This document shows, in pieces, positions 1 through 64,000 of a stretch of 64,000 nucleotides of DNA. Positions within the stretch are counted from its first letter, which is position 1. Every line of letters begins with the position of its first letter. This DNA comes from a candidate division FCPU426 bacterium (lineage in GTDB: Bacteria; Oederibacteriota; Muellerivitia; Muellerivitales; Muellerivitaceae), in contig CAWKAR010000025.1 of assembly GCA_963847625.1 (NCBI GenBank), positions 1 through 64,000 of the forward strand, written 5' to 3'. A program made the translations under genes and the position numbers. The notes under the pieces are model-generated. The model had not been told where the DNA came from, made no database searches, and worked only from the letters and a program-made list of their open reading frames with translations.

Positions 1-3000
1 ATCACCTGCACCGCGCTTGGATGGATCACGCTGGGAATCGGGCTGTATACCGAAACCCGGTTGGCCATCGAATCCGCCACGATCAGGTCGTTCCCCGCCT
101 GGAATACCCCTTCCGGCCGGTACAATGAACCCGCGTTCACCGGTGACGTGGCGTTCAACGTCAGCGCCGCTTGGCCCACCACAAAGTTCGCCGACTGGTT
201 CGTCGTCAGACTGCATCCTCCGCATCCCGGCACCGGCGTCGCCGTCGGAGGAGGTGTCACCGTGGGCGTCGGGCTGTTCGTCGGCGTCCATGTGCAGGTG
301 TCCGTCGCCGTGGGAACCGGTGTTCTCGTATACGTCGGCGTCGGAGTGGAAGTCGGCGTCTTCGTCACCGTCGTCGTCGATGTCTGCGTCGCCGTGAATG
401 TCTCCGTGGCCGTGTTACTCGCCGTATAAGTGTTCGTCGGCGTCTTCGTCGCCGTCGTGGTCGATGTCTGCGTGGTCGTGAACGTCTCCGTGGGGGTCGA
501 AGTCGAAGTCGGCGTGTTACTCGTCGTATAAGTGTTCGTCGGCGTCTTCGTGTTCGTCGGAGTCAGCGTATCAGTCTCCCCCGGCGTGTTCGTCAAAGTC
601 GGCGTCGGCGTATCCGTCCTCGTGGATGTCTGCGTGGGCGTGTACTCGCCGTATAAGTGTTCGTCTGCGTCCTTGTGCTTGTCTGCGTATAGGTGGAAGT
701 CTGCGTCGAGGTCGGCGTTTGTGTGTTCGTTTCGGTCGGCGTATAGCTGGGCGTCGCCGTGTTTGTCTGGGTCGGCGTCGCCGTATCCGTCCTCGTGAAA
801 GTCTGCGTGGGGCTGCTCGTCGCTGTGTACGTATTCGTCACTGTCGCTGTGTTGCTCGGCGTATTCGTGGCCGTCACCGTCGGAGTGTTCGTCCGCGTCG
901 GGCTGTCCGTGGGGGTGGAAGTCGGCGACTGCGTCCCCGTGGGCGTCAACGTCACCGTCGGCGTATGTGTCCTCGTATTGGTCACCGTTGGGCTGGGCGT
1001 CGCCGTGGAGGTGTTCGTCGCCGTGTTCGTCACCGTACTTGTCGGCGTATTCGTCCTCGTGTTCGTCGGTGTATATGTGTTTGTCCACGTGTTGGTCGAA
1101 GTTGGCGTGTTGCTCGCCGTATAGGTGTTCGTCACCGTGCTCGTCGGCGTATTCGTCCTCGTGGGAGTCGGGGTCGGGGTGTTGGTCGGCGTATTCGTGT
1201 TCGTCGCCGTCGGAGTGTTCGTCCGCGTCGGGCTGTCCGTGGAGGTGGAAGTCGGCGACTGCGTCCCCGTGGGCGTCGATGTCACCGTCGGCGTATTCGT
1301 GGCCGTCACTGTCGGAGTGTTCGTCCGCGTGTTGGTCGAAGTCGGCGTGTTGCTGGGGGTTGGCGTGCTGCTCGCCGTATAGGTGTTCGTCACCGTGTTC
1401 GTCGCCGTATTGGTCTGACTGGGTGTCGGAGTCGGGGTGTTGGTCGCCGTACTCGTGTTCGTCACCGTCGGAGTGTTCGTCCGCGTCGGGCTGTTCGTGG
1501 GGGTGTTCGTCGGCGACTGCGTCCCCGTGGGCGTCAATGTCACCGTGTTCGTCACCGTTGGGCTGGGTGTCGCCGTGGAGGTGTTCGTCGCCGTGTTTGT
1601 CGCCGTGTTCGTCGGCGTATTCGTCCTAGTAGGCGTCGGAGTCGGGGTGTTGGTCGGCGTATTCGTCAGCGTGGGTGTATTAGTATTCGTGGGTGTCGGT
1701 GAATTGGTCCTCGTGGACGTCGGGGTCGGGGTGTTGGTCGCCGTACTTGTCGGCGTGGGTGTATTGGTATTCGTGGGTGTCGGGGTATTAGTCCTCGTGG
1801 GCGTCGAAGTCAGGGTATTGGTTGCCGTACTTGTGGGTGTTGGCGTGTAGGTATTGATCACCGTGTTCGTCGGCGTATTCGTCCTAGTAGAAGTCGGGGT
1901 CGGGGTGTTGGTCGGCGTACTTGTCGGGGTTGGCGTAAGTGTCGACGTATAAGTATTCGTCACCGTGTTCGTCGCAGTATTCGTCCTCGTATTCGTCGCC
2001 GTAGGGGTGGAAGTCGGGGTATTGGTCTGAGTCGGCGTATTGGTGCGGGTAGGCGTATTCGTGGATGTGTTGGTGGGTGATTGTGTCCCGGTGGGCGTCA
2101 ATGTCACCGTATTCGTCACCGTCGGCGTTGGGGTATTCGTGCGCGTCGGGGTCGGGGTCGGGGTATTCGTAGGCGTTGGGGTGTTCGTTGATGTGTACGT
2201 GTTCGTCGCAGTAGAAGTCGGCGTATTGGTCCTCGTGGGTGTCGGGGTCGGGGTGTTGGTCGCAGTACTTGTGGGCGTGGGTGTATTGGTATTCGTGGGT
2301 GTCGGTGAATTGGTCCTCGTGGGTGTCGGGGTCGGGGTGTTGGTCGCAGTACTTGTGGGCGTGGGTGTATTGGTGTTCGTGGGTGTGGGCGAATTGGTCC
2401 TCGTGGGTGTCGGGGTCGGGGTGTTGGTCGCAGTACTTGTCGGTGTGGGTGTATTGGTATTCGTGGGTGTCGGTGAATTGGTCCTAGTGGGTGTCGGGGT
2501 CGGGGTGTTGGTCGCAGTACTTGTGGGTGTGGGTGTATTGGTATTCGTGGGTGTGGGCGAATTGGTCCTCGTGGGTGTCGGGGTCGGGGTGTTGGTCGCC
2601 GTACTTGTCGGTGTGGGTGTATTGGTATTCGTGGGTGTCGGTGAATTGGTCCTAGTGGGTGTCGGGGTCGGGGTGTTGGTCGCAGTACTTGTGGGCGTGG
2701 GTGTATTGGTATTCGTGGGTGTGGGCGAATTGGTCCTCGTGGGTGTCGGGGTCGGGGTATTGGTCGCAGTCGGGGAAGATGTCGGGGTGTTGGTGCTCGT
2801 GACTGTATTCGTGCGCGTGAGTGTCGATGTGAGTGTAGGCGAGGGCGTAGGCGTATAAGTGTTCGTCACAGTATTCGTCGGAGAATTGGTCCTAGTGGGT
2901 GTCGGGGTGTTGGTCGGGCTAGGAGAAGGTGTCGGGGTATTGGTGTTCGTGGCTGTATTCGTGCGCGTGGGTGTTGGCGTGGGCGTTGGCGAGGGCGTAG

Positions 3001-6000
3001 GCGTATAAGTGTTCGTCACAGTATTTGTCGGAGTATTGGTCCTAGTAGGTGTCGGGGTGGAGGAAGGTGTTGGAGTGTTGGTGTTCGTGACTGTATTCGT
3101 GCGCGTGAGTGTCGGCGAGGGTGTCGGAGTAGGAGAAGGCGTGGATGTAGAGGTATTAGTGGGTACGCTGGTGCCGGTCGTATTGGTCGGGGTTGGGACG
3201 GGAGTATTGACAATGGTAAAAGGCGCACTGGCCGTGACGGGGGAGTCAACGGATGTCGCGGCGGAGGCTGTGTTGGTGACCGGGTACGGATAGGAAGATT
3301 GGGATTTGGCGGTCACCCAGATCTTCAAGGTGACGGACTGGCCCGCGGAGACGTCGGCGATGGTCCAAGTGACCGTTCCGCCGCTGTAAGTCCCTGTCAC
3401 CGCGGTATCGGCCGTATTCCCCCCCAGTTCACGGCACTGGGAAGGACGTCAGTTACGGTCACGCCGGGGAAATCCCGGCCCGCCACCGGCCCGTTCCCGT
3501 AAATACGCCGCCAAACGGAGCCGTCCCACTCCTCCACCAGCACCTGGGTATAAAGCGTTGTGGTCGTTTGAGTGCCGTAGGGGTCGAATTGGCTTACCGG
3601 CACACTGGTTCCGTCGCCGGCGGTCCAGTCCGGTGAAACGGGCAAGGGATAGGGGCCCTGTCCCGAGATGGTAGCAGGAGCATAACCTCCTCCCATCCAG
3701 GACCAGGCTTTGACGGCGATAGGTCCTCCGGCCCACATGGTAGCGGGCCTCATGTTATCCACGTTATTCCCGGGCCAGACATCGAAATTCAAAACCGGAA
3801 TGTTGGAACTCAGGTCACCGTACTGCATGTTGCCGCCAACGTTGCCGCTTTCCCTTTGGACATACCAGAGGTTCGGAATTCCAGCTGTGGTGCCGTAAAA
3901 AGTCGGGAAAAGGGGGCTCGACACGGTCGTATCGAACCACCGGAAGACATACCTCTGGTTCCAGGCGCCGTAGGTGGGATCGGTGCCTGCCACGACAGGC
4001 AGTTCGGTGAGCGAGTCGGGAATACCGATGGTGTTGGGAATGGGAGGCACGGTGAAATCCGCCACCGTACGTGCATTATTATTCCCGTAGGTATTGCTGT
4101 TGTGGGTGGCCATGATAATATTGGTTTGCTGGGTGATCGGCAGGCCTGTCCCGTTGTAGGGTGTTCCATAGGTTGGGTCGTAAAAGAAGAAAGACCAGCG
4201 GTAGTTGGCGGGATTGACTAGGGGCTCGTAGGCCTCGGACCTCAGCTGGGACCAGAACCCCATGTAACCCCAGGACTCCGTAACGGCGGCAAAACCTGGG
4301 TACACCTTGGGCCGGCCGCCGTTCAACCAGTAGTTGGCACCCGATAGGCTGCTTACGACAATAGAGAAAGTGGTAGTGCCGTTGGGATTCACGAGAGTCG
4401 GGTTGACTGATTTGGCGATGGTGAGGCTGCGCGAGATGACATCCACGCAGTTTCGCTTGAAGATCATGGAGATTTCGTTGGGATATTGGTTGGTGGTCCA
4501 ATGCAGGGTGCTTCCCACATAGATTTGGGCTGTGTTGCAAATGCGCCCGTTCGCGGCAGCGGGGTTGATCTGAACCACCAAAGTGACGGCGCCCATGGTG
4601 GAACTCTTGTTGGTGCCCCCGCCCGCGGTGTTCTGCAGGCCCGGCACTGTTCCGATGTTCCATTTCACCGTGCCGGTAGACCCCACCGCCGGGGCGCTGG
4701 CGGCCGCCGGGCTGGAGGAAAGGTAAAAGAGGGTGGCGGGCAGGGCGTCTGAGATGGTCACTGCGCTCGCGGCGGCCGCGCCGTAATTGCGGTAGGAAAG
4801 CGTGTATGTGAGGGTGTCGCCCGCATAGGCGAAGGTTTTGTTGACCGACTTGTAGACCTTCATATTGGGCTGTGCGACCATGTTGCAGGGGTTATTGAAG
4901 CATCCGGCCAGGGTGAAAAGCCCGATCCAACGGTAAAACTCATGGAAATACTTGGGTTCTCCGTAGGTACCATCCGCAGCCGGTGTCACAAAATCCCAGT
5001 TCAGGTAGTTTTCACGCCATAAATCTTTCATCAATTCCGACTGGGTTCCGGTCTTACCAATGAGAGTGTCCAGGTTGTCGGCTGCGCAAGCCGCCATGGC
5101 GGCGGGACCAAGAATGGTCGGAATGTGCCAGGTACTAACCCCGTCGTTGGCCCAAATGCCGGCAGTGGTTTCACCCGAGGCGTCCATTTCGCAAGTACCC
5201 CAATAAGCGAGCCCATAGTTGGGGATGTTCGGAGGGTTTCCTACCGCGACGCCGTTCCAGGCGACCTGGGAATACTTGGACAGGAAAATTTGTTCCATGT
5301 TGGTGGCGGGTGAGGTATTCAAGACCACATGGTTGGCGGGATCCCAGGAATTGGGCGGCAAACCGTACCAAAGGTAATCCAAGGAGTTGCGGTAGGGCAT
5401 CCGGATGCCTTCCGCGGATGGACCCCAACTGGCCCCGTAAAAAGTGACGTTCCCGGTCGCGTCGACGTCGAAACCATCCGGGCCGACGGGAAAGGGAGTG
5501 ACCTGGGTGTTCAATTTGGAAACGATGTACTCGCTGGACACAGCCGCCCTCAGGAACTGGCTTCCCACCTGGGTGTTCCCCTGGGCCTCCATGATGGAAG
5601 AGAAGCACCGGTAATAACCCGGCGCCAGGTAGTCCGTAGCGCAATTCCCTTGAAACGTGCCGTAACCTCCTGGACTGCAAGAACCGAAGTAGGGGGGATA
5701 AGGAGCCACGCCCGCCGCATCCCACGTCGTGCTATCCCGGGACGTATTCCCGCCTTTCATGTATCCGTCGAACCCGACCTCGGCCGAATCATAATCTTTA
5801 CCGCTGGGATCTCCTGAGTCCTGCCTCCAGGCGGTCATGGCCGTGGCGTAATTGATGAATTCCTGTTGGTAGCTGATGGCGGCGCCGGCGGCCGTTTGGT
5901 AGCCGGAGTTGGCGCCCCATTGCTTCCAGGCGATCAAGAGGGCCATGCAGATATCCTCATCGCCGTCCGTCGCGCCTCCCTGCCCCGCTGTGGAATGGTT

Positions 6001-6543
6001 CCAAGCCACCAGGCCCGGCATCTGGCAGCTGGCCGTGCCCCAGCCGGTCAATTGAGCCGTACCCGGGTTCGTCTCGTAGCTGATAGCTTGCACAATCCGG
6101 CTGTGGATGTGGATCCAGAGGCCATCGAAAGTATCCTTGTCGGCCATGAGGGCGGCCATGAGAAGGGCGTAGCCGTCGCCTTCCGAACAACCCGGAAGGG
6201 TATCCGCACCGCATCCTGTGGTAGTCATGACCAAGCGATGGGGCAGGCCAGTGGGAGTCCATCCGCTTATCGATTGGAGCCTGTGCATGCCTTCGATATA
6301 AGCCTGCGTCACGGCCCCTTCCATCTCGGCGTGAGGCACACCGTCTGCGTTGGTGGTGGCTAAAGATTTCCCGTATTGGTATTCCAGAAACTGGGGAAAG
6401 GGCCAATTAGGCGATTGCGGCATGACCGTCCCGCTGTTGATGTTGGCACCGGTCACCGGAAAAGTGGCCCAGCAAACGTTATAAGCGGCAAACCCAAAAA
6501 GAATCGAAAAAAGGAATAATTTATATGTTTGAAAGCGCTTCAC
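1..6543 (-). CDS. Giant secreted GH8 glycoside hydrolase, paralog A (GH8 + DUF11 + CBM3-like + Thr/Pro linker + start of NHL propeller); split by two 1-bp frameshifts and runs off the window
   Basis: ORF 3397-6543 has a signal peptide and the GH8 motifs SEGDGYALL and [23 protein letters not shown] 593-3400 continues it if one G is added to the G7 run at 3419-3425. Bases 1-643 match paralog B 8077-8720 apart from one missing T at about 643 and one substitution at 52. Confidence 0.85.
2233..2760. repeat. Tandem array of six 84-bp units (28 aa, [28 protein letters not shown]) in the paralog A linker
   Basis: GAATTGGTCC recurs at 2307, 2391, 2475, 2559, 2643 and 2727 (84-bp period). Confidence 0.95.
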
Positions 6544-6794
6544 TGTTTCCTCAAAATTCCTTAAATTTTTTTATTTTCTCGTTTATTATCGGCTGACTTG
6601 TCATCCCACTCCAAACTTGGGACGGGTTGAATAGCCAATACCCTTGCCGGATGCTCTTCTTATAAGTTTATCGCAATTACCTGGGACTTACAAAATCAAA
6701 CCGGAAATGCTGATTAAAACGCTTCCGAAGCCCCATTTTATCGAGAAACTCCGCAAATCTTTCTGCCTTTATAACCTCCGAAATGCCTTTATTT

Positions 6795-9700
6795 TTAATG
6801 AAGGACTAAAATTTTGCCCGTCTTGCGGGCAATGCCATTTCCTCCCTCGGCTTGCAACGCGTAGACATAGAGCCCGCTGGCTACCGCCTCCCCCCCCTGG
6901 TTCCTCACTCCCCACGCCAGCTTGTTGGCACCCGCGTTCCCTTCCACTCCCTTCTCGTACACCAACTCCCCTGTGACCGTGTAAATCCTCAATGTCACTT
7001 TCGCCGCCTGCCCCAGGCTGTACCGGATTTCCACCGTCCCCCCGCCCCTGGAGATGTTCGGCCCCGCCACCACACTCCCCAACATCGCCCCCGTCACCGG
7101 GGGAGTCGGGGTTGTCTCCTTCATCACCACCTCTTTCACATTTGACGACGCACCTGTCCCGGCCGCGCATTGGAACGCCATCAACCGGTCTTCATTGAGA
7201 TCCGTCACGTACAACATCCCCCCCACCGCTTGCAGATTCCATGGGTTGATAAAATCATTGGCCTTCGTGGTCGTTGACGACGTATTAGTAATCATGTTCG
7301 CCTGTCCCAATACCCCTACCGCCGGCGGATTAGCCGTCCCTGTGGGAATTTGATTGTAAATCAATACCCTGTCGTTTCCCGTGTCCGAGATATATAGCTG
7401 GCAATTCACTCCGCATACTCCCATGGGCCCGCTCAGTTGAGTCGCCGAACATCCTTTTGCGCTCGTGGTGTAGCTTACTTGACCCACCACCGCGTCCGCC
7501 GGCGGGTTGTTCCCCGCCAGACTGTCTATCCCGTTACCTCCGTTGTTATAAATCAGTATCCGGTTGTTCCCTGCGTCCGCCACGTATAGGTTCCCGCTAT
7601 CCACCCACAATCCCCTCGGTGTCACCAGCCCTTGCGATGTCGCGCTGGTCAGCCCTCCATCCCCGGTTTGGCTCGTGAAATTCGACTGCCCGATCACTTC
7701 ATCCGCGCTCGCCCCATTCGCCGATGGCAGCGAGTTGTATACCAATATCCGGTTGTTGTCCATGTCCGATATGAACAGTCTCTGCCCGTCATAAAATACC
7801 CCGTCCGGCGCGTATAGCGTGTTCGCTCCCGGCGTCGTCGTCACCCCGCGGTTCGCCTTGCTGCTCACCATGTCCGCCTGCCCGATCACCACGTCTGCCG
7901 ATCCGTTCGTCACCGCCAGTGAACCGATATTGCTGTAAATCAATACCCGGTTGTTCCCTTCGTCCGCCACGATCAGCATGGTCCCGTCGCTCCATATCCC
8001 CAACGGCAAATACAAGGTATTCGAATTCACCGAAACACCCTGGTTCGTCACGCTTCCCGTGAACGTCGACTGCCCGATCACCTGCACCGCGCTTGGATGG
8101 ATCACGCTGGGAATCGGGCTGTATACCAAAACCCGGTTGGCCATCGAATCCGCCACGATCAGGTCGTTCCCCGCCTGGAATACCCCTTCCGGCCGGTACA
8201 ATGAACCCGCGTTCACCGGTGACGTGGCGTTCAACGTCAGCGCCGCTTGGCCCACCACAAAGTTCGCCGACTGGTTCGTCGTCAGACTGCATCCTCCGCA
8301 TCCCGGCACCGGCGTCGCCGTCGGAGGAGGTGTCACCGTGGGCGTCGGGCTGTTCGTCGGCGTCCATGTGCAGGTGTCCGTCGCCGTGGGAACCGGTGTT
8401 CTCGTATACGTCGGCGTCGGAGTGGAAGTCGGCGTCTTCGTCACCGTCGTCGTCGATGTCTGCGTCGCCGTGAATGTCTCCGTGGCCGTGTTACTCGCCG
8501 TATAAGTGTTCGTCGGCGTCTTCGTCGCCGTCGTGGTCGATGTCTGCGTGGTCGTGAACGTCTCCGTGGGGGTCGAAGTCGAAGTCGGCGTGTTACTCGT
8601 CGTATAAGTGTTCGTCGGCGTCTTCGTGTTCGTCGGAGTCAGCGTATCAGTCTCCCCCGGCGTGTTCGTCAAAGTCGGCGTCGGCGTATCCGTCCTCGTG
8701 GATGTCTGCGTGGGCGTGTTACTCGCCGTATAAGTGTTCGTCTGCGTCCTTGTGCTTGTCTGCGTATAGGTGGAAGTCTGCGTCGAGGTCGGCGTTTGTG
8801 TGTTCGTTTCGGTCGGCGTATAGCTGGGCGTCGCCGTGTTTGTCTGGGTCGGCGTCGCCGTATCCGTCCTCGTGAAAGTCTGCGTGGGGCTGCTCGTCGC
8901 TATGTACGTATTCGTCACTGTCGCTGTGTTGCTCGGCGTATTCGTGGCCGTCACCGTCGGAGTGTTCGTCCGCGTCGGGCTGTCCGTGGGGGTGGAAGTC
9001 GGCGACTGCGTCCCCGTGGGCGTCAACGTCACCGTCGGCGTATGTGTCCTCGTATTGGTCACCGTTGGGCTGGGCGTCGCCGTGGAGGTGTTCGTCGCCG
9101 TGTTCGTCACCGTACTTGTCGGCGTATTCGTCCTCGTGTTCGTCGGTGTATATGTGTTTGTCCACGTGTTGGTCGAAGTTGGCGTGTTGCTCGCCGTATA
9201 GGTGTTCGTCACCGTGCTCGTCGGCGTATTCGTCCTCGTGGGAGTCGGGGTCGGGGTGTTGGTCGGCGTATTCGTGTTCGTCGCCGTCGGAGTGTTCGTC
9301 CGCGTCGGGCTGTCCGTGGAGGTGGAAGTCGGCGACTGCGTCCCCGTGGGCGTCAATGTCACCGTCGGCGTATTCGTGGCCGTCACTGTCGGAGTGTTCG
9401 TCCGCGTGTTGGTCGAAGTCGGCGTGTTGCTGGGGGTTGGCGTGCTGCTCGCCGTATAGGTGTTCGTCACCGTGTTCGTCGCCGTATTGGTCCGACTGGG
9501 TGTCGGAGTCGGGGTGTTGGTCGCCGTACTCGTGTTCGTCACCGTCGGAGTGTTCGTCCGCGTCGGGCTGTTCGTGGGGGTGTTCGTCGGCGACTGCGTC
9601 CCCGTGGGCGTCAATGTCACCGTGTTCGTCACCGTTGGGCTGGGTGTCGCCGTGGAGGTGTTCGTCGCCGTGTTTGTCGCCGTGTTCGTCGGCGTATTCG

Positions 9701-12700
9701 TCCTAGTAGAAGTCGGGGTCGGGGTGTTGGTCGGCGTATTCGTCAGCGTGGGTGTATTAGTATTCGTGGGTGTCGGTGAATTGGTCCTCGTGGACGTCGG
9801 GGTCGGGGTGTTGGTCGGCGTATTCGTCAGCGTGGGTGTATTAGTATTCGTGGGTGTCGGTGAATTGGTCCTCGTGGACGTCGGGGTCGGGGTGTTGGTC
9901 GGCGTATTCGTCAGCGTGGGTGTATTAGTATTCGTGGGTGTCGGTGAATTGGTCCTCGTGGACGTCGGGGTCGGGGTGTTGGTCGCCGTACTTGTCGGCG
10001 TGGGTGTATTGGAATTCGTGGGTGTCGGGGTATTAGTCCTCGTGGGCGTCGAAGTCAGGGTATTGGTTGCCGTACTTGTGGGTGTTGGCGTGTAGGTATT
10101 GATCACCGTGTTCGTCGGCGTATTCGTCCTAGTAGAAGTCGGGGTCGGGGTGTTGGTCGCAGTACTTGTCGGGGTTGGCGTAAGTGTCGACGTATAAGTA
10201 TTCGTCACCGTGTTCGTCGCAGTATTCGTCCTCGTATTCGTCGCCGTAGGGGTGGAAGTCGGGGTATTGGTCTGAGTCGGCGTATTGGTGCGGGTAGGCG
10301 TATTCGTGGATGTGTTGGTGGGTGATTGTGTCCCGGTGGGCGTCAATGTCACCGTATTCGTCACCGTCGGCGTTGGGGTATTCGTGCGCGTCGGGGTCGG
10401 GGTCGGGGTATTCGTAGGCGTTGGGGTGTTCGTTGATGTGTACGTGTTCGTCGCAGTAGAAGTCGGCGAATTGGTCCTCGTGGGTGTCGGGGTCGGGGTG
10501 TTGGTCGCAGTACTTGTGGGTGTGGGTGTATTGGTATTCGTGGGTGTGGGCGAATTGGTCCTCGTGGGTGTCGGGGTCGGGGTGTTGGTCGCCGTACTTG
10601 TCGGTGTGGGTGTATTGGTATTCGTGGGTGTGGGTGAATTGGTCCTAGTGGGTGTCGGGGTCGGGGTATTGGTCGCAGTCGGGGAAGATGTCGGGGTGTT
10701 GGTGCTCGTGGCTGTATTCGTGCGCGTGAGTGTCGATGTGAGTGTAGGCGAGGGCGTAGGCGTATAAGTGTTCGTCACAGTATTCGTCGGAGAATTGGTC
10801 CTAGTGGGTGTCGGGGTGTTGGTCGGGCTAGGAGAAGGTGTCGGGGTATTGGTGTTCGTGGCTGTATTCGTGCGCGTGGGTGTTGGCGTGGGCGTTGGCG
10901 AGGGCGTAGGCGTATAAGTGTTCGTCACAGTATTTGTCGGAGTATTGGTCCTAGTAGGTGTCGGGGTCGGGGTGTTGGTCGGGCTAGGAGAAGGTGTCGG
11001 GGTATTGGTGTTCGTGACTGTATTCGTGCGCGTGAGTGTTGACGTGGACGTTGGCGAGGGAGTCGGTGTGGAAGTCGAGGATACAGTTGGAGTCGACGTG
11101 GGTGAGCGGGTAGGTGTCGCAGTGGCGACAGGCGCACCGCTGACAGTCACATAGGCGGTAAGGGAGTTCTCTGGCGAGCGATCCCCCGCCGACATGGTCC
11201 CGATGTTTGGAATCACGGTGCCAGATGTCGCACTGCCGCTGACCTGGACCACAAAGGTTTCCGTCACGCTGGCCCCAATCGCCATGTTGCCGGCGCTGAA
11301 GCTGACCACGCCGCCGGTGTCGGTGCCGCCGCTGACATAAGTCATATTAGCCGGGATCGTGTCGTAGATGGTCACGCTGCCTGCATAGTCGGCCAAGAGA
11401 GAAAAGTTTGTGAAAATCTCACCCGTCGCCTGGCCGTAAAGGCCGAAGTTACCGGGCCCGGCCAGGGAGGAATCAGTGACACTCAAGTCAAGGTTGTAAG
11501 GTCCCCCATTGGTGGAAACGTAAACTTGGATGGAACTGCCGTTTAAGACCACCTGCACGTTGATGGGTCCTGTCGTGCCCGAAGTCCCGTTATTCGGACC
11601 GACAAAAGATCCAGTTCCGATGGTGGTGAAGGAAGAGCCTGCGTTGGTGGTATACAGCAGATCAACCGTCGCGGCGTTGGGATAAGTGTTCCCGTTGATA
11701 AAGACGTAATAAAAGCTGTTCCCGGACTGCCGTAAAATGGCCCCTCCGGGCTGGGAAGAGGGCTCATAGAGAGTGAAACTCAAAGTTCCATTGGTTCCAT
11801 AGGCCCCGGTTTTGACGATGCCGCTGTTACCCCATGCGTTAAGGGTGACGGCGCCGTTCCCGTTCCCCGGAACCCAATCCGAGAGCGGGAGGGTACCCGC
11901 CACGGTCACCCAACCGCTGAGGGTGGTCCCCGGGAAAGTTTCGGCGGAAGCCCCGGAATTCTTGTTGGTGTAGACCAGGGTATAGGTCACGTTCCCTCCC
12001 GGATTAACCGTGGTGGGGTTGGCGCTCTTAGTGATCTCCGCCGGAGTGGGTGTGGGGGTCGGAATCGGCGTGCAGGCCACCGTGATGGTCACGGTATTGG
12101 AGGTGGCGGTCTTTTCCACCCCAAGCGGGTCGCTCAAGGTCGCCACGTTGGGGATAGTCGTGCAGGCGGCCACGCTGCTTTTCACGATGGCGCAATAGGT
12201 CACGGTGCCCGACTCAGTGGCCATTAAATCAGGCCAGACCCAGGAAATGGCGTTCCCGTTCACGCCGGTCACGGCGTCACAGGGAGGATTGATGAATCCG
12301 CAGAAGGTGAAGTTGGAGTTCAGCGTGTCCGCCAGGACCGCTTTAAGCACATCCCGGCCGTAATAAGGGGCATTGCCCGCCACAGCGCGCCAGACCGTCC
12401 CGTCCCATTCCTCCACCAACATGCTGGTGACGGCCGCCGTGCCGGGGCCGTTGTTGGGGTCCGCGTATCCCGCGGGGTCGCTGGTATTGGTCTTGATGTG
12501 GACCGTGGACGCTTCGCTGACGTAGCTGTAGTCATCGGTTACGTTTATGGTGCCGGCTTGACGGGACCAGTTGATGTAGGTCTGTACCTGGCCTCCATCC
12601 CCGTTCCACTGCTGGATGAGGTAGCGGTCCACGAGCAGGCTTGAGGGCATGTTGGGGATGGTGACGCCACCGTTCCATTTCATGACCAGCTTTTGGTTCC

Positions 12701-14954
12701 AACTGACGCCGCCGCTTCCTCCGGTTACCATCGGCAAGTCCTGCACCGTGACACCCCCGCCTGAGGTGTCATAGGTGGTTTGGGCCACGTAGGGGTTACC
12801 TGTGCTTCCGCACATGTTCACGCCTGCGCTGATGTCGTAAAGGAAATAGTCCACCCGGTAGTTTCCCAGGTAGATGTCCTCCATGGATTCGTTATAGAAA
12901 CGAAAACCGGTTTCAAAATTGGACGCTGCGGTGGGGCTGGAGGGGCCGCCACCGTTCGTGAACTGCACAAACACCTGGGGCCGGGCGCGGTTCAGGCGCT
13001 CGTGAGAACCGTTTTTATAGGTGAGAGTGAAAGTAACGGTGTCTCCGGCGTTGACCGTGGTCGCGCTGGCGGATTTTGCCGTGGACAGGGCGCAATCCAC
13101 CACATCCACGTAATTCATTTTATAGGTGGCGGAGGCCACGTCCGGATAGGGGGAGGCGGTCTTGCCCACTCCGTTCGTCGCGCCTATGCTCGGGGCGTTG
13201 ATGACAGTCTGACCTGAGGTGGCGCCGGAGGCGACTGTCATGTTCAGGGTGATGGTGGCGGACGCGCCGACCGCCACGCTGCCGATATTCCAATAAATCA
13301 CTCCCCCGGAGGCCGTGCTTCCGCTGTTGTAGGCGGGCGAGGAGGAAACATAAGTGGCGTTGGTGGGGATAGTATCCGCAATGGTTACGCCCGTGGCCGC
13401 CACCGCACCCACGTTCTTGTAAACCAGGGTATAGGTCAATGTGTCGCCGGGACAACCGACGGTCTTACTTACATCCTCCGAAATCTTCATCACAGCCTGG
13501 CCCCACTGGTTGTCACAGGGCCACGGAAAATTGCCCGTGTTGATGAGAAGCCCTAAAATGTCCAGGTCATTGTTGAAGTAAAGGAGCGATGTGGGCGCAT
13601 AGTCGGAACCTGCAGCTTGTCCTGCCAATTGGTAGGTGGAGGCCACGCGATAAGCCTGGTTTGCAAAGGTCTGGTCGCCCGAACCCGTGGCGACTGCCGC
13701 CTGGGTGCCCATGGTCCACTGGCCCAGAGTTCCCGTGCCCCAAGTGCCGTTGGTATTCCACGATTGGGTCACGTTCCATAATTTATTGGAACCATTGATC
13801 CCGATGTTCCCTCCCCCTGCCTTGAATGAAGCGCTGCTATTGGTGATGAAAGTCTGCAGGGTGGTGTTTCCGTTGTAGACCACATCCATCACGTAGCGCC
13901 AAGGCCCGCGCTGGCCCTCGGCACTGCCGGTGGTGCCTGAGTAGCTAAAGCCGGTGGGTGCGCTGGTGGTGCTTTCCCCGTTATAGCTCATGGTGTCGGA
14001 ATTGAAACCGTGGTTTCCCGCGGCCGCGTCCGCCGCCGCGATGGCCGAGGCCGTGTTATTGGCCACCGTGACCCATTCCGAGAGGGGCCGGTACGTGCAG
14101 GTATTGCCCGAGAAATAGGTGCCCCAGCATCGGTAATAGCCGGGGTCCAGGTAATCCGCGTAAACGCTTCCCGCCACGCCGCTCATAGCGAAGGTGTCGC
14201 CGCTGCCGACATAATTCCACATGTCCACATTCCTGAACCAGGTCGATCCGGCCGAGGACCCCGGCGCCGGGGTGGTGTAATCCAGCATGGAGCAAATCAT
14301 GCTTTGGGCCTCGGCGCAGTAATTAATCGTCCCCCCGGAACCCCACTGTTTACAGGCCATGAGAAGCGCCATGGCAATGTCCTCGTCCCCGTCCGTGGCC
14401 GAATCGCATCCATTCACGCTAAAAGGCGAAGCCTCGCTGACATTCCAACTCATCTGGTAGTCCGTGTACGAATCGCATTTATTGACCGACTTGAGCGCGT
14501 AAGTCTTGACGAACTCGTAGAGACCGTCAAAAAGGGGCTTGTCTGCAAAAGAAGCGGCGATGAGCATGGAATAACCCGTGCCCTCAGAGAGGACGTTACC
14601 GCCGTTGGTGCCGCCATTGCAGAAATTAGCGATCATGGGGATGCCGTTGGCGCTGACCCCGATGTATTCCACTTCGGAGTTGATGTAAAGGTCGTAATAT
14701 TTCTGCCACATGGCCGTCATGTCCGAGTCGGTGACGCCTTCGGGCTTGGCGATCAAACCGTTGGGGGGCGCAAGGTATTCACCGAAAGGATGTTGGGGAT
14801 TGCCGCTGTTGATGTTGCCGTTGGGATAGACCGAGCCATAGGTGGCTCCATGAGCCTGGGCCCAGGCGTTTGGAGTATTTTCGAGGAATAAACCGGAAAA
14901 AAGCACCCCTACGAGGAGATAAGGTATAAAACGTTTCTTAAAGACAAAAGACAT
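6795..14954 (-). CDS. Giant secreted GH8 glycoside hydrolase, paralog B (2719 aa: GH8, DUF11 repeats, CBM3-like, jelly-roll domain, Thr/Pro linker, NHL propeller, FlgD-Ig/T9SS-like C-terminal domain)
   Basis: Signal peptide; [10 protein letters not shown] and [24 protein letters not shown]11-type [13 protein letters not shown] repeats; NHL-type LYxPxG...LIVADxxNNRVLIY repeats; C-terminal IRYSL...[13 protein letters not shown]...[16 protein letters not shown]. Confidence 0.92.
8077..10967. repeat. Long direct repeat of 1-3058 (linker plus start of the NHL module shared by both GH8 paralogs)
   Basis: Near-identical DNA. The offset steps 8076, 8077, 8245, 7909, reflecting one 1-bp indel and 84-bp copy-number changes. 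Confidence 0.97.
9712..9963. repeat. Three 84-bp tandem units in the paralog B linker (single copy in paralog A)
   Basis: Units start at 9712, 9796 and 9880; peptide [28 protein letters not shown] occurs three times. Confidence 0.93.
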
Positions 14955-15271
14955 TTTTTCACCAAAATTTTAATGGAAAAGCGGATTAAGCTTAAAAGGT
15001 TTTTAGGGGAGTAGATCCCTAAAAAAGAGGCTTTTCCCGGTGTGATTGCTCCCCTTCAAGGGGCAGGTATAGTGAAACGTTGAATTTAAAACGTTCTCAA
15101 GGGTAATTTTCCTGCTAAATGACGGGTATGTAAAGGTTAGTTCAGGAGATTTTGGTATCGGTTTTATCGAGAAAATAAACACAATTTCCCTTAATTTGTT
15201 TATATTTAGCTTTTTTTGGTCAAAAAAATACCCTTTCTTCCAAATATATTAACTTATGAAAGCCCTTTTAT

Positions 15272-15285
15272 CGTAACCGGTTTCA
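15272..15285. promoter_or_regulatory. Candidate LacI-family operator upstream of GH8 paralog B
   Basis: CGTAACCGGTTTCA (minus strand TGAAACCGGTTACG) is a near-palindrome with the central AACCGGTT pattern common in LacI-family sites. Confidence 0.4.
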
Positions 15286-15787
15286 GATTTTTCCCATTGG
15301 GTATCCATTCATGACCGTTAATTGATTTTTTTCTCGGTCATTGACAATCACCCATTGGGCAGTTCCCAGGGGAATACTAATTTAAACCTGAAACTTTTTT
15401 TCCATGAAGAAAGATTGTCATTAAAAAATATTTGAAATATTCCAGAATAGATATGGTTTGAATAGGTTTTTACAAAAGTTTATTTATGAACCCTAATATT
15501 CCTCTTGGTTTTTAATTGACCCTAGCCTTTATGCAAATTAACAGATGGATTTTTTTCCGGAAAACGGTAACAACCTATTGAAAAACACAAATATAATTTT
15601 GATAATTGTAGGACCAAGAAATGATAAAAAAAAATAAGGAATCTGTCGCACATTTCAGCTTAGAACGCAATGATCTATCGGTTTCTTTTAGAGTTTTAAA
15701 TCGGAAAAAAATAGGATTAAGCGACAAGCTTGAAGATTTATCAATTAACGAATAGACGAGGTTATTATTTCTGGAACCAGGAAAAAG

Positions 15788-15834
15788 AAAAATGCCGGAA
15801 GCAGCTGAAATTTAGCGCTTCTGGCATTTTTTTT
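15788..15834. terminator. Intrinsic terminator downstream of the Pro/Ala-rich gene, probably bidirectional
   Basis: AAAAATGCCGGAAGC...GCTTCTGGCATTTTT hairpin with A and T tracts, directly after the stop at 15833. Confidence 0.8.
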
Positions 15835-18679
15835 ATTTATTACGAGAATCTGGGTTCTGGTTACCCAAATCGTCAATGGGGGGTAAATCCAGATCCTTGG
15901 GAGGTTTCAAGTCTGAATCCTGAAGGGGAGGCAGGGCCAAGTTAGAGTCTCCAGCGGGCGGAGCCGGATTTGTGTTCCCATTGGAAGGAGCCGACTGGTT
16001 TGAAGTCCCATTTCCAGTGGTAGAAGCCGGAAGGTTCGGGCTTAAATCCATGGGTGGAGCTTGCATGCCGTCAATGCTTCCATTCACACCTTGTAGCGCA
16101 TTGAGCGCCTTTTGCTGGTTAGCTGTGGGTTGGGTATTTGTAGTTGATGCCGCCGGTACAGTACTCGCATTAGGAGCCGGGGATGCTATCGTTGAGGCCG
16201 GAGCAACAGGAGGCGCTTCCAGATTCGGAAGGGCTTCAAGCCCTGGAGGGGCTTCTAAAACGGGAGGAGTAACAACATTAGTCGTAGAAGCGGGGGGAAC
16301 AGGTACGTTGACGTTTGCCGCGGGAGCCGGCGGTGCTGTGGATAGTGCCGGGGCAACAGGTGGATGGGCGCCACTAACGGCAGCGGGAGGAGCTTCCAAA
16401 CCCGGAGGCGCCTCAAGCCCTGGAGGGGCTTCTAAACTGGGCGGAGCGGTCAATTCGGTACTAGGTGGTGAAGGAACCGCCGCATTGGTATTAGCCGCGG
16501 AGGCTGGCGGTACGGCGGAAGGTGCCGGGGCAGCGGGTGGATTAGCGCTAGTAGCGGCAGTGGGAGGAGCCTCCAGGCCCGGAGGGGCCTCAAGTCCTGG
16601 AAGAGTTTCTAAACTGGGCGGAGCGGTCGCTTCGGTACCAGGAGGGGGCGGAAGCGCCTCATTGGCATTAGCTGGGGGAATCGGTGGTGCGGCGGAAGGC
16701 GCAGACACATTGATACCGGCGGCTGGGGGGCCTTCCAAACCGGGGGGGGCCTCAAGTCCTGGAGGAGCTTCTAAACTAGGTGGAGCGGTCGTTTCGATGC
16801 CTGGTGGAGGCGGAAGCGCCTCATTGGCATTAGCCGCAGGAACCGGTGGCACAGCGGAAGGCGCTGGAACAACGGGTGGATTGGCGCCCGCGGCGGCAGG
16901 AGGAGCCTCAAGTGCCGGGGGAGCTTCGATATCCGGTGGCGGAGGAACCGTTTCGTTGCCTGGAACGGCAGGCTCATTTGCGGCTGCTACGGGGGGAGCT
17001 TCCAAACTCGGAGGAGCCTCTAGGCCAGGAGGAGGAGGCAGCGCATTTGCTGCTGCTGTGGGAGGAGCTTCCAGGCCCGTAGGAGCCTCTAAGCCGGGAG
17101 GAGACGGCAGCGCATTTTCGCCCGGAGGGGGAGGCAATTCAACGTTTGCGGCAACCGGAGTGGATGCAGCGGCGGCAGGTGGAGGAACATTGGGTGCATT
17201 GGCTTCCGGAACGCTCTGGAGAGCGGCTGGCAATTCAGGCACTGCTGGCGCTTCAGGATTGGCGACCGCAGGTACTTCAATGGCTGGCGGTTGCGCAGTA
17301 GCTTGTGCGGGTGTGGCGGCCTCCGGCTGGGCGGCAGGGACGTTAGCCGTCGCGGCAAAATGCTGTTCCGGTGGCAATGCCAAGGGCTTCAACTTGTGCG
17401 GCGCCGGAGGCAAAGGTTTCACAGTGGCCACTCCGGACACGACTACAGGTGCTACTGGAACGGACGCCGCTTCTGGGGCGGGTGCTACGGCTGAGGGTGT
17501 AACTGGGGCGGCCGGAGGAGCTTCAGCATGGGGCGCTGGGGCAGCTGTTGCAGCTGGTGGGGCGGGAGCAGCAGCTTCAGCTGGCAACGGTGGAACAGCA
17601 GGCGCTTCGGGAGCAACTGCTTCGGCCGCGGGTGGGGCGGCAGGCAAAGCTACTGGTGGAGCAGGGGCGGCGGTTTCAGCCGGCAAGGGTGGAACTGATG
17701 GCGCCTCAGGAGCGGTGGCAACAGTCGCTGGCGGGACAGCGGGAGCGGCGGCTTTGGCTTGGGCCGCCTCAACTCCCCTCTTACTCTTTAAGGCTTCCAA
17801 TCCTTCCTGCTCTCTCAATTTTTTCAGGGCCAGCTTTTGTTCCTTCTCTTGCTTATTTTCCTTGGCAATCTGTGCCTTGGACATTGCGATGGTGATTTCT
17901 GGAATTTGGTTCCGGACAAACGCCCTCTGGATTTCTTTCAGGGTTTTCATGGGGCTGACATCGACCAATCCCTGGATCTTGGCTTTCACGGTAGCCAAGT
18001 CGTTGGATCCCCAGTAATTCCCCGCCAACTTATAGGAAGGCGTGTTGTTGACTACTTCCACCTGGTTGTCCCTGACGATGTTGTTGATGAATTGGAATTC
18101 GGAAAAACTTTTCAAATATAGGCCGTAGGTGTTTTGCGTGATGGTGTTATACGAGATCAAGGCTTTGACCTTGCCGTCTGAAACCAAACCCGCGGCGTTC
18201 CCGTAGAGCTTGTTGTTTTTTAAATGGGCTACCGTGCCCCCTTGGAGGTAGACGCCACTCCCCCGGGTGACTTCGGACCATTCCATTTTGAGTTTGGCGT
18301 CATTGGCCAAAAAGACGCCGCTGACAATTTTAGCGTTGACGAGATTGGCTTCCCCGCCGTTGATAAAAAGCTTGCTCTGGAGTCCGCCTTCTTCCATATG
18401 GAACACGGCCGGATTCGCCTCCGAGCCATCCACGTTTAAGATTCCGTCCACTTCCAACTCGGCGGTTCCCTGGAAAACCACCTTGACTCCCTTGCCGATA
18501 TGAAGCGTGACTCCCTTGGGGACCACGACCTTTCCGGAAATCTGGTAAGGATTACCGCCGACTTCCCATTGGGTATCGGAGAGAAGGGATGGTGGGACTG
18601 CCGTGTCGGCATGGATAGAAAGGGTCAAAAATGAAAGCAACAGAAAAAGCGGGAAAACCAGGCTGATGGATCGCTTCAT
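15833..18679 (-). CDS. Secreted protein with an N-terminal right-handed parallel beta-helix, a short coiled coil and a long Pro/Ala-rich repeat tail
   Basis: Signal peptide; W...NPYQISGKVVVPKGVTLHIGKGVKVVF; YNTITQNTYGLYL; GNYWG; then about 600 aa rich in LEAPP repeats. Confidence 0.85.
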   Translation of the reverse strand: MKRSISLVFPLFLLLSFLTLSIHADTAVPPSLLSDTQWEVGGNPYQISGKVVVPKGVTLHIGKGVKVVFQGTAELEVDGILNVDGSEANPAVFHMEEGGLQSKLFINGGEANLVNAKIVSGVFLANDAKLKMEWSEVTRGSGVYLQGGTVAHLKNNKLYGNAAGLVSDGKVKALISYNTITQNTYGLYLKSFSEFQFINNIVRDNQVEVVNNTPSYKLAGNYWGSNDLATVKAKIQGLVDVSPMKTLKEIQRAFVRNQIPEITIAMSKAQIAKENKQEKEQKLALKKLREQEGLEALKSKRGVEAAQAKAAAPAVPPATVATAPEAPSVPPLPAETAAPAPPVALPAAPPAAEAVAPEAPAVPPLPAEAAAPAPPAATAAPAPHAEAPPAAPVTPSAVAPAPEAASVPVAPVVVSGVATVKPLPPAPHKLKPLALPPEQHFAATANVPAAQPEAATPAQATAQPPAIEVPAVANPEAPAVPELPAALQSVPEANAPNVPPPAAAASTPVAANVELPPPPGENALPSPPGLEAPTGLEAPPTAAANALPPPPGLEAPPSLEAPPVAAANEPAVPGNETVPPPPDIEAPPALEAPPAAAGANPPVVPAPSAVPPVPAANANEALPPPPGIETTAPPSLEAPPGLEAPPGLEGPPAAGINVSAPSAAPPIPPANANEALPPPPGTEATAPPSLETLPGLEAPPGLEAPPTAATSANPPAAPAPSAVPPASAANTNAAVPSPPSTELTAPPSLEAPPGLEAPPGLEAPPAAVSGAHPPVAPALSTAPPAPAANVNVPVPPASTTNVVTPPVLEAPPGLEALPNLEAPPVAPASTIASPAPNASTVPAASTTNTQPTANQQKALNALQGVNGSIDGMQAPPMDLSPNLPASTTGNGTSNQSAPSNGNTNPAPPAGDSNLALPPLQDSDLKPPKDLDLPPIDDLGNQNPDSRNK

Positions 18680-19041
18680 AAAGTTTCTTAACCCCGAATG
18701 AATGGATTTTAGGCCAAGCCCAACCCACGACTCAAACGGCCGAAAAACGCAAGTACTATAACATATAAAACACAGTTCCTGAAATCACAAACCGACGGCA
18801 AAACAAGGAATTTCTGGTTATAAAAGACCGTTGAGAAAGCGTATCCATCCTACGGTTTTTACCCAGGCTGACCGCTTGGTTCGGTATTATTTTTACTCTT
18901 TCACGGCCTGTAAAACATTAAAACAGCAACAGAGCCTGGCGTAAAATCCCGCTTTTTACGTTTTTGCTGCATTAATACCACAATAAAACTCGATTGCCAT
19001 AGCGCTCAAAACCGAATGATGTGATAGGTTCAATCCTTCGA

Positions 19042-21816
19042 TTATTTCGAAGAATATTCCTTGGCGCTTTTTTTCGAATGCTTGAGTGCGGCCTGGGCCG
19101 CGGCCAAGCGAGCGATTGGAACCCGGTAAGGTGAACAGGAAACATAATTCAACCCCACTAGATGGCAGAACTCCACCGAGTTAGGGTCACCACCGTGTTC
19201 ACCGCAGATGCCCACCTTGAGTTTAGGCCGCACCGAGCGGCCCTTTTCCACCGCCATCTTTACCAATTGTCCCACCCCGCCACGATCGAGGACTTGGAAG
19301 GGATCCTTCTCGCAGATGCCGTGGTCGATGTAATAACGGATGATCTTCCCAGTGTCATCTCTTGAGAACCCGAAGGTAGTTTGGGTCAGATCGTTGGTGC
19401 CAAAACTGAAAAATTCCGCTTCAGAAGCGATCTGATCTGCCGTGACAGCCGCCCGGGGAAGCTCGATCATGGTCCCGATCATGTACTCCAGTTTAAGCCC
19501 AAACTTTTTGATGGTCTCTTCGGCCTTCTTAATGACGATGGCCTTCTGGTTCTTGAGTTCCGCCACATCCCCCACCAGGGGAATCATAATTTCTGGAACG
19601 ATTTTTTTACCCTTCTTCACCAGTTCGCAAGCCGCCGAAATGACAGCCTCAGTCTGCATCTCGGTGATTTCAGGATAAGTGATACCCAGGCGGCAACCGC
19701 GATGCCCGAGCATGGGATTAAACTCGTGAAGCTCCTCCACCCGCTGCAGGAGCTTCTTGGCTTTGTCAAGGTCTGAGCCCCTTTCGCTCACCAGCTCCAG
19801 GGCCTTCTTAATCACCTCGTTGGAGGTCGTACTTTTACCGGTGGCTTCCATCTTGGCGATCTCCACCATTAATTCCTCCCGCTTGGGGAGAAACTCGTGC
19901 AGGGGGGGGTCCAGGAACCGGACCGTGACCGGGTCGCCCTCCATGGCCTCAAAGAGGCCCAGAAAATCGGACTTCTGCATGGGCAGGAGTGCCTCCAGGG
20001 CCTTGCGGCGGGATGGCTCGTCGGTGGCCAAAATCATCGTCTGCATATGTGGCAAGCGGTCCTCGTCGAAAAACATGTGCTCGGTCCGGCACAGGCCGAT
20101 ACCTTGGGCACCGAAATAACGTGCAACTTTTGCATCCCGTGGAATGTCAGCGTTTGCCCGCACTTTGAGGGTACGAATGGCATCCGCCCAACCCATGAGG
20201 GTGGCGAAATCACCCGAGAGCTCGGCGTCTTGGGTGGGAACTTTCCCCCGGATCACTTCGCCGGTTGATCCGTTGAGGGAGATCCAATCCCCTTCCTTGA
20301 TGGTAGTGCCGTTGACCGTGAAAAGACGGTTGTGTTCGTCAACCCTAATGGCCTCGCAACCAGCCACACAGGTCTTTCCCATACCACGGGCCACGACCGC
20401 CGCATGGCTGGTCATTCCGCCCCGGCCGGTGAGGATACCCTCGGAGGCATCCATTCCATGGATGTCATCAGGCGAGGTTTCCAATCGGACTAGGACGACT
20501 TTTTTACCCGCCAGTTTCCATTCCACGGCGATCTCCGCCGTGAAGACTGCCTGTCCCGAAGCCGCACCGGGTGAAGCTGGAAGGCCGTTGGTGATGACCT
20601 CTTTTTTGGCCTTGGGGTCGAAAACCGGGTGCAACAGCTGGTCCAATTGGATAGGCTCCACCCTTAAAAGAGCCTCCTCTTTAGTAATGAGCTTTTCGCT
20701 CACCATGTCCACTGCGATCTTCACAGCAGCGGCCGCCGTTCGCTTGCCCGTGCGGGTCTGAAGCATGAACAACTTGCCCTTCTCGATGGTGAATTCGAAA
20801 TCTTGAACATCCCGGTAATGTTTTTCGAGCTTTTTAGTGGTCTCGTAGAGCTGCTGGAAGACTTTGGGCATGTCCTTTTCCAGATGGGCAATAGGCTGAG
20901 GGGTGCGTACACCCGCCACCACGTCCTCCCCTTGGGCGTTCAAGAGGTACTCCCCGTAGAACTTCTTCTCGCCGGTGGCGGGATTCCTCGTGAATCCAAC
21001 ACCGGTGCCAGAGTCCTCACCCATGTTGCCGAACACCATGGATTGGACGTTCACGGCGGTGCCGATGTTGGAGGGAATATCGTTTTGCTTGCGGTAATAG
21101 ATGGCACGGTCGTTCATCCAGGAACGAAACACGGCGTCCCGGGCGCCACGCAGCTGGGTCATGACATCCTGAGGGAACTCGCTGCCAGTCTTCTCCTTAA
21201 TAAGCTTCTTAAATTTTGACACCAAGTCCCTCAAATCGGCAGCGGAAAGCGCGGTGTCAAGCTTGACGCCTTTCTCTTCCTTCGTCTTGTCGATGGCGCG
21301 CTCGAAGACTTCCTTGCCCATTTCCATGACCACATTGCCGTACATCTGCACGAAACGGCGGTAAGAGTCCCAGGCAAAGCGCTCGTTGTTGGTGGAGGCG
21401 ATCACACCCTTTACGGTCTCATCGTTAAGACCTAGGTTCAGGATAGTGTCCATCATACCAGGCATAGAAAACTTTGCGCCCGAGCGCACAGAAACCAAAA
21501 GAGGATTATTGCGGTCGCCGAATTTCTTCCCCAGGGTTTTCTCCAGGCGGGCCAAATGGTCCTGCATTTCTTTATCGATGACGGGCGGGACCTTCTTTCC
21601 ACTCACGTAGTAAATTCGGCAGGTCTCGGTGCAAATGGTGAATCCCGGGGGGACGGGGACGCCGGCGTTGGTCATCTCGGCCAGTCCCGCGCCCTTCCCA
21701 CCCAATACATCTTTCATGGTTCCCTGGCCCTCGGCCTTTCCATTCCCGAAGAAATAGACGAATTTTTTGGTTTTCGAACCGGATTTGGACGACGATTTTT
21801 TCGCGGCTTTCGGCAT
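19042..21816 (-). CDS. ppdK: Pyruvate, phosphate dikinase
   Basis: LGGKGAGLAEM, SVRSGAKFSMPGMMDT, GGMTSHAAVVARG (phospho-His), GICGEHGG. Start taken at MPKAAKK behind a GGAGG RBS. Confidence 0.98.
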   Translation of the reverse strand: MPKAAKKSSSKSGSKTKKFVYFFGNGKAEGQGTMKDVLGGKGAGLAEMTNAGVPVPPGFTICTETCRIYYVSGKKVPPVIDKEMQDHLARLEKTLGKKFGDRNNPLLVSVRSGAKFSMPGMMDTILNLGLNDETVKGVIASTNNERFAWDSYRRFVQMYGNVVMEMGKEVFERAIDKTKEEKGVKLDTALSAADLRDLVSKFKKLIKEKTGSEFPQDVMTQLRGARDAVFRSWMNDRAIYYRKQNDIPSNIGTAVNVQSMVFGNMGEDSGTGVGFTRNPATGEKKFYGEYLLNAQGEDVVAGVRTPQPIAHLEKDMPKVFQQLYETTKKLEKHYRDVQDFEFTIEKGKLFMLQTRTGKRTAAAAVKIAVDMVSEKLITKEEALLRVEPIQLDQLLHPVFDPKAKKEVITNGLPASPGAASGQAVFTAEIAVEWKLAGKKVVLVRLETSPDDIHGMDASEGILTGRGGMTSHAAVVARGMGKTCVAGCEAIRVDEHNRLFTVNGTTIKEGDWISLNGSTGEVIRGKVPTQDAELSGDFATLMGWADAIRTLKVRANADIPRDAKVARYFGAQGIGLCRTEHMFFDEDRLPHMQTMILATDEPSRRKALEALLPMQKSDFLGLFEAMEGDPVTVRFLDPPLHEFLPKREELMVEIAKMEATGKSTTSNEVIKKALELVSERGSDLDKAKKLLQRVEELHEFNPMLGHRGCRLGITYPEITEMQTEAVISAACELVKKGKKIVPEIMIPLVGDVAELKNQKAIVIKKAEETIKKFGLKLEYMIGTMIELPRAAVTADQIASEAEFFSFGTNDLTQTTFGFSRDDTGKIIRYYIDHGICEKDPFQVLDRGGVGQLVKMAVEKGRSVRPKLKVGICGEHGGDPNSVEFCHLVGLNYVSCSPYRVPIARLAAAQAALKHSKKSAKEYSSK

Positions 21817-22031
21817 GTGAATCCTCCCTGGCAGGCTGAAAAAATTTTTTACCAATTTAACGTGAGACTACTGACCCGCATTTCTCAGCGGAACAAAATT
21901 TGGCAGACCTTAAAAATGGCCCTCATTGTAGCAGACCGTTTTTCCTTTTCAATGACGGCCGCCCTAGGTTTCCAGGCGGGACTCGTAACGATAAACTTCT
22001 TGCCATTTAGGCGAAAACCGGTCGATTTAAT

Positions 22032-24137
22032 TCAGGGGGAAAGGGCTGGGGCATCCGAAGCGTAAACCAACTTTCGGAAGTCGCAGAGGATTATAAAAAG
22101 CCCGGCGGCTTTTTTCAGGAGGGCCAATCGGTTGTTGCGGATTTTCGCGTTCTTATCCATTACCAAGACCTTCTCAAAAAACGCGTGAATGGGCGGAACC
22201 AACAGGCTCAAATGGTTGATCACATCCCCGTAATAGTCCGGGCTTTGAGGATCCGCTTCCCCAATCATTTTCTGCACGAACAGGATCTTATCCGAGAGTT
22301 CCTTCTCCTCGGGAAGTTTTAAAAGGGCTTTTTGGACTTTATCGGAAACCCTCTTTTCGGGGAGTATTCGTAGCACCCTTCCCGCCGCCGTCACGAGTTC
22401 CTGAAAATCCGCTTGGGGCTTTTTTTGCTGGAGAGTCTCGGCCTTGGCCACCATGTCGGTCAGGGAGGGGGCAACAGTAGCCAGGGACGCGTTGATGACA
22501 TCATAGGAAACACCTTTCGTTTCAAGGACTGTATGGAGCCTTCCCAGGAGAAAATCCACTATTTCGGAAGACAGGCCGGGCTTGGATTTGCCTCTGTACT
22601 GTTTCAGGGAGACAGAAACCAACTCCTCCATCGTGAAGGGATAGCGATGTTCCATCGCGATCTGGATGATCCCCAATGCCTGCCTGCGGAGCGCGAAGGG
22701 ATCCTGGGAGCCTGAGGGAATGAGCCTCGCTTTGAAGCACCCCACGATGGTGTCAATCTTGTCGGCAACTGAAAGAATGGAAGTATCCCTTCCAGGGGGC
22801 AGTTGGTCCCCCGCGAACCTGGGATAATAGTGGTACTGGATGGCCGCGCCGACCTCCTCCATCCCCTGCTTGGCCGCGTATATACCACCCATGTAACCCT
22901 GTAGACTGTTGAATTCCTTCTCACGGATGATGTTTGTAGCCAGGTCGGCCTTGCAAAGAAGGGCCGCCTTCATCAGGATTGGTAAACTCTCCTTAGGGGC
23001 GCGACATAGTTCGGCAATCTTTACCACCAATTGCGAGATTCGCCGTGCTTTTCCCTCCATCGTGCCCATTCCTTCCAGCCAGGTGATTCCGGAAAGTTTT
23101 TTGGCCCATTCCTCTAGTGGGACCTTGAGGTCCTCGGAAACAAAAAACTTGGCGTCCTCCAGGCGGGCCTTCAGCACCCCTTCATTAGCCTGGATTACCA
23201 CCTTTTTATCCTTTGGGGTTCCGTTGATGACTCCGATGAAATGGGGAAGGAGGACTCCCTGTTTATCCCTCACGGAAAAGTACTTCTGGTGCTCTCGCAT
23301 GGCAGTCACGATGACTGCGTCCGGCAATTCCAGATACTTAGGGTCGAAGGAACCCAGGATCACGTCAGGCGACTCCACCAGGTTATTCACGTCATCCAAA
23401 AGATCGGGATCGGACTGGATGACCGCGTCCTTTTCCACCGCCGCCTGCTGTACCTTGTTCCAGATAACGTTCTTTCTCTCGTCGGGGTCCGCGACGACCC
23501 CGGCCTGACGGAGGACTTCCAGGTAGTCCCCCGCTTCCTCTATATCCAAGGGCCCTTGCTTGCGGGACCTCAGCCCATAGGTCTCCCGGCTACTATAAAA
23601 CCCGGCGATCTCAAATGGCACGACTGCCCTTGAAAAAACCGAGCATATCCACCGGATGGGCCGGGCAAATTGAAATTCACCGTTTCCCCAACGTTGGACC
23701 TTTGGAAACCGGATTTTCTTGATCACCTCAGGAAAAACAGTGGCGAGAATTTCGGACGTCAACCTTCCCCCCTCTTTTTTGACCGCCACCACCACTTCCC
23801 CCTTGGGGGTCATTTTCCGCTTGAGGGAGGCCATGGAAACCCCTTTCGCCTTCGCGAAACCTTCCCCTGCCCGAGTCGGAAGACCATGTTCATCAAAAGC
23901 AACCGAAACAAGGGGCCCTGTCACCTCCGCGACACTATCCTCCTGCATCTCGTCCAGCCCTTTGAAGAACAAAGCCAGCCGTCTCGGCGTGTAGTAGGTA
24001 TAAAGCCGTTGATAGGAGATGCGGTGTTCCAGGAGCGAAGCTTTGGCCGCAGCCGCCATCTGCTCGATGGCTGGCCGGAAATAGGAAGATGGAATTTCCT
24101 CGCAGCCTATTTCAAGTACCGCGTCTTTTAAAATCAT
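22032..24137 (-). CDS. glyS: Glycine--tRNA ligase beta subunit
   Basis: LEIGCEEIP, TPRRLA, FARPIRW, HQKYF, GSQDPFALRRQA, NNRLALL; lies downstream of glyQ. Confidence 0.97.
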   Translation of the reverse strand: MILKDAVLEIGCEEIPSSYFRPAIEQMAAAAKASLLEHRISYQRLYTYYTPRRLALFFKGLDEMQEDSVAEVTGPLVSVAFDEHGLPTRAGEGFAKAKGVSMASLKRKMTPKGEVVVAVKKEGGRLTSEILATVFPEVIKKIRFPKVQRWGNGEFQFARPIRWICSVFSRAVVPFEIAGFYSSRETYGLRSRKQGPLDIEEAGDYLEVLRQAGVVADPDERKNVIWNKVQQAAVEKDAVIQSDPDLLDDVNNLVESPDVILGSFDPKYLELPDAVIVTAMREHQKYFSVRDKQGVLLPHFIGVINGTPKDKKVVIQANEGVLKARLEDAKFFVSEDLKVPLEEWAKKLSGITWLEGMGTMEGKARRISQLVVKIAELCRAPKESLPILMKAALLCKADLATNIIREKEFNSLQGYMGGIYAAKQGMEEVGAAIQYHYYPRFAGDQLPPGRDTSILSVADKIDTIVGCFKARLIPSGSQDPFALRRQALGIIQIAMEHRYPFTMEELVSVSLKQYRGKSKPGLSSEIVDFLLGRLHTVLETKGVSYDVINASLATVAPSLTDMVAKAETLQQKKPQADFQELVTAAGRVLRILPEKRVSDKVQKALLKLPEEKELSDKILFVQKMIGEADPQSPDYYGDVINHLSLLVPPIHAFFEKVLVMDKNAKIRNNRLALLKKAAGLFIILCDFRKLVYASDAPALSP

Positions 24138-24226
24138 AAATTCTTCGACCCTTCTTATTTAATCATTTCATGTCAATTTCTTTATTAAGAAGCAAGCTGA
24201 TTTTTCCTATATTTATAATTCTGTCA

Positions 24227-25108
24227 TTAAACTTTTTTCAAAAGAGGAAAACCAAGTCCTTCCCGTTCCTTCACAAAAGCGGTGGCCACGGCTTTGGCCA
24301 TGACTCGGACCCGCGAGATGTAATGAGTCCTCTCAGCCACAGAAATAGCTCCCCGGGCGTCCAACAAGTTAAAGGTGTGAGAAGCCTTGATTACGTAATC
24401 ATAGGCCGGTTCAACAAGATCCAGTTCCAAAAGTCGCCGGACCTCGCCCTCGAAATCATTGAAGTGCCTCAACAGCATCTTGACGTTAGCGTGCTCGAAG
24501 TTGAAGGCGGAAAAGGCCTTTTCACTGGGATGGAAGATGTCGCGGTAAGTGAGGCCCTTCCCCCCATAATTCAAGTCCCAAATGCTGTCTACACCCTGGA
24601 TGACTGCGGCGATGCGCTCCAACCCGAAGGTGATCTCCCCGGAAACGGGCCTGAGCTCAAGCCCGCCAGTGGTCTGGAAAAAAGTGAATTGAGTGATCTC
24701 GATCCCATCCATCCAAACTTGCCAGCCCAAACCGGAAGCCCCGAGCGTCGGGGATTCCCAGTCGTCCTCGACGAAACGGATGTCATGCTCGTCCTGCCGG
24801 ATGCCGATTTCCTCCAAGCTTGCCAGGTATAGTTCCACCATGTTATCGGGAGAGGGTTTCAGGATGACCTGGTACTGGTAATAGTGCTGCATACGATTGG
24901 GGTTCTCACCGTATCGACCGTCTTTGGGTCTGCGGCAGGGATCCACATAGGCCACTTGGTAGGGTTCGGGGCCCAGGACACGGAAAAAGGTTGCGGGATT
25001 AAAGGTACCGGCGCCCTTTTCCAGGTCGTAAGGTTGTTGAATCACACATCCTTGCCGGCTCCAATAACGGTCCAGCGTCAGGATAAGTTCTTGAAAAGAT
25101 GGGGCCAT
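24227..25108 (-). CDS. glyQ: Glycine--tRNA ligase alpha subunit
   Basis: [44 protein letters not shown]. Confidence 0.98.
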
Positions 25109-25213
25109 GGTTTATCCATGTAAAAAAGTGATTAAAGGAAAATAAGGGAATTCCGGTGCCTTCGCAAGCTAAAACCGTCATCATTCCCGGGATCAATCCG
25201 TGTGATTAATAGT

Positions 25214-25256
25214 AAAAAAAAAGCCTCCTGCAACTCATCGGTTGCAGAAGGCTTTT
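25214..25256. terminator. Intrinsic terminator of the cold-shock gene
   Basis: A9-GCCTCCTGCAAC-TCATCG-GTTGCAGAAGGC-TTTT; gives a U-tract on the minus strand just after the csp stop. Confidence 0.88.
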
Positions 25257-25273
25257 GAACTGCGGCAAAATCA

Positions 25274-25474
25274 TCAGATTTTGCGGACGTTTTCAGCCTT
25301 TAAACCCTTTTGGCCCTGGGTGACTTCGAATTCCACCCGGTCTCCTTCGTTCAAAGTTTTGAATCCGTCACCTTGAATCGACGAGTAATGCACGAATACG
25401 TCCTCGCCGCCATCCTGGGAAATAAAACCAAATCCTTTTTCATTCTTAAACCACTTTACGGTGCCTTGAGCCAT
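25274..25474 (-). CDS. csp: Cold-shock protein (CspA family)
   Basis: [18 protein letters not shown]...[20 protein letters not shown]; 66 aa. Confidence 0.97.
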
Positions 25475-25887
25475 TCCACTAACCTCTGCATATAAATTTA
25501 AAAACCTTCCCGGAGCCGAAGCTACCAAGAAGACCATCATCTTACAAAAAAGCCCATATTTTGAAAACTTTTTTCGAGGAAAAATTTCCTGATTTTCGGG
25601 TTTTCAACCCCCTTGGCCATTTTTCCCTCATAAATCCCACTCTTTTATAGCATGTTGACGTTTTTTCAATAAAAGCTTATCTTCCCTCTCCCAAAGAAAC
25701 CGCACCTCCTGCAACCTTGATTTCCAAGAAAACCTTTGCAGCTGGATTAAAATAATAAAACATAAAAACTAACCAGATAGTTTTTCTTATATCGGAAATG
25801 GCTTTATAGGCGGATTTAGTCCAATGGAAGGAAAGACATATTTACATTTGAAAAGAAAAAATATTTTAAAGAAAATAACCGTCGTTC

Positions 25888-26337
25888 TTAGCGCAGGGTC
25901 AGGGCTAAGAAGCTAAATTCCAAAAGCACCAAGCCTACTACTAAAATGGATCCCACGATAAACCAGCCCCATCCATCGGTGGCCGGCTCCGCCAACAGCG
26001 GCTTCTTTGAGGGCCAAACCCGTACATCGTCCCCCTTACTGGGCTGGAGCTGGTCAGGCCAGACGGGATAAAGGCAGAAGATCTTTTCGGATTTCTGCCC
26101 GTCCACATCCGCTGTGATCTCAAACAAGCCTCCCAATCGGCAACCAGTCCGCAATTTCCCAAAATGGTCGGATGACGCCAGAATTTTCGCGTCCTTACCA
26201 CCTTGGGTCGTAGCCACAGAAGTAACGGAATAGGACAAGAATAAAATGGCGATGGCAAAAAACACCACTGCCAGCAAAGCCCCGACGATTTTCAAGAAAA
26301 ATAAGCGTGTGGGGTTTTTCCAATCGAATGAAGCCAT
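25888..26337 (-). CDS. Hypothetical membrane protein (two transmembrane segments flanking a small soluble domain)
   Basis: 149-aa ORF with GAGGA RBS and hydrophobic N- and C-terminal segments. Confidence 0.75.
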   Translation of the reverse strand: MASFDWKNPTRLFFLKIVGALLAVVFFAIAILFLSYSVTSVATTQGGKDAKILASSDHFGKLRTGCRLGGLFEITADVDGQKSEKIFCLYPVWPDQLQPSKGDDVRVWPSKKPLLAEPATDGWGWFIVGSILVVGLVLLEFSFLALTLR

Positions 26338-26866
26338 GGATTTTCCTCAAAACAATGGAATGAGATGCCTTTTCGGACAAACTATTGTATCGAGAATCAG
26401 CCGGATATCTAGACCTTTTCAGTAAGTTCTGTATTTTATAGCCGCCAAGTTTTTCCGCTTTTTTTTATTAATGATTAAAAAGAAATTAGGTCGACAATAT
26501 GTCAATGGTTCGCCGTGCCTCCCCTTAAGAATCGAGCCTTTTCATAATATTGAACCACCAAACCGGACTGTACCACCCGTTGGTAGGCGTCCCCCAATAG
26601 TCGGGTTGTCTCTGGGTTTTGCGGCACAAGTTAGTTACTTCTTTATATTTCTGACTTGATCCTCTGCAAAATCCCGGCTGACTTGTTCTCAGGAGGATCG
26701 GAATGGGGTACCGGCTTTTCGGGAGTAAAATCCGGTTTATTATGAACAAAGTCTTTTTCACCAAAATTAGACGAAATATCGCCCTTTCAGTTGGAGGCGG
26801 GTGGGTTATTGGGAATATCAACCAAAGGGAATTTTGTCACAACAAAAATTACAGGGGAAATTTTTT

Positions 26867-27433
26867 TTACATCATCCCCAATTGCAAGCGGGCGACGTCG
26901 GACATGAGGGATTGATTCCAAGGTGGGTCGAAAGTGACTTCCACGTTAGCTTCCTTCACCCCTGGAATTCGGCTTAGTTTCTGCTCGATTTCGGCCTTCA
27001 GTACCGTGGACATGCCGCAGCCGGGAGCGGTGAGGGTCATGAGCACCTCCACCTTTTTTCCCCCTTGAGGGTGTGGTTTGATCTGGCTTCCATAGATCAA
27101 CCCCAACTCCACAATATTCACCGGGATCTCGGGGTCATAGCAGGTCTTAAGTTGGTCCCAAACGTCGTTCTCGATTTCCTTATCGTCACGCGGTTTTTCA
27201 TCCCCGTACTCGATCTTGAAAACCTTGTCCTCAGGCGGCACTTCTTTACCCAAGGCGTCCGCATCCCTTCCGTCGATTCGAACCAGCTGGCCATTGTCCC
27301 GTTGAAGGGTGAAACTACCCCCTAAGGTCTGGGTGATATAGACCTTCTCATCCTTGAAAACGAGCGTCTCGGTCCCATAGGGGATGGTGATGGCCTTGCA
27401 TTCGCGTTGGAGGGTGACGAGTTCGTAGTTCAT
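26867..27433 (-). CDS. sufT: Fe-S cluster assembly protein SufT (DUF59/PaaD-like)
   Basis: ITQTLGGSFT, CYDPEIPVNIVELGLIY, MTLTAPGCGM, FDPPW; last gene of the suf operon. Confidence 0.93.
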   Translation of the reverse strand: MNYELVTLQRECKAITIPYGTETLVFKDEKVYITQTLGGSFTLQRDNGQLVRIDGRDADALGKEVPPEDKVFKIEYGDEKPRDDKEIENDVWDQLKTCYDPEIPVNIVELGLIYGSQIKPHPQGGKKVEVLMTLTAPGCGMSTVLKAEIEQKLSRIPGVKEANVEVTFDPPWNQSLMSDVARLQLGMM

Positions 27434-27903
27434 TCACCGTTCCCCGTTCCATCGTCAGTAGATACCACCTTGCCCGGCTCATGCAGTGCCGCCTCCAACG
27501 TATGCCAGGGGAGACTGGCGCATTTGACCCGGGCCGGATAATCCCGCACCCCGGCGAAAACCTTGAGTTTTCCCAGTTCCTCCGGAGCCGGGACGTCATC
27601 CTTGCCCATCACCATGTCGTGAAATTGGTGGAACATTTTGTCTGCGACCCCGATGTTCTTGCCTTTCAAGGCCACCGTCATCATGGAAGCGGAGGCCTTG
27701 GAAATGGCGCAGCCCGAACCCTTGAACTTGATGTCCCGAATGACGCCCCCGGCGTCCACTTTCAGGCTCAGGGACAACCGGTCGCCGCAAAGGGGGTTGA
27801 AACCGTCCGCATGGTGGTTCGCATCATTCAAATCCCCGAAATTCTGGGGATGTTTCTGGTGGTCGAGTATCACCTCTTGGTATAAATCCCTTAAGTCGGA
27901 CAT
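27430..27903 (-). CDS. sufU: SUF system NifU-like protein SufU
   Basis: LYQEVILDH, NPLCGD, GCAISKASASMM, RVKCASLPWH. Confidence 0.95.
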   Translation of the reverse strand: MSDLRDLYQEVILDHQKHPQNFGDLNDANHHADGFNPLCGDRLSLSLKVDAGGVIRDIKFKGSGCAISKASASMMTVALKGKNIGVADKMFHQFHDMVMGKDDVPAPEELGKLKVFAGVRDYPARVKCASLPWHTLEAALHEPGKVVSTDDGTGNGE

Positions 27904-29168
27904 CAGGCAAATACCTCCAGGACCTTTTTAAGCGCCAAAACCAGAGTGTCCAGTTCTTCACGGGTGTTGTAAAGCGCCAGGGAAGCCCGTGCGGTGGCCG
28001 GAATCCCGTAGCGGTCCATAACCGGTTGGGCACAATGATGGCCGGCCCGGATGGCAACCCCTTCCCGGTCCAGGATGGTTCCGATATCGTGAGGATGAAT
28101 ATCCCTCAGCGTGAAGGAAAGAACTCCCGCCTTATGGGAAGCCGTTCCCACCAGTTTGAGTTCTTTGATCCCCGTTAGTTTTTTTGTCCCGTACTCCAGG
28201 AGATCCCGCTCATGGGCGGCGATCGCGCCCAGTCCGACTGAACCCACGAAATCCAGGGCGGCTCCCAGGCCGATGACGCCCGCGATATGGGGCGTTCCCG
28301 CCTCAAACCTGTGGGGTGGTTTTTTAAAAAGCGTCTTTTCAAAAGTCACCGAGGCGATCATGTCCCCACCCCCCTGCCAGGGCGGCATCGAGTTCAGGAG
28401 ATTATCCTTGCCGTAAAGGACCCCTATCCCCGTGGGCCCAAAAATCTTATGCCCGGAGAAGGCGTAAAAATCGCAATCCAGGACCTGAACATCCACTTCC
28501 ATGTGCGAAACAGCCTGGGCTCCATCCAAGAGAACCTTGATTCCCTTCGCGTGGGCGGCTTTGATGATTTCTACCGCCGGGTTTACCGTCCCGAGGGCGT
28601 TTGAGACCTGGGTGAAAGCCAGAAGTTTGGTCTTTAGGGTCATGAGTTTGTAAAGTTCCTCTAATTCCAACTCCCCCGCTTCGTTGATCGAGGCCACCTT
28701 TAACACGGCACCCTTTTCCTCGCAAAGCATCTGCCAGGGCACGATGTTAGAATGGTGTTCCATGGTGGTGATGAGGATTTCATCCCCGGCCTGGAGGAAC
28801 TTCCTTCCCCAGCTTTGGGCCACCAGGTTGATGGACTCGGTGGTGCCTCGGGTAAATATGATTTCTTTTGAATCCGCCGCATTGAGGAATTTTTGAACCT
28901 TGATACGAGATTCCTCATAAGTCTGGGTGGCTTTCTCGCTCAAGAGATGCACTCCCCGGTGGATATTGGCGTTTTCCGCCCGGTAATATCGGTCCAGGAC
29001 TTCGATCACTTGCCGGGGTTTCTGGGTGGTGGCGGCATTGTCTAGGTAAACCAGCGGCTTCCCATGCACCTTACGGGAAAGGATGGGAAACTGGGACCGC
29101 AACAACGGCAAATCCAATGGGACATTTCCAGTTTTCATATCAGATTTCAACGGTGTTTGGGATTTCAT
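27903..29168 (-). CDS. sufS: Cysteine desulfurase SufS
   Basis: YLDNAATTQKP, FSGHK (PLP lysine), RAGHHCAQP. Confidence 0.97.
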   Translation of the reverse strand: MKSQTPLKSDMKTGNVPLDLPLLRSQFPILSRKVHGKPLVYLDNAATTQKPRQVIEVLDRYYRAENANIHRGVHLLSEKATQTYEESRIKVQKFLNAADSKEIIFTRGTTESINLVAQSWGRKFLQAGDEILITTMEHHSNIVPWQMLCEEKGAVLKVASINEAGELELEELYKLMTLKTKLLAFTQVSNALGTVNPAVEIIKAAHAKGIKVLLDGAQAVSHMEVDVQVLDCDFYAFSGHKIFGPTGIGVLYGKDNLLNSMPPWQGGGDMIASVTFEKTLFKKPPHRFEAGTPHIAGVIGLGAALDFVGSVGLGAIAAHERDLLEYGTKKLTGIKELKLVGTASHKAGVLSFTLRDIHPHDIGTILDREGVAIRAGHHCAQPVMDRYGIPATARASLALYNTREELDTLVLALKKVLEVFA

Positions 29169-30484
29169 TTATATTCCTCTCCCATCCATCGCCGAACCAT
29201 TCCCTTTAAAGGTTTTTGGAGATACTCGTTTCCGACCCTCTCCACCATCTCACCCGCGAATGCGTAGACAAGGGTCCTTTTCGCCTCTTCCCTGCCGATA
29301 CCCCGGGATTGAAAATAGAAAAGAGCCTCCTCGTCCATCTGACCGGTGGAGGAGCCGTGGGAACATTTCACATCATCGGCGTAAATCTGGAGTTGGGGTT
29401 TTGAATAAACCTTGGTTTCTTTGGAAAGCTGCAGGTTTTTATTGGACTGGCGGGCGTCGGTTTTTTGAGCGTTTTCCCGGACCAGGATACGGCCGTCAAA
29501 TATGGCGGTCGATTCGCCATCCAGGACGCCTTTAAAGGTTTCCTGGCTTGAACAGGAAGGCGACAAGTGGTCGATATAGGTTCGCGTGTCCATATGCTGT
29601 TTGCCTTTGGTCAAATAGAGGCCTTCCAAAAGGCATTCGGCTTTTTTTTCGGTAAGTACTGTTTCGACCTCATGACGGGCCAGGTTTCCCCCAAAGGAAT
29701 AGGTTCTAGAGGAAAGCTGGCTCCCTTCGGCTTGTTTTACCGCGAGGGTTGAAAAGTGGTAAGCCTTTTCACTTTCCTGCTGAATCTTGGTGTGCGTCAG
29801 GGAGGAACCTCTGGATAATGCCGCTTCAGTCACGGCGCCCACGAAATAGGAGCTATCTATCTCACTCAGGTAATGCTCAATCACTGTTGCGGAGCTGTCC
29901 TGGCCCAGCAGAAAAAGATTTCGGACATGGGTCTGGCATTTGGGGGTGCCTTTGGTCGTGAGATAGATAATATGGACTGGCTTTGTCAGGACCTTTCCTT
30001 CGGGCACGCTTAGAAATAGACCGTCCGTGAAATAAGCCGTATTTAATGCGGTAAAACCCCGATTCTCATCGTTCATAACCCGTCCGAAATTTCCACGAAT
30101 TGAAACCTCATTAGCCTCGAATAGAGTCTTTAATTGAACTCCTTGGGGCAAGGGCCCTATTGTTGAAAATTTCCGGACAAAAAAGCCGTTCACAAAAACG
30201 ACAAGTTCCGCCTGATCAGAAACAAACGATAGTGATTTCAAAAGATCCGCGACATTGGTTTCAGGCGCCTCGGGCCGGCCCCAGAAAAAATGCTCCTTAA
30301 CCAGATGATCAAGTGACGTATATTTCCAACTCTCCGACTTACTGTCAGGGAAGCCAATCTTGAGAAAGTGGGCCCAAGCCTTTTCACGTGCTTCCTTGAT
30401 CCATGGGACTATACCCAACGGCGCGGCTTTCTCAAAAGGAAAAGAGGATAAACTATTTTCTTCAATCCGATTGGTTTCCATCAA
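29165..30484 (-). CDS. sufD: Fe-S cluster assembly protein SufD
   Basis: ESWKYT, AQKTDARQ, KPQLQIYADDVKCSHG. Confidence 0.95.
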   Translation of the reverse strand: MMETNRIEENSLSSFPFEKAAPLGIVPWIKEAREKAWAHFLKIGFPDSKSESWKYTSLDHLVKEHFFWGRPEAPETNVADLLKSLSFVSDQAELVVFVNGFFVRKFSTIGPLPQGVQLKTLFEANEVSIRGNFGRVMNDENRGFTALNTAYFTDGLFLSVPEGKVLTKPVHIIYLTTKGTPKCQTHVRNLFLLGQDSSATVIEHYLSEIDSSYFVGAVTEAALSRGSSLTHTKIQQESEKAYHFSTLAVKQAEGSQLSSRTYSFGGNLARHEVETVLTEKKAECLLEGLYLTKGKQHMDTRTYIDHLSPSCSSQETFKGVLDGESTAIFDGRILVRENAQKTDARQSNKNLQLSKETKVYSKPQLQIYADDVKCSHGSSTGQMDEEALFYFQSRGIGREEAKRTLVYAFAGEMVERVGNEYLQKPLKGMVRRWMGEEYK

Positions 30485-31245
30485 ACTATCTCTTCTTTCT
30501 TTTGCCCGTCGGTGAGCCAGCCATAACCCTTTTCTTCCAATTCCAGGGCCAGTTCCTTTCCGCCTGACTTCACAATGCGGCCTTGCGCCAGGACGTGGAT
30601 TTTGTCCGGGACGATGTAATCCAACAAGCGCTGATAATGGGTCACCAGAAGAACGGCCCTTTCGGGATTCCGCAAGGCATTGACCCCGTCCGCTACCACT
30701 TTCAAGGCGTCGATATCGAGTCCCGAGTCCGTCTCGTCCAGGATCGCCAGTTTAGGTTCCAGGACCGCCATCTGAAGGATCTCGTTCTTCTTCTTTTCAC
30801 CGCCGGAAAAACCCTCGTTCACCGAACGTTGGAGCATAGATTCGTCCATCCGGAGGGGTTTCAGCTTGGCCTTGACCAGTTCCAAAAAATCCATGGCGTC
30901 CAGTTCGTCTTCCCCCCGCGACTTTCGAATGGCGTTCAGGGCCGCCTTCAGGAAATAAGTATTGTTCACTCCCGGGATTTCAACGGGATATTGGAAAGCC
31001 AGGAAAACCCCCCGCCTCGCGCGGTCCTCCGGGGACAGGGCCAGGAGATCTATTCCCTCGAACCGCACCTCCCCGCCCGTCACTTCATATCCCTCCCTGC
31101 CGGCAAGGATATGGGCCAGGGTGCTTTTCCCCGAGCCGTTGGGCCCCATGATGGCGTGCACCTGCCCCTTCCCGACGGTCAAGTCGATCCCTTTGAGGAT
31201 TTCTTTGCCTTCTACTTTTACTTTCAGGTTCTTGATTTCCAGCAT
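30481..31245 (-). CDS. sufC: Fe-S cluster assembly ATPase SufC
   Basis: GPNGSGKST, FQYPVEIPGV, NEGFSGGEKK, LDETDSGLDIDA. Confidence 0.98.
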   Translation of the reverse strand: MLEIKNLKVKVEGKEILKGIDLTVGKGQVHAIMGPNGSGKSTLAHILAGREGYEVTGGEVRFEGIDLLALSPEDRARRGVFLAFQYPVEIPGVNNTYFLKAALNAIRKSRGEDELDAMDFLELVKAKLKPLRMDESMLQRSVNEGFSGGEKKKNEILQMAVLEPKLAILDETDSGLDIDALKVVADGVNALRNPERAVLLVTHYQRLLDYIVPDKIHVLAQGRIVKSGGKELALELEEKGYGWLTDGQKKEEIV

Positions 31246-31282
31246 CTCTCCTCCAAAATCCAGCGGAATTGCGAATTCAGTA

Positions 31283-32731
31283 TTACCCGACGCTTCCTTC
31301 CAAACTCACGCTCAGTAATTTCTGCGCTTCCACCGCGAATTCCATGGGAAGCTTCCGGAAAACCTCCTTGCAAAACCCGTTCACGATGAGGTTGATGGCG
31401 TCCTCGCTGGAAAGGCCCCTTTGACGGCAGTAAAAAACCTGGTCCTCACTGATCTTCGAGGTGGAGGCCTCATGCCCTACCTTGGAGCTGTTATTCTTGA
31501 CCTCGATGTAGGGCACCGTGTGGGCCGAGCATTGGTCCCCCATCAGGAGCGAATCGCATTGGGTGTAATTCCCGGCCTTTTCCGCCCCCGGCTGGATTCG
31601 CACCAGCCCCCGGTAGGTGTTTTGCCCGTGGCCCGCCGAAATGCCCTTGGAAACAATGGTGCTTTTGGTGTTCTTGCCGATGTGCAGCATCTTGGTCCCG
31701 GTGTCCGCCTGCTGGCGGTTGTTCACGACCGCCACCGAGTAGAACTCCCCGACCGAGTTGTCCCCCTGCAGGATGCAGCTGGGATATTTCCAGGTGATGG
31801 AAGAACCCGTCTCCACCTGGGTCCAGGATATCTTGGAGGAATTTCCCCGGCAGGCGCCCCTCTTGGTCACGAAGTTGTAAACCCCTCCCTTTCCTTCCTT
31901 GTCGCCCGGATACCAGTTTTGCACCGTGGAATATTTGATTTCGGAGTTGCCCAGGGCCACCAGTTCCACGACCGCAGCGTGAAGCTGGTTCTCGTCGCGC
32001 ATGGGGGCGGTGCATCCCTCCAGGTAGCTCACGTAGGAACCCTCATCGGCGATCAGGAGGGTGCGCTCGAACTGCCCCGTCTTGGCCGCGTTGATCCTGA
32101 AATAAGTGGAAAGCTCCATGGGACAGCGAATCCCCTTTGGCACGTAGCAGAAGGACCCGTCGGTGAAGACCGCGCTGTTCAAGGCCGCGAAAAAATTGTC
32201 GTTGTAGGGCACCACCGATCCCAGGTATTGCTCGATGAGTTGGGGATGTTCCTGGACCGCCTCGGAAAAAGAACTGAAGATAACTCCCATCTCGCCGAGC
32301 TTTTTCTTGAACGTGGTTCCGACGGACACGCTGTCCAGGACGGCGTCCACGGCCACCCCCGCCAGCATTTCCCTTTCCTGGAGGGGAACTCCCAGTTTCT
32401 CGAAGGTCTTTAATATTTCCGGGTCCACTTCCGCCAGGCTTTTTGGGCCGTTGTTCTTGGGCGCCGAGTAGTAAATGATGGACTGGTAGTCGATGGGCGG
32501 ATATTGCACGTACGCCCAGGTCGGCTCCTTCATGCGGGTCCAAAAGCGGTAGGATTTCAAACGCCAATCCAGGAGGAACTTTGGTTCCTTTTTCTTTTGG
32601 GAGATAAAGCGGATGATCTCCTCGTTGAGGCCCGGGGGCGCGGAATCGGCCTCGATGTCGGTCACGAACCCGTACTTGTATTCCTCGCTGGTGACCCTCT
32701 CGACGGGTTGTTCCGGGGCTTGGGGTTTCAT
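31283..32731 (-). CDS. sufB: Fe-S cluster assembly protein SufB
   Basis: [42 protein letters not shown]. Confidence 0.98.
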
Positions 32732-33264
32732 TTCCCCACTCCTTTCATGGCGCTTGAATTGGAAACCAGGGGGTTATCGGATCCCTGCGCCGCGGGGTGG
32801 GGCTTTTTTGCCGCGGAGGATTGCTGGAGCCACTTTTCCATATCCGGCTCGGAAGAGACCAGGTCCGACAGTTTGCATTTGCGGAGGTATCCGGAGAGGG
32901 TCAGGTCCAAACCCATCAAAAGGGATCGAATAGCGCAGTCCATGGTGTGGATGCAGGAAAGATGTTCCTTATTGGGGGTCACGCACACTTCTTCCTGATT
33001 GAAAAACTTTCCTCCCAACGCCACCAAGACTTCGTGGATGTTGATGTCATGGGCAGGCCTGGAAAGTTGGTATCCGCCGCTCTGGCCCCGGAGGCTCTGG
33101 ACCAGCTCCCTTTTGCGCAGAATGCTCATGATCTTGGCCACGTAAGCGGGAGTTAAACCTTCCAAGCGGGAAAGCTCCAGAATGGTCGTCATTCCCCGGG
33201 GCCCCTTTTTGGCCATCTGCAACATGCACCGCAAACCGTATTCTTCAGTCGAGGAAAACCTCAT
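32728..33264 (-). CDS. Rrf2-family transcriptional regulator of the suf operon (three Cys, likely Fe-S binding)
   Basis: [22 protein letters not shown]-x9-C-x5-C; first gene of the operon. Confidence 0.93.
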
Positions 33265-33389
33265 GGGAACCTTTCAAAAGGCGAAATGGGTTGAGTCACA
33301 ACATATTTTCAATAGAATTTGAGGAATCTTTACTAAAAAGTCAAGTATAAGCTAAAAGCGCTTGAATTCAAGCAATTTGGCGGGTTTAT

Positions 33390-33569
33390 TTATTTAATGA
33401 TATGCAGTTGTAAGGCTATCTGGTGCAGAAGAGGTTGGCCATTGATGACAAGCAAATCCCAAAGGAATTTGAGCAAAAACTTGGTTTGGGCCCAATTGGA
33501 GGCGGCCACCACTAAAACCACCGCCGACACTATTGCATAAAACCCTTTTGCGCTTCCATCCGAATACAT
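33390..33569 (-). CDS. Candidate 59-aa small membrane protein (not in the ORF track)
   Basis: ATG immediately follows the gntK stop; MYSDGSAKGFYAIVSAVVLVVAASNWAQTKFLLKFLWDLLVINGQPLLHQIALQLHIIK. Confidence 0.55.
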   Translation of the reverse strand: MYSDGSAKGFYAIVSAVVLVVAASNWAQTKFLLKFLWDLLVINGQPLLHQIALQLHIIK

Positions 33570-34064
33570 TCAACGGCTCCCGCGTAAATCGAGTTTTTGA
33601 AGCAACATTCCAACGATGTTTTCTACTTCCTGGGATATATCCACCATTATAGCGTCTTCCGGCTCTTCCAATTCATCAAACTGGCTTTCCAATAATCCCG
33701 GATTGAAATAGTGCCCTTTTCGATTCCGAAGCCGTTCTCGGATAAGGTTGGGAGAACCTTTCAAAAACACAAAAAGAATTTTCACGTTTCCGAAGAGTTG
33801 TATCCGATACTTTTGTTTGAGAGCTGAGCAGGCCAGAACGGTGAATTTTTGGGTTTTATTCCATTCCTGGATAAAGCCGGAAAGCTTCTCGAGCCAAGGT
33901 GCCCTGTCGGAGTCGGTCAAGGCCAGGCCTTGGCTCATTTTCTCCCGGCTCTCAGGGGAATGGAAATCATCCGCGTCGAAAAAGGGACATGAAAGTGCTT
34001 GCGCTAGCTTTTTTCCAACTGTGGTCTTGCCGCTTCCCGCGACTCCCATCAGAAGGATCACCAT
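33570..34064 (-). CDS. gntK: Gluconokinase (GntK/IdnK family)
   Basis: MGVAGSGKTT, DADDFH, LTDSDRAPWL, ACSALK, LLESQFDELEEP. Confidence 0.93.
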   Translation of the reverse strand: MVILLMGVAGSGKTTVGKKLAQALSCPFFDADDFHSPESREKMSQGLALTDSDRAPWLEKLSGFIQEWNKTQKFTVLACSALKQKYRIQLFGNVKILFVFLKGSPNLIRERLRNRKGHYFNPGLLESQFDELEEPEDAIMVDISQEVENIVGMLLQKLDLRGSR

Positions 34065-34072
34065 AACAGACC

Positions 34073-34831
34073 TCAAGCCTCGACTATTTTTAAATAAAAA
34101 GCAACTGACTTTAGTTTTTTTCCCACGGTGCTTTCCAAGTATTCCAATAGGGTTAAGAGCATTTTGCGGGTGTAAGCCGATGCCATCCGAAGTATATGGG
34201 CCCGTTCCAGTGGTTGGCTTCGAAGACGTTTCATCACCTCCAGTTCCCGAGGATCAACCCGAAGGCGAGCAGGTCCGGATGGACAGCAGTTCCCGCAAAG
34301 GGCGCCGCCCCGGTGAGGGATGAGAAACACTTCTTTTTTCACCAACAGCTCCCCGCATTCAGCGCAATCATTCAGTTCCAGGGGATAACCTGATAAGGCC
34401 AGGTAGTGGAGGCAAAAGGCCGCGAGGGTTTGCTCCCGTGATCCGGGATGTTCCCGAAAAGCGGACAACATCGCCTTCAAAAGAATGTACAAGTCCCGGT
34501 TGGGATCCTGGTCCGGGAGACTTTGGAGAAGAATGTCGGCCAGAAGTTGGAGCAGGACGATGGTGGCAAGATCACCCTTCAAGTCATGGTAGTCGTCCAA
34601 TATCCTGGCCTGGGAAATCACGAATAAATCCCCGCCAGTCCGACGGTTCAACGAGAAGGTGGATTCGGTAAAAGGCTCCAAAGCCGAGGCCTGTCGGCTC
34701 CGCGGTTTTCGGGCTCCCTTGGAGATGGCCCGGACTTTTCCCTCCTGGAGGGTGAAAATTTGGACGATTTTGTCCGACTCGGCATGGGAAAAAGCGTTCA
34801 ACACCAAACCTTGAACGGGCAGGAAACCCAA
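34073..34831 (-). CDS. recO: DNA repair protein RecO
   Basis: ESDKIVQIFT..GKVRAISKGARKPRSR, LEPFT, zinc finger CAECG...GGALCGNC. Confidence 0.95.
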   Translation of the reverse strand: MGFLPVQGLVLNAFSHAESDKIVQIFTLQEGKVRAISKGARKPRSRQASALEPFTESTFSLNRRTGGDLFVISQARILDDYHDLKGDLATIVLLQLLADILLQSLPDQDPNRDLYILLKAMLSAFREHPGSREQTLAAFCLHYLALSGYPLELNDCAECGELLVKKEVFLIPHRGGALCGNCCPSGPARLRVDPRELEVMKRLRSQPLERAHILRMASAYTRKMLLTLLEYLESTVGKKLKSVAFYLKIVEA

Positions 34832-34834
34832 GGA

Positions 34835-35740
34835 TTAACTTTCCTCTTCTGTAACAAACTCAACAGACAGCGCGGGAAAATACACCCACACCAGGGTGGC
34901 CACGGTCAAGTTGATGAGTAACTCCAATAATAAGAAAAGAAGACCGATCAGCGGGGTGTGCCTGAGCAGGTTCAGGATGGTCTGGTAAGTGATGGAGAAG
35001 ATCAGATAAGCAAGGAAAATCAACAGGATGCTCCAGACCACGCGCCCGTAATGTTCCACGCATTTTTGGAAACTCCTAGCGAGGGACTGGAAGACTTCCC
35101 CTTCCTTCACTAGGAAGGCGGCGGCCACTAAAAAATAAACAACAAAAGCCAGGACCAGAAAAAAGCATGCCACGCAAAAAGGCAAGACCAGCAATAATCC
35201 AATTCCTGGATGGCCCAACCCCTTGAAGAACGCCGCGCCGGCAATAACGAACAGGATCAGGAAAGCCGCGAATAACAAGATACAAAAAATATAAAAAATA
35301 CTCAAACCCAGCATGGATGAAAAGCAACCAACTCCTCCTTTCAAGAAACCCGCAAAAGAAAAGAAAGTTCCCTTTTGTCGGTATTCCATGATTTGCTTGA
35401 AAAGCGCTCCGGTAAAAAAGACTTCGAATAAAAACCACCAAACAAGGTAAAGAGAAAAAAGTCCCAAAACAGTCCATAAAAAATCTGGTTTTTGAAAAAA
35501 AGACGAGAAATCGAAGTTCCCCAAAGCCTGCTGATAATCATCCGGATTTGAGTTTTTTAAAATATTAAAAAGAGGTTGTATGAATGGCCCCATGGCCAGA
35601 ATCAGGCAGAAAATCATGGACAGGAAATTTAGGACGATGAAGACGAACCGGACGAGAAATAGCGGCCAAAGGGCGATGCTGGTTTTCCAGGCCCTCCCGT
35701 AAAGCTCTGAAAGTGGGGGAAGGGTTATTGGGTTGGTCAT
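34835..35740 (-). CDS. Hypothetical multi-pass membrane protein
   Basis: 301 aa with about six hydrophobic segments; tightly spaced between yajQ and recO. Confidence 0.8.
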   Translation of the reverse strand: MTNPITLPPLSELYGRAWKTSIALWPLFLVRFVFIVLNFLSMIFCLILAMGPFIQPLFNILKNSNPDDYQQALGNFDFSSFFQKPDFLWTVLGLFSLYLVWWFLFEVFFTGALFKQIMEYRQKGTFFSFAGFLKGGVGCFSSMLGLSIFYIFCILLFAAFLILFVIAGAAFFKGLGHPGIGLLLVLPFCVACFFLVLAFVVYFLVAAAFLVKEGEVFQSLARSFQKCVEHYGRVVWSILLIFLAYLIFSITYQTILNLLRHTPLIGLLFLLLELLINLTVATLVWVYFPALSVEFVTEEES

Positions 35741-35752
35741 AGGAACCTTTGA

Positions 35753-36253
35753 TCAGCGATAATTATTGAATTGAAGCGGGATCTTGATGTCCTGGGCGGC
35801 CTTCAGCAATTGAATGGCATTTTGGAGGTCATCCTTGGCTTTGCCGGAAACCCGTACCTTCTCTTCGGTGATCTGGACCTGGACCTTGAGCTTGGAATCC
35901 TTGATCTTCTTCACGATTTCCTTGCAGGTTTCCATGGGTATTCCACTGACGATCTTGGCCTTCTGGTTGACGGTCCCACTGAAGGCCGGTTCCGCCGTCT
36001 GGAAATCCAGCGCCCTCGGCGAAATGCTCCTCTTGACGAGCTTTCCTTTCAGGACATCCACGACGGCCCGGAGCTTGGATTCATCGTCGGCCACGATCTC
36101 CAGTTCCTTGGCCGGTTTGTTCAGGGTGATCTTGCTGATGCTTCCCTTGAAATCAAAGCGCTGGGAAATCTCCTTCATGGACTGGTTGACCGCGTTATCA
36201 ACCTCCTGAAGGTCCACTTCCGAAACCACGTCAAAGGAAAAATTATCCGCCAT
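35753..36253 (-). CDS. yajQ: YajQ-family nucleotide/c-di-GMP-binding protein
   Basis: SFDVVSEVDLQEVDNAVNQ, RFDFKG, VRVSGK..DDLQ, LQFNNYR. Confidence 0.96.
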   Translation of the reverse strand: MADNFSFDVVSEVDLQEVDNAVNQSMKEISQRFDFKGSISKITLNKPAKELEIVADDESKLRAVVDVLKGKLVKRSISPRALDFQTAEPAFSGTVNQKAKIVSGIPMETCKEIVKKIKDSKLKVQVQITEEKVRVSGKAKDDLQNAIQLLKAAQDIKIPLQFNNYR

Positions 36254-36322
36254 TCATAACCTCGATGGTTTTTTAAAAAAACAGAACTTTTAAACGATGG
36301 AAAAAACGAAAATTTCTTTCTA

Positions 36323-37213
36323 TCAGGTTCCGCTTCCGCCGACATCTTCATTGGCTTGCCCTTGAGTGCTGGGCGGGAGGGTGATTTCCAGCACTTGGCC
36401 TGTCGCGCCCAGGACTCCAAGGGGGTTCCCGTTGAATTGGACATCCACGCCCCCCGCGTTGCCCAATTTCAGGGTGAAGCTTTTCAAGGCCTTGTAGGTC
36501 TTGACCTCACCGGGCGCCAGGTCCACTTCCGAGCCGGTTTGGCTGCCGTCCATCTTGACCCGGAACCAGGACTTTTCCAAACCTTTCAGGACCAAATGCT
36601 GGTATTTATCCACCACTTGGCCCGCAGCGTAGGAGTCTTGGGAAACCACCCCCCCTTTGGCCTCCCTCGAATGTAGTTTCGAGAAGAGGGTCTTGCCGTA
36701 TTTCCATCCAAGGAAGACCATGCAAACCAAGACTAGGATCAGACCAATCCGAACGGTCGTGGGGACCCAATCAACTTTCCGGAGGGCGTTAAGTCTCTGC
36801 CGGACGATCGCCGGCTGGCGGGGCATAGTGGTCTCGGTGTGGTCCTCTTCCACGAATTCCAGATTTAAATCACTCGAATGGTCCGAAAGCCGGTACACAG
36901 GCTGCCGGTGGAGGGTGGACTTCCACCCGAAGGCCTTTTCCAACTCCACTTCCGCGTTCATGGGCTGGATTCTCATTTCCTCTGGCATGAATTCCGCATT
37001 GAACCGCCTGGTCAAGAGCATTGGGTCCAGGCCAACTATTTTCGCGTAGGCGCGGATAAAACCCTTGGCAAAGACTTGCGAGGGAAAAACTTCAAACCGG
37101 TCCTCCTCGATAGCCTCCAGGTATTTGATGGGAATGCGCGTCTTTTGAGAAATGTCCTCCAGGGGAATTTTTCTTGAGATTCTAGCTTCTTTCAGGTCCG
37201 TGCCGAGGCTCAT
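36323..37213 (-). CDS. rodZ: RodZ-like protein (HTH, one TM, DUF4115)
   Basis: LGTDLKEAR...TRIPIKYLEAIEED...KGFIRAYA; TM segment; LKLGNAGGVDVQFNG. Confidence 0.9.
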   Translation of the reverse strand: MSLGTDLKEARISRKIPLEDISQKTRIPIKYLEAIEEDRFEVFPSQVFAKGFIRAYAKIVGLDPMLLTRRFNAEFMPEEMRIQPMNAEVELEKAFGWKSTLHRQPVYRLSDHSSDLNLEFVEEDHTETTMPRQPAIVRQRLNALRKVDWVPTTVRIGLILVLVCMVFLGWKYGKTLFSKLHSREAKGGVVSQDSYAAGQVVDKYQHLVLKGLEKSWFRVKMDGSQTGSEVDLAPGEVKTYKALKSFTLKLGNAGGVDVQFNGNPLGVLGATGQVLEITLPPSTQGQANEDVGGSGT

Positions 37214-37965
37214 TAGAATATCTCTCCTTCCACCACCTGCGTCTCCGCAGGCGGTTTGAACTGGAACAACTGGTCCGAAAGTCCCTTGTTGAATTGGAAG
37301 TTGTTAAAACGGGCCTTGGTCTCCATGGAGGGGTTGAGCATCTCCATCTGGCTAGGCCACCAATCCTTCTTGCGGATGTAAACTTTCATGCTGTCAAAAC
37401 CCGCGTTCTCGGATAAAGGAATGAAAAGTAGCCCCACTTCGTTTCCATCGTTCTTGATGATGGTAACCCGGCTGATGTCGAAGTACTTTTTCAATTCCTT
37501 CCCCACGCCCAGGTAAACAGGCGCCGAATGCCCCTTCTTCGCCTGGTGCTGCTCATAAACGGTCTTTTGGTCGGGCTGGTACATTTCCAGGAGGTCTCCT
37601 TGCGCGTAGAGGAACTGCTCCGTGGGCTTGGTGTAATGAACGAAAATCTTATCGGGGTTTTTGATCTTGATCGCCCCTTTGCAAGACTGCTTTTGGTTGG
37701 ATAGAGAGTCTTTCATTTCCAAATTTAAGTCCATCTGGACATCCCGGATGGAAGCCTGGGCCTCCTCGATTTTTTTTGAAACATCCTCCACCGTCAGGTC
37801 TTTTTTAGCCGAGGTGCCCCCCCTGAGCGGCGCCGCGGAGGTAAAAAAAGCTAATCCCAAAAAAATAAAAACGCACTTCAAGAAAAAAGGAAAACGGGAA
37901 TACCCCTTTTTTCTTTTCCCGCTTTGCGGGTCGGGTGAAAAAATATTCTTAATCCAGCTTTTCAT
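37213..37965 (-). CDS. lolA: Outer-membrane lipoprotein carrier LolA-family protein
   Basis: KNPDKIFVHYTKP, YQPDQKTV, FNKGLSDQLFQFKPP; located directly after ftsK. Confidence 0.8.
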   Translation of the reverse strand: MKSWIKNIFSPDPQSGKRKKGYSRFPFFLKCVFIFLGLAFFTSAAPLRGGTSAKKDLTVEDVSKKIEEAQASIRDVQMDLNLEMKDSLSNQKQSCKGAIKIKNPDKIFVHYTKPTEQFLYAQGDLLEMYQPDQKTVYEQHQAKKGHSAPVYLGVGKELKKYFDISRVTIIKNDGNEVGLLFIPLSENAGFDSMKVYIRKKDWWPSQMEMLNPSMETKARFNNFQFNKGLSDQLFQFKPPAETQVVEGEIF

Positions 37966-40384
37966 CCAACGTCTCCTCCTCGAACTCCCCGTTGGAATCG
38001 TCAGTGTTGGGGGCGAGGATTTTGCGGGGTTTGTTTCCATCCGCGGGTCCCACGAGACCCCGCACCTCCATGTCGTCCAAAAGCCTCGCCGCGCGGCTAT
38101 ATCCCACCTTGAGGCGTCGCTGAAGCAGTGAAGTGGAAGCCTGTTTGGCCCGAATCACGATTTCCAGGGCCTCGTCAAACAACTCGTCCTCGCTCTCCTC
38201 CGTTACCATGTCCCTGGACTTGGAGGTTTCCAGATCGGCCAAATAGATGGGCGCTCCCTGGGATTTCCAGTAGTCTGTTAGGCGCTCGATTTCCTCCAAC
38301 GTAACATAGGCCCCTTGAAGCCGCAAGGGCTTGGGGGACCCCGAGGCCAGATACAGCATATCGCCCCTTCCCAAAAGGGCTTCGGCTCCGTTCATATCCA
38401 GAATCGTGCGGGAATCGACCTTCGAAAAGACTTGGAAAGCGATACGCGATGGAAAATTGGCCTTGATAATACCGGTAATTACCTCCACGGAGGGTCTTTG
38501 GGTGGCCAGAACCAGGTGGATGCCCACCGCCCTGGCCATCTGGGCGAGCCTAGTGATGGAATCCTCCACTTGGTCCTTGGCCGCCATAATGAGGTCGGCC
38601 AGTTCATCCACCAATACCACGATGTAGTAAAGAGGATACTGGTCTGCTTCCCCCGCCTCCCGTTTCTGGGCGACCTTTGAGTTGAAAGTGTCGATATCCC
38701 GGGCGCCAGCGTGGGCCAGGATCTGGTACCGGTTTTCCATCTCCTGCACCAGCCACTTCAGGGCCGCATTGGCCTGCTTGGAATCGTTCACGACGGGAAG
38801 GGCCAGGTGGGGCAAGCCCTTGTAGATGGCCATTTCCACCCTCTTGGGATCGACCATGACCAGCCGCAATTCCTCAGGCGTGTACTTGAAGAGAAGGCTG
38901 GCGATGATGGTGTTCACGCATACGCTTTTTCCTGAGCCGGTGGAACCCGCGATCAGGATATGGGGCATATCCTTGATGCTGTCAAAGCAGGCGGTTCCCG
39001 CGATGTCCTTGCCCAGGGCTACCCTCAGTTTCTTGGTGGAGGTAAGGAATTCCTCCTGGACGATGAGTTCCTTCAACGTGACAATCCGTCCCTTGCTGTT
39101 GGGCACCTCGACCCCAACGGCGGCCTTTCCGGGAATGGGGGCCACGATGCGCAAGTGCCCGCATTGCAGGGCCAGGGCCAAGTCGTCGGCCAGGGAGGAG
39201 ATGCTGGTGATCTTGACTCCCGCTGCCGGTTGGACTTCGTATTGGGTGACGGTGGGCCCCGGGTTCACTCCTACCACCTTGGCTTCCACCCCGAAATTTT
39301 TAAGTGTTTCCACGATGGTGTGGCTGACTGCCTCATAATCGTCCACTACCCGATCCTTGGCCTCGTCGGCGGTTTTCAGGATATGGACTTCGGGCAGTTT
39401 CCACTGGCGGATGACTCTGACGGTCTTGCGCGGTTCCTCCTCCTCATCCTCTTCTTCCTCATCGGCCATTTCGATGCTGGCCGCCTCCATTTTTTGCCGA
39501 AGGGTCATTGGGTTTTGGACCTTGGCTTCCGCCAAAGCAGCAGCGACCATGTCCTCATCTTCCCCGGAGGGAACATTAACTTCCATATCGGGTTCAGCCT
39601 CCCCGGTGAAAAGGGAGCGTCCCTTGGGTTCCTTGGAAAATTTCTCAGGCGGGAATATTTTACCGGTCTTGGGAACGGAAGCGATGATGGTGGCCTTCGG
39701 GGGAGGGGTGGGGATTCCCTTGCCGATTCTGTCATCAGCATTTAGTCCCGTATCCAATTTCCGATGGGCCTCCGCGGCGACCTTTTTGGCCTCCCGCCGG
39801 GCTTTCCAATCCGCAAAAGCTTGCCGGGTTTTATTGGCCAGCAGAACCAGGGCCTTGAACCCGTTTTCCCTTAAAAAGGCGAACCCCCGGGCGAATCCCT
39901 CCATCACACCCTTGGCCACAGTGACCAGATGCCCTTCTTTTTCAAGCAACCAGGTTGAAAGAACCAAAACCATTAGGCAAATAGTTATAGTCCCAAATAG
40001 GGTCAAAGCTGCCTCCAACCAGTCCCCTACTTGTATTCCCAACTTGCCCGATAACTCCACCCCCTCGCGAATCTGCTTTCCTGGAAACAGGATTCGAATC
40101 AACACACAAACAGAAATCACGCCTAAAAAGAGGCCCAACAGTTTCAACCCCGTCTTATTAAGGGGATCATCCTTGTAACGGGAAAAAGCGAATCGGCATA
40201 ACACGGCAGGTAATATCCAGGCACATAAGCCAAAACTGTAATAAAGGAAATAGGAAAGATATGAACCGGGGCTCCCCAACAAGTTGGGTTTGACACCGGT
40301 AGGGATCAGGGACAGGGCGATCAAAAGACCGAAGCTTCCCGAAAGGAAAACCACAAGGAAATGGTGACGTTTATCCTTGGCCAT
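37949..40384 (-). CDS. ftsK: DNA translocase FtsK
   Basis: N-terminal TM segments; MPHILIAGSTGSGKS, DELADL, ATQRPSV; gamma domain LQRRLKVGYSRAARL. Confidence 0.98.
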   Translation of the reverse strand: MAKDKRHHFLVVFLSGSFGLLIALSLIPTGVKPNLLGSPGSYLSYFLYYSFGLCAWILPAVLCRFAFSRYKDDPLNKTGLKLLGLFLGVISVCVLIRILFPGKQIREGVELSGKLGIQVGDWLEAALTLFGTITICLMVLVLSTWLLEKEGHLVTVAKGVMEGFARGFAFLRENGFKALVLLANKTRQAFADWKARREAKKVAAEAHRKLDTGLNADDRIGKGIPTPPPKATIIASVPKTGKIFPPEKFSKEPKGRSLFTGEAEPDMEVNVPSGEDEDMVAAALAEAKVQNPMTLRQKMEAASIEMADEEEEDEEEEPRKTVRVIRQWKLPEVHILKTADEAKDRVVDDYEAVSHTIVETLKNFGVEAKVVGVNPGPTVTQYEVQPAAGVKITSISSLADDLALALQCGHLRIVAPIPGKAAVGVEVPNSKGRIVTLKELIVQEEFLTSTKKLRVALGKDIAGTACFDSIKDMPHILIAGSTGSGKSVCVNTIIASLLFKYTPEELRLVMVDPKRVEMAIYKGLPHLALPVVNDSKQANAALKWLVQEMENRYQILAHAGARDIDTFNSKVAQKREAGEADQYPLYYIVVLVDELADLIMAAKDQVEDSITRLAQMARAVGIHLVLATQRPSVEVITGIIKANFPSRIAFQVFSKVDSRTILDMNGAEALLGRGDMLYLASGSPKPLRLQGAYVTLEEIERLTDYWKSQGAPIYLADLETSKSRDMVTEESEDELFDEALEIVIRAKQASTSLLQRRLKVGYSRAARLLDDMEVRGLVGPADGNKPRKILAPNTDDSNGEFEEETLDEKLD

Positions 40385-40708
40385 TAAATCCTCGAAGTGG
40401 GACTGGATAGCCCCTGGAATATGGTTTTAAGAAGATGGGTGGGAAAGAATTCATCCTGGAACACAAGTATAGCCGATTGGTGGGGAAAATTAAAAAATAA
40501 ATGACTGATTCCAGGTTGTTCAATTTACGCCCTCATCCGGTCGAAATACCGGCGGCCGAATAAATATTCAATCCCTGAAGTTTATATTCCGAACTTTCCG
40601 TGAATCGATTCCAACTTAGAAAAGTTAATACCTTGGAATTAAGGTGCAAGTCAAATAGGCTTACGGGTAAAATAAATTTCGTTTTAAAATTCACTCCAAG
40701 GTGGGTTC

Positions 40709-41620
40709 ATGTTTTTTCAGATTGCTTTTGACGTTATCCTTCCCATTTTCCTGGTCATGGGACTGGGCTTCCTGCTCTCGAAATCCTTCTCCTTGGACTT
40801 GGGAACCCTTTCCAAGCTGAACTTCTACGTTTTCATTCCGGTCTTCATGTTCTACAGCCTGTTGGTCTTCAAGCCTGCCGGCCGGGAAATAGCCTTGACG
40901 GTTTTATTTAACTTTCTCCTGGCCGCGCTGACCTTCCTGGTCATGGCCGGCCTTACCCGCGCCCTGAGGTTCAAACCCGATATGGCCGCCGCTTCCATAC
41001 TGGCCGTTATGGTTTTCAACTCGGCGAACTACGGCATCCCCGTGGTCCAACTGGCGTTCCAGGGGGAAGGGGTGGCCATCCAGGTCATCACCATCACCGC
41101 CATGAACATTCTCACCTATACCTTCGGAATCCTTATCGCCGGAGGTTGGGGCCAATGGCGAAAGGGCCTGGACACCATCTTCAAGCTTCCCGTGCTTTAT
41201 GCGCTCTTAGCGGCATTGGCCCTGAGGGCCCTGGACCTGAGACTGCCCGATCCAGTCATGTCTTCCCTCAAATGGACTTCCGAGGGCATGCTCTCCATCG
41301 CCTTGATCACCCTGGGCGCCCAGTTGGGAAAGGAGGGAATAACCTTGCGCCACCCCAAGGAATTATGGTTCACCATCGCGTCCCGCCTGATCCTGGGTCC
41401 TTTTTTGGCTTTTCTGCTGATACACTTTCTGGGAATTCATGGCTTATTGGCCAAGGTGCTTTTTGTTTCCAGCGCTTTCCCTACCGCCGTGATTACGGTC
41501 ATGTTCGGCATCGAGTATGATAAAGAACCAGTTTTCACGGCGGACGTGGCGTTTATGACCACCCTGCTTTCAGCGGTCACGGTGACCGGTGCCATCAGCC
41601 TTTCCTCGGTCTTGTTTTAG
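40709..41620 (+). CDS. AEC (auxin efflux carrier) family transporter
   Basis: About ten TM segments; LSKLNFYVFIP, NSANYGIP, LITLGAQL, AFPTAV, TTLLSAVT. Confidence 0.9.
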   Translation: MFFQIAFDVILPIFLVMGLGFLLSKSFSLDLGTLSKLNFYVFIPVFMFYSLLVFKPAGREIALTVLFNFLLAALTFLVMAGLTRALRFKPDMAAASILAVMVFNSANYGIPVVQLAFQGEGVAIQVITITAMNILTYTFGILIAGGWGQWRKGLDTIFKLPVLYALLAALALRALDLRLPDPVMSSLKWTSEGMLSIALITLGAQLGKEGITLRHPKELWFTIASRLILGPFLAFLLIHFLGIHGLLAKVLFVSSAFPTAVITVMFGIEYDKEPVFTADVAFMTTLLSAVTVTGAISLSSVLF

Positions 41621-41634
41621 TTGAAGGAACTCTT

Positions 41635-41772
41635 ATGAAACAAAAGGCCAAAAAGAATCTAAAAGCCACCAAATCTCCCACTCCCGAAAAAGATTTGTGG
41701 AAAAACCCGTCCTATAAAAACATGCTGAACCCTTACGAAAGCAAATATCCTCAGCAAAAGAAAAAGAAATGA
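41635..41772 (+). CDS. Candidate 45-aa Lys-rich small protein (not in the ORF track)
   Basis: GAAGGA RBS then MKQKAKKNLKATKSPTPEKDLWKNPSYKNMLNPYESKYPQQKKKK; fills the gap between the transporter and uidA. Confidence 0.55.
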   Translation: MKQKAKKNLKATKSPTPEKDLWKNPSYKNMLNPYESKYPQQKKKK

Positions 41773-41813
41773 AAACCGGCAATTGCCGGTAAAACCCCGA
41801 AAAGAGGTATTTT

Positions 41814-43550
41814 ATGTTCTACCCGCAATCAAACCGTTTTCGCCAGGTCAAGGACATCTCCGGTTTTTGGGATTTCAAGTTGGACCCAACGGACAAAGGT
41901 CTCCAAAAGGGTTGGGCCCGGGGCTTTAACGGTGGCCGCTGGATCGGTGTACCAGCCAGTTGGAACGACCAATTCGAGGATACCCGTGACTACCTGGGGA
42001 CGGCCTGGTATCAAACCAGGTTCGACAAACCTCACGGGCAGAGAGACCAAAGGATCTTTTTTAGATTCAACTCGGTCAACTATTTGGCGGATGTCTGGTT
42101 GAACGGGGCGAAACTGGGCTCCCATGAGGGCGGCCACCTGCCGTTCAATTTCGAGATAACGGATCACCTGAAGCCCGAAAAGAACCTTTTGGTGGTTCGG
42201 GTGGACGGTCAATTGGCGCCCGACCGGGTTCCGCCGGGTAATGTCCCCTTTGACCCCAAGGACTCCTTCGGCAATGCCTTCTACCCCCCGGCTTCCTTCG
42301 ATTTTTTCCCCTATTGTGGAATCCAAAGATCCGTGCTTTTGTTCACCACTCCTTCGGACTATATCCGCGACTTGACTGTGACGACCGTAATCTCCGGTTC
42401 AACTGGCAGGGTCGGGGTTCAGGTGACCGCCGAAGGCCGCTCTTCCTTGAGGGCCCGCGTCACCCTGGAAGGTTTCGGCCGGGAATTCTCCGCCGACGCA
42501 TCTTTGGTTAAAGACACCGCTCTTTCCCGGTTGGCAGTTCCCCGGGCCAAGTTCTGGTCCCCATCCGCCCCGAATCTTTACAACCTGAAGGTGGAACTGT
42601 TGGATGGTAATACCTCAGTAGATCAACTCACTTTGCCCGTGGGAATAAGAACCATCCGGGTCCAGGGCCGCCAGCTTCTTTTAAACGGCAAGCCCGTTTT
42701 TCTGAAAGGCTTCGGCCGGCATGAGGATTTCCCCGTGGTGGGCCGTTACGTGCCCCGGGCCGTAATGGTGAAGGATTTCGACTTGATGCGCTGGACTGGC
42801 GCCAATTCCTTCCGCACGACGCATTATCCTTACGACGAATCCAATCTCAGTCTGGCGGACAAGTTGGGTTTCCTGGTCATCGCCGAAACCCCCGCTGTCG
42901 GGCTTTTCTTCAATTCGAAAGGTCTTAAAAAACGCCTTCATCTTTGCCGCCAATACACCCGGGAATTAATCGAAAGGGACAAGAACCATCCGAGTGTCAT
43001 CCTCTGGAGCCTGGCCAACGAACCTCATTCCAAAAAACCTGCCGCTACGGGGTTTTTCAAGAACCTGGCGTCACTGGCCCGAAGCCTGGATCCCTCCCGG
43101 CCTTTGACCCTGGCCAGTTACCTCAGCCTTGAAGAGAAAGCATTTCAATTTTTAGACGTGGTTTGCGCGAACCGTTATTACGGCTGGTACAGCGAACCGG
43201 GGGATCTGGACAAGGCTTGCCGGCGCCTTTCGAAGGACCTGGACGCCATTGACAGCCGGTTCAAGAAGCCGGTCCTCCTGACCGAATTCGGGGCGGATGC
43301 CCTACCGGGCCATCACGCCGAGCCGCCCGAGATGTTCTCCGAGGAATACCAAGCCGAGATGATTACCCGCTATTTAAAGGTTTTAAGTCAAAAGCGATTC
43401 GTAACGGGGGCCCATGTCTGGAACCTTTGCGATTTCAAGACCGCCCAAGGCACCCACAGGGCAGGCGCTATGAACTGGAAGGGGGTTTTCACCAGGGACC
43501 GAAGGCCAAAAGCTGCGGCACACCAGTTGAAAAAACTCTGGAGCAAATAA
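41814..43550 (+). CDS. uidA: Beta-glucuronidase (GH2), cytoplasmic
   Basis: VPASWND, FDFFPYCGIQR, GFGRHED, ANSFRTTHYPY, WSLANEP (acid/base), TEFGAD (nucleophile), NWKG (N-x-K glucuronidase motif). Confidence 0.92.
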   Translation: MFYPQSNRFRQVKDISGFWDFKLDPTDKGLQKGWARGFNGGRWIGVPASWNDQFEDTRDYLGTAWYQTRFDKPHGQRDQRIFFRFNSVNYLADVWLNGAKLGSHEGGHLPFNFEITDHLKPEKNLLVVRVDGQLAPDRVPPGNVPFDPKDSFGNAFYPPASFDFFPYCGIQRSVLLFTTPSDYIRDLTVTTVISGSTGRVGVQVTAEGRSSLRARVTLEGFGREFSADASLVKDTALSRLAVPRAKFWSPSAPNLYNLKVELLDGNTSVDQLTLPVGIRTIRVQGRQLLLNGKPVFLKGFGRHEDFPVVGRYVPRAVMVKDFDLMRWTGANSFRTTHYPYDESNLSLADKLGFLVIAETPAVGLFFNSKGLKKRLHLCRQYTRELIERDKNHPSVILWSLANEPHSKKPAATGFFKNLASLARSLDPSRPLTLASYLSLEEKAFQFLDVVCANRYYGWYSEPGDLDKACRRLSKDLDAIDSRFKKPVLLTEFGADALPGHHAEPPEMFSEEYQAEMITRYLKVLSQKRFVTGAHVWNLCDFKTAQGTHRAGAMNWKGVFTRDRRPKAAAHQLKKLWSK

Positions 43551-43583
43551 TAGAAGGTTTATTTATTTGGAGCTTGTATTTAA

Positions 43584-44234
43584 TTAAACCGGCTTGCGAT
43601 GCTGGTCAACCCAGTAACCCCAGGCTACAAATAACCATTGGGCCATTCCAATCCAGGGTATGACGGCAGGATTGGCTGGTGGGTGGGCCAAAATACTGCC
43701 CAAAAATAAAATGACGAGGAGGGAAACCAGGGTCCAAAGCCCGGTGCTGCCGATCTTGTCCTTGGCCTTGGTCGAAAGAAGGTAAAGTTCAAACCCGATG
43801 ATGAAAAGGGTCGCTTCAATTGCGATGGATAAAAAAGGAGAATTCCACGCCCCTAGCCCCCATTGGGGTCCGCCTTGGAGGAATAACGGCAGGTCCGGCC
43901 GGTGCACGATGAGGTCCAAGACCCAATGGCTGACCACCACCCCTCCCAGCACCCAAGAAAGTTTCGAATTGTTCCGGAGGGCCAGGTAAATCAACCCCCA
44001 AGCCGCGGCCCAAACCAACGTCATCAGCAAACTGTGACTTAGCGGATAATCGTAAAATTCATATGGCGATACTTTAGTGATGTTCGGGGTAATCCGGAAA
44101 TGCTCCAGGTCCAACAGGACATAAAGGGGGAAAAGAAGATCCAACCACACGGCCGCCGCGAACAATGTCCCCAAGGATATTTTGGGAGCGATTTTTTTGG
44201 CCGCGAACCCAATGGCATAATGGCCTATGAACAT
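43584..44234 (-). CDS. Membrane-bound metal-dependent hydrolase-like protein
   Basis: MFIGH, WLDLL, SHSL, SHWVLDLIVHRPDLP; multiple TM segments. Confidence 0.85.
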   Translation of the reverse strand: MFIGHYAIGFAAKKIAPKISLGTLFAAAVWLDLLFPLYVLLDLEHFRITPNITKVSPYEFYDYPLSHSLLMTLVWAAAWGLIYLALRNNSKLSWVLGGVVVSHWVLDLIVHRPDLPLFLQGGPQWGLGAWNSPFLSIAIEATLFIIGFELYLLSTKAKDKIGSTGLWTLVSLLVILFLGSILAHPPANPAVIPWIGMAQWLFVAWGYWVDQHRKPV

Positions 44235-44368
44235 GTTGAACCTCCTTGAAATGATCCACAGTAAAGGCGAAGCTTCCGAAAATGCCCTTCCCGTAATTCA
44301 CAACACTATAAACGGGGCTTGGCTGTACGGAAAGTCAAAAAATTCGAAATCCCGGCATAAACACAGCT

Positions 44369-45373
44369 TTATTTCCGGGTCAAGGTCACGATCAAGGCCG
44401 CCAAACCCACCACGAGGGCCCCGCCTGCAAGCCACTTTGAATTCAAGACCTGATCCAGGGGGCTCGCCCCCTGGTTTGAATTGGCGGATTCCATCTTGGC
44501 GATTTGCTGTTTGAGAACGCTGACATCCTGCACGTTATCTCGAAGGTCCTTATGCAGGATGTTTAAATCCTGCTCCAATTCGGTGTCCGTAATGTTTTTC
44601 TGGTTGGTTTTTTGGGCCACCTGGTCCAGGCGGTCCCCCGTTTTTTTCAGGTTTTCCCGGACTTCGTCGATGAGCTTCTTGACCAGTTTCAATTGTTCCT
44701 GGTTGTCCGCGTTGGTTCCTTTGAGGTCTTCCTGGCTTTTTTGAAGGTCTTCCTGGTTTTTATTGAGAAGATCGTACTTTTTGCCCAATTCCGTCTGGTA
44801 ATCATCGGTTTTTTTCTCCAGGTCCTTAAGACTTTTCTTCATCCCGTTGAATTCCTCCATGCTGGGCACGGGAATAGGGGTAGGTGTCGGGGTGGGTTTG
44901 GGCGCGGGGGTCTTGGTAGGCACCGCGGTTGTGGCCGGAGACGCGGCTTCACCGTTGGAAGTCAGAGCCGCAATCATTTTTTTCACCCGGTTCTCAAACT
45001 TCCAGGCTGAAACCTTCCGGGCCCGGATATCATCGGTCTTTTCCTTGAGCAGTTTCAGGATCACTTCCAAGTCCTGGGTTTGGTATTGGGAATTTCCAGG
45101 CTTGAGGCTTTTCAAGTCCACTTGTGAGAAGGCCGCGTCAATGGCGACCAAGGCGTCGGTGATATCGTCCTCCGCCAGGCTTTTCGCGGAAAGGAAGAAG
45201 TCCTTTTTATCGCCCAAATAACCGGCCTGGGCCAATTGCCGTACTTCCTGAATTTCCTCGTCCGAAGCCGAATCTGAGTCGTCTTGGGCCAGGGCCAGCT
45301 GGATCATCCGTGGGGTCAAAACAAATAAGAGGGCCAGCCAGAGGGCGATGGCTCTTTTCAGGAAGGATTTCAA
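44369..45373 (-). CDS. Hypothetical exported coiled-coil protein with C-terminal membrane anchor
   Basis: TTG start after AAAGGA; signal peptide ending ALA-Q; PT linker; long heptad region; terminal TM followed by TRK. Confidence 0.8.
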   Translation of the reverse strand: MKSFLKRAIALWLALLFVLTPRMIQLALAQDDSDSASDEEIQEVRQLAQAGYLGDKKDFFLSAKSLAEDDITDALVAIDAAFSQVDLKSLKPGNSQYQTQDLEVILKLLKEKTDDIRARKVSAWKFENRVKKMIAALTSNGEAASPATTAVPTKTPAPKPTPTPTPIPVPSMEEFNGMKKSLKDLEKKTDDYQTELGKKYDLLNKNQEDLQKSQEDLKGTNADNQEQLKLVKKLIDEVRENLKKTGDRLDQVAQKTNQKNITDTELEQDLNILHKDLRDNVQDVSVLKQQIAKMESANSNQGASPLDQVLNSKWLAGGALVVGLAALIVTLTRK

Positions 45374-45404
45374 GAAAGTTCCTTTCAAAATCTTTTTCCG
45401 GCGG

Positions 45405-45707
45405 TCATCCCGGGGTATTAGTCTTCCGGGGAGGGGCCGAAGCCTCCGGAGGCTCCTGCATTCTTGGCGCGACGTGCTTTTCATAAATATAATCCAGGTA
45501 AGATACCAACAAAAATCCCCCGCCCAAGATGAGGAAAATGAATTCCATTACACCCTGAGTGACGTCGTCCCAAACTCCGCCACAGGTAAAAAAACTAATC
45601 GCCGCCAAGACCACCAGGAACCCCCAAAAAAGCAGGTTGGCGTAAAAATAAACCTGGAATGTCGTTATTTTTTTCTCCGTCTCTTTTTGGTTTTTTCGAT
45701 TATCCAT
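45405..45707 (-). CDS. Small hypothetical membrane protein
   Basis: 100 aa with two TM segments, co-oriented downstream of pyrE. Confidence 0.7.
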   Translation of the reverse strand: MDNRKNQKETEKKITTFQVYFYANLLFWGFLVVLAAISFFTCGGVWDDVTQGVMEFIFLILGGGFLLVSYLDYIYEKHVAPRMQEPPEASAPPRKTNTPG

Positions 45708-45738
45708 CCAGCTAGCCCCATCCTTAATAATTTAAAAT

Positions 45739-46320
45739 TCAAAACTTATTTCTCGATCCCGGCTTGACTACCGGCAGGCCCTTCCGGCAAAGGGGGCAAT
45801 CCTTTTCTTCCCAGCTTTCCACCACCATGGCCACCAGGGACTTGAGGGGAACGTCGAAAGTGTTCTTCCCCCCGCTCCGGTCGATCAGGCATCCGGCCCC
45901 CACTACTTCCGCGCCCAGGGAACGGATGACTTGAATGGCCTCCTTGACCGATTTCCCAGTCGTGATGACATCCTCCACGGCGAATATCTTCTCCCCTTTT
46001 TCCACCGTGAAACCCCTTCGCAATTCCATCGTGTCGGTTTCTTTGTTTCGTTCCGTAAAAATAGCCCTCACCTTCAAAGCCCGGGCCAGTTCCTGGCCGA
46101 CCACCACGCCTCCCAGAGCCGGGGAAACCACCGCCTTCGGAGCCAGGGGCTTGGCCATTTCACCCAGGGCATTGCAAAGCTTTTCAGCGTACCAGGGATA
46201 TTGGAGCACCAAAGCGCATTGAAGATACTGGTCGCTATGCCTTCCGGAGGATAATCGAAAGTGGCCTTTCAGAAGCGCTCCTGAAGCCTCGAAGATTTCC
46301 ATGACTTCATTTTTTTCCAT
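45739..46320 (-). CDS. pyrE: Orotate phosphoribosyltransferase
   Basis: GHFRLSSGRHS..YLQCA, VEDVITTGKS, CPLC...KPGSR. Confidence 0.96.
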   Translation of the reverse strand: MEKNEVMEIFEASGALLKGHFRLSSGRHSDQYLQCALVLQYPWYAEKLCNALGEMAKPLAPKAVVSPALGGVVVGQELARALKVRAIFTERNKETDTMELRRGFTVEKGEKIFAVEDVITTGKSVKEAIQVIRSLGAEVVGAGCLIDRSGGKNTFDVPLKSLVAMVVESWEEKDCPLCRKGLPVVKPGSRNKF

Positions 46321-46340
46321 TCAAAAACCTTTGTTCATGG

Positions 46341-47159
46341 TTAAAAGAATTTCTTCATTTCTTCGACAAGCTCCTTCGCCTGCTCGCGGGCCGCGTCGGC
46401 GAAATTGTTTTCGGCGGAAGCGTAAAGGATTTGGCGCGATACATTCACCAGAATACCGTAACCGTCGGCCGCTTTTCCCTCTTTCAATACTTCCTGGAGG
46501 TCCCCACCCTGGGTTCCAACTCCCGGCACCAGGAAAACCGTCTCCGGGGCCAATTTGCGAAGTTCCTTTAGATATTGGGCTTTCGTGGCCCCAACCACCA
46601 GTCCGACCTCTCCTTTCTTACCTTGTCCCCATTGGATCGCGGTTTTCGCCACGCGCTCGTAGAGCTTTTCCCCACCATCCAACACCTGAAGTTGGAAATC
46701 AGCGGCTGAAGGATTGGAAGTCAGGCACAGGACGAAGGAACAGGTCCCTGGGTAATCCAGGAAGGGATCAATGGAATCTTTGCCCATATAAGGGGAAAGA
46801 GTCACGGCATCGGACTTCAGGAGCCCATAAAAGGCCTTGGCGTAAGCTGTGGACGTATTTCCGATATCCCCTCGTTTGGCGTCGGCGATAAATAGCGTAT
46901 CGTAAGGAATGGATTGCCGGAGCAGTTCCAGAATCTCAATCCCCTTCGGGCCGAGGGATTCGAAAAAAGCCATGTTTGGCTTGTAAGCCACCGCCAAGTC
47001 GCGGGTGGCTTCCACGATTAAACGGCAGAAGGTCAGGATGCCTTCCGTGTCCCGGGAAATATTATTCGGCATCTTAGCCAAGTCCACATCCAGTCCCACG
47101 CAAAGACAGCCGTGGGTGCGGACTATGGCGGATTTTAATCTTTCCGAGAAGGCGTTCAT
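46341..47159 (-). CDS. pyrF: Orotidine-5'-phosphate decarboxylase
   Basis: LCVGLD, YKPNMAFFE, DAKRGDIGNT, LVPGVGTQGG, NVSR. Confidence 0.97.
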   Translation of the reverse strand: MNAFSERLKSAIVRTHGCLCVGLDVDLAKMPNNISRDTEGILTFCRLIVEATRDLAVAYKPNMAFFESLGPKGIEILELLRQSIPYDTLFIADAKRGDIGNTSTAYAKAFYGLLKSDAVTLSPYMGKDSIDPFLDYPGTCSFVLCLTSNPSAADFQLQVLDGGEKLYERVAKTAIQWGQGKKGEVGLVVGATKAQYLKELRKLAPETVFLVPGVGTQGGDLQEVLKEGKAADGYGILVNVSRQILYASAENNFADAAREQAKELVEEMKKFF

Positions 47160-47425
47160 GCGGTCTCCAGGATTCTAGCTGAAAAGGGAATCAAACTGTC
47201 CAGGACATTGTAACGAATAACCATTGTCTTCGTTACGGATTTTTAACCCAACCGAAAAATTTATCTATAGGAAATGTTATGGAAAAAGGCTCGAACAATT
47301 CGTTATTGATTTAATAAATTGTTAAATGTCATGTGATACCCTGTTAATTAAAAAGTTAAAAATCACAAACATTAATATTCAGGATGAAAAGGGTAATTAA
47401 ATCGAGAGACTGAAGTTTTAATGAT

Positions 47426-48379
47426 TCATCTGACATTTTTCCAAATTTTAACAGTATCAAAATAGGTTATCGGCACGTAAATATATTTTTGGGCATCGAC
47501 TGCAATATCCCTTGGCCCGTACCAATTGCCTGATTGAGGGATACCCCAATCCCATTTGAATAATGGTTTTCCATTTGGATCAAACAAATAGACATACCAG
47601 TCAGTCACAACATAAATATAATCATCGGAATCCAAAGCCACGCCAGTGGGATAAAAATAATCTTGTAATTCTAGGTTGGATACCGTGAAGCTTTTTTGAA
47701 AAATCCCAGAAGTGTCATAAATATTAACCAATTGCCTATCATGGTCTGTGACATATATCAGGTTTTGCGTTGCGTTGAATGCCATGGAATATGCAAAAGT
47801 CATTTTCCCGGCAGTGTATCCGAAACCGCCAAAGGCAAGAGTTGTATTTCCATTAGCATCAACTTTATAGATCGTATTTGAGTCCAAGGAAAATACGTTT
47901 TTGGAGGCATCAACAAGCAAGTCATAATACGGTATTGCATATGGCGATGTTTTTGCTTGACCCATAACGGTCACGAAAGAACCATTTGGGTTAAAAATTT
48001 GTATCCGTTGAGTCCAATCCGCAACATAAACCAACCCCGTGTTATCAACGGCAATCCCAAGGGGTGTTGTAAAATAGTTATTCGTTGTGCCCAATGACCC
48101 CCAGGTAAATTCATTAGTTCCATCCAAATTAAACCGGCAAACCCTGTTGTTGTTTGAATCGGTCACGTAAAAATAACCATTCAAATTATCAACAGCGATC
48201 GAATGGGGAATATTGAATTGGCTAACACCCGCGCCCGGTGTTGCAAATGAACCGATTTGAATAAAAGGTGTCGGGGTAATTTCCTTTATGTAGGGGGATG
48301 AAGGACTTGTGGGTGAGGATGATTTACATGAAAAGATAAATAAACAAATTGATAATAAGACGGAAAAGAAAATTTTCAT
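47426..48379 (-). CDS. NHL-repeat beta-propeller lipoprotein (AT-rich)
   Basis: Lipobox IFSC; FNIPHSIAVD, FTTPLGIAVD, PTGVALD, PRDIAVD repeats. Confidence 0.88.
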   Translation of the reverse strand: MKIFFSVLLSICLFIFSCKSSSPTSPSSPYIKEITPTPFIQIGSFATPGAGVSQFNIPHSIAVDNLNGYFYVTDSNNNRVCRFNLDGTNEFTWGSLGTTNNYFTTPLGIAVDNTGLVYVADWTQRIQIFNPNGSFVTVMGQAKTSPYAIPYYDLLVDASKNVFSLDSNTIYKVDANGNTTLAFGGFGYTAGKMTFAYSMAFNATQNLIYVTDHDRQLVNIYDTSGIFQKSFTVSNLELQDYFYPTGVALDSDDYIYVVTDWYVYLFDPNGKPLFKWDWGIPQSGNWYGPRDIAVDAQKYIYVPITYFDTVKIWKNVR

Positions 48380-48526
48380 GTGAACTCCGGAGAATAATTT
48401 CCTGATGTCAAATGATTAGAATATTAATTAATTATACAGCGATCACGTGAGAGACGAGGGATGAATCCTTGAAAGACCTTATAAATCAATTGCTTTTTTT
48501 CAAAGTTCAATATTCTGATGATAACT

Positions 48527-48997
48527 TTAGTGATTATCTTTGGGCCAGCGCACAACTTCAAGTTTGACATGGGCGAGACCCGCTTCTCTCATGCCGATGG
48601 CCCGGCCGGCGGTTCTGGAAAGGTCAATGATACGTCCCCCCGCGTAGGGGCCTCGGTCATTAATACGAACCTCGGTGGTCATTCCGTTTTCTATATTGGT
48701 TACCTTGACTACGGTACCAAGGGGCAGGGTTTTGTGTGCGGCCGTGTAGGCGTACATGTCATACGCTTCTCCGCTGGCGGTTAAATGGCCGTTAAAGTCC
48801 TCCCCATACCACGAGGCCATGCCTTCCATTTCATTCTTCCAGGCATCACTTCCGGTGCTAGGGCCTGATTCCATGCTAGATCCCTCGCCGGGTCTGATTT
48901 GCTGGCGAAATGGCACGCAACCGGTAAACAGTAAAATCACCGGGAAACATAAGTTCAGGGTGATAAAAAATTTTCTAATCCACACGGAGGGCTCCAA
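48527..48997 (-). CDS. rlpA: Septal ring lytic transglycosylase RlpA-family lipoprotein
   Basis: Lipobox FTGC; GMASWYG, TASGE, TAAHKTLP, RINDRGPY, RIIDLS. Confidence 0.94.
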   Translation of the reverse strand: MEPSVWIRKFFITLNLCFPVILLFTGCVPFRQQIRPGEGSSMESGPSTGSDAWKNEMEGMASWYGEDFNGHLTASGEAYDMYAYTAAHKTLPLGTVVKVTNIENGMTTEVRINDRGPYAGGRIIDLSRTAGRAIGMREAGLAHVKLEVVRWPKDNH

Positions 48998-49913
48998 TGA
49001 GTTCCTGGATGTCCTTTACGCCATTTTCGATCATGTATTCTTTAATTCCTTCCACCACGCTGACGGCCGCATCAGGTTTGAGGTAATTGGCTGTTCCAAC
49101 CGCGACAGCAGTAGCCCCGGCCAAAAGGTATTCCACCGCGTCCTCGCCCGTCACGATGCCGCCCATTCCAACGATGGGGACCTTTACTACCTGCCGAATC
49201 TGGTAAACCACGCGGAGCCCGATGGGCTTGATCGCCGGGCCCGACAATCCTCCGGTTACGGTCTTCAAAATGGGCTTTCTTTTCTTGGTGTCGATGGCCA
49301 TTCCCACGACGGTGTTGATGGCCGACAAGGCATCCGTTCCTGATTCAACGCAGGCCTTGGCGATGGTCTGGACACTGGTCACATTGGGGGATAGTTTGGT
49401 GATGAGAGTATGGGTGGTGGCTTTTCTCACCGCCGAAACCACCCGTGAAGCCGCCTCGGGATTGGACCCGAACTCAATCCCACCTTCCTTGACGTTGGGG
49501 CAGGAAATGTTGATTTCCAGGGCGCCGATCCCCGGTTGGCCCTCAAGTCTTTTAGCCAATTCAGCGTATTCCTCCACCGTGCAGCCGTTGATGTTTACCA
49601 CCACCGGCACCCCCGCCTTCCTCAGGAAAGGCATTTTCTCCGATAAAAATTTCTCCACTCCCACGTTTTGGAGGCCGATGGCGTTCAACATTCCCGCGGG
49701 CGTTTCCGCCATGCGGACCGTGGGGTTTCCCTCCCGGGGTTCCAGGGTGGTTCCTTTCACGGCCACGGCCCCAAGCCGGTTCAAGGGATAAAATTTCGAA
49801 ATTTCCTCCCCATAACCAAAACAGCCCGAGGCCGCCATGACCGGGTTGGCCATTTTTAATTTCCCGATGGTCACGGCCATCTTAGGTTGGAACGGCTTTG
49901 CTTTTGGTTTCAT
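48975..49913 (-). CDS. pyrD: Dihydroorotate dehydrogenase family 1B, catalytic subunit
   Basis: NPVMAASG, EINISCPNV, KLSPNVT, GGLSGPAIKP; paired with pyrK. Confidence 0.96.
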   Translation of the reverse strand: MKPKAKPFQPKMAVTIGKLKMANPVMAASGCFGYGEEISKFYPLNRLGAVAVKGTTLEPREGNPTVRMAETPAGMLNAIGLQNVGVEKFLSEKMPFLRKAGVPVVVNINGCTVEEYAELAKRLEGQPGIGALEINISCPNVKEGGIEFGSNPEAASRVVSAVRKATTHTLITKLSPNVTSVQTIAKACVESGTDALSAINTVVGMAIDTKKRKPILKTVTGGLSGPAIKPIGLRVVYQIRQVVKVPIVGMGGIVTGEDAVEYLLAGATAVAVGTANYLKPDAAVSVVEGIKEYMIENGVKDIQELIGALRVD

Positions 49914-49929
49914 GCCTTCCGCCGATTCC

Positions 49930-50763
49930 TCATTTAATATTCTCCCAATCCATCTTCGAGGCCTCAAAGACCGGCCCCTCGTTACAGGTCCGGATCATGC
50001 GGAATGGCCCCGATTCCTGTTTCATGGGACACACGCAGGTCAGGCAAATCCCCAGGCCGCAACCCATGTGCTCCTCCCAGGATAAATAGGCGGGTAATCC
50101 GTGTTTTTGGGCGGTCTTGGCCACGGCCTTGAACATGGGCCGGGGGCCGCAGGCATGAATGACCGTGCCGGGCTTGGTTTTTCCCTCCGCCAAATAATCC
50201 TCCAGGATTTGGATGACAAAACCCTTCGCGCCCTTGGAACCGTCATCGGTGGCCAATTGCAGGGGCACCTTCAATTTTTGAAAGACCTCCAGGTCCACCA
50301 GATCCTCCGCCGTCCTGGCCCCTAAAAAAACAACCTGGGGAACCTTTTTCTTTTTTAAATATTCCGAAAGAAAAACGAGGGGGGCGATGCCGATGCCGCC
50401 CCCGACCATAAGGGCGGGATGGTGGACATCCAAGTTGGGAAAGGGATGTCCCAGGGGCCCCAGGACGCTGATCATGCTTCCGGGTTTCAGTTCCGCCATG
50501 AGGCGGGTCCCCCGCCTTACCACCGCGTAAAGGATTTCCACCCGGGGCCTGGCCTTGGGGCCCGGCAGGAGACGGGCGATGGAAAAGGGGCGCCGCAAGA
50601 GCGGGTCAAACCCTTCCGAAATCCGTAGGCTGACGAATTGACCGGGTAAAGCGTTGGAAAGGGTGCCGTTGTCCTGGAACACCAAACGGCGGTAATTCCC
50701 GAGGGGGTGGTTTTCCAATACCGGGGCCAGGTAATCCTTGGGGCTTGTTCTCGAGGGACTCAC
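49930..50763 (-). CDS. pyrK: Dihydroorotate dehydrogenase electron-transfer subunit
   Basis: PGQFV, LLRRPFS, GPLGHPF, GGGIGIAP, ACGP, MGCGLGICLTC. GTG start overlaps the rmlC stop (GTGA). Confidence 0.95.
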   Translation of the reverse strand: MSPSRTSPKDYLAPVLENHPLGNYRRLVFQDNGTLSNALPGQFVSLRISEGFDPLLRRPFSIARLLPGPKARPRVEILYAVVRRGTRLMAELKPGSMISVLGPLGHPFPNLDVHHPALMVGGGIGIAPLVFLSEYLKKKKVPQVVFLGARTAEDLVDLEVFQKLKVPLQLATDDGSKGAKGFVIQILEDYLAEGKTKPGTVIHACGPRPMFKAVAKTAQKHGLPAYLSWEEHMGCGLGICLTCVCPMKQESGPFRMIRTCNEGPVFEASKMDWENIK

Positions 50764-51308
50764 TTCCACTTCCCCTTCATCTCTTTCCAGGAGGGCAAGT
50801 GCTGGTCCTTCTCGGAGAGGATCGGGTTCTTCAAGGGCCAGGCGATGGCAAGGTCCGGGTCGTTCCAGCGCACGCCCGCTTGGTCGTCGGGGACGTAGAC
50901 ATCCGAGCATTTATAGTGAACCAAAGCCGTTTCCGACAAGATGCAATAGCCGTGCAGTAATCCCTTGGGAATGAAGAGTTGGCGGAGATTGTCACCCGTT
51001 AAGGTGACCCCATACCATTTGCCGAAGGTTGCGGAACCGGGCCGGGCGTCCACGACCACATCGTAAATTTCCCCCGACAGGGCCCTAACCACCTTGGCTT
51101 GGGACCGCCTCAACTGGGTGTGCAAACCGCGCAATACCCCTTTGGAGGATAAGGCCTGATTGTCCTGCACGAATTGACAGCTTACCCCGGCGGCCTGGAA
51201 CCTTTCCCGGTGGTAGGTTTCGGCTAAATAACCCCGGTCATCCCGGAATGCCTTGGGTTCAAGGACAAGCACCCCTTCCAGCGGGGTCTTTTCTACTTTC
51301 AGGCTCAT
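50760..51308 (-). CDS. rmlC: dTDP-4-dehydrorhamnose 3,5-epimerase
   Basis: FRDDRG, FVQDN, GVLRGLH, WNDPDLAIAWP, LSEKD. Start at MSLKVEK overlaps the rmlA stop. Confidence 0.96.
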   Translation of the reverse strand: MSLKVEKTPLEGVLVLEPKAFRDDRGYLAETYHRERFQAAGVSCQFVQDNQALSSKGVLRGLHTQLRRSQAKVVRALSGEIYDVVVDARPGSATFGKWYGVTLTGDNLRQLFIPKGLLHGYCILSETALVHYKCSDVYVPDDQAGVRWNDPDLAIAWPLKNPILSEKDQHLPSWKEMKGKWK

Positions 51309-52180
51309 TCGCCTTTCTCCAGCAACGATTTCAAGTATTGGCCGTAATCGCTTTTTCCCAAGGCCGCCGCTTGCCGTTTTATGTCCGCCTCGCCGATCAA
51401 ACCCAGCCGGAAAGCCACTTCCTCGGGACAGCAAACCATTAAACCCTGCCGTTCCTCGAGGGCCTGGATGAACAGACTGGCTTGAAGCATGGCATTGGGC
51501 GTCCCAGTGTCCAGCCATGCCACCCCTCGGCCCAGTTTTTCAACCCGCAATTCCCCTGATTTAAGGTATTCCTTGTTCAAGTCCGTGATTTCCAACTCTC
51601 CCCGTGCCGAAGGCTTGAGCCGGGCGGCCCGCTCAGGCGCGGATCCGTCGTAAAGGTAAAGCCCCGTCACGGCCCAGGGGGACGGGGCAATCGCGGGTTT
51701 TTCAAGGATGTCACGGATCTTTCCGGAAGAGTCGAATTCAATGACGCCGTAACGTTGGGGGTCCTTGACCTGGTAAGCGAAAACTGTGGCGCCCTTATCG
51801 GCTTTTTTTGCCGCGCCATTTAAATACTCAGGCAAACCTTGCCCATAGAACACGTTATCCCCCAAGGCCAAAGCGCAGGAATCCCCAGCCAAAAAATCCC
51901 GTCCTATCAAAAGAGCCTGGGAAATGCCCTTGGGTTCTGCCTGGACCGCCCAGATGAACTTGATCCCCAGCCAGGACCCGTCTCCCAGAAGACGCTGGAA
52001 ACCCGATTGGTCCTCGGGTGTAGTAATAATCATGATTTTTTTCACTCCGGTCCAAAGAAGCGTGGACAGGGGGTAATAGACCATGGGTTTGTCGTAAAGG
52101 GGCAGGAGTTGTTTGGAGACCCCCTTGGTGACGGGATGCAGGCGCGTCCCGGCTCCTCCCGCTAAAAGAATACCTTTCAT
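51305..52180 (-). CDS. rmlA: Glucose-1-phosphate thymidylyltransferase
   Basis: LAGGAGTRLHP, SKQLLPLYDKPM, KPSARGELEITD, AWLDTGT. Confidence 0.97.
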   Translation of the reverse strand: MKGILLAGGAGTRLHPVTKGVSKQLLPLYDKPMVYYPLSTLLWTGVKKIMIITTPEDQSGFQRLLGDGSWLGIKFIWAVQAEPKGISQALLIGRDFLAGDSCALALGDNVFYGQGLPEYLNGAAKKADKGATVFAYQVKDPQRYGVIEFDSSGKIRDILEKPAIAPSPWAVTGLYLYDGSAPERAARLKPSARGELEITDLNKEYLKSGELRVEKLGRGVAWLDTGTPNAMLQASLFIQALEERQGLMVCCPEEVAFRLGLIGEADIKRQAAALGKSDYGQYLKSLLEKGE

Positions 52181-53259
52181 TTCTTTCCTCCGATGGAAGT
52201 TTGCGTCAGGCCCAAACGTTCACGGTTGTAATTGTTTTTCTGCACGGCCGAGCACCAGTCCAAGTGATCCAAGTACCATTTCACGGTTTCCCGGAGACCC
52301 TGTTCCAGGGTCCGGCGGGGTTTCCAGCCCAGTTCCCTTTCAGCCAGGGAGGGGTCGATGGCGTAGCGCCGGTCGTGCCCCGGGCGGTCCTTCACGAATC
52401 GGATCAGGTCCTTGTAGCTTTTAGCTCCTTTTTCAACCAGGGAGCGGTTATTTTTCGCGGGCTTGATTTCCTCCAGGGTGGTTAACACGGTTCCCAGCAG
52501 TTCCAGGTTGGTGCGTTCCGACCTGGCCCCGAACAGGTAATGCGCCCCCAGCCTTCCCTTTAATAGCGCGGTCATGATGCCTTCACAGTGATCCTCCACG
52601 TGGATCCAATCCCTGACCTGCAGTCCATCGCCGTAAACAGGAAGTTCCTTGCCCTCCAGGGCGTTGAGAATCATAAGGGGAATCAGTTTTTCAGGGAACT
52701 GGTAGGGTCCGTAGTTGTTGGAGCAGTTGGTAATGATGACGGGGAACCCGTAGGTCTCATGGTAAGCTCGCGCCAGGTGGTCAGCCCCGGCCTTGCTGGC
52801 GGAATAGGGGGAATTGGGGGAATAGGGGCTTTTCTCGGTAAAGGCCCCCGTGAGCCCTAAGGCCCCAAAAACCTCGTCGGTGGAGATGAGGACAAACTTG
52901 AATCCTGGGGGCAACCCCGTCGCCCTTTTGCAGGCTTCCATCAACTCGAAGGTACCCATGATGTTGGTGATAAGGAAACGGGAGGGGTCGTCGATGGAGC
53001 GATCCACGTGGGTCTCGGCCGCGAAATGGACCACCGCGGAGGGTTTTTGTTTTTCCACCAATTCCCGGACCAATTTGCGGTCGGAGATATCGCCCTTGAT
53101 GAAAGTAAACCCGGGTTTGTTTCGAACGTCGTCCAAGGTGGTTTCGTTGCTGGCGTAGGTCAAAAGGTCCAGGACCAGCGCCTCGTGGCCGGCTTCCAAG
53201 GTTTTCCGGACGAAACAGGACCCGATGAATCCCGCGCCGCCCGTGATGAGAATTTTCAT
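52177..53259 (-). CDS. rmlB: dTDP-glucose 4,6-dehydratase
   Basis: TGGAGFIGS, AAETHVDRSI, STDEVFG, YSASK, DRPGHDRRY. Confidence 0.97.
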   Translation of the reverse strand: MKILITGGAGFIGSCFVRKTLEAGHEALVLDLLTYASNETTLDDVRNKPGFTFIKGDISDRKLVRELVEKQKPSAVVHFAAETHVDRSIDDPSRFLITNIMGTFELMEACKRATGLPPGFKFVLISTDEVFGALGLTGAFTEKSPYSPNSPYSASKAGADHLARAYHETYGFPVIITNCSNNYGPYQFPEKLIPLMILNALEGKELPVYGDGLQVRDWIHVEDHCEGIMTALLKGRLGAHYLFGARSERTNLELLGTVLTTLEEIKPAKNNRSLVEKGAKSYKDLIRFVKDRPGHDRRYAIDPSLAERELGWKPRRTLEQGLRETVKWYLDHLDWCSAVQKNNYNRERLGLTQTSIGGKK

Positions 53260-53328
53260 GTTCTTTCCCAATGACTCATATTCCAACTAGTTTATCAATA
53301 ACAGGCGGTTGAAAAACTAAAAATTGAT

Positions 53329-54198
53329 TCAAGAGCTTTTAAAGTAATTTTCCTCGGCCAAATAACGCTTCAGGGCTTCCCGCCAGGGAACCAGCGGGTG
53401 TCGGGAAACGGATCGAGCTTTGGATAAATCAAACCGGGAATTAGCTGGCCTCCTGGCCGGGCGTGGAAAACGGTCGCTGGTGACGGGCAGGACCTGACAG
53501 GACTTTATACCCATTTCATCCCGGATGGCGATGCTCAAACCGTGCCAGGATACGTAACCCTCGTTGGCGAAATGGTAGAGGCCCGCGGGCGGTTTGGTTT
53601 CCGCCAGATCCAGAAGAAAGATGGCCAAATCCTCCGTGCAAGTGGGCCCGCCCACCTGGTCGTCCACGACTTCCACGCGTTCCTTTTGGCGCAGGAGGCC
53701 GGCCATGGTCTTCACGAAATTCTTGCCGTTCGGGCCGTAAAGCCAGCTTGTCCTCACGATCCAACCAGGGTTTCCCGCCTCTTGGAATTTCCACTCCCCT
53801 TCCCATTTGGTCCGTCCATAGGCGTTGATGGGTTTGGGGATGTCGGTTTCTTTCCAGGGATTGGTCCCCTTACCATCGAAAACATAGTCGGTTGAAATAT
53901 GGATCATCCAACGGTTGGAATCCTTGGACAACTTGGCCATTTCCCCCACTGCGGGCCCGTTGATGCGAAAAGCCATGGGATATTGGACCGGGTCCTCGCA
54001 TGCGTCCACGTTCGTGAAGCCGGAACAATTGACCGTTCCCTCGAATTTCCCCGTCTTGTAAAAAGCTTCCAGGGCCTTGGGATGCATAAGGTCGAGTTGT
54101 TCCAAGGTGGGGGCAATTAATTCGTGTCCAGCCTTTCGGAATACTTCTTTCACCTTCGCCGCCAGCATTCCCGATTCCCCGATTAAAGCGATCTTCAT
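53329..54198 (-). CDS. rmlD: dTDP-4-dehydrorhamnose reductase
   Basis: GESGML, TNVDACE, HISTDYVFDG, YGRTK, VVDDQVGGPT, PARRP. Confidence 0.96.
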   Translation of the reverse strand: MKIALIGESGMLAAKVKEVFRKAGHELIAPTLEQLDLMHPKALEAFYKTGKFEGTVNCSGFTNVDACEDPVQYPMAFRINGPAVGEMAKLSKDSNRWMIHISTDYVFDGKGTNPWKETDIPKPINAYGRTKWEGEWKFQEAGNPGWIVRTSWLYGPNGKNFVKTMAGLLRQKERVEVVDDQVGGPTCTEDLAIFLLDLAETKPPAGLYHFANEGYVSWHGLSIAIRDEMGIKSCQVLPVTSDRFPRPARRPANSRFDLSKARSVSRHPLVPWREALKRYLAEENYFKSS

Positions 54199-54632
54199 AC
54201 GGTTTTATGGCCTTTCCTGGAAATCCCGCCCTTGTTTTTCCGAGTCACTTCCCAGAATCCCCTCGGCGAAAGAATAACGGTTTTCTTGAACTTCTTCAAA
54301 ACTAATAAATCCTCGTCTCCAGAAATGATGTAATCCGCCCGGGAAGCCAAAGCCAAACCGAGTATGGGAAGGTCTTTCGGGTCGCGGCATGAATTCGAGG
54401 GAACCATTTGAGGGATTCCAAGAGTGCTGTTGGATTTTACATATTCCAAATTTTGCCCAGCCGATTCTTTTGACATCTTCACTTTTTTGATAAAGCCGGC
54501 CTGGATTTCATCCAACAGGTGTTCGCTAATGAAAACATCATGGTTTTCAATGCAAAGCTCATATAGATCGTTGCAAATTCCATGGGTCGCGAAAGCCGCG
54601 ATTAGGACATTCGCGTCTAAAATAATTTTCAC
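54195..54632 (-). CDS. PIN-domain toxin of a putative toxin-antitoxin module
   Basis: ILDANVLIAA, CRDPKDLPIL, ADYIISGDEDLLVL, ILSPRGF. Confidence 0.92.
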   Translation of the reverse strand: MKIILDANVLIAAFATHGICNDLYELCIENHDVFISEHLLDEIQAGFIKKVKMSKESAGQNLEYVKSNSTLGIPQMVPSNSCRDPKDLPILGLALASRADYIISGDEDLLVLKKFKKTVILSPRGFWEVTRKNKGGISRKGHKTV

Positions 54633-54847
54633 TTCAAGGCCTTGAACACATCCTCATCGGTATAAAGCCCTTGGGCCTCGGCATAGGGGATCGTCTTATC
54701 CCGTAATTCTCGGAAGCGACGAATGGCCACATACCGGCGGAGGGATTCCCGGACCACGTCGCTAACGGAAACATGCTCATACTCGATAAGTTTTTGTAGT
54801 TCCGAGCCTAATTCTTTGGGTATGCGGATGGTGATGGTTTGTTTCAT
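54629..54847 (-). CDS. Ribbon-helix-helix (CopG-like) antitoxin
   Basis: MKQTITIRIPKEL...VSDVVRESLRRY...TDEDVF; AAAGGAG RBS; stop overlaps the PIN gene start. Confidence 0.9.
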   Translation of the reverse strand: MKQTITIRIPKELGSELQKLIEYEHVSVSDVVRESLRRYVAIRRFRELRDKTIPYAEAQGLYTDEDVFKALK

Positions 54848-54856
54848 GGCGGCTCC

Positions 54857-54895
54857 TTTGTAATACAACGTATTACAAATACCATTCCATGTCAA
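54857..54895 (-). promoter_or_regulatory. Sigma70-type promoter with overlapping palindromic operator for the TA operon
   Basis: Minus strand TTGACA (54895-54890), 17-bp spacer, TACGTT (54872-54867). A perfect inverted repeat TTTGTAATAC-AAC-GTATTACAAA (54857-54879) covers the -10 box. Confidence 0.85.
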
Positions 54896-55026
54896 CCATA
54901 CCGCTTACCGCAGCGCCTACGGCGCAAAGCAATAGAACATTAGAAAATAGAAAGTGGATTTAAAGATATTGCGGTCAATTGCTCGATTGCTCAATTTCAA
55001 GGAATTACAGATTTCCCGGCAAGCTT

Positions 55027-55830
55027 GCGGTGAGTTTATCGAACCCGTTCCCGCAGTTCACCGGGTTTACCGCCTTTACCGCCTTCGCCAGGTTTACCGC
55101 CTTTACCGCGCACTGCCCGGTTTACCGCCTTTACCGCCCACCGCCGGATTTACCGCCTTGACCGCGTGCCGCCCGGTTTACCGCCTTTACCGCACACCCC
55201 CAGATTTACCGCCTTTACCGCGTGCCGCCAGGTTTACCGCCTTTACCGCGCACTGCCCGGTTTACCGCCTGGCTTACCGCCTTACCGGCTTACCGCCTTA
55301 CTTACCGCTCTTACCGCTTATTGTTGGACTTACCGCTCAACTTACCGGCTTACCGCCCTACTTACCGGCTTACCGCCCCACTTACCGCCTTAACGGCTTA
55401 CCGCCCTACTTACCGCTCTTACCGCTTATTGTTGGACTTACCGCTCAACTTACCGGCTTACCGCCCCTTATCCCATGCCGGTAGGCGGCACTGCCCATGC
55501 CGGGGCGGTACGGCCCATGCCGGTAGCTGGCACAGCCCATGCCGGTAGGCGGTATCCTCACGCCGGTGGGACCCTCGAGTTCCCCTGGTTCCCGGCCAGC
55601 CTGCGGTGAGCGACCAACGGAAGTCGAACCCGTTCTCGAGTTATCGGGTTATCGGCTTGTTCTCGAATTCCCGGGTTCCCGGCTAGTTATCGGGTTATCG
55701 GCTAGTTCTCGGGTTATCGGCCAGTTCTCGAGTTCCCGGGTTCCCTGCTAGTTCTCAGGTTATCGGGTTCCCAACCGGTTCCCGGGTTATCGGGTTTTTG
55801 ACCAGTTCTCGGGTTCCCGGGTTATCGGCC
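55027..55830. repeat. Composite short-repeat locus (TTACCG-based, CCCATGCCGG-based and GTTATCGG/GTTCCCGG/GTTCTCG-based arrays) with two REP-like anchors
   Basis: Arrays are directly visible; detailed under findings. Confidence 0.95.
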
Positions 55831-56129
55831 TGAATAGCCGGCCTAGGGCCAGTAAGGGCTATCTGAGCGCCGTGCAGTTGGAAAATAGCCTCCCGAAAGA
55901 CCCGGAACTGGTGGATCGTGCGGCTTTCTACAGGGAAGCTTGCGGGAATATCGAAAAAGCGGTACAAGGAGGTGGAACGCCCAAAAAGAGGAAACACCCA
56001 GAACATCAGGCCATTTACAAGACGCTAGAAAAAACCAAGCTGCTCAACATTTTGAAGGGTGGAAAAACTTGTCATGCTAAGCAAAAATTTTAGGAAGATA
56101 TTTTGTAAACACTACACATTTAAACTCTC

Positions 56130-57182
56130 CCGAGTTCCATAAGTAAGTGCAACACTTAGTGTCTGAAGAAGGCCGCATGAATAGGATATGCGGCTATGAA
56201 AAAGAAATACAAGCATTTAAGCGTTGAAGAAAGAGATCATTTATCCGTCTTGAAAGGAAAGGGTCTTAGCCTTCGAGCAATTTCACGCGCCTTGAAGAGG
56301 TCTCCTTCCACCCTCTCCAGGGAACTCAAGCGCAATGCTCCCCCTATCCGTTCTGGTTATTATCTTTCTCATCGAGCCCATCAACGGTATGTTGACCGCA
56401 ACCAACAACGAGCACGCCGTTTACGCCTGAAAACAAAACGAATTCGTGCCTACGTCCGTCGTCAATTGAAACGAGGCTGGTCTCCAGAACTCATTTCAGG
56501 TCGATTAGGTCACCTACGGCCTAAGCAAACCATTGGTCCTGAAGCTATCTATCAGTGGGTTTATGCTGAAGCCACTGAGCTGATTCCTTGCCTAGTTCGA
56601 CACCACCGGCGACGATTCTCATTTGGCCATAGCCGTAAGCACGCCAAAAACCATATCCCAGGCCGTGTTTCCATCGATAAGCGCTCCGAGATCGCCAATC
56701 AACGCAAGCAATTCGGCCATTGGGAAACCGACACCATGGTCTCTCGTCAGAGTAAAGTTGCTATGCGGGCTCTCGTCGAGCGTCAAAGCCGTTTTTCCAA
56801 GTTGGGAAAGCTCAAACGAAAGACCGCTCGCCAAATGAGTCATAGCCTCAACCGCGCTTTATGCCGCTTCCCTCAAGACGCCCGCCTGAGTCTGACCTAT
56901 GACAACGGAACCGAAAACACCAACCACTTGGAAACCAACCACGTGCTTGGTACAAAATCCTTTTTCTGCGCCCCTTTCCACAGTTGGGAAAAAGGTACGG
57001 TGGAAAATACTATCGGTCTTGTCCGCCGCCATTTGCCTAAAAAGACTGATCTTGCTAAAGTGTCCTTCAAAGAATTCAGGACCATAGAAAGATGGCTCAA
57101 TAACAGGCCCAGGAAATGTTTGGGCTTTAAAACTCCGGCGGAAGTCTTCCGGCGAAGTGTTGCACTTACTCCGTGAATTCGG
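56130..57182 (+). mobile_element. IS30-family insertion sequence, apparently intact
   Basis: 28-bp imperfect terminal inverted repeats CCGAGTTCCATAAGTAAGTGCAACACTT (56130-56157) and AAGTGTTGCACTTACTCCGTGAATTCGG (57155-57182); flanking CTC direct repeat. Confidence 0.93.
56196..57176 (+). CDS. IS30-family DDE transposase
   Basis: HTH YKHLSVEER...RSPSTLSRELKRN; GHWETDT, TYDNGTE, WEKGTVENTIG, NNRPRKCLGFKTPAE. Confidence 0.97.
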   Translation: MKKKYKHLSVEERDHLSVLKGKGLSLRAISRALKRSPSTLSRELKRNAPPIRSGYYLSHRAHQRYVDRNQQRARRLRLKTKRIRAYVRRQLKRGWSPELISGRLGHLRPKQTIGPEAIYQWVYAEATELIPCLVRHHRRRFSFGHSRKHAKNHIPGRVSIDKRSEIANQRKQFGHWETDTMVSRQSKVAMRALVERQSRFSKLGKLKRKTARQMSHSLNRALCRFPQDARLSLTYDNGTENTNHLETNHVLGTKSFFCAPFHSWEKGTVENTIGLVRRHLPKKTDLAKVSFKEFRTIERWLNNRPRKCLGFKTPAEVFRRSVALTP

Positions 57183-57199
57183 CTCTTTTAATAGCTGAT

Positions 57200-57442
57200 T
57201 TAATTTGTTGGGGTTTGACGTCCTGATATCAAATATTTTTTATTTTCTGGAGTAGAAAAAAATTCAGCCGGTTTTAATTTCAATTTATTTTTGTTCGGAA
57301 TTACAGTTTGAATGGCATTTTCGCTTCTGCCCCCTTTCCCGAAGGAATAAACCCCGAAATAATATTTATGGCCATTTTCGAGAAAACTTATAGTGACTTT
57401 ATTGTTAGCGATTATCCCCTTTAGATAAGTAATTAAATAAGG
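57200..57442 (-). pseudogene. Start-less fragment encoding the C-terminal half of an FN3-like domain
   Basis: Open frame reads ...KGIIANNKVTISFLENGHKYYFGVYSFGKGGRSENAIQTVIP...QTPTN*; upstream it is closed by a stop at the edge of the palindromic element. Confidence 0.65.
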
Positions 57443-57540
57443 TTAAACCGCCGATCAAATCCGATGGACGCCGATAAGTTTGAAAACGCTTTGAACTATA
57501 AGCCGATATCGGCGTCAATCGGCCGTTATCGGCGGTTAAA
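57443..57540. repeat. REP-like palindromic element with three CCGAT/ATCGG blocks per arm
   Basis: AACCGCCGAT-CAAAT-CCGAT-GGACGCCGATA ... TATCGGCGTC-A-ATCGG-CCGTT-ATCGGCGGTT. Confidence 0.85.
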
Positions 57541-57574
57541 TGGTTTGACTATCGAATCTAATTTTCTTGTTTAC

Positions 57575-58015
57575 TTATTTCAAAGGGATATTCGCCTTAT
57601 TGTTTAATATTGGTTTATGAATTCCTCTTTTATATTTGACTCCATCTGTTGAGATAAGAACCACATAACCAAGAGCCCTTGGCATAATATCCCACGTCAA
57701 TTGGGCCTTTCCATTTCCGGGTTCTATCTTGAAATTTGAAGGAGGATCAGGCTTTTGTTCAGAAATATATTTGTAATGAAAAGGATGAGTTTCGACTTTA
57801 TGGTTCTTGACGTTTTCCCTCTCTTCCTCCCCTGCCTGAGCATGTCCTGATTTAAAATTGTCATATTTTTCATGGAAGTATTTTTCCGCTTCCTCATCCG
57901 TCATAGTTGGAGTCGAAATTGGTTCGTCAGAAAATACATGCCGCGGAGAAACAACCAAAACCGCCAAGATAAATACAACTTTCAAAATATTTATCGCAAT
58001 TTCATTCAAGCGCAT
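57575..58015 (-). CDS. AT-rich secreted protein ending in a truncated FN3-like domain
   Basis: CAGGAGG RBS; signal peptide; PDPPSNFKIEPGNGKAQLTW...GYVVLIS; stops before the FN3 tyrosine-corner strand. Confidence 0.75.
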   Translation of the reverse strand: MRLNEIAINILKVVFILAVLVVSPRHVFSDEPISTPTMTDEEAEKYFHEKYDNFKSGHAQAGEEERENVKNHKVETHPFHYKYISEQKPDPPSNFKIEPGNGKAQLTWDIMPRALGYVVLISTDGVKYKRGIHKPILNNKANIPLK

Positions 58016-58187
58016 ACATTCCTCCTGATAATGTGGATTGGTTTTTCACAGTTCACAATAAATATTTCTAATTTTCTTTTTAAATTTTGTAGGGTGTAAC
58101 AATAATCTTTCCAAATTTATTGTGTAGCAGCGATGTAATTCCGCCCTTCAAGACGTGTAAAAAGGCCCGGCAGGGGGGATAAACAAA

Positions 58188-59663
58188 CTAACTACTTAAC
58201 TTTTTCCTCAAAACTTCGTTCACCATCTTGGGATTGGCCTTGCCTTGGGTGGCCTGCATCACCTTCCCCACCAGGAACCCGATAACTCCCTGCTTGCCAC
58301 CCTTGTAGTCGGCCACCACGTTGGGGTTATCGGCGAGGACCTTATCCACCGCCCCCTCGATGGCCTTGGGATCGGAGACCTGGGCCATGCCGCGCGATTT
58401 CACCACCTCGTTGGGCGAGATCCCGTTGTTGAAAAGCTCCTGGAACACTTCCTTGGCCTGCTTGCTGTTGATGGCCCCGGCCTCAACCAGCTCCACCAAC
58501 TCGCAAAGCTTTTTCTGGTCGAACTTCAGGTCCTTGAGTTCCTTCTCTTGCTCCTTCATCTGGGCGGCCATGTCCCCCATGATCCAGTTGGCCAATCCCT
58601 TGGGGCTTTTGGTCATCTTGGCCCCCGCCTCGAACCAGTTGGCCAGTTCCTTTTCCCCGGTCAAAACCCCGGCGTCGTAATCCGGCAGGCTGTATTGCGA
58701 GACAAACCTGGCCCTTTTGGCCCCTGGCAGTTCCGGGAGCTGTTCCTTGATCTTCTTGACGTAATTGTCGGACAACACGATGGGCACCTGGTCGGGTTCC
58801 GGGAAGTAGCGGTAATCGTGCGCCTCTTCCTTGGACCGCATGGGTTTGGTGCGGTTCTCGGTCCCATCCCATAGGCGGGACTCCTGCACCACCCTCTCGC
58901 CCTTTTCCAAAAGGGCGATCTGGCGCTTGATCTCGTAATCAATGGCCTGCTTGGCGAACTTGAAACTGTTCATGTTCTTGATCTCGGCCTTGGTGCCGAA
59001 TTCCTTGGCGCCTTTGGGCCTTACCGACACGTTGGCGTCGCAACGGAGGGAGCCTTCCTCCATATTGCAGTCCGAAACCTCGATATAAAGTAGGATGTTC
59101 TTGAGGGCCGTCAGGTAGGCGTGGGACTCCTCGGCGCTCCGAAGATCCGGCTCGGAAACGATCTCCACCAGGGGAATGCCCCCCCGGTTGTAATCGGCCA
59201 GGGAATAATCCGAGGAATCCAGCCGCCCAGCCTTACCGCCCGCGTGGATCAATTTGCCGGCGTCCTCTTCCAAATGGGCCCGCGTGATTCCGATCCTTTT
59301 TATTTGCCTCTCCTGCCCTGAGCCCGTCGAAGGGTTAGTCGTGATTTCCAGCCAGCCGCCGATGTTGAGGGGCTTGTCGTACTGGGAAATCTGGTAGGCC
59401 TTGGGCAGGTCGGGGTAATAGTAGTTCTTGCGGTCCATCTTGGCGAACTTGGAGAGGGTGCAGTTCAGGGCCTGGCCGATCTTGACCGCGAATTCCACGG
59501 CCTTTTCGTTCATGACCGGCAGGGTCCCAGGCAAGCCCAGGCACACCGGGCAGACCTGCGTGTTGGCTTCCTTGCCGAAAACGGTCGAACAGCCGCAAAA
59601 AAGCTTGGTAGCGGTCTTCAGTTCGACGTGGACCTCAAGTCCTATAACCGGCTCGTACTCCAT
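58188..59663 (-). CDS. gatB: Asp-tRNA(Asn)/Glu-tRNA(Gln) amidotransferase subunit B
   Basis: VIGLEVHVEL, DRKNYYYPDLPK, HLEEDAGK, DYRYFPEPD, GKANP. Confidence 0.98.
   Translation of the reverse strand: MEYEPVIGLEVHVELKTATKLFCGCSTVFGKEANTQVCPVCLGLPGTLPVMNEKAVEFAVKIGQALNCTLSKFAKMDRKNYYYPDLPKAYQISQYDKPLNIGGWLEITTNPSTGSGQERQIKRIGITRAHLEEDAGKLIHAGGKAGRLDSSDYSLADYNRGGIPLVEIVSEPDLRSAEESHAYLTALKNILLYIEVSDCNMEEGSLRCDANVSVRPKGAKEFGTKAEIKNMNSFKFAKQAIDYEIKRQIALLEKGERVVQESRLWDGTENRTKPMRSKEEAHDYRYFPEPDQVPIVLSDNYVKKIKEQLPELPGAKRARFVSQYSLPDYDAGVLTGEKELANWFEAGAKMTKSPKGLANWIMGDMAAQMKEQEKELKDLKFDQKKLCELVELVEAGAINSKQAKEVFQELFNNGISPNEVVKSRGMAQVSDPKAIEGAVDKVLADNPNVVADYKGGKQGVIGFLVGKVMQATQGKANPKMVNEVLRKKLSS
59316..59334. 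repeat. REP-like hairpin in frame inside gatB
   Basis: CCCTGAGCCCGTCGAAGGG, read as PSTGSG on the minus strand. Confidence 0.75.
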
Positions 59664-59671
59664 AAAAACTC

Positions 59672-59770
59672 CAATGAACAATTAAAAATTTATAATGAAT
59701 AACGGTTGAGATTTTCAATTCGAAGCGAATTGAAAATTACCGACATTTTTCATTATTCATTCTTCATTTC
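59672..59770. repeat. Palindromic intergenic element with 7-mer-periodic arms between gatA and gatB
   Basis: AATGAA-type left arm; central IR ATTTTCAATTCG-AAG-CGAATTGAAAAT (59711-59737); right arm TTCATTA-TTCATTC-TTCATTT. Confidence 0.65.
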
Positions 59771-61240
59771 TTAACTATCCTTTAACGTTGGCTTACGTTT
59801 GTGCCATTCCGTTGCCTGTTCATAGGCGTAAGCGGCCTTGAACAACGTTCCCTCGTCAAAGGGTTTCCCGATCAACTGCAAACCGATGGGCAATTCGCCC
59901 TTGGAAAACCCGCAGGGGATGGATAAACCCGGCAAGCCGGTGATGTTAATCGATACTGTGAAAACGTCCTCCAGGTACATGGTCAGAGGGTTGTCAGTCT
60001 TCTCGCCGAACCGGAAGGCCGGGTTCGGGGCGGTAGGGGTGGCGATGACATCCACCTTCTCGAAAACCCTGTCGTAATCCTGCTTGATGAGCCGCCTTAC
60101 CTTGAGGGCCTTCAGGTAATAGGCGTCGTAATAGCCCGAGGAGAGGGCGTAGGTTCCCAGCATGATGCGGCGCTTGACCTCGGGCCCGAAACCAGCCGCC
60201 CGGGTCTTGGAATACATGTCCACGATGTTCTCGCCCGGCACCCTCAGGCCGTACCGGACCCCGTCGTAGCGGGCCAGGTTTGAGGACGCCTCGGAGGGGG
60301 CCAGGATGTAGTAAACGGCCAGGCCATAGGGCGCGGTCGGAAGGGAAACTTCCACGATCTGGACACCCTGCTTTTCCAGCTCCGCGATGGCTTTCCGTAC
60401 GGCTTCGGCCACTTCCCGATTCAAACCTTCTGAGGAAAAGAATTCCTTCGGCACGCCGATCTTCATGCCCTTAATGGATTTTTTGGCTTCCGAGACATAG
60501 TCTTGAACAGGAACATTGGCCGAGGTGGAATCCCTGGGGTCGTAACCCGCGATGGTGCCCAACATTAGCGCGCAATCCTCCACGTCCTTTCCAAAGGGGC
60601 CGACCTGGTCGAGAGAGGAGGCGAAGGCGATCAACCCATAGCGGGAAACCCGGCCGTAAGTGGGTTTAAGCCCCACGATTCCGCAAAGGGAAGCGGGTTG
60701 CCGGATGGAACCGCCAGTATCCGATCCCAGCGACGCGAAAGCCTGGTCCGCGGCGACGCAGGCGGCGGAACCTCCGGAGGAACCGCCTGAAACGCAATTC
60801 AAATTCCATGGATTCCGGGTTTTTTTGAAGTAGGACGACTCGGTGGAGGACCCCATGGCGAATTCGTCCATGTTGGTCTTCCCCACCGAAACCGCGCCCG
60901 CTGTAAAAAGCTTCTCGACCACCGTGGCGTTATAGGGGGGTACGAAATTCTCGAGCATTTTGGAGGCGCAGGTGGTTCGGATGCCCTTGGTGCAAAGCAG
61001 GTCCTTGATGGCGATAGGCACGCCCGTCAGGGGGGTCAGGTCCCGACCGGAGGCCAGGCGCTGATCCGCCTCGGCGGCCTGTTTCATGGCCTCATCCCGG
61101 GTTACGGTGATGAAGGCTTGGATCTTGGGCTCCACCTTTTCCAGGTGGCCCATAACGGCCTTGGTCAACTCGGCCGAGGATATCTTTTTGGCCCTCAGGT
61201 CCGCTGAAATTTCATGAAGTGTTTTTTGGTAAAGTTCCAT
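59771..61240 (-). CDS. gatA: Asp-tRNA(Asn)/Glu-tRNA(Gln) amidotransferase subunit A
   Basis: [61 protein letters not shown]. Confidence 0.98.
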
Positions 61241-61370
61241 TTGCAACCTTTAAACCAGAAAGTTACTCAAATTTAAAAGACCATAAAAATCATTTCAGTA
61301 AAACAGTTGGGGCAACAATCAAAATATATTCAGTCATAGCCTGGCCATTATTCCTTTTTTTAAAATCTTA

Positions 61371-61501
61371 TGTCATTGCGAGCTACGAACTTTGTAGCGA
61401 AGCAACCCAAGTTCATGGGTTGTTTTGCCTTTTAATTTTTTAAACTGAGGTTGCTTCGTCATTAACGCCCACCTATTCGGTGTGCATTCCTCGCAATGAC
61501 A
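61371..61501. repeat. REP/RPE-like nested palindromic element between gatC and gatA
   Basis: Outer IR TGTCATTGCGAG...CTCGCAATGACA; inner IR CGAAGCAACC...GGTTGCTTCG. Confidence 0.88.
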
Positions 61502-61506
61502 ACCAA

Positions 61507-61791
61507 TCACATTATTTTTGGCACTTTAAAATGCCCTGCTTGGACTTCCGGCCCGTTGGACAGCACTTCCGCCTGGGTCAGGGACGGTTTCACTTCGTCC
61601 GGGCGGAACACGTTTTTTAAATCCAGCACATGGGCCATGGGCTCCACGTTCGAGGTGTCGAGTTTGTTCAACTGTTCGATGTAGTTGAGGATATTCCCGA
61701 GTTGCTGGGTGTACTTGGCCGTTTCCGCCTCGGTCACTTCCAGGCGGGACAATTTCGCCACGTATTGGACGTCTTTCTCGGATAAGGACAC
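61507..61791 (-). CDS. gatC: Asp-tRNA(Asn)/Glu-tRNA(Gln) amidotransferase subunit C
   Basis: VQYVAKLSRL, LNKLDTSNVEP, FRPDEV, FKVPKI; upstream of gatA. Confidence 0.96.
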   Translation of the reverse strand: MSLSEKDVQYVAKLSRLEVTEAETAKYTQQLGNILNYIEQLNKLDTSNVEPMAHVLDLKNVFRPDEVKPSLTQAEVLSNGPEVQAGHFKVPKIM

Positions 61792-62311
61792 GTTACTCTC
61801 CTGTTCGTTTAAGGACGCTTATCTTCCCAAAAAGTGAAATACTTTTCCAGCGAAGAGTGCTGGCAAAACAAAAGGAAACCCCAATTTCCAGGTTTAAATC
61901 GAAACCACGGGCTTGCTTCATTTGGAATCACACCTGTCCAAAATAAATCTAGCCACGGATGCATGGGATTCATGGGATTTAATAAACATGAATATTTAAA
62001 GCCTTTTTTCTTTGGCCAATCTGAGTGCATGCCGAACCTCATTAAAGCTTTCAATGAAAGTTCGGTATAGTACCGATTTCCTTAATTGTTTTATTGTGAA
62101 TCGGCACATCCCCTGAATCTGTGCCGATCATCCATAAAAATTATTGGAGATCGGTACGATACCACCTTCCCTATAATCTTTTTTGAAAGGTGGCATGTGG
62201 CAAAAGACTAGGTTTTGCTTAACGCCTTTCAGACTAAAGAATTCCTGATTTTATTTATCTTTGTTCATTGGATTTTGTTTTATTTGGACAATAATGATTT
62301 GGAATCAAACT

Positions 62312-64000
62312 TTATTCGATTTTTTCGAGGTTCGCCAATTTGGCCAACAGCAGTTTTTTGCCGTGGTTGGGGAAGGACACCGTCACCTTCAGGTTCTCCC
62401 CCGAACCAGACAGGGAAATGACCATGCCCCTCCCGAATTTCTTGTGCTTGACCGTGTCCCCCAGGGCGTAAGGCGACACCGGCGGTTCGTCGTCCCACTC
62501 GGGGTCCCTCAACTCGTCGAATTCCTTCTTGGTGCCTGCCACTTCGTACATCCCGCCCTGGGTGGCCACGATCTGGGCGGCCTTTCCGGTGACCTGGATC
62601 ATGTCCTTGGGGATTTCGGAAAGGAACCGCGAGGGCGCCCGCCAATGGGCCGTTCCGTAAACGTAACGGCAGGCGGCCCCGGTCAGGTAGAGGATGTCCA
62701 TGGCCCGGGTCATCCCCACGTAGCAAAGACGCCTCTCTTCCTGGACCTCGTTATCTTCCTCCATGGAATTATTGTGGGGAAACAAGCCCTCTTCCATGCC
62801 GGTGATGAAGACGATGGGAAATTCCAGCCCTTTGGCGTTATGCATGGTCATGAGGGTCACGCAATTCGTCTTGTCCTCCAACTTGTCCACGTCGTTCACC
62901 AGGGACACCTGGTCCAGGTAACCCACCAGGGTGGGTTTTTCGGCGGATTTCTCGTAGTCCACGACCGAGTTCACCAATTCCTTGAGGTTCTCCGCCCGCA
63001 TCTTGGATTCCAGGGTATCGTCCGCCGCCAGGTCCGTCAGGTACCCGGATTTCTCCAGGACCATTTTCACGAATGCAGAGGGCTTGACCTGGTCCCTTTC
63101 GGCGATCAAGGCATCCATCATCGCCACGAAGTTGCCCAGGGCCTGCGTGGCCTTCTTGGGAAATTCCCCGCCCGCAGCGGCCTGCCGGGCTGCCTCCAGC
63201 AGGGTGATGTCCTGCCGCTTGGCGTTCTCCTCCAGCTTGGTCACGGTCCCTCCCCCGATGCCCCGGATGGGGACGTTGATCATCCTCCTGAGGGAAACGG
63301 AGTCCTGGGGATTCACCAAAACGTGCAGGTAGGCCAGCATGTCCTTGACTTCCTTGCGGTCGTAGAACTTGAGCCCCCCCACGATCACGTAGGGGATGTT
63401 GTGCCTGCGGCAGGCGTCCTCCAGCACCCGGGACTGGGCGTTGGTGCGGTAAAGAAGGGCCACGTGGCAGTATTTCCGGCCGGGCTGGCCGAGCCGCTCA
63501 TAGAGGGTCTTGACCACGAACTCGGCCTCATCCTTGTCGTCCTCGGCCTGGTAATAAATGGGCAACTCCCCCATTTCCCGGATGGCGAAAAGTTCCTTTT
63601 CCTTGCGCTGGGAGTTGTTGCGGATCACTGCCTGGGCCGCCTGGATGATGGACTTGGTGGAGCGATAGTTTTGCTGGAGCTTGAAGATCCTGGCCCCCGG
63701 GAAATCATGCTCGAATTTTAGGATGTTGCGGATATCCGCCCCCCGCCAGCCGTAAATGGACTGGTCCGGGTCCCCCACCACGCAAAGGTTGTTCAAGGGG
63801 TGGGCGATCATGGAAATCAGCTGGTACTGGGCCGTGTTGATGTCCTGGTACTCGTCCACGGAAATGTACTCGAACCTCTTGCGGTAGCCCTCCAAAACCT
63901 CCGGGTATTTCTGCAAGAGGAGCACCGCGTTGAAAAGGAGGTCGTCGAAATCCATGGCGTTGTTTTCCATGAGCTTGGCCTGGTAGCGGGGATAGATCAA
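62312..64000 (-). CDS. pcrA: ATP-dependent DNA helicase PcrA/UvrD (5' end outside the window)
   Basis: DFDDLL, VDEYQD, VVGDPDQSIYGWRGA, NYRS, TMHNAKGLEF, EERRLCYVGMTRA; C-terminal Tudor-like VKHKKFGRG. Confidence 0.96.
   Translation of the reverse strand: MIYPRYQAKLMENNAMDFDDLLFNAVLLLQKYPEVLEGYRKRFEYISVDEYQDINTAQYQLISMIAHPLNNLCVVGDPDQSIYGWRGADIRNILKFEHDFPGARIFKLQQNYRSTKSIIQAAQAVIRNNSQRKEKELFAIREMGELPIYYQAEDDKDEAEFVVKTLYERLGQPGRKYCHVALLYRTNAQSRVLEDACRRHNIPYVIVGGLKFYDRKEVKDMLAYLHVLVNPQDSVSLRRMINVPIRGIGGGTVTKLEENAKRQDITLLEAARQAAAGGEFPKKATQALGNFVAMMDALIAERDQVKPSAFVKMVLEKSGYLTDLAADDTLESKMRAENLKELVNSVVDYEKSAEKPTLVGYLDQVSLVNDVDKLEDKTNCVTLMTMHNAKGLEFPIVFITGMEEGLFPHNNSMEEDNEVQEERRLCYVGMTRAMDILYLTGAACRYVYGTAHWRAPSRFLSEIPKDMIQVTGKAAQIVATQGGMYEVAGTKKEFDELRDPEWDDEPPVSPYALGDTVKHKKFGRGMVISLSGSGENLKVTVSFPNHGKKLLLAKLANLEKIE

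Follow-up and report, generated by a model that had tools for sequence, protein, structure and literature searches.

Two tandem GH8 genes

The window (the whole analyzed stretch, 64,000 nucleotides from a candidate division FCPU426 genome, here G000) begins with two tandem reverse-strand genes, A and B. Gene B is a single 2719 amino acid open reading frame (14954-6795) that encodes, in order, a signal peptide, a GH8 domain, DUF11 Ig-like domains with two inserted domains, a (Thr-X)n stalk, an NHL propeller, and a type IX-like C-terminal domain (CTD). Its N-terminus reads as a signal peptide of ~33 amino acids, and Pfam recovered GH8 (E 7e-17), NHL, and a C-terminal FlgD_ig/CHU_C-like domain. 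Gene A, which would encode ~2600 amino acids if its frameshifts are read through, matched GH8 (E 6e-10) and DUF11. The two genes comprise the following features.

6795..14954, reverse strand: gene B
13503..14855, reverse strand: GH8 catalytic domain of B; acid Glu124 kept, Glu346 at the CelA base-Asp position
12345..12998, reverse strand: insert of B common to A, weakly CBM3-like
11400..11966, reverse strand: all-beta insert found in B only
8304..11135, reverse strand: stalk of B, 945 amino acids, Thr or Ser at every second residue
7167..8291, reverse strand: NHL beta-propeller of B, six repeat motifs
6798..7082, reverse strand: C-terminal type IX-like sorting domain (CTD) of B; a Lys near the C-terminus is predicted to touch PorV-family barrel loops
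6544..6794, no strand: spacer between B and A; a contig from an independent run links the tail end to the spacer (6686-7101)
1..6543, reverse strand: gene A, start at 6543; runs off the contig and continues on contig C35
4870..6468, reverse strand: GH8 domain of A; Glu121 acid, Glu378 at the base position
3466..4329, reverse strand: insert of A, homologue of the CBM3-like insert of B (31%)
3419..3425, reverse strand: gene A frameshift 1, a single base in a 7-G run; a contig of independent run X1 carries one more base at this point
642..643, reverse strand: gene A frameshift 2, a single base; not in the overlapping contig C35

Both frameshifts are most likely assembly errors. We reject with high confidence the possibility that gene A is a true pseudogene, given an intact ortholog in the same-genus genome G001, the absence of frameshift 2 from C35, and the extra base in X1. 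A terminator scan of the spacer between the genes gave chance-level results only, and Rfam returned no matches over window positions 1-20000.

The initial annotation had described two GH8 genes with divergent heads on a near-identical tail, and this description held: the heads share 28.5% identity over 425 amino acids or 29.2% over 528, and the ~3 kb tail 99%. The GH8 profile exceeded the Pfam cut-off in both genes. For B, the GH8 domain that we folded, the predicted model (pTM 0.88) matched CelA in Foldseek (PDB 1CEM, E 1.5e-17, TM 0.82). A and B resemble the CelA endoglucanase in their (alpha/alpha)6 fold and catalytic Glu but differ from it in overall sequence (~23% identity) and in having Glu at the base position. 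The catalytic acid and base of CelA are a Glu and an Asp, respectively. All 17 aligned GH8 domains have the acid Glu and a DxD motif, and the base Asp aligns with Glu in both A and B, so that a carboxylate is kept at this position. PDB entry 1KWF carries Gln at the acid Glu position.

The inserted domains gave fainter signals. The insert common to both genes matched PDB 1G43 weakly, in two collinear pieces (profile A6, E 0.029); a Pfam search returned no match, and an hhalign comparison with a CBM3-bearing protein was not significant. A PDB profile search with the B-only insert gave nothing meaningful, and Foldseek found only generic Ig-chain matches for a multi-domain model of the B head (pLDDT 61, pTM 0.41).

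The stalk and tail copies within the genome

A Thr/Pro linker of about 900 amino acids had been proposed from the initial annotation, and in B we delimited a stalk of 945 amino acids followed by the NHL propeller. Thr or Ser occupies 458 of its 462 alternate positions. This Thr-X alternation extends throughout the stalk, while a true tandem repeat (84-nt unit) accounts for only part of the B stalk. Across G000 stalks we counted 18 phase flips in 52,504 amino acids (44 of 52 stalks have none), and 2 flips in 39,153 amino acids of G001 stalks. Thr/Pro tracts total 212 kb, or 4.8% of the G000 genome. The same alternation is seen in the Pro/Thr linkers that join the modules of multidomain cellulases and of cellulosome scaffoldins, but the A/B linker is more than 10 times longer. 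N-glycosylation of the stalk is unlikely, as it contains only 4 sequons for 109 Asn.

The stalk DNA is strongly skewed (GC skew -0.32, TA skew -0.50), which raises the possibility of a GRINS-type element, meaning a repeat of skewed composition that is propagated through conversion and recodes genes. The tract falls within the formal GRINS definition given in the available text of PMC8256042 (>500 bp, >80% identity, both skews >0.15) and, like the GRINS of polyketide synthases described there, involves bacterial paralogs that are closer than orthologs via gene conversion in skewed DNA. However, the same text places the strongest GRINS skew at third codon positions, whereas third-position skews here are weak and of opposite sign (+0.27 and +0.24 in B; -0.04 and +0.12 over all stalks). 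The stalk skew therefore arises from Thr/Pro codons – that is, from amino acid content rather than third-position recoding. This codon-position test largely refutes the GRINS reading, which we regard as extremely improbable.

Near-identity between the genes extends over the following tracts.

1..3062, reverse strand: homogenised tract in A (stalk and propeller start), ~99% identical to 8077-10971
8077..10971, reverse strand: matching tract in B; identity to contigs C35 and C38 continues through the propeller and CTD to ~20 codons before the stop

These limits agree with those proposed initially (1-3058 and 8077-10967). The tracts align in five blocks of 98.9-99.8% identity with gaps of 1, 168, 252, and 84 nt, and identity falls to 78% and then 60% toward the heads. 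Contigs C35 and C38 also end in tail sequence; counted with those of A and B, there is a third copy of the tail, on another contig.

Near-identity of this kind could come from assembly or polishing errors in a metagenome-assembled genome built from long reads, or could reflect a B-A tandem misjoined across a 4-kb repeat. Consistent with this concern, the assembly has frameshifts of homopolymer type and breaks inside tails (18 Thr/Pro ORFs touch contig ends), and we found no read or contig spanning a whole tail in the available assemblies and runs, so that the assignment of heads to downstream flanks rests on synteny. However, the copies carry their own in-frame indels (84, 168, 252, and 348 nt) and 25 three-way variable sites, and copy-specific alleles 7755 and 6852 recur in independent sequencing runs (three runs from one study with low-depth contigs, from which copy number is not derivable). 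Had there been no conversion, moreover, divergence between the copies would be much too great for them to collapse, and the pattern recurs with other tail sequences in G001 and in G016, a genome from another genus with the same B-then-A gene order. We thus consider an artefact very unlikely.

A and B do not form a two-gene system: theirs is one tail family of seven or more, found among ~45 giant-stalk ORFs. Hydrolase display, as proposed initially, covers only part of the stalk set: a Pfam scan of 44 other heads identified 8 clear glycoside hydrolases and left 24 without a match. GH5, GH9, GH12, and GH30 heads occur on like stalks, some other heads are PA14 or lectin-like, and the commonest unknown head gave no usable match in the ESM Atlas. 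The many unmatched heads, the PA14 and lectin-like examples, and the Glu found in both GH8 domains where CelA has its base Asp would fit a different role, in which the cell chiefly makes stalks, as a dense glycoprotein coat or an adhesive brush comparable to fungal flocculins or serine-rich repeat proteins (SRRPs), and GH8 heads serve mainly as binding tips. The invariant acid Glu and DxD motif, the carboxylate kept at the base position, and the range of glycoside hydrolase families on the same kind of stalk argue against this role, which we judge quite unlikely.

Within-species uniformity of tails in two species and a second genus

Counterparts of A and B are present in G001. Tails are ~99.3-99.9% identical within each of the two species and 76% identical between them, while heads follow species orthology. 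A comparison of synonymous divergence, named beforehand in the initial annotation, gave the same pattern. For the propeller and CTD, dS is 0.003-0.019 among the three G000 copies and 0.017 between A and B of G001, but 0.755-0.786 in all six cross-species pairs (dN/dS ~0.24). Orthologous heads have a dS of 1.32 (A-A) and 1.58 (B-B), and five neighbouring ordinary genes range from 0.94 to 2.43 across species. In G016 a B-like gene is followed in tandem by an A-like gene, and their tail, of different sequence, is 100% identical between the two genes over nine consecutive 150-nt windows.

The same pattern extends to other stalked proteins. Among 67 long-stalk genes from both species, 36 have a head nearest the other species and a CTD nearest their own genome, and 3 show the reverse (same/same, 21; other/other, 7); the 43 genes with a cross-species nearest head thus include 36 with the nearest tail in the same genome. 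Of 17 mutual-best head pairs, 13 have CTDs that both lie more than 5 points nearer to a paralog in the same genome than to the ortholog. These counts are based on HMM-confirmed CTDs (13 of 93 ORFs were dropped for having no CTD and 1 more for an open end), with G001 sampled only at loci picked for large CTD ORFs. A CTD tree, which has few columns and long branches and was used only for species clustering of tips, showed species-clustered tips (14 label changes versus 26 when shuffled). CTDs at least 90% identical to a paralog occur in 20 of 40 long-stalk and 4 of 77 short-stalk genes, a contrast that overstates significance because paralogs are not independent. Stalk length is confounded with family membership in this comparison.

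On these results, tails very probably undergo concerted evolution, independently in each species, since they are uniform within and divergent between species while heads follow orthology. The initial proposal of a common tail cassette that is homogenised by conversion or grafted onto different enzymes was thus supported. The most likely driver is the long Thr-X stalk itself, which would promote repeated gene conversion and keep tail copies near-identical. Recombination would begin in the low-complexity stalk and copy the stalk, propeller, and CTD from gene to gene, while in-frame slippage in multiples of 6 nt would alter stalk length without breaking the Thr register. It is likely that recombination both keeps the tail alike and swaps it among dozens of secreted proteins, with some exchanges putting a head onto another tail class. 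In three mutual-best head pairs (83-92% identity), the CTD class differs between the two species – though these apparent swaps may be paralogs, since upstream synteny is present in only one and the GH9 pair lacks shared flanks.

Predicted export and possible display of stalked heads

Following the initial suggestion of a cognate export machinery, we identified SprA and the PorV family. SprA model TIGR04189 scored 236 bits in G000 (cut-off 200) and matched in 39 of 41 genomes. Pfam SprA_N did not detect the G000 protein, which was located through a weak match in G029; SprA-like ESM Atlas clusters, at 0.87-0.88 only, provide a lead. PorV/PorQ-family models gave 17 matches over cut-off in G000, with the PorV equivalog model scoring 70 (cut-off 250). 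The CTD gave 119 matches and is present in 41 of 41 genomes. Consistent with the FlgD-Ig/T9SS-like ending initially assigned to B, its CTD matched FlgD_ig over and CHU_C below cut-off, and weakly matched the C-termini of PorZ and PorU models; other tails match Por_Secre_tail over cut-off. The predicted complex of the CTD with 1 of the 17 PorV-family proteins scored 0.66 (best of three controls, 0.00), with runs agreeing in at least 90% of contacts and a partner pLDDT of at least 81. Of 157 solved pairs, 116 reach this mark, as do 2 of 215 mismatched ones, though the pass may reflect likeness, as like complexes have already been solved.

Profile searches detected GldM in 0 of 41 and GldN in 0 of 5 genomes, without any positive-control match. 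A PorU-type C25 sortase was found in 1 of 41 genomes overall but in neither G000 (94% complete) nor any of 24 same-family genomes. T9SS-type export of the cargo is probable. The available text of PMC10994853 and PMC11611037 presents the T9SS as a Bacteroidota system. The system studied here resembles that of the type A CTD cargo described there (e.g., Cytophaga hutchinsonii cellulases) in its Ig-like CTD, which carries a Lys close to the C-terminus, its SprA translocon, and its PorV-family barrels; it differs in cargo stalks of 750-1730 amino acids and in 17 PorV-family matches, with GldM, GldN, and the C25 peptidase not found.

We favor, with reasonable confidence, an interpretation in which both genes encode GH8 enzymes with a common tail homogenised by conversion, exported by a reduced T9SS and borne on a probably glycosylated stalk a few hundred nanometers long. 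After Sec export, the CTD would dock on a PorV-family barrel at a SprA-like pore, and would probably be retained, tethering the protein, because no C25 sortase was found. Periplasmic GT-C transferases could glycosylate the Thr face and stiffen the stalk. PMT_2 GT-C matches number 63 in G000, the highest of the 41 genomes, though relatives with short stalks at the loci fetched are also rich in GT-C genes; on balance we lean toward a glycosylated stalk. At a rise of 0.25-0.35 nm per residue, 945 amino acids would reach ~240-330 nm. The GH8 head, with its CBM3-like module, might then cut beta-1,4-glucan, a cell-bound attack on polysaccharide without a cellulosome. No cohesin or dockerin was detected over cut-off in G000 and four relatives, as initially noted, and positive controls matched; in this respect the A/B system differs from a cellulosome.

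Retained, long-reach display from the cell is slightly favored. A neutral alternative holds that homogenisation is a side effect of low-complexity DNA recombining and dragging downstream sequence along, that the enzymes are ordinary and released to the medium, and that stalk length is runaway repeat expansion. CTD uniformity tracks stalk length, the same heads bear linkers of 200-500 residues at the loci fetched from other-genus relatives, and no anchoring sortase was found. Against it stand the almost perfect Thr register in both species, the share of the genome given to Thr/Pro tracts, and the between-species tail dN/dS. We regard the neutral account as unlikely. It agrees with the conversion result and differs on function only.

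More tentatively, retained display of this kind might represent a third display mode for polysaccharide-degrading proteins, in which each enzyme or binding head, in place of a scaffoldin, has an interchangeable rod of (Thr-X)n and a sorting tag fused to it. The rods would be recombination hubs that re-route heads between CTD classes, and hence between the dedicated PorV-like carriers that serve a type IX system without a motor, with reach tuned in two-residue steps. Such exchange would provide a natural means of swapping secretion tags among unrelated enzymes, within sequence-level bacterial concerted evolution repeated in three lineages with the same head pair. It also raises the questions of how stalked cargo of 270 kDa could pass a type IX pore that lacks the known motor and sortase, and whether enzymes tethered at long reach serve as an alternative to the cellulosome in uncultured peat bacteria. 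Since these tails fragment assemblies and cut genes apart, enzymes of this type are likely under-counted. A literature search, covering mostly titles and abstract openings and few subscription papers, returned no description of these stalks or their conversion.

Close architectural parallels include stalked adhesins. According to the available text of PMC6973325, Gram-positive SRRPs share an N-terminal functional region, a very long stalk in which every other residue is a hydroxy-amino acid, a repeat number that varies, and a C-terminal anchor, and their stalk is proposed to extend the head away from the surface; the SRR-2 repeats of a single strain are not necessarily shared. The stalks described here differ in being Thr- rather than Ser-based and Pro-rich, in bearing heads that include enzymes, in being encoded by ~45 genes where an SRRP is usually single, and in a host with LPS genes. 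The SRRP-type long signal and LPXTG anchor are absent: the signal is of ordinary length and the C-terminus is the CTD. The accessory Sec protein Asp2 was detected in 0 of 5 genomes, with a control matching weakly in L. lactis. Fungal PA14/Flo/Epa adhesins similarly combine a head, a Ser/Thr-rich repeat stalk, and a C-terminal anchor, and the portions of PMC6218569 available describe intense intergenic recombination that makes chimeras in this family. In contrast to these adhesins, the present proteins are bacterial, carry a type IX-like CTD where the adhesins have a GPI anchor, and have unrelated head folds that include glycoside hydrolases, with the tail as the homogenised part.

Two GH8 genes with divergent heads

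The window opens a contig (C25) of a 4.43 Mb source genome in 63 contigs (G000, 94% complete). Its start carries two tandem genes, each encoding a head, a long Thr-X stalk, an NHL propeller and a type IX-like C-terminal sorting domain (CTD).

14954-6795, minus strand: gene B, a single ORF of 2719 aa
6543 and off the contig, minus strand: gene A, broken by two one-base frameshifts
13150-14954, compared with G000:C63:73184-80047: mosaic part of B (GH8 and first DUF11), closer to the paralog on contig C63 than to B of the same-genus genome G001

Both genes encode GH8 and DUF11 domains, and their heads are only 28–29% identical. The near-identical tail DNA reported by the initial annotation was recovered by alignment as matching blocks at 98.9–99.8% identity (A 1-3062 versus B 8077-10971). 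The GH8 domain of B has a CelA-like fold in the predicted model (pTM 0.88; Foldseek 1CEM, E 1.5e-17), with the acid Glu kept and a second Glu where CelA has its base; both residues recur in A. An insert common to A and B weakly resembles CBM3 (PDB 1G43, E 0.029), and B contains a second insert, for which a PDB profile search gave no meaningful match. The B head is itself a mosaic: its first 600 codons match the C63 paralog at 81–85% versus 60–72% for G001 B, and thereafter the pattern reverses. The C63 paralog and its G001 counterpart have an unusually low dS of 0.42.

A 240-nt piece upstream of B (within 14955-15850) is 70–73% like regions upstream of G001 A and B, possibly a shared promoter region. 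The gene at 15833-18679, whose position is conserved in G001, encodes 948 aa, with a beta-helix at the N-terminus (Pfam Beta_helix, NosD) and an extended region rich in Pro and Ala. B is not adjacent to A in G001, where, at L016:7291-8895 and locus L018, B-type genes adjoin ORFs that by eye resemble transposases.

Tail divergence within and between species

Further tail copies lie at the ends of contigs C35 and C38. Over 2603 nt the C35 copy matches A at 99.92% identity and is free of the second frameshift; at the first, one contig from an independent peat run has the extra base. The G001 gene order – PPDK, a Pro-rich gene, an intact 2511-aa A and another two genes – corresponds to C25 joined to C35. 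Judged from these sequences, gene A is probably intact in the organism despite its two frameshifts. For the C38 tail, the most likely partner is a non-GH8 head located at the C41 contig end; we infer this join from G001, where a related head (51% over 240 aa) bears the same tail and has similar neighbours. At position 6989 the window has T and all three independent runs have A, reflecting either a strain difference or a consensus error. A long poly-C/poly-A stretch that interrupts the stalk near the C35 end (locus L024) is likely a read-end artefact. Other giant stalk ORFs in G000 stop without reaching a CTD or run on in a different frame (C33:137503, C39:246220, C41:761/5943 and C50:134842/138839), probably through the same kind of assembly error.

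We calculated tail dS on the non-repetitive propeller and CTD (about 500 codons). The three G000 copies gave 0.003–0.019 and the G001 A/B pair 0.017, versus 0.755–0.786 over all six comparisons between species (nucleotide identity 76%). For orthologous heads, dS was 1.32 for A (87% identity) and 1.58 for B (77%), and five ordinary neighbour genes had a dS of 0.94–2.43. Corresponding heads bear one and the same tail family in the two species; the tail therefore predates the species split, and each lineage must have homogenised it independently, a case of concerted evolution. Where B departs from the other G000 copies, it does so mainly in the last 20 codons, a pattern to be expected where a conversion tract ends. 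In G016, from another genus, a B-like and then an A-like gene stand in tandem on a different, propeller-less tail, and their tails are 100% identical over nine 150-nt windows. The proposal that a tail cassette is kept uniform under different heads was supported wherever it could be tested.

Stalks and tails across the genome

The B stalk comprises 945 aa (46% Thr, 17% Pro). Thr or Ser occupies 458 of 462 alternate positions of its 925-aa core, and Pro, Asn, Ser, Ala and Arg fill the positions between. Across 52 long G000 stalks we counted 18 phase flips in 52,504 aa, with none in 44 stalks. With A's one-base error left out, stalk gaps between G000 copies measure 18, 84, 168, 252 and 348 nt, each length divisible by 6. 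Skew in the stalk DNA arises at codon positions 1 and 2, not 3, which sets it apart from GRINS as characterized in excerpts of PMC8256042.

In G000, 45 complete or partial ORFs contain 750 or more Thr/Pro-rich residues, with a maximum of 1729; Thr/Pro tracts sum to 212 kb and 117 ORFs end in the CTD. Other tail-bearing genes are present: post-stalk tails form seven clusters at ≥90% identity, comprising 23 ORFs with often unrelated heads. By Pfam, the 44 other heads include eight clear GH5, GH8, GH9, GH12 or GH30 domains, four DPBB/Barwin-like, three PA14 or lectin and five other domains; 24 had no Pfam match. The commonest stalk head (L044:101-1252 and about 15 similar, on C19, C1, C26, C34, C36, C37, C40, C41 and C50) had no Pfam or usable Atlas match. 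Its start is a Cys-rich motif with an Asp-Asp pair behind it, possibly a PA14-like calcium site.

Among 67 scored genes, 36 had their nearest head in the other species and nearest CTD in their own genome, versus three with the reverse. A near-identical CTD partner was found for 20 of 40 long-stalk versus 4 of 77 short-stalk genes (paralogs that are not independent), and two of the four short-stalk cases are pieces, at contig ends, of a family with long stalks. In three mutual-best head pairs the CTD class differs between the two species (the GH9 pair is 92% identical over 626 aa), with upstream synteny in only one. Selected G001 loci yielded 45 stalk genes, 37 with at least 750 aa. Linkers total about 200–500 aa in a small sample of loci from the relatives G002, G010 and G016, so giant stalks may be specific to the G000/G001 genus.

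GH5, 8, 9 and 44 cellulases have been reported from the FCPU426/Goldbacteria phylum, to which the host probably belongs (PMC7031533, in part); the words 'linker', 'threonine' and 'FlgD' are absent from the main text of that paper. Our literature search found no description of these stalks or their conversion. The new element is the repeated, lineage-specific homogenisation of whole export tails and their probable exchange under unrelated heads.

Export machinery and candidate analogues

The search for cognate export machinery was positive, with 17 PorV/PorQ-family matches in G000 and a 2013-aa SprA that passes the TIGR04189 cut-off and is encoded alongside genes for lipid A and Lpt:

L081:7449-18229 (G000:C45): SprA gene, adjoining lpxD/C/A and lptF/G, with the gene for a 1580-aa CTD protein directly after it

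SprA was matched in 39 of 41 genomes. GldM (0 of 41 genomes) and GldN (0 of 5) were not found in searches run without a positive control. A C25-family peptidase, the family of PorU, was found in one of 41 genomes and not in G000. The stalked proteins appear to be cargo of a T9SS-like system that differs from the T9SS in this point. Excerpts of PMC11611037 term the T9SS limited to Bacteroidetes.

The predicted complex of the B CTD with the best-conserved PorV-family barrel scored 0.66, versus 0.00 for the best control, passing a mark that 116 of 157 solved pairs and 2 of 215 mismatched ones attain. The runs agreed in at least 90% of contacts with pLDDT of at least 81, and placed the C-terminal Lys of the CTD on barrel loops. 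This pass may come from likeness to the solved RemZ–PorV complex, in which a conserved Lys binds PorV (PMC10994853, in part).

Like SRRPs (excerpts of PMC6973325) and flocculins (excerpts of PMC6218569), the stalked proteins combine a head, a hydroxy-amino-acid stalk and a C-terminal anchor; by analogy they would act like either yet belong to neither, with the tailed proteins presumably acting at the cell surface. We looked for accessory-Sec Asp2 and did not find it; cohesin and dockerin, which the initial annotation had not seen, were likewise not found by search. G000 has 63 PMT_2 glycosyltransferase matches, the most among the 41 genomes, consistent with putative glycosylation. On contigs C13, C26, C28, C49 and C57, PorV-family genes come immediately after a CTD-bearing gene.
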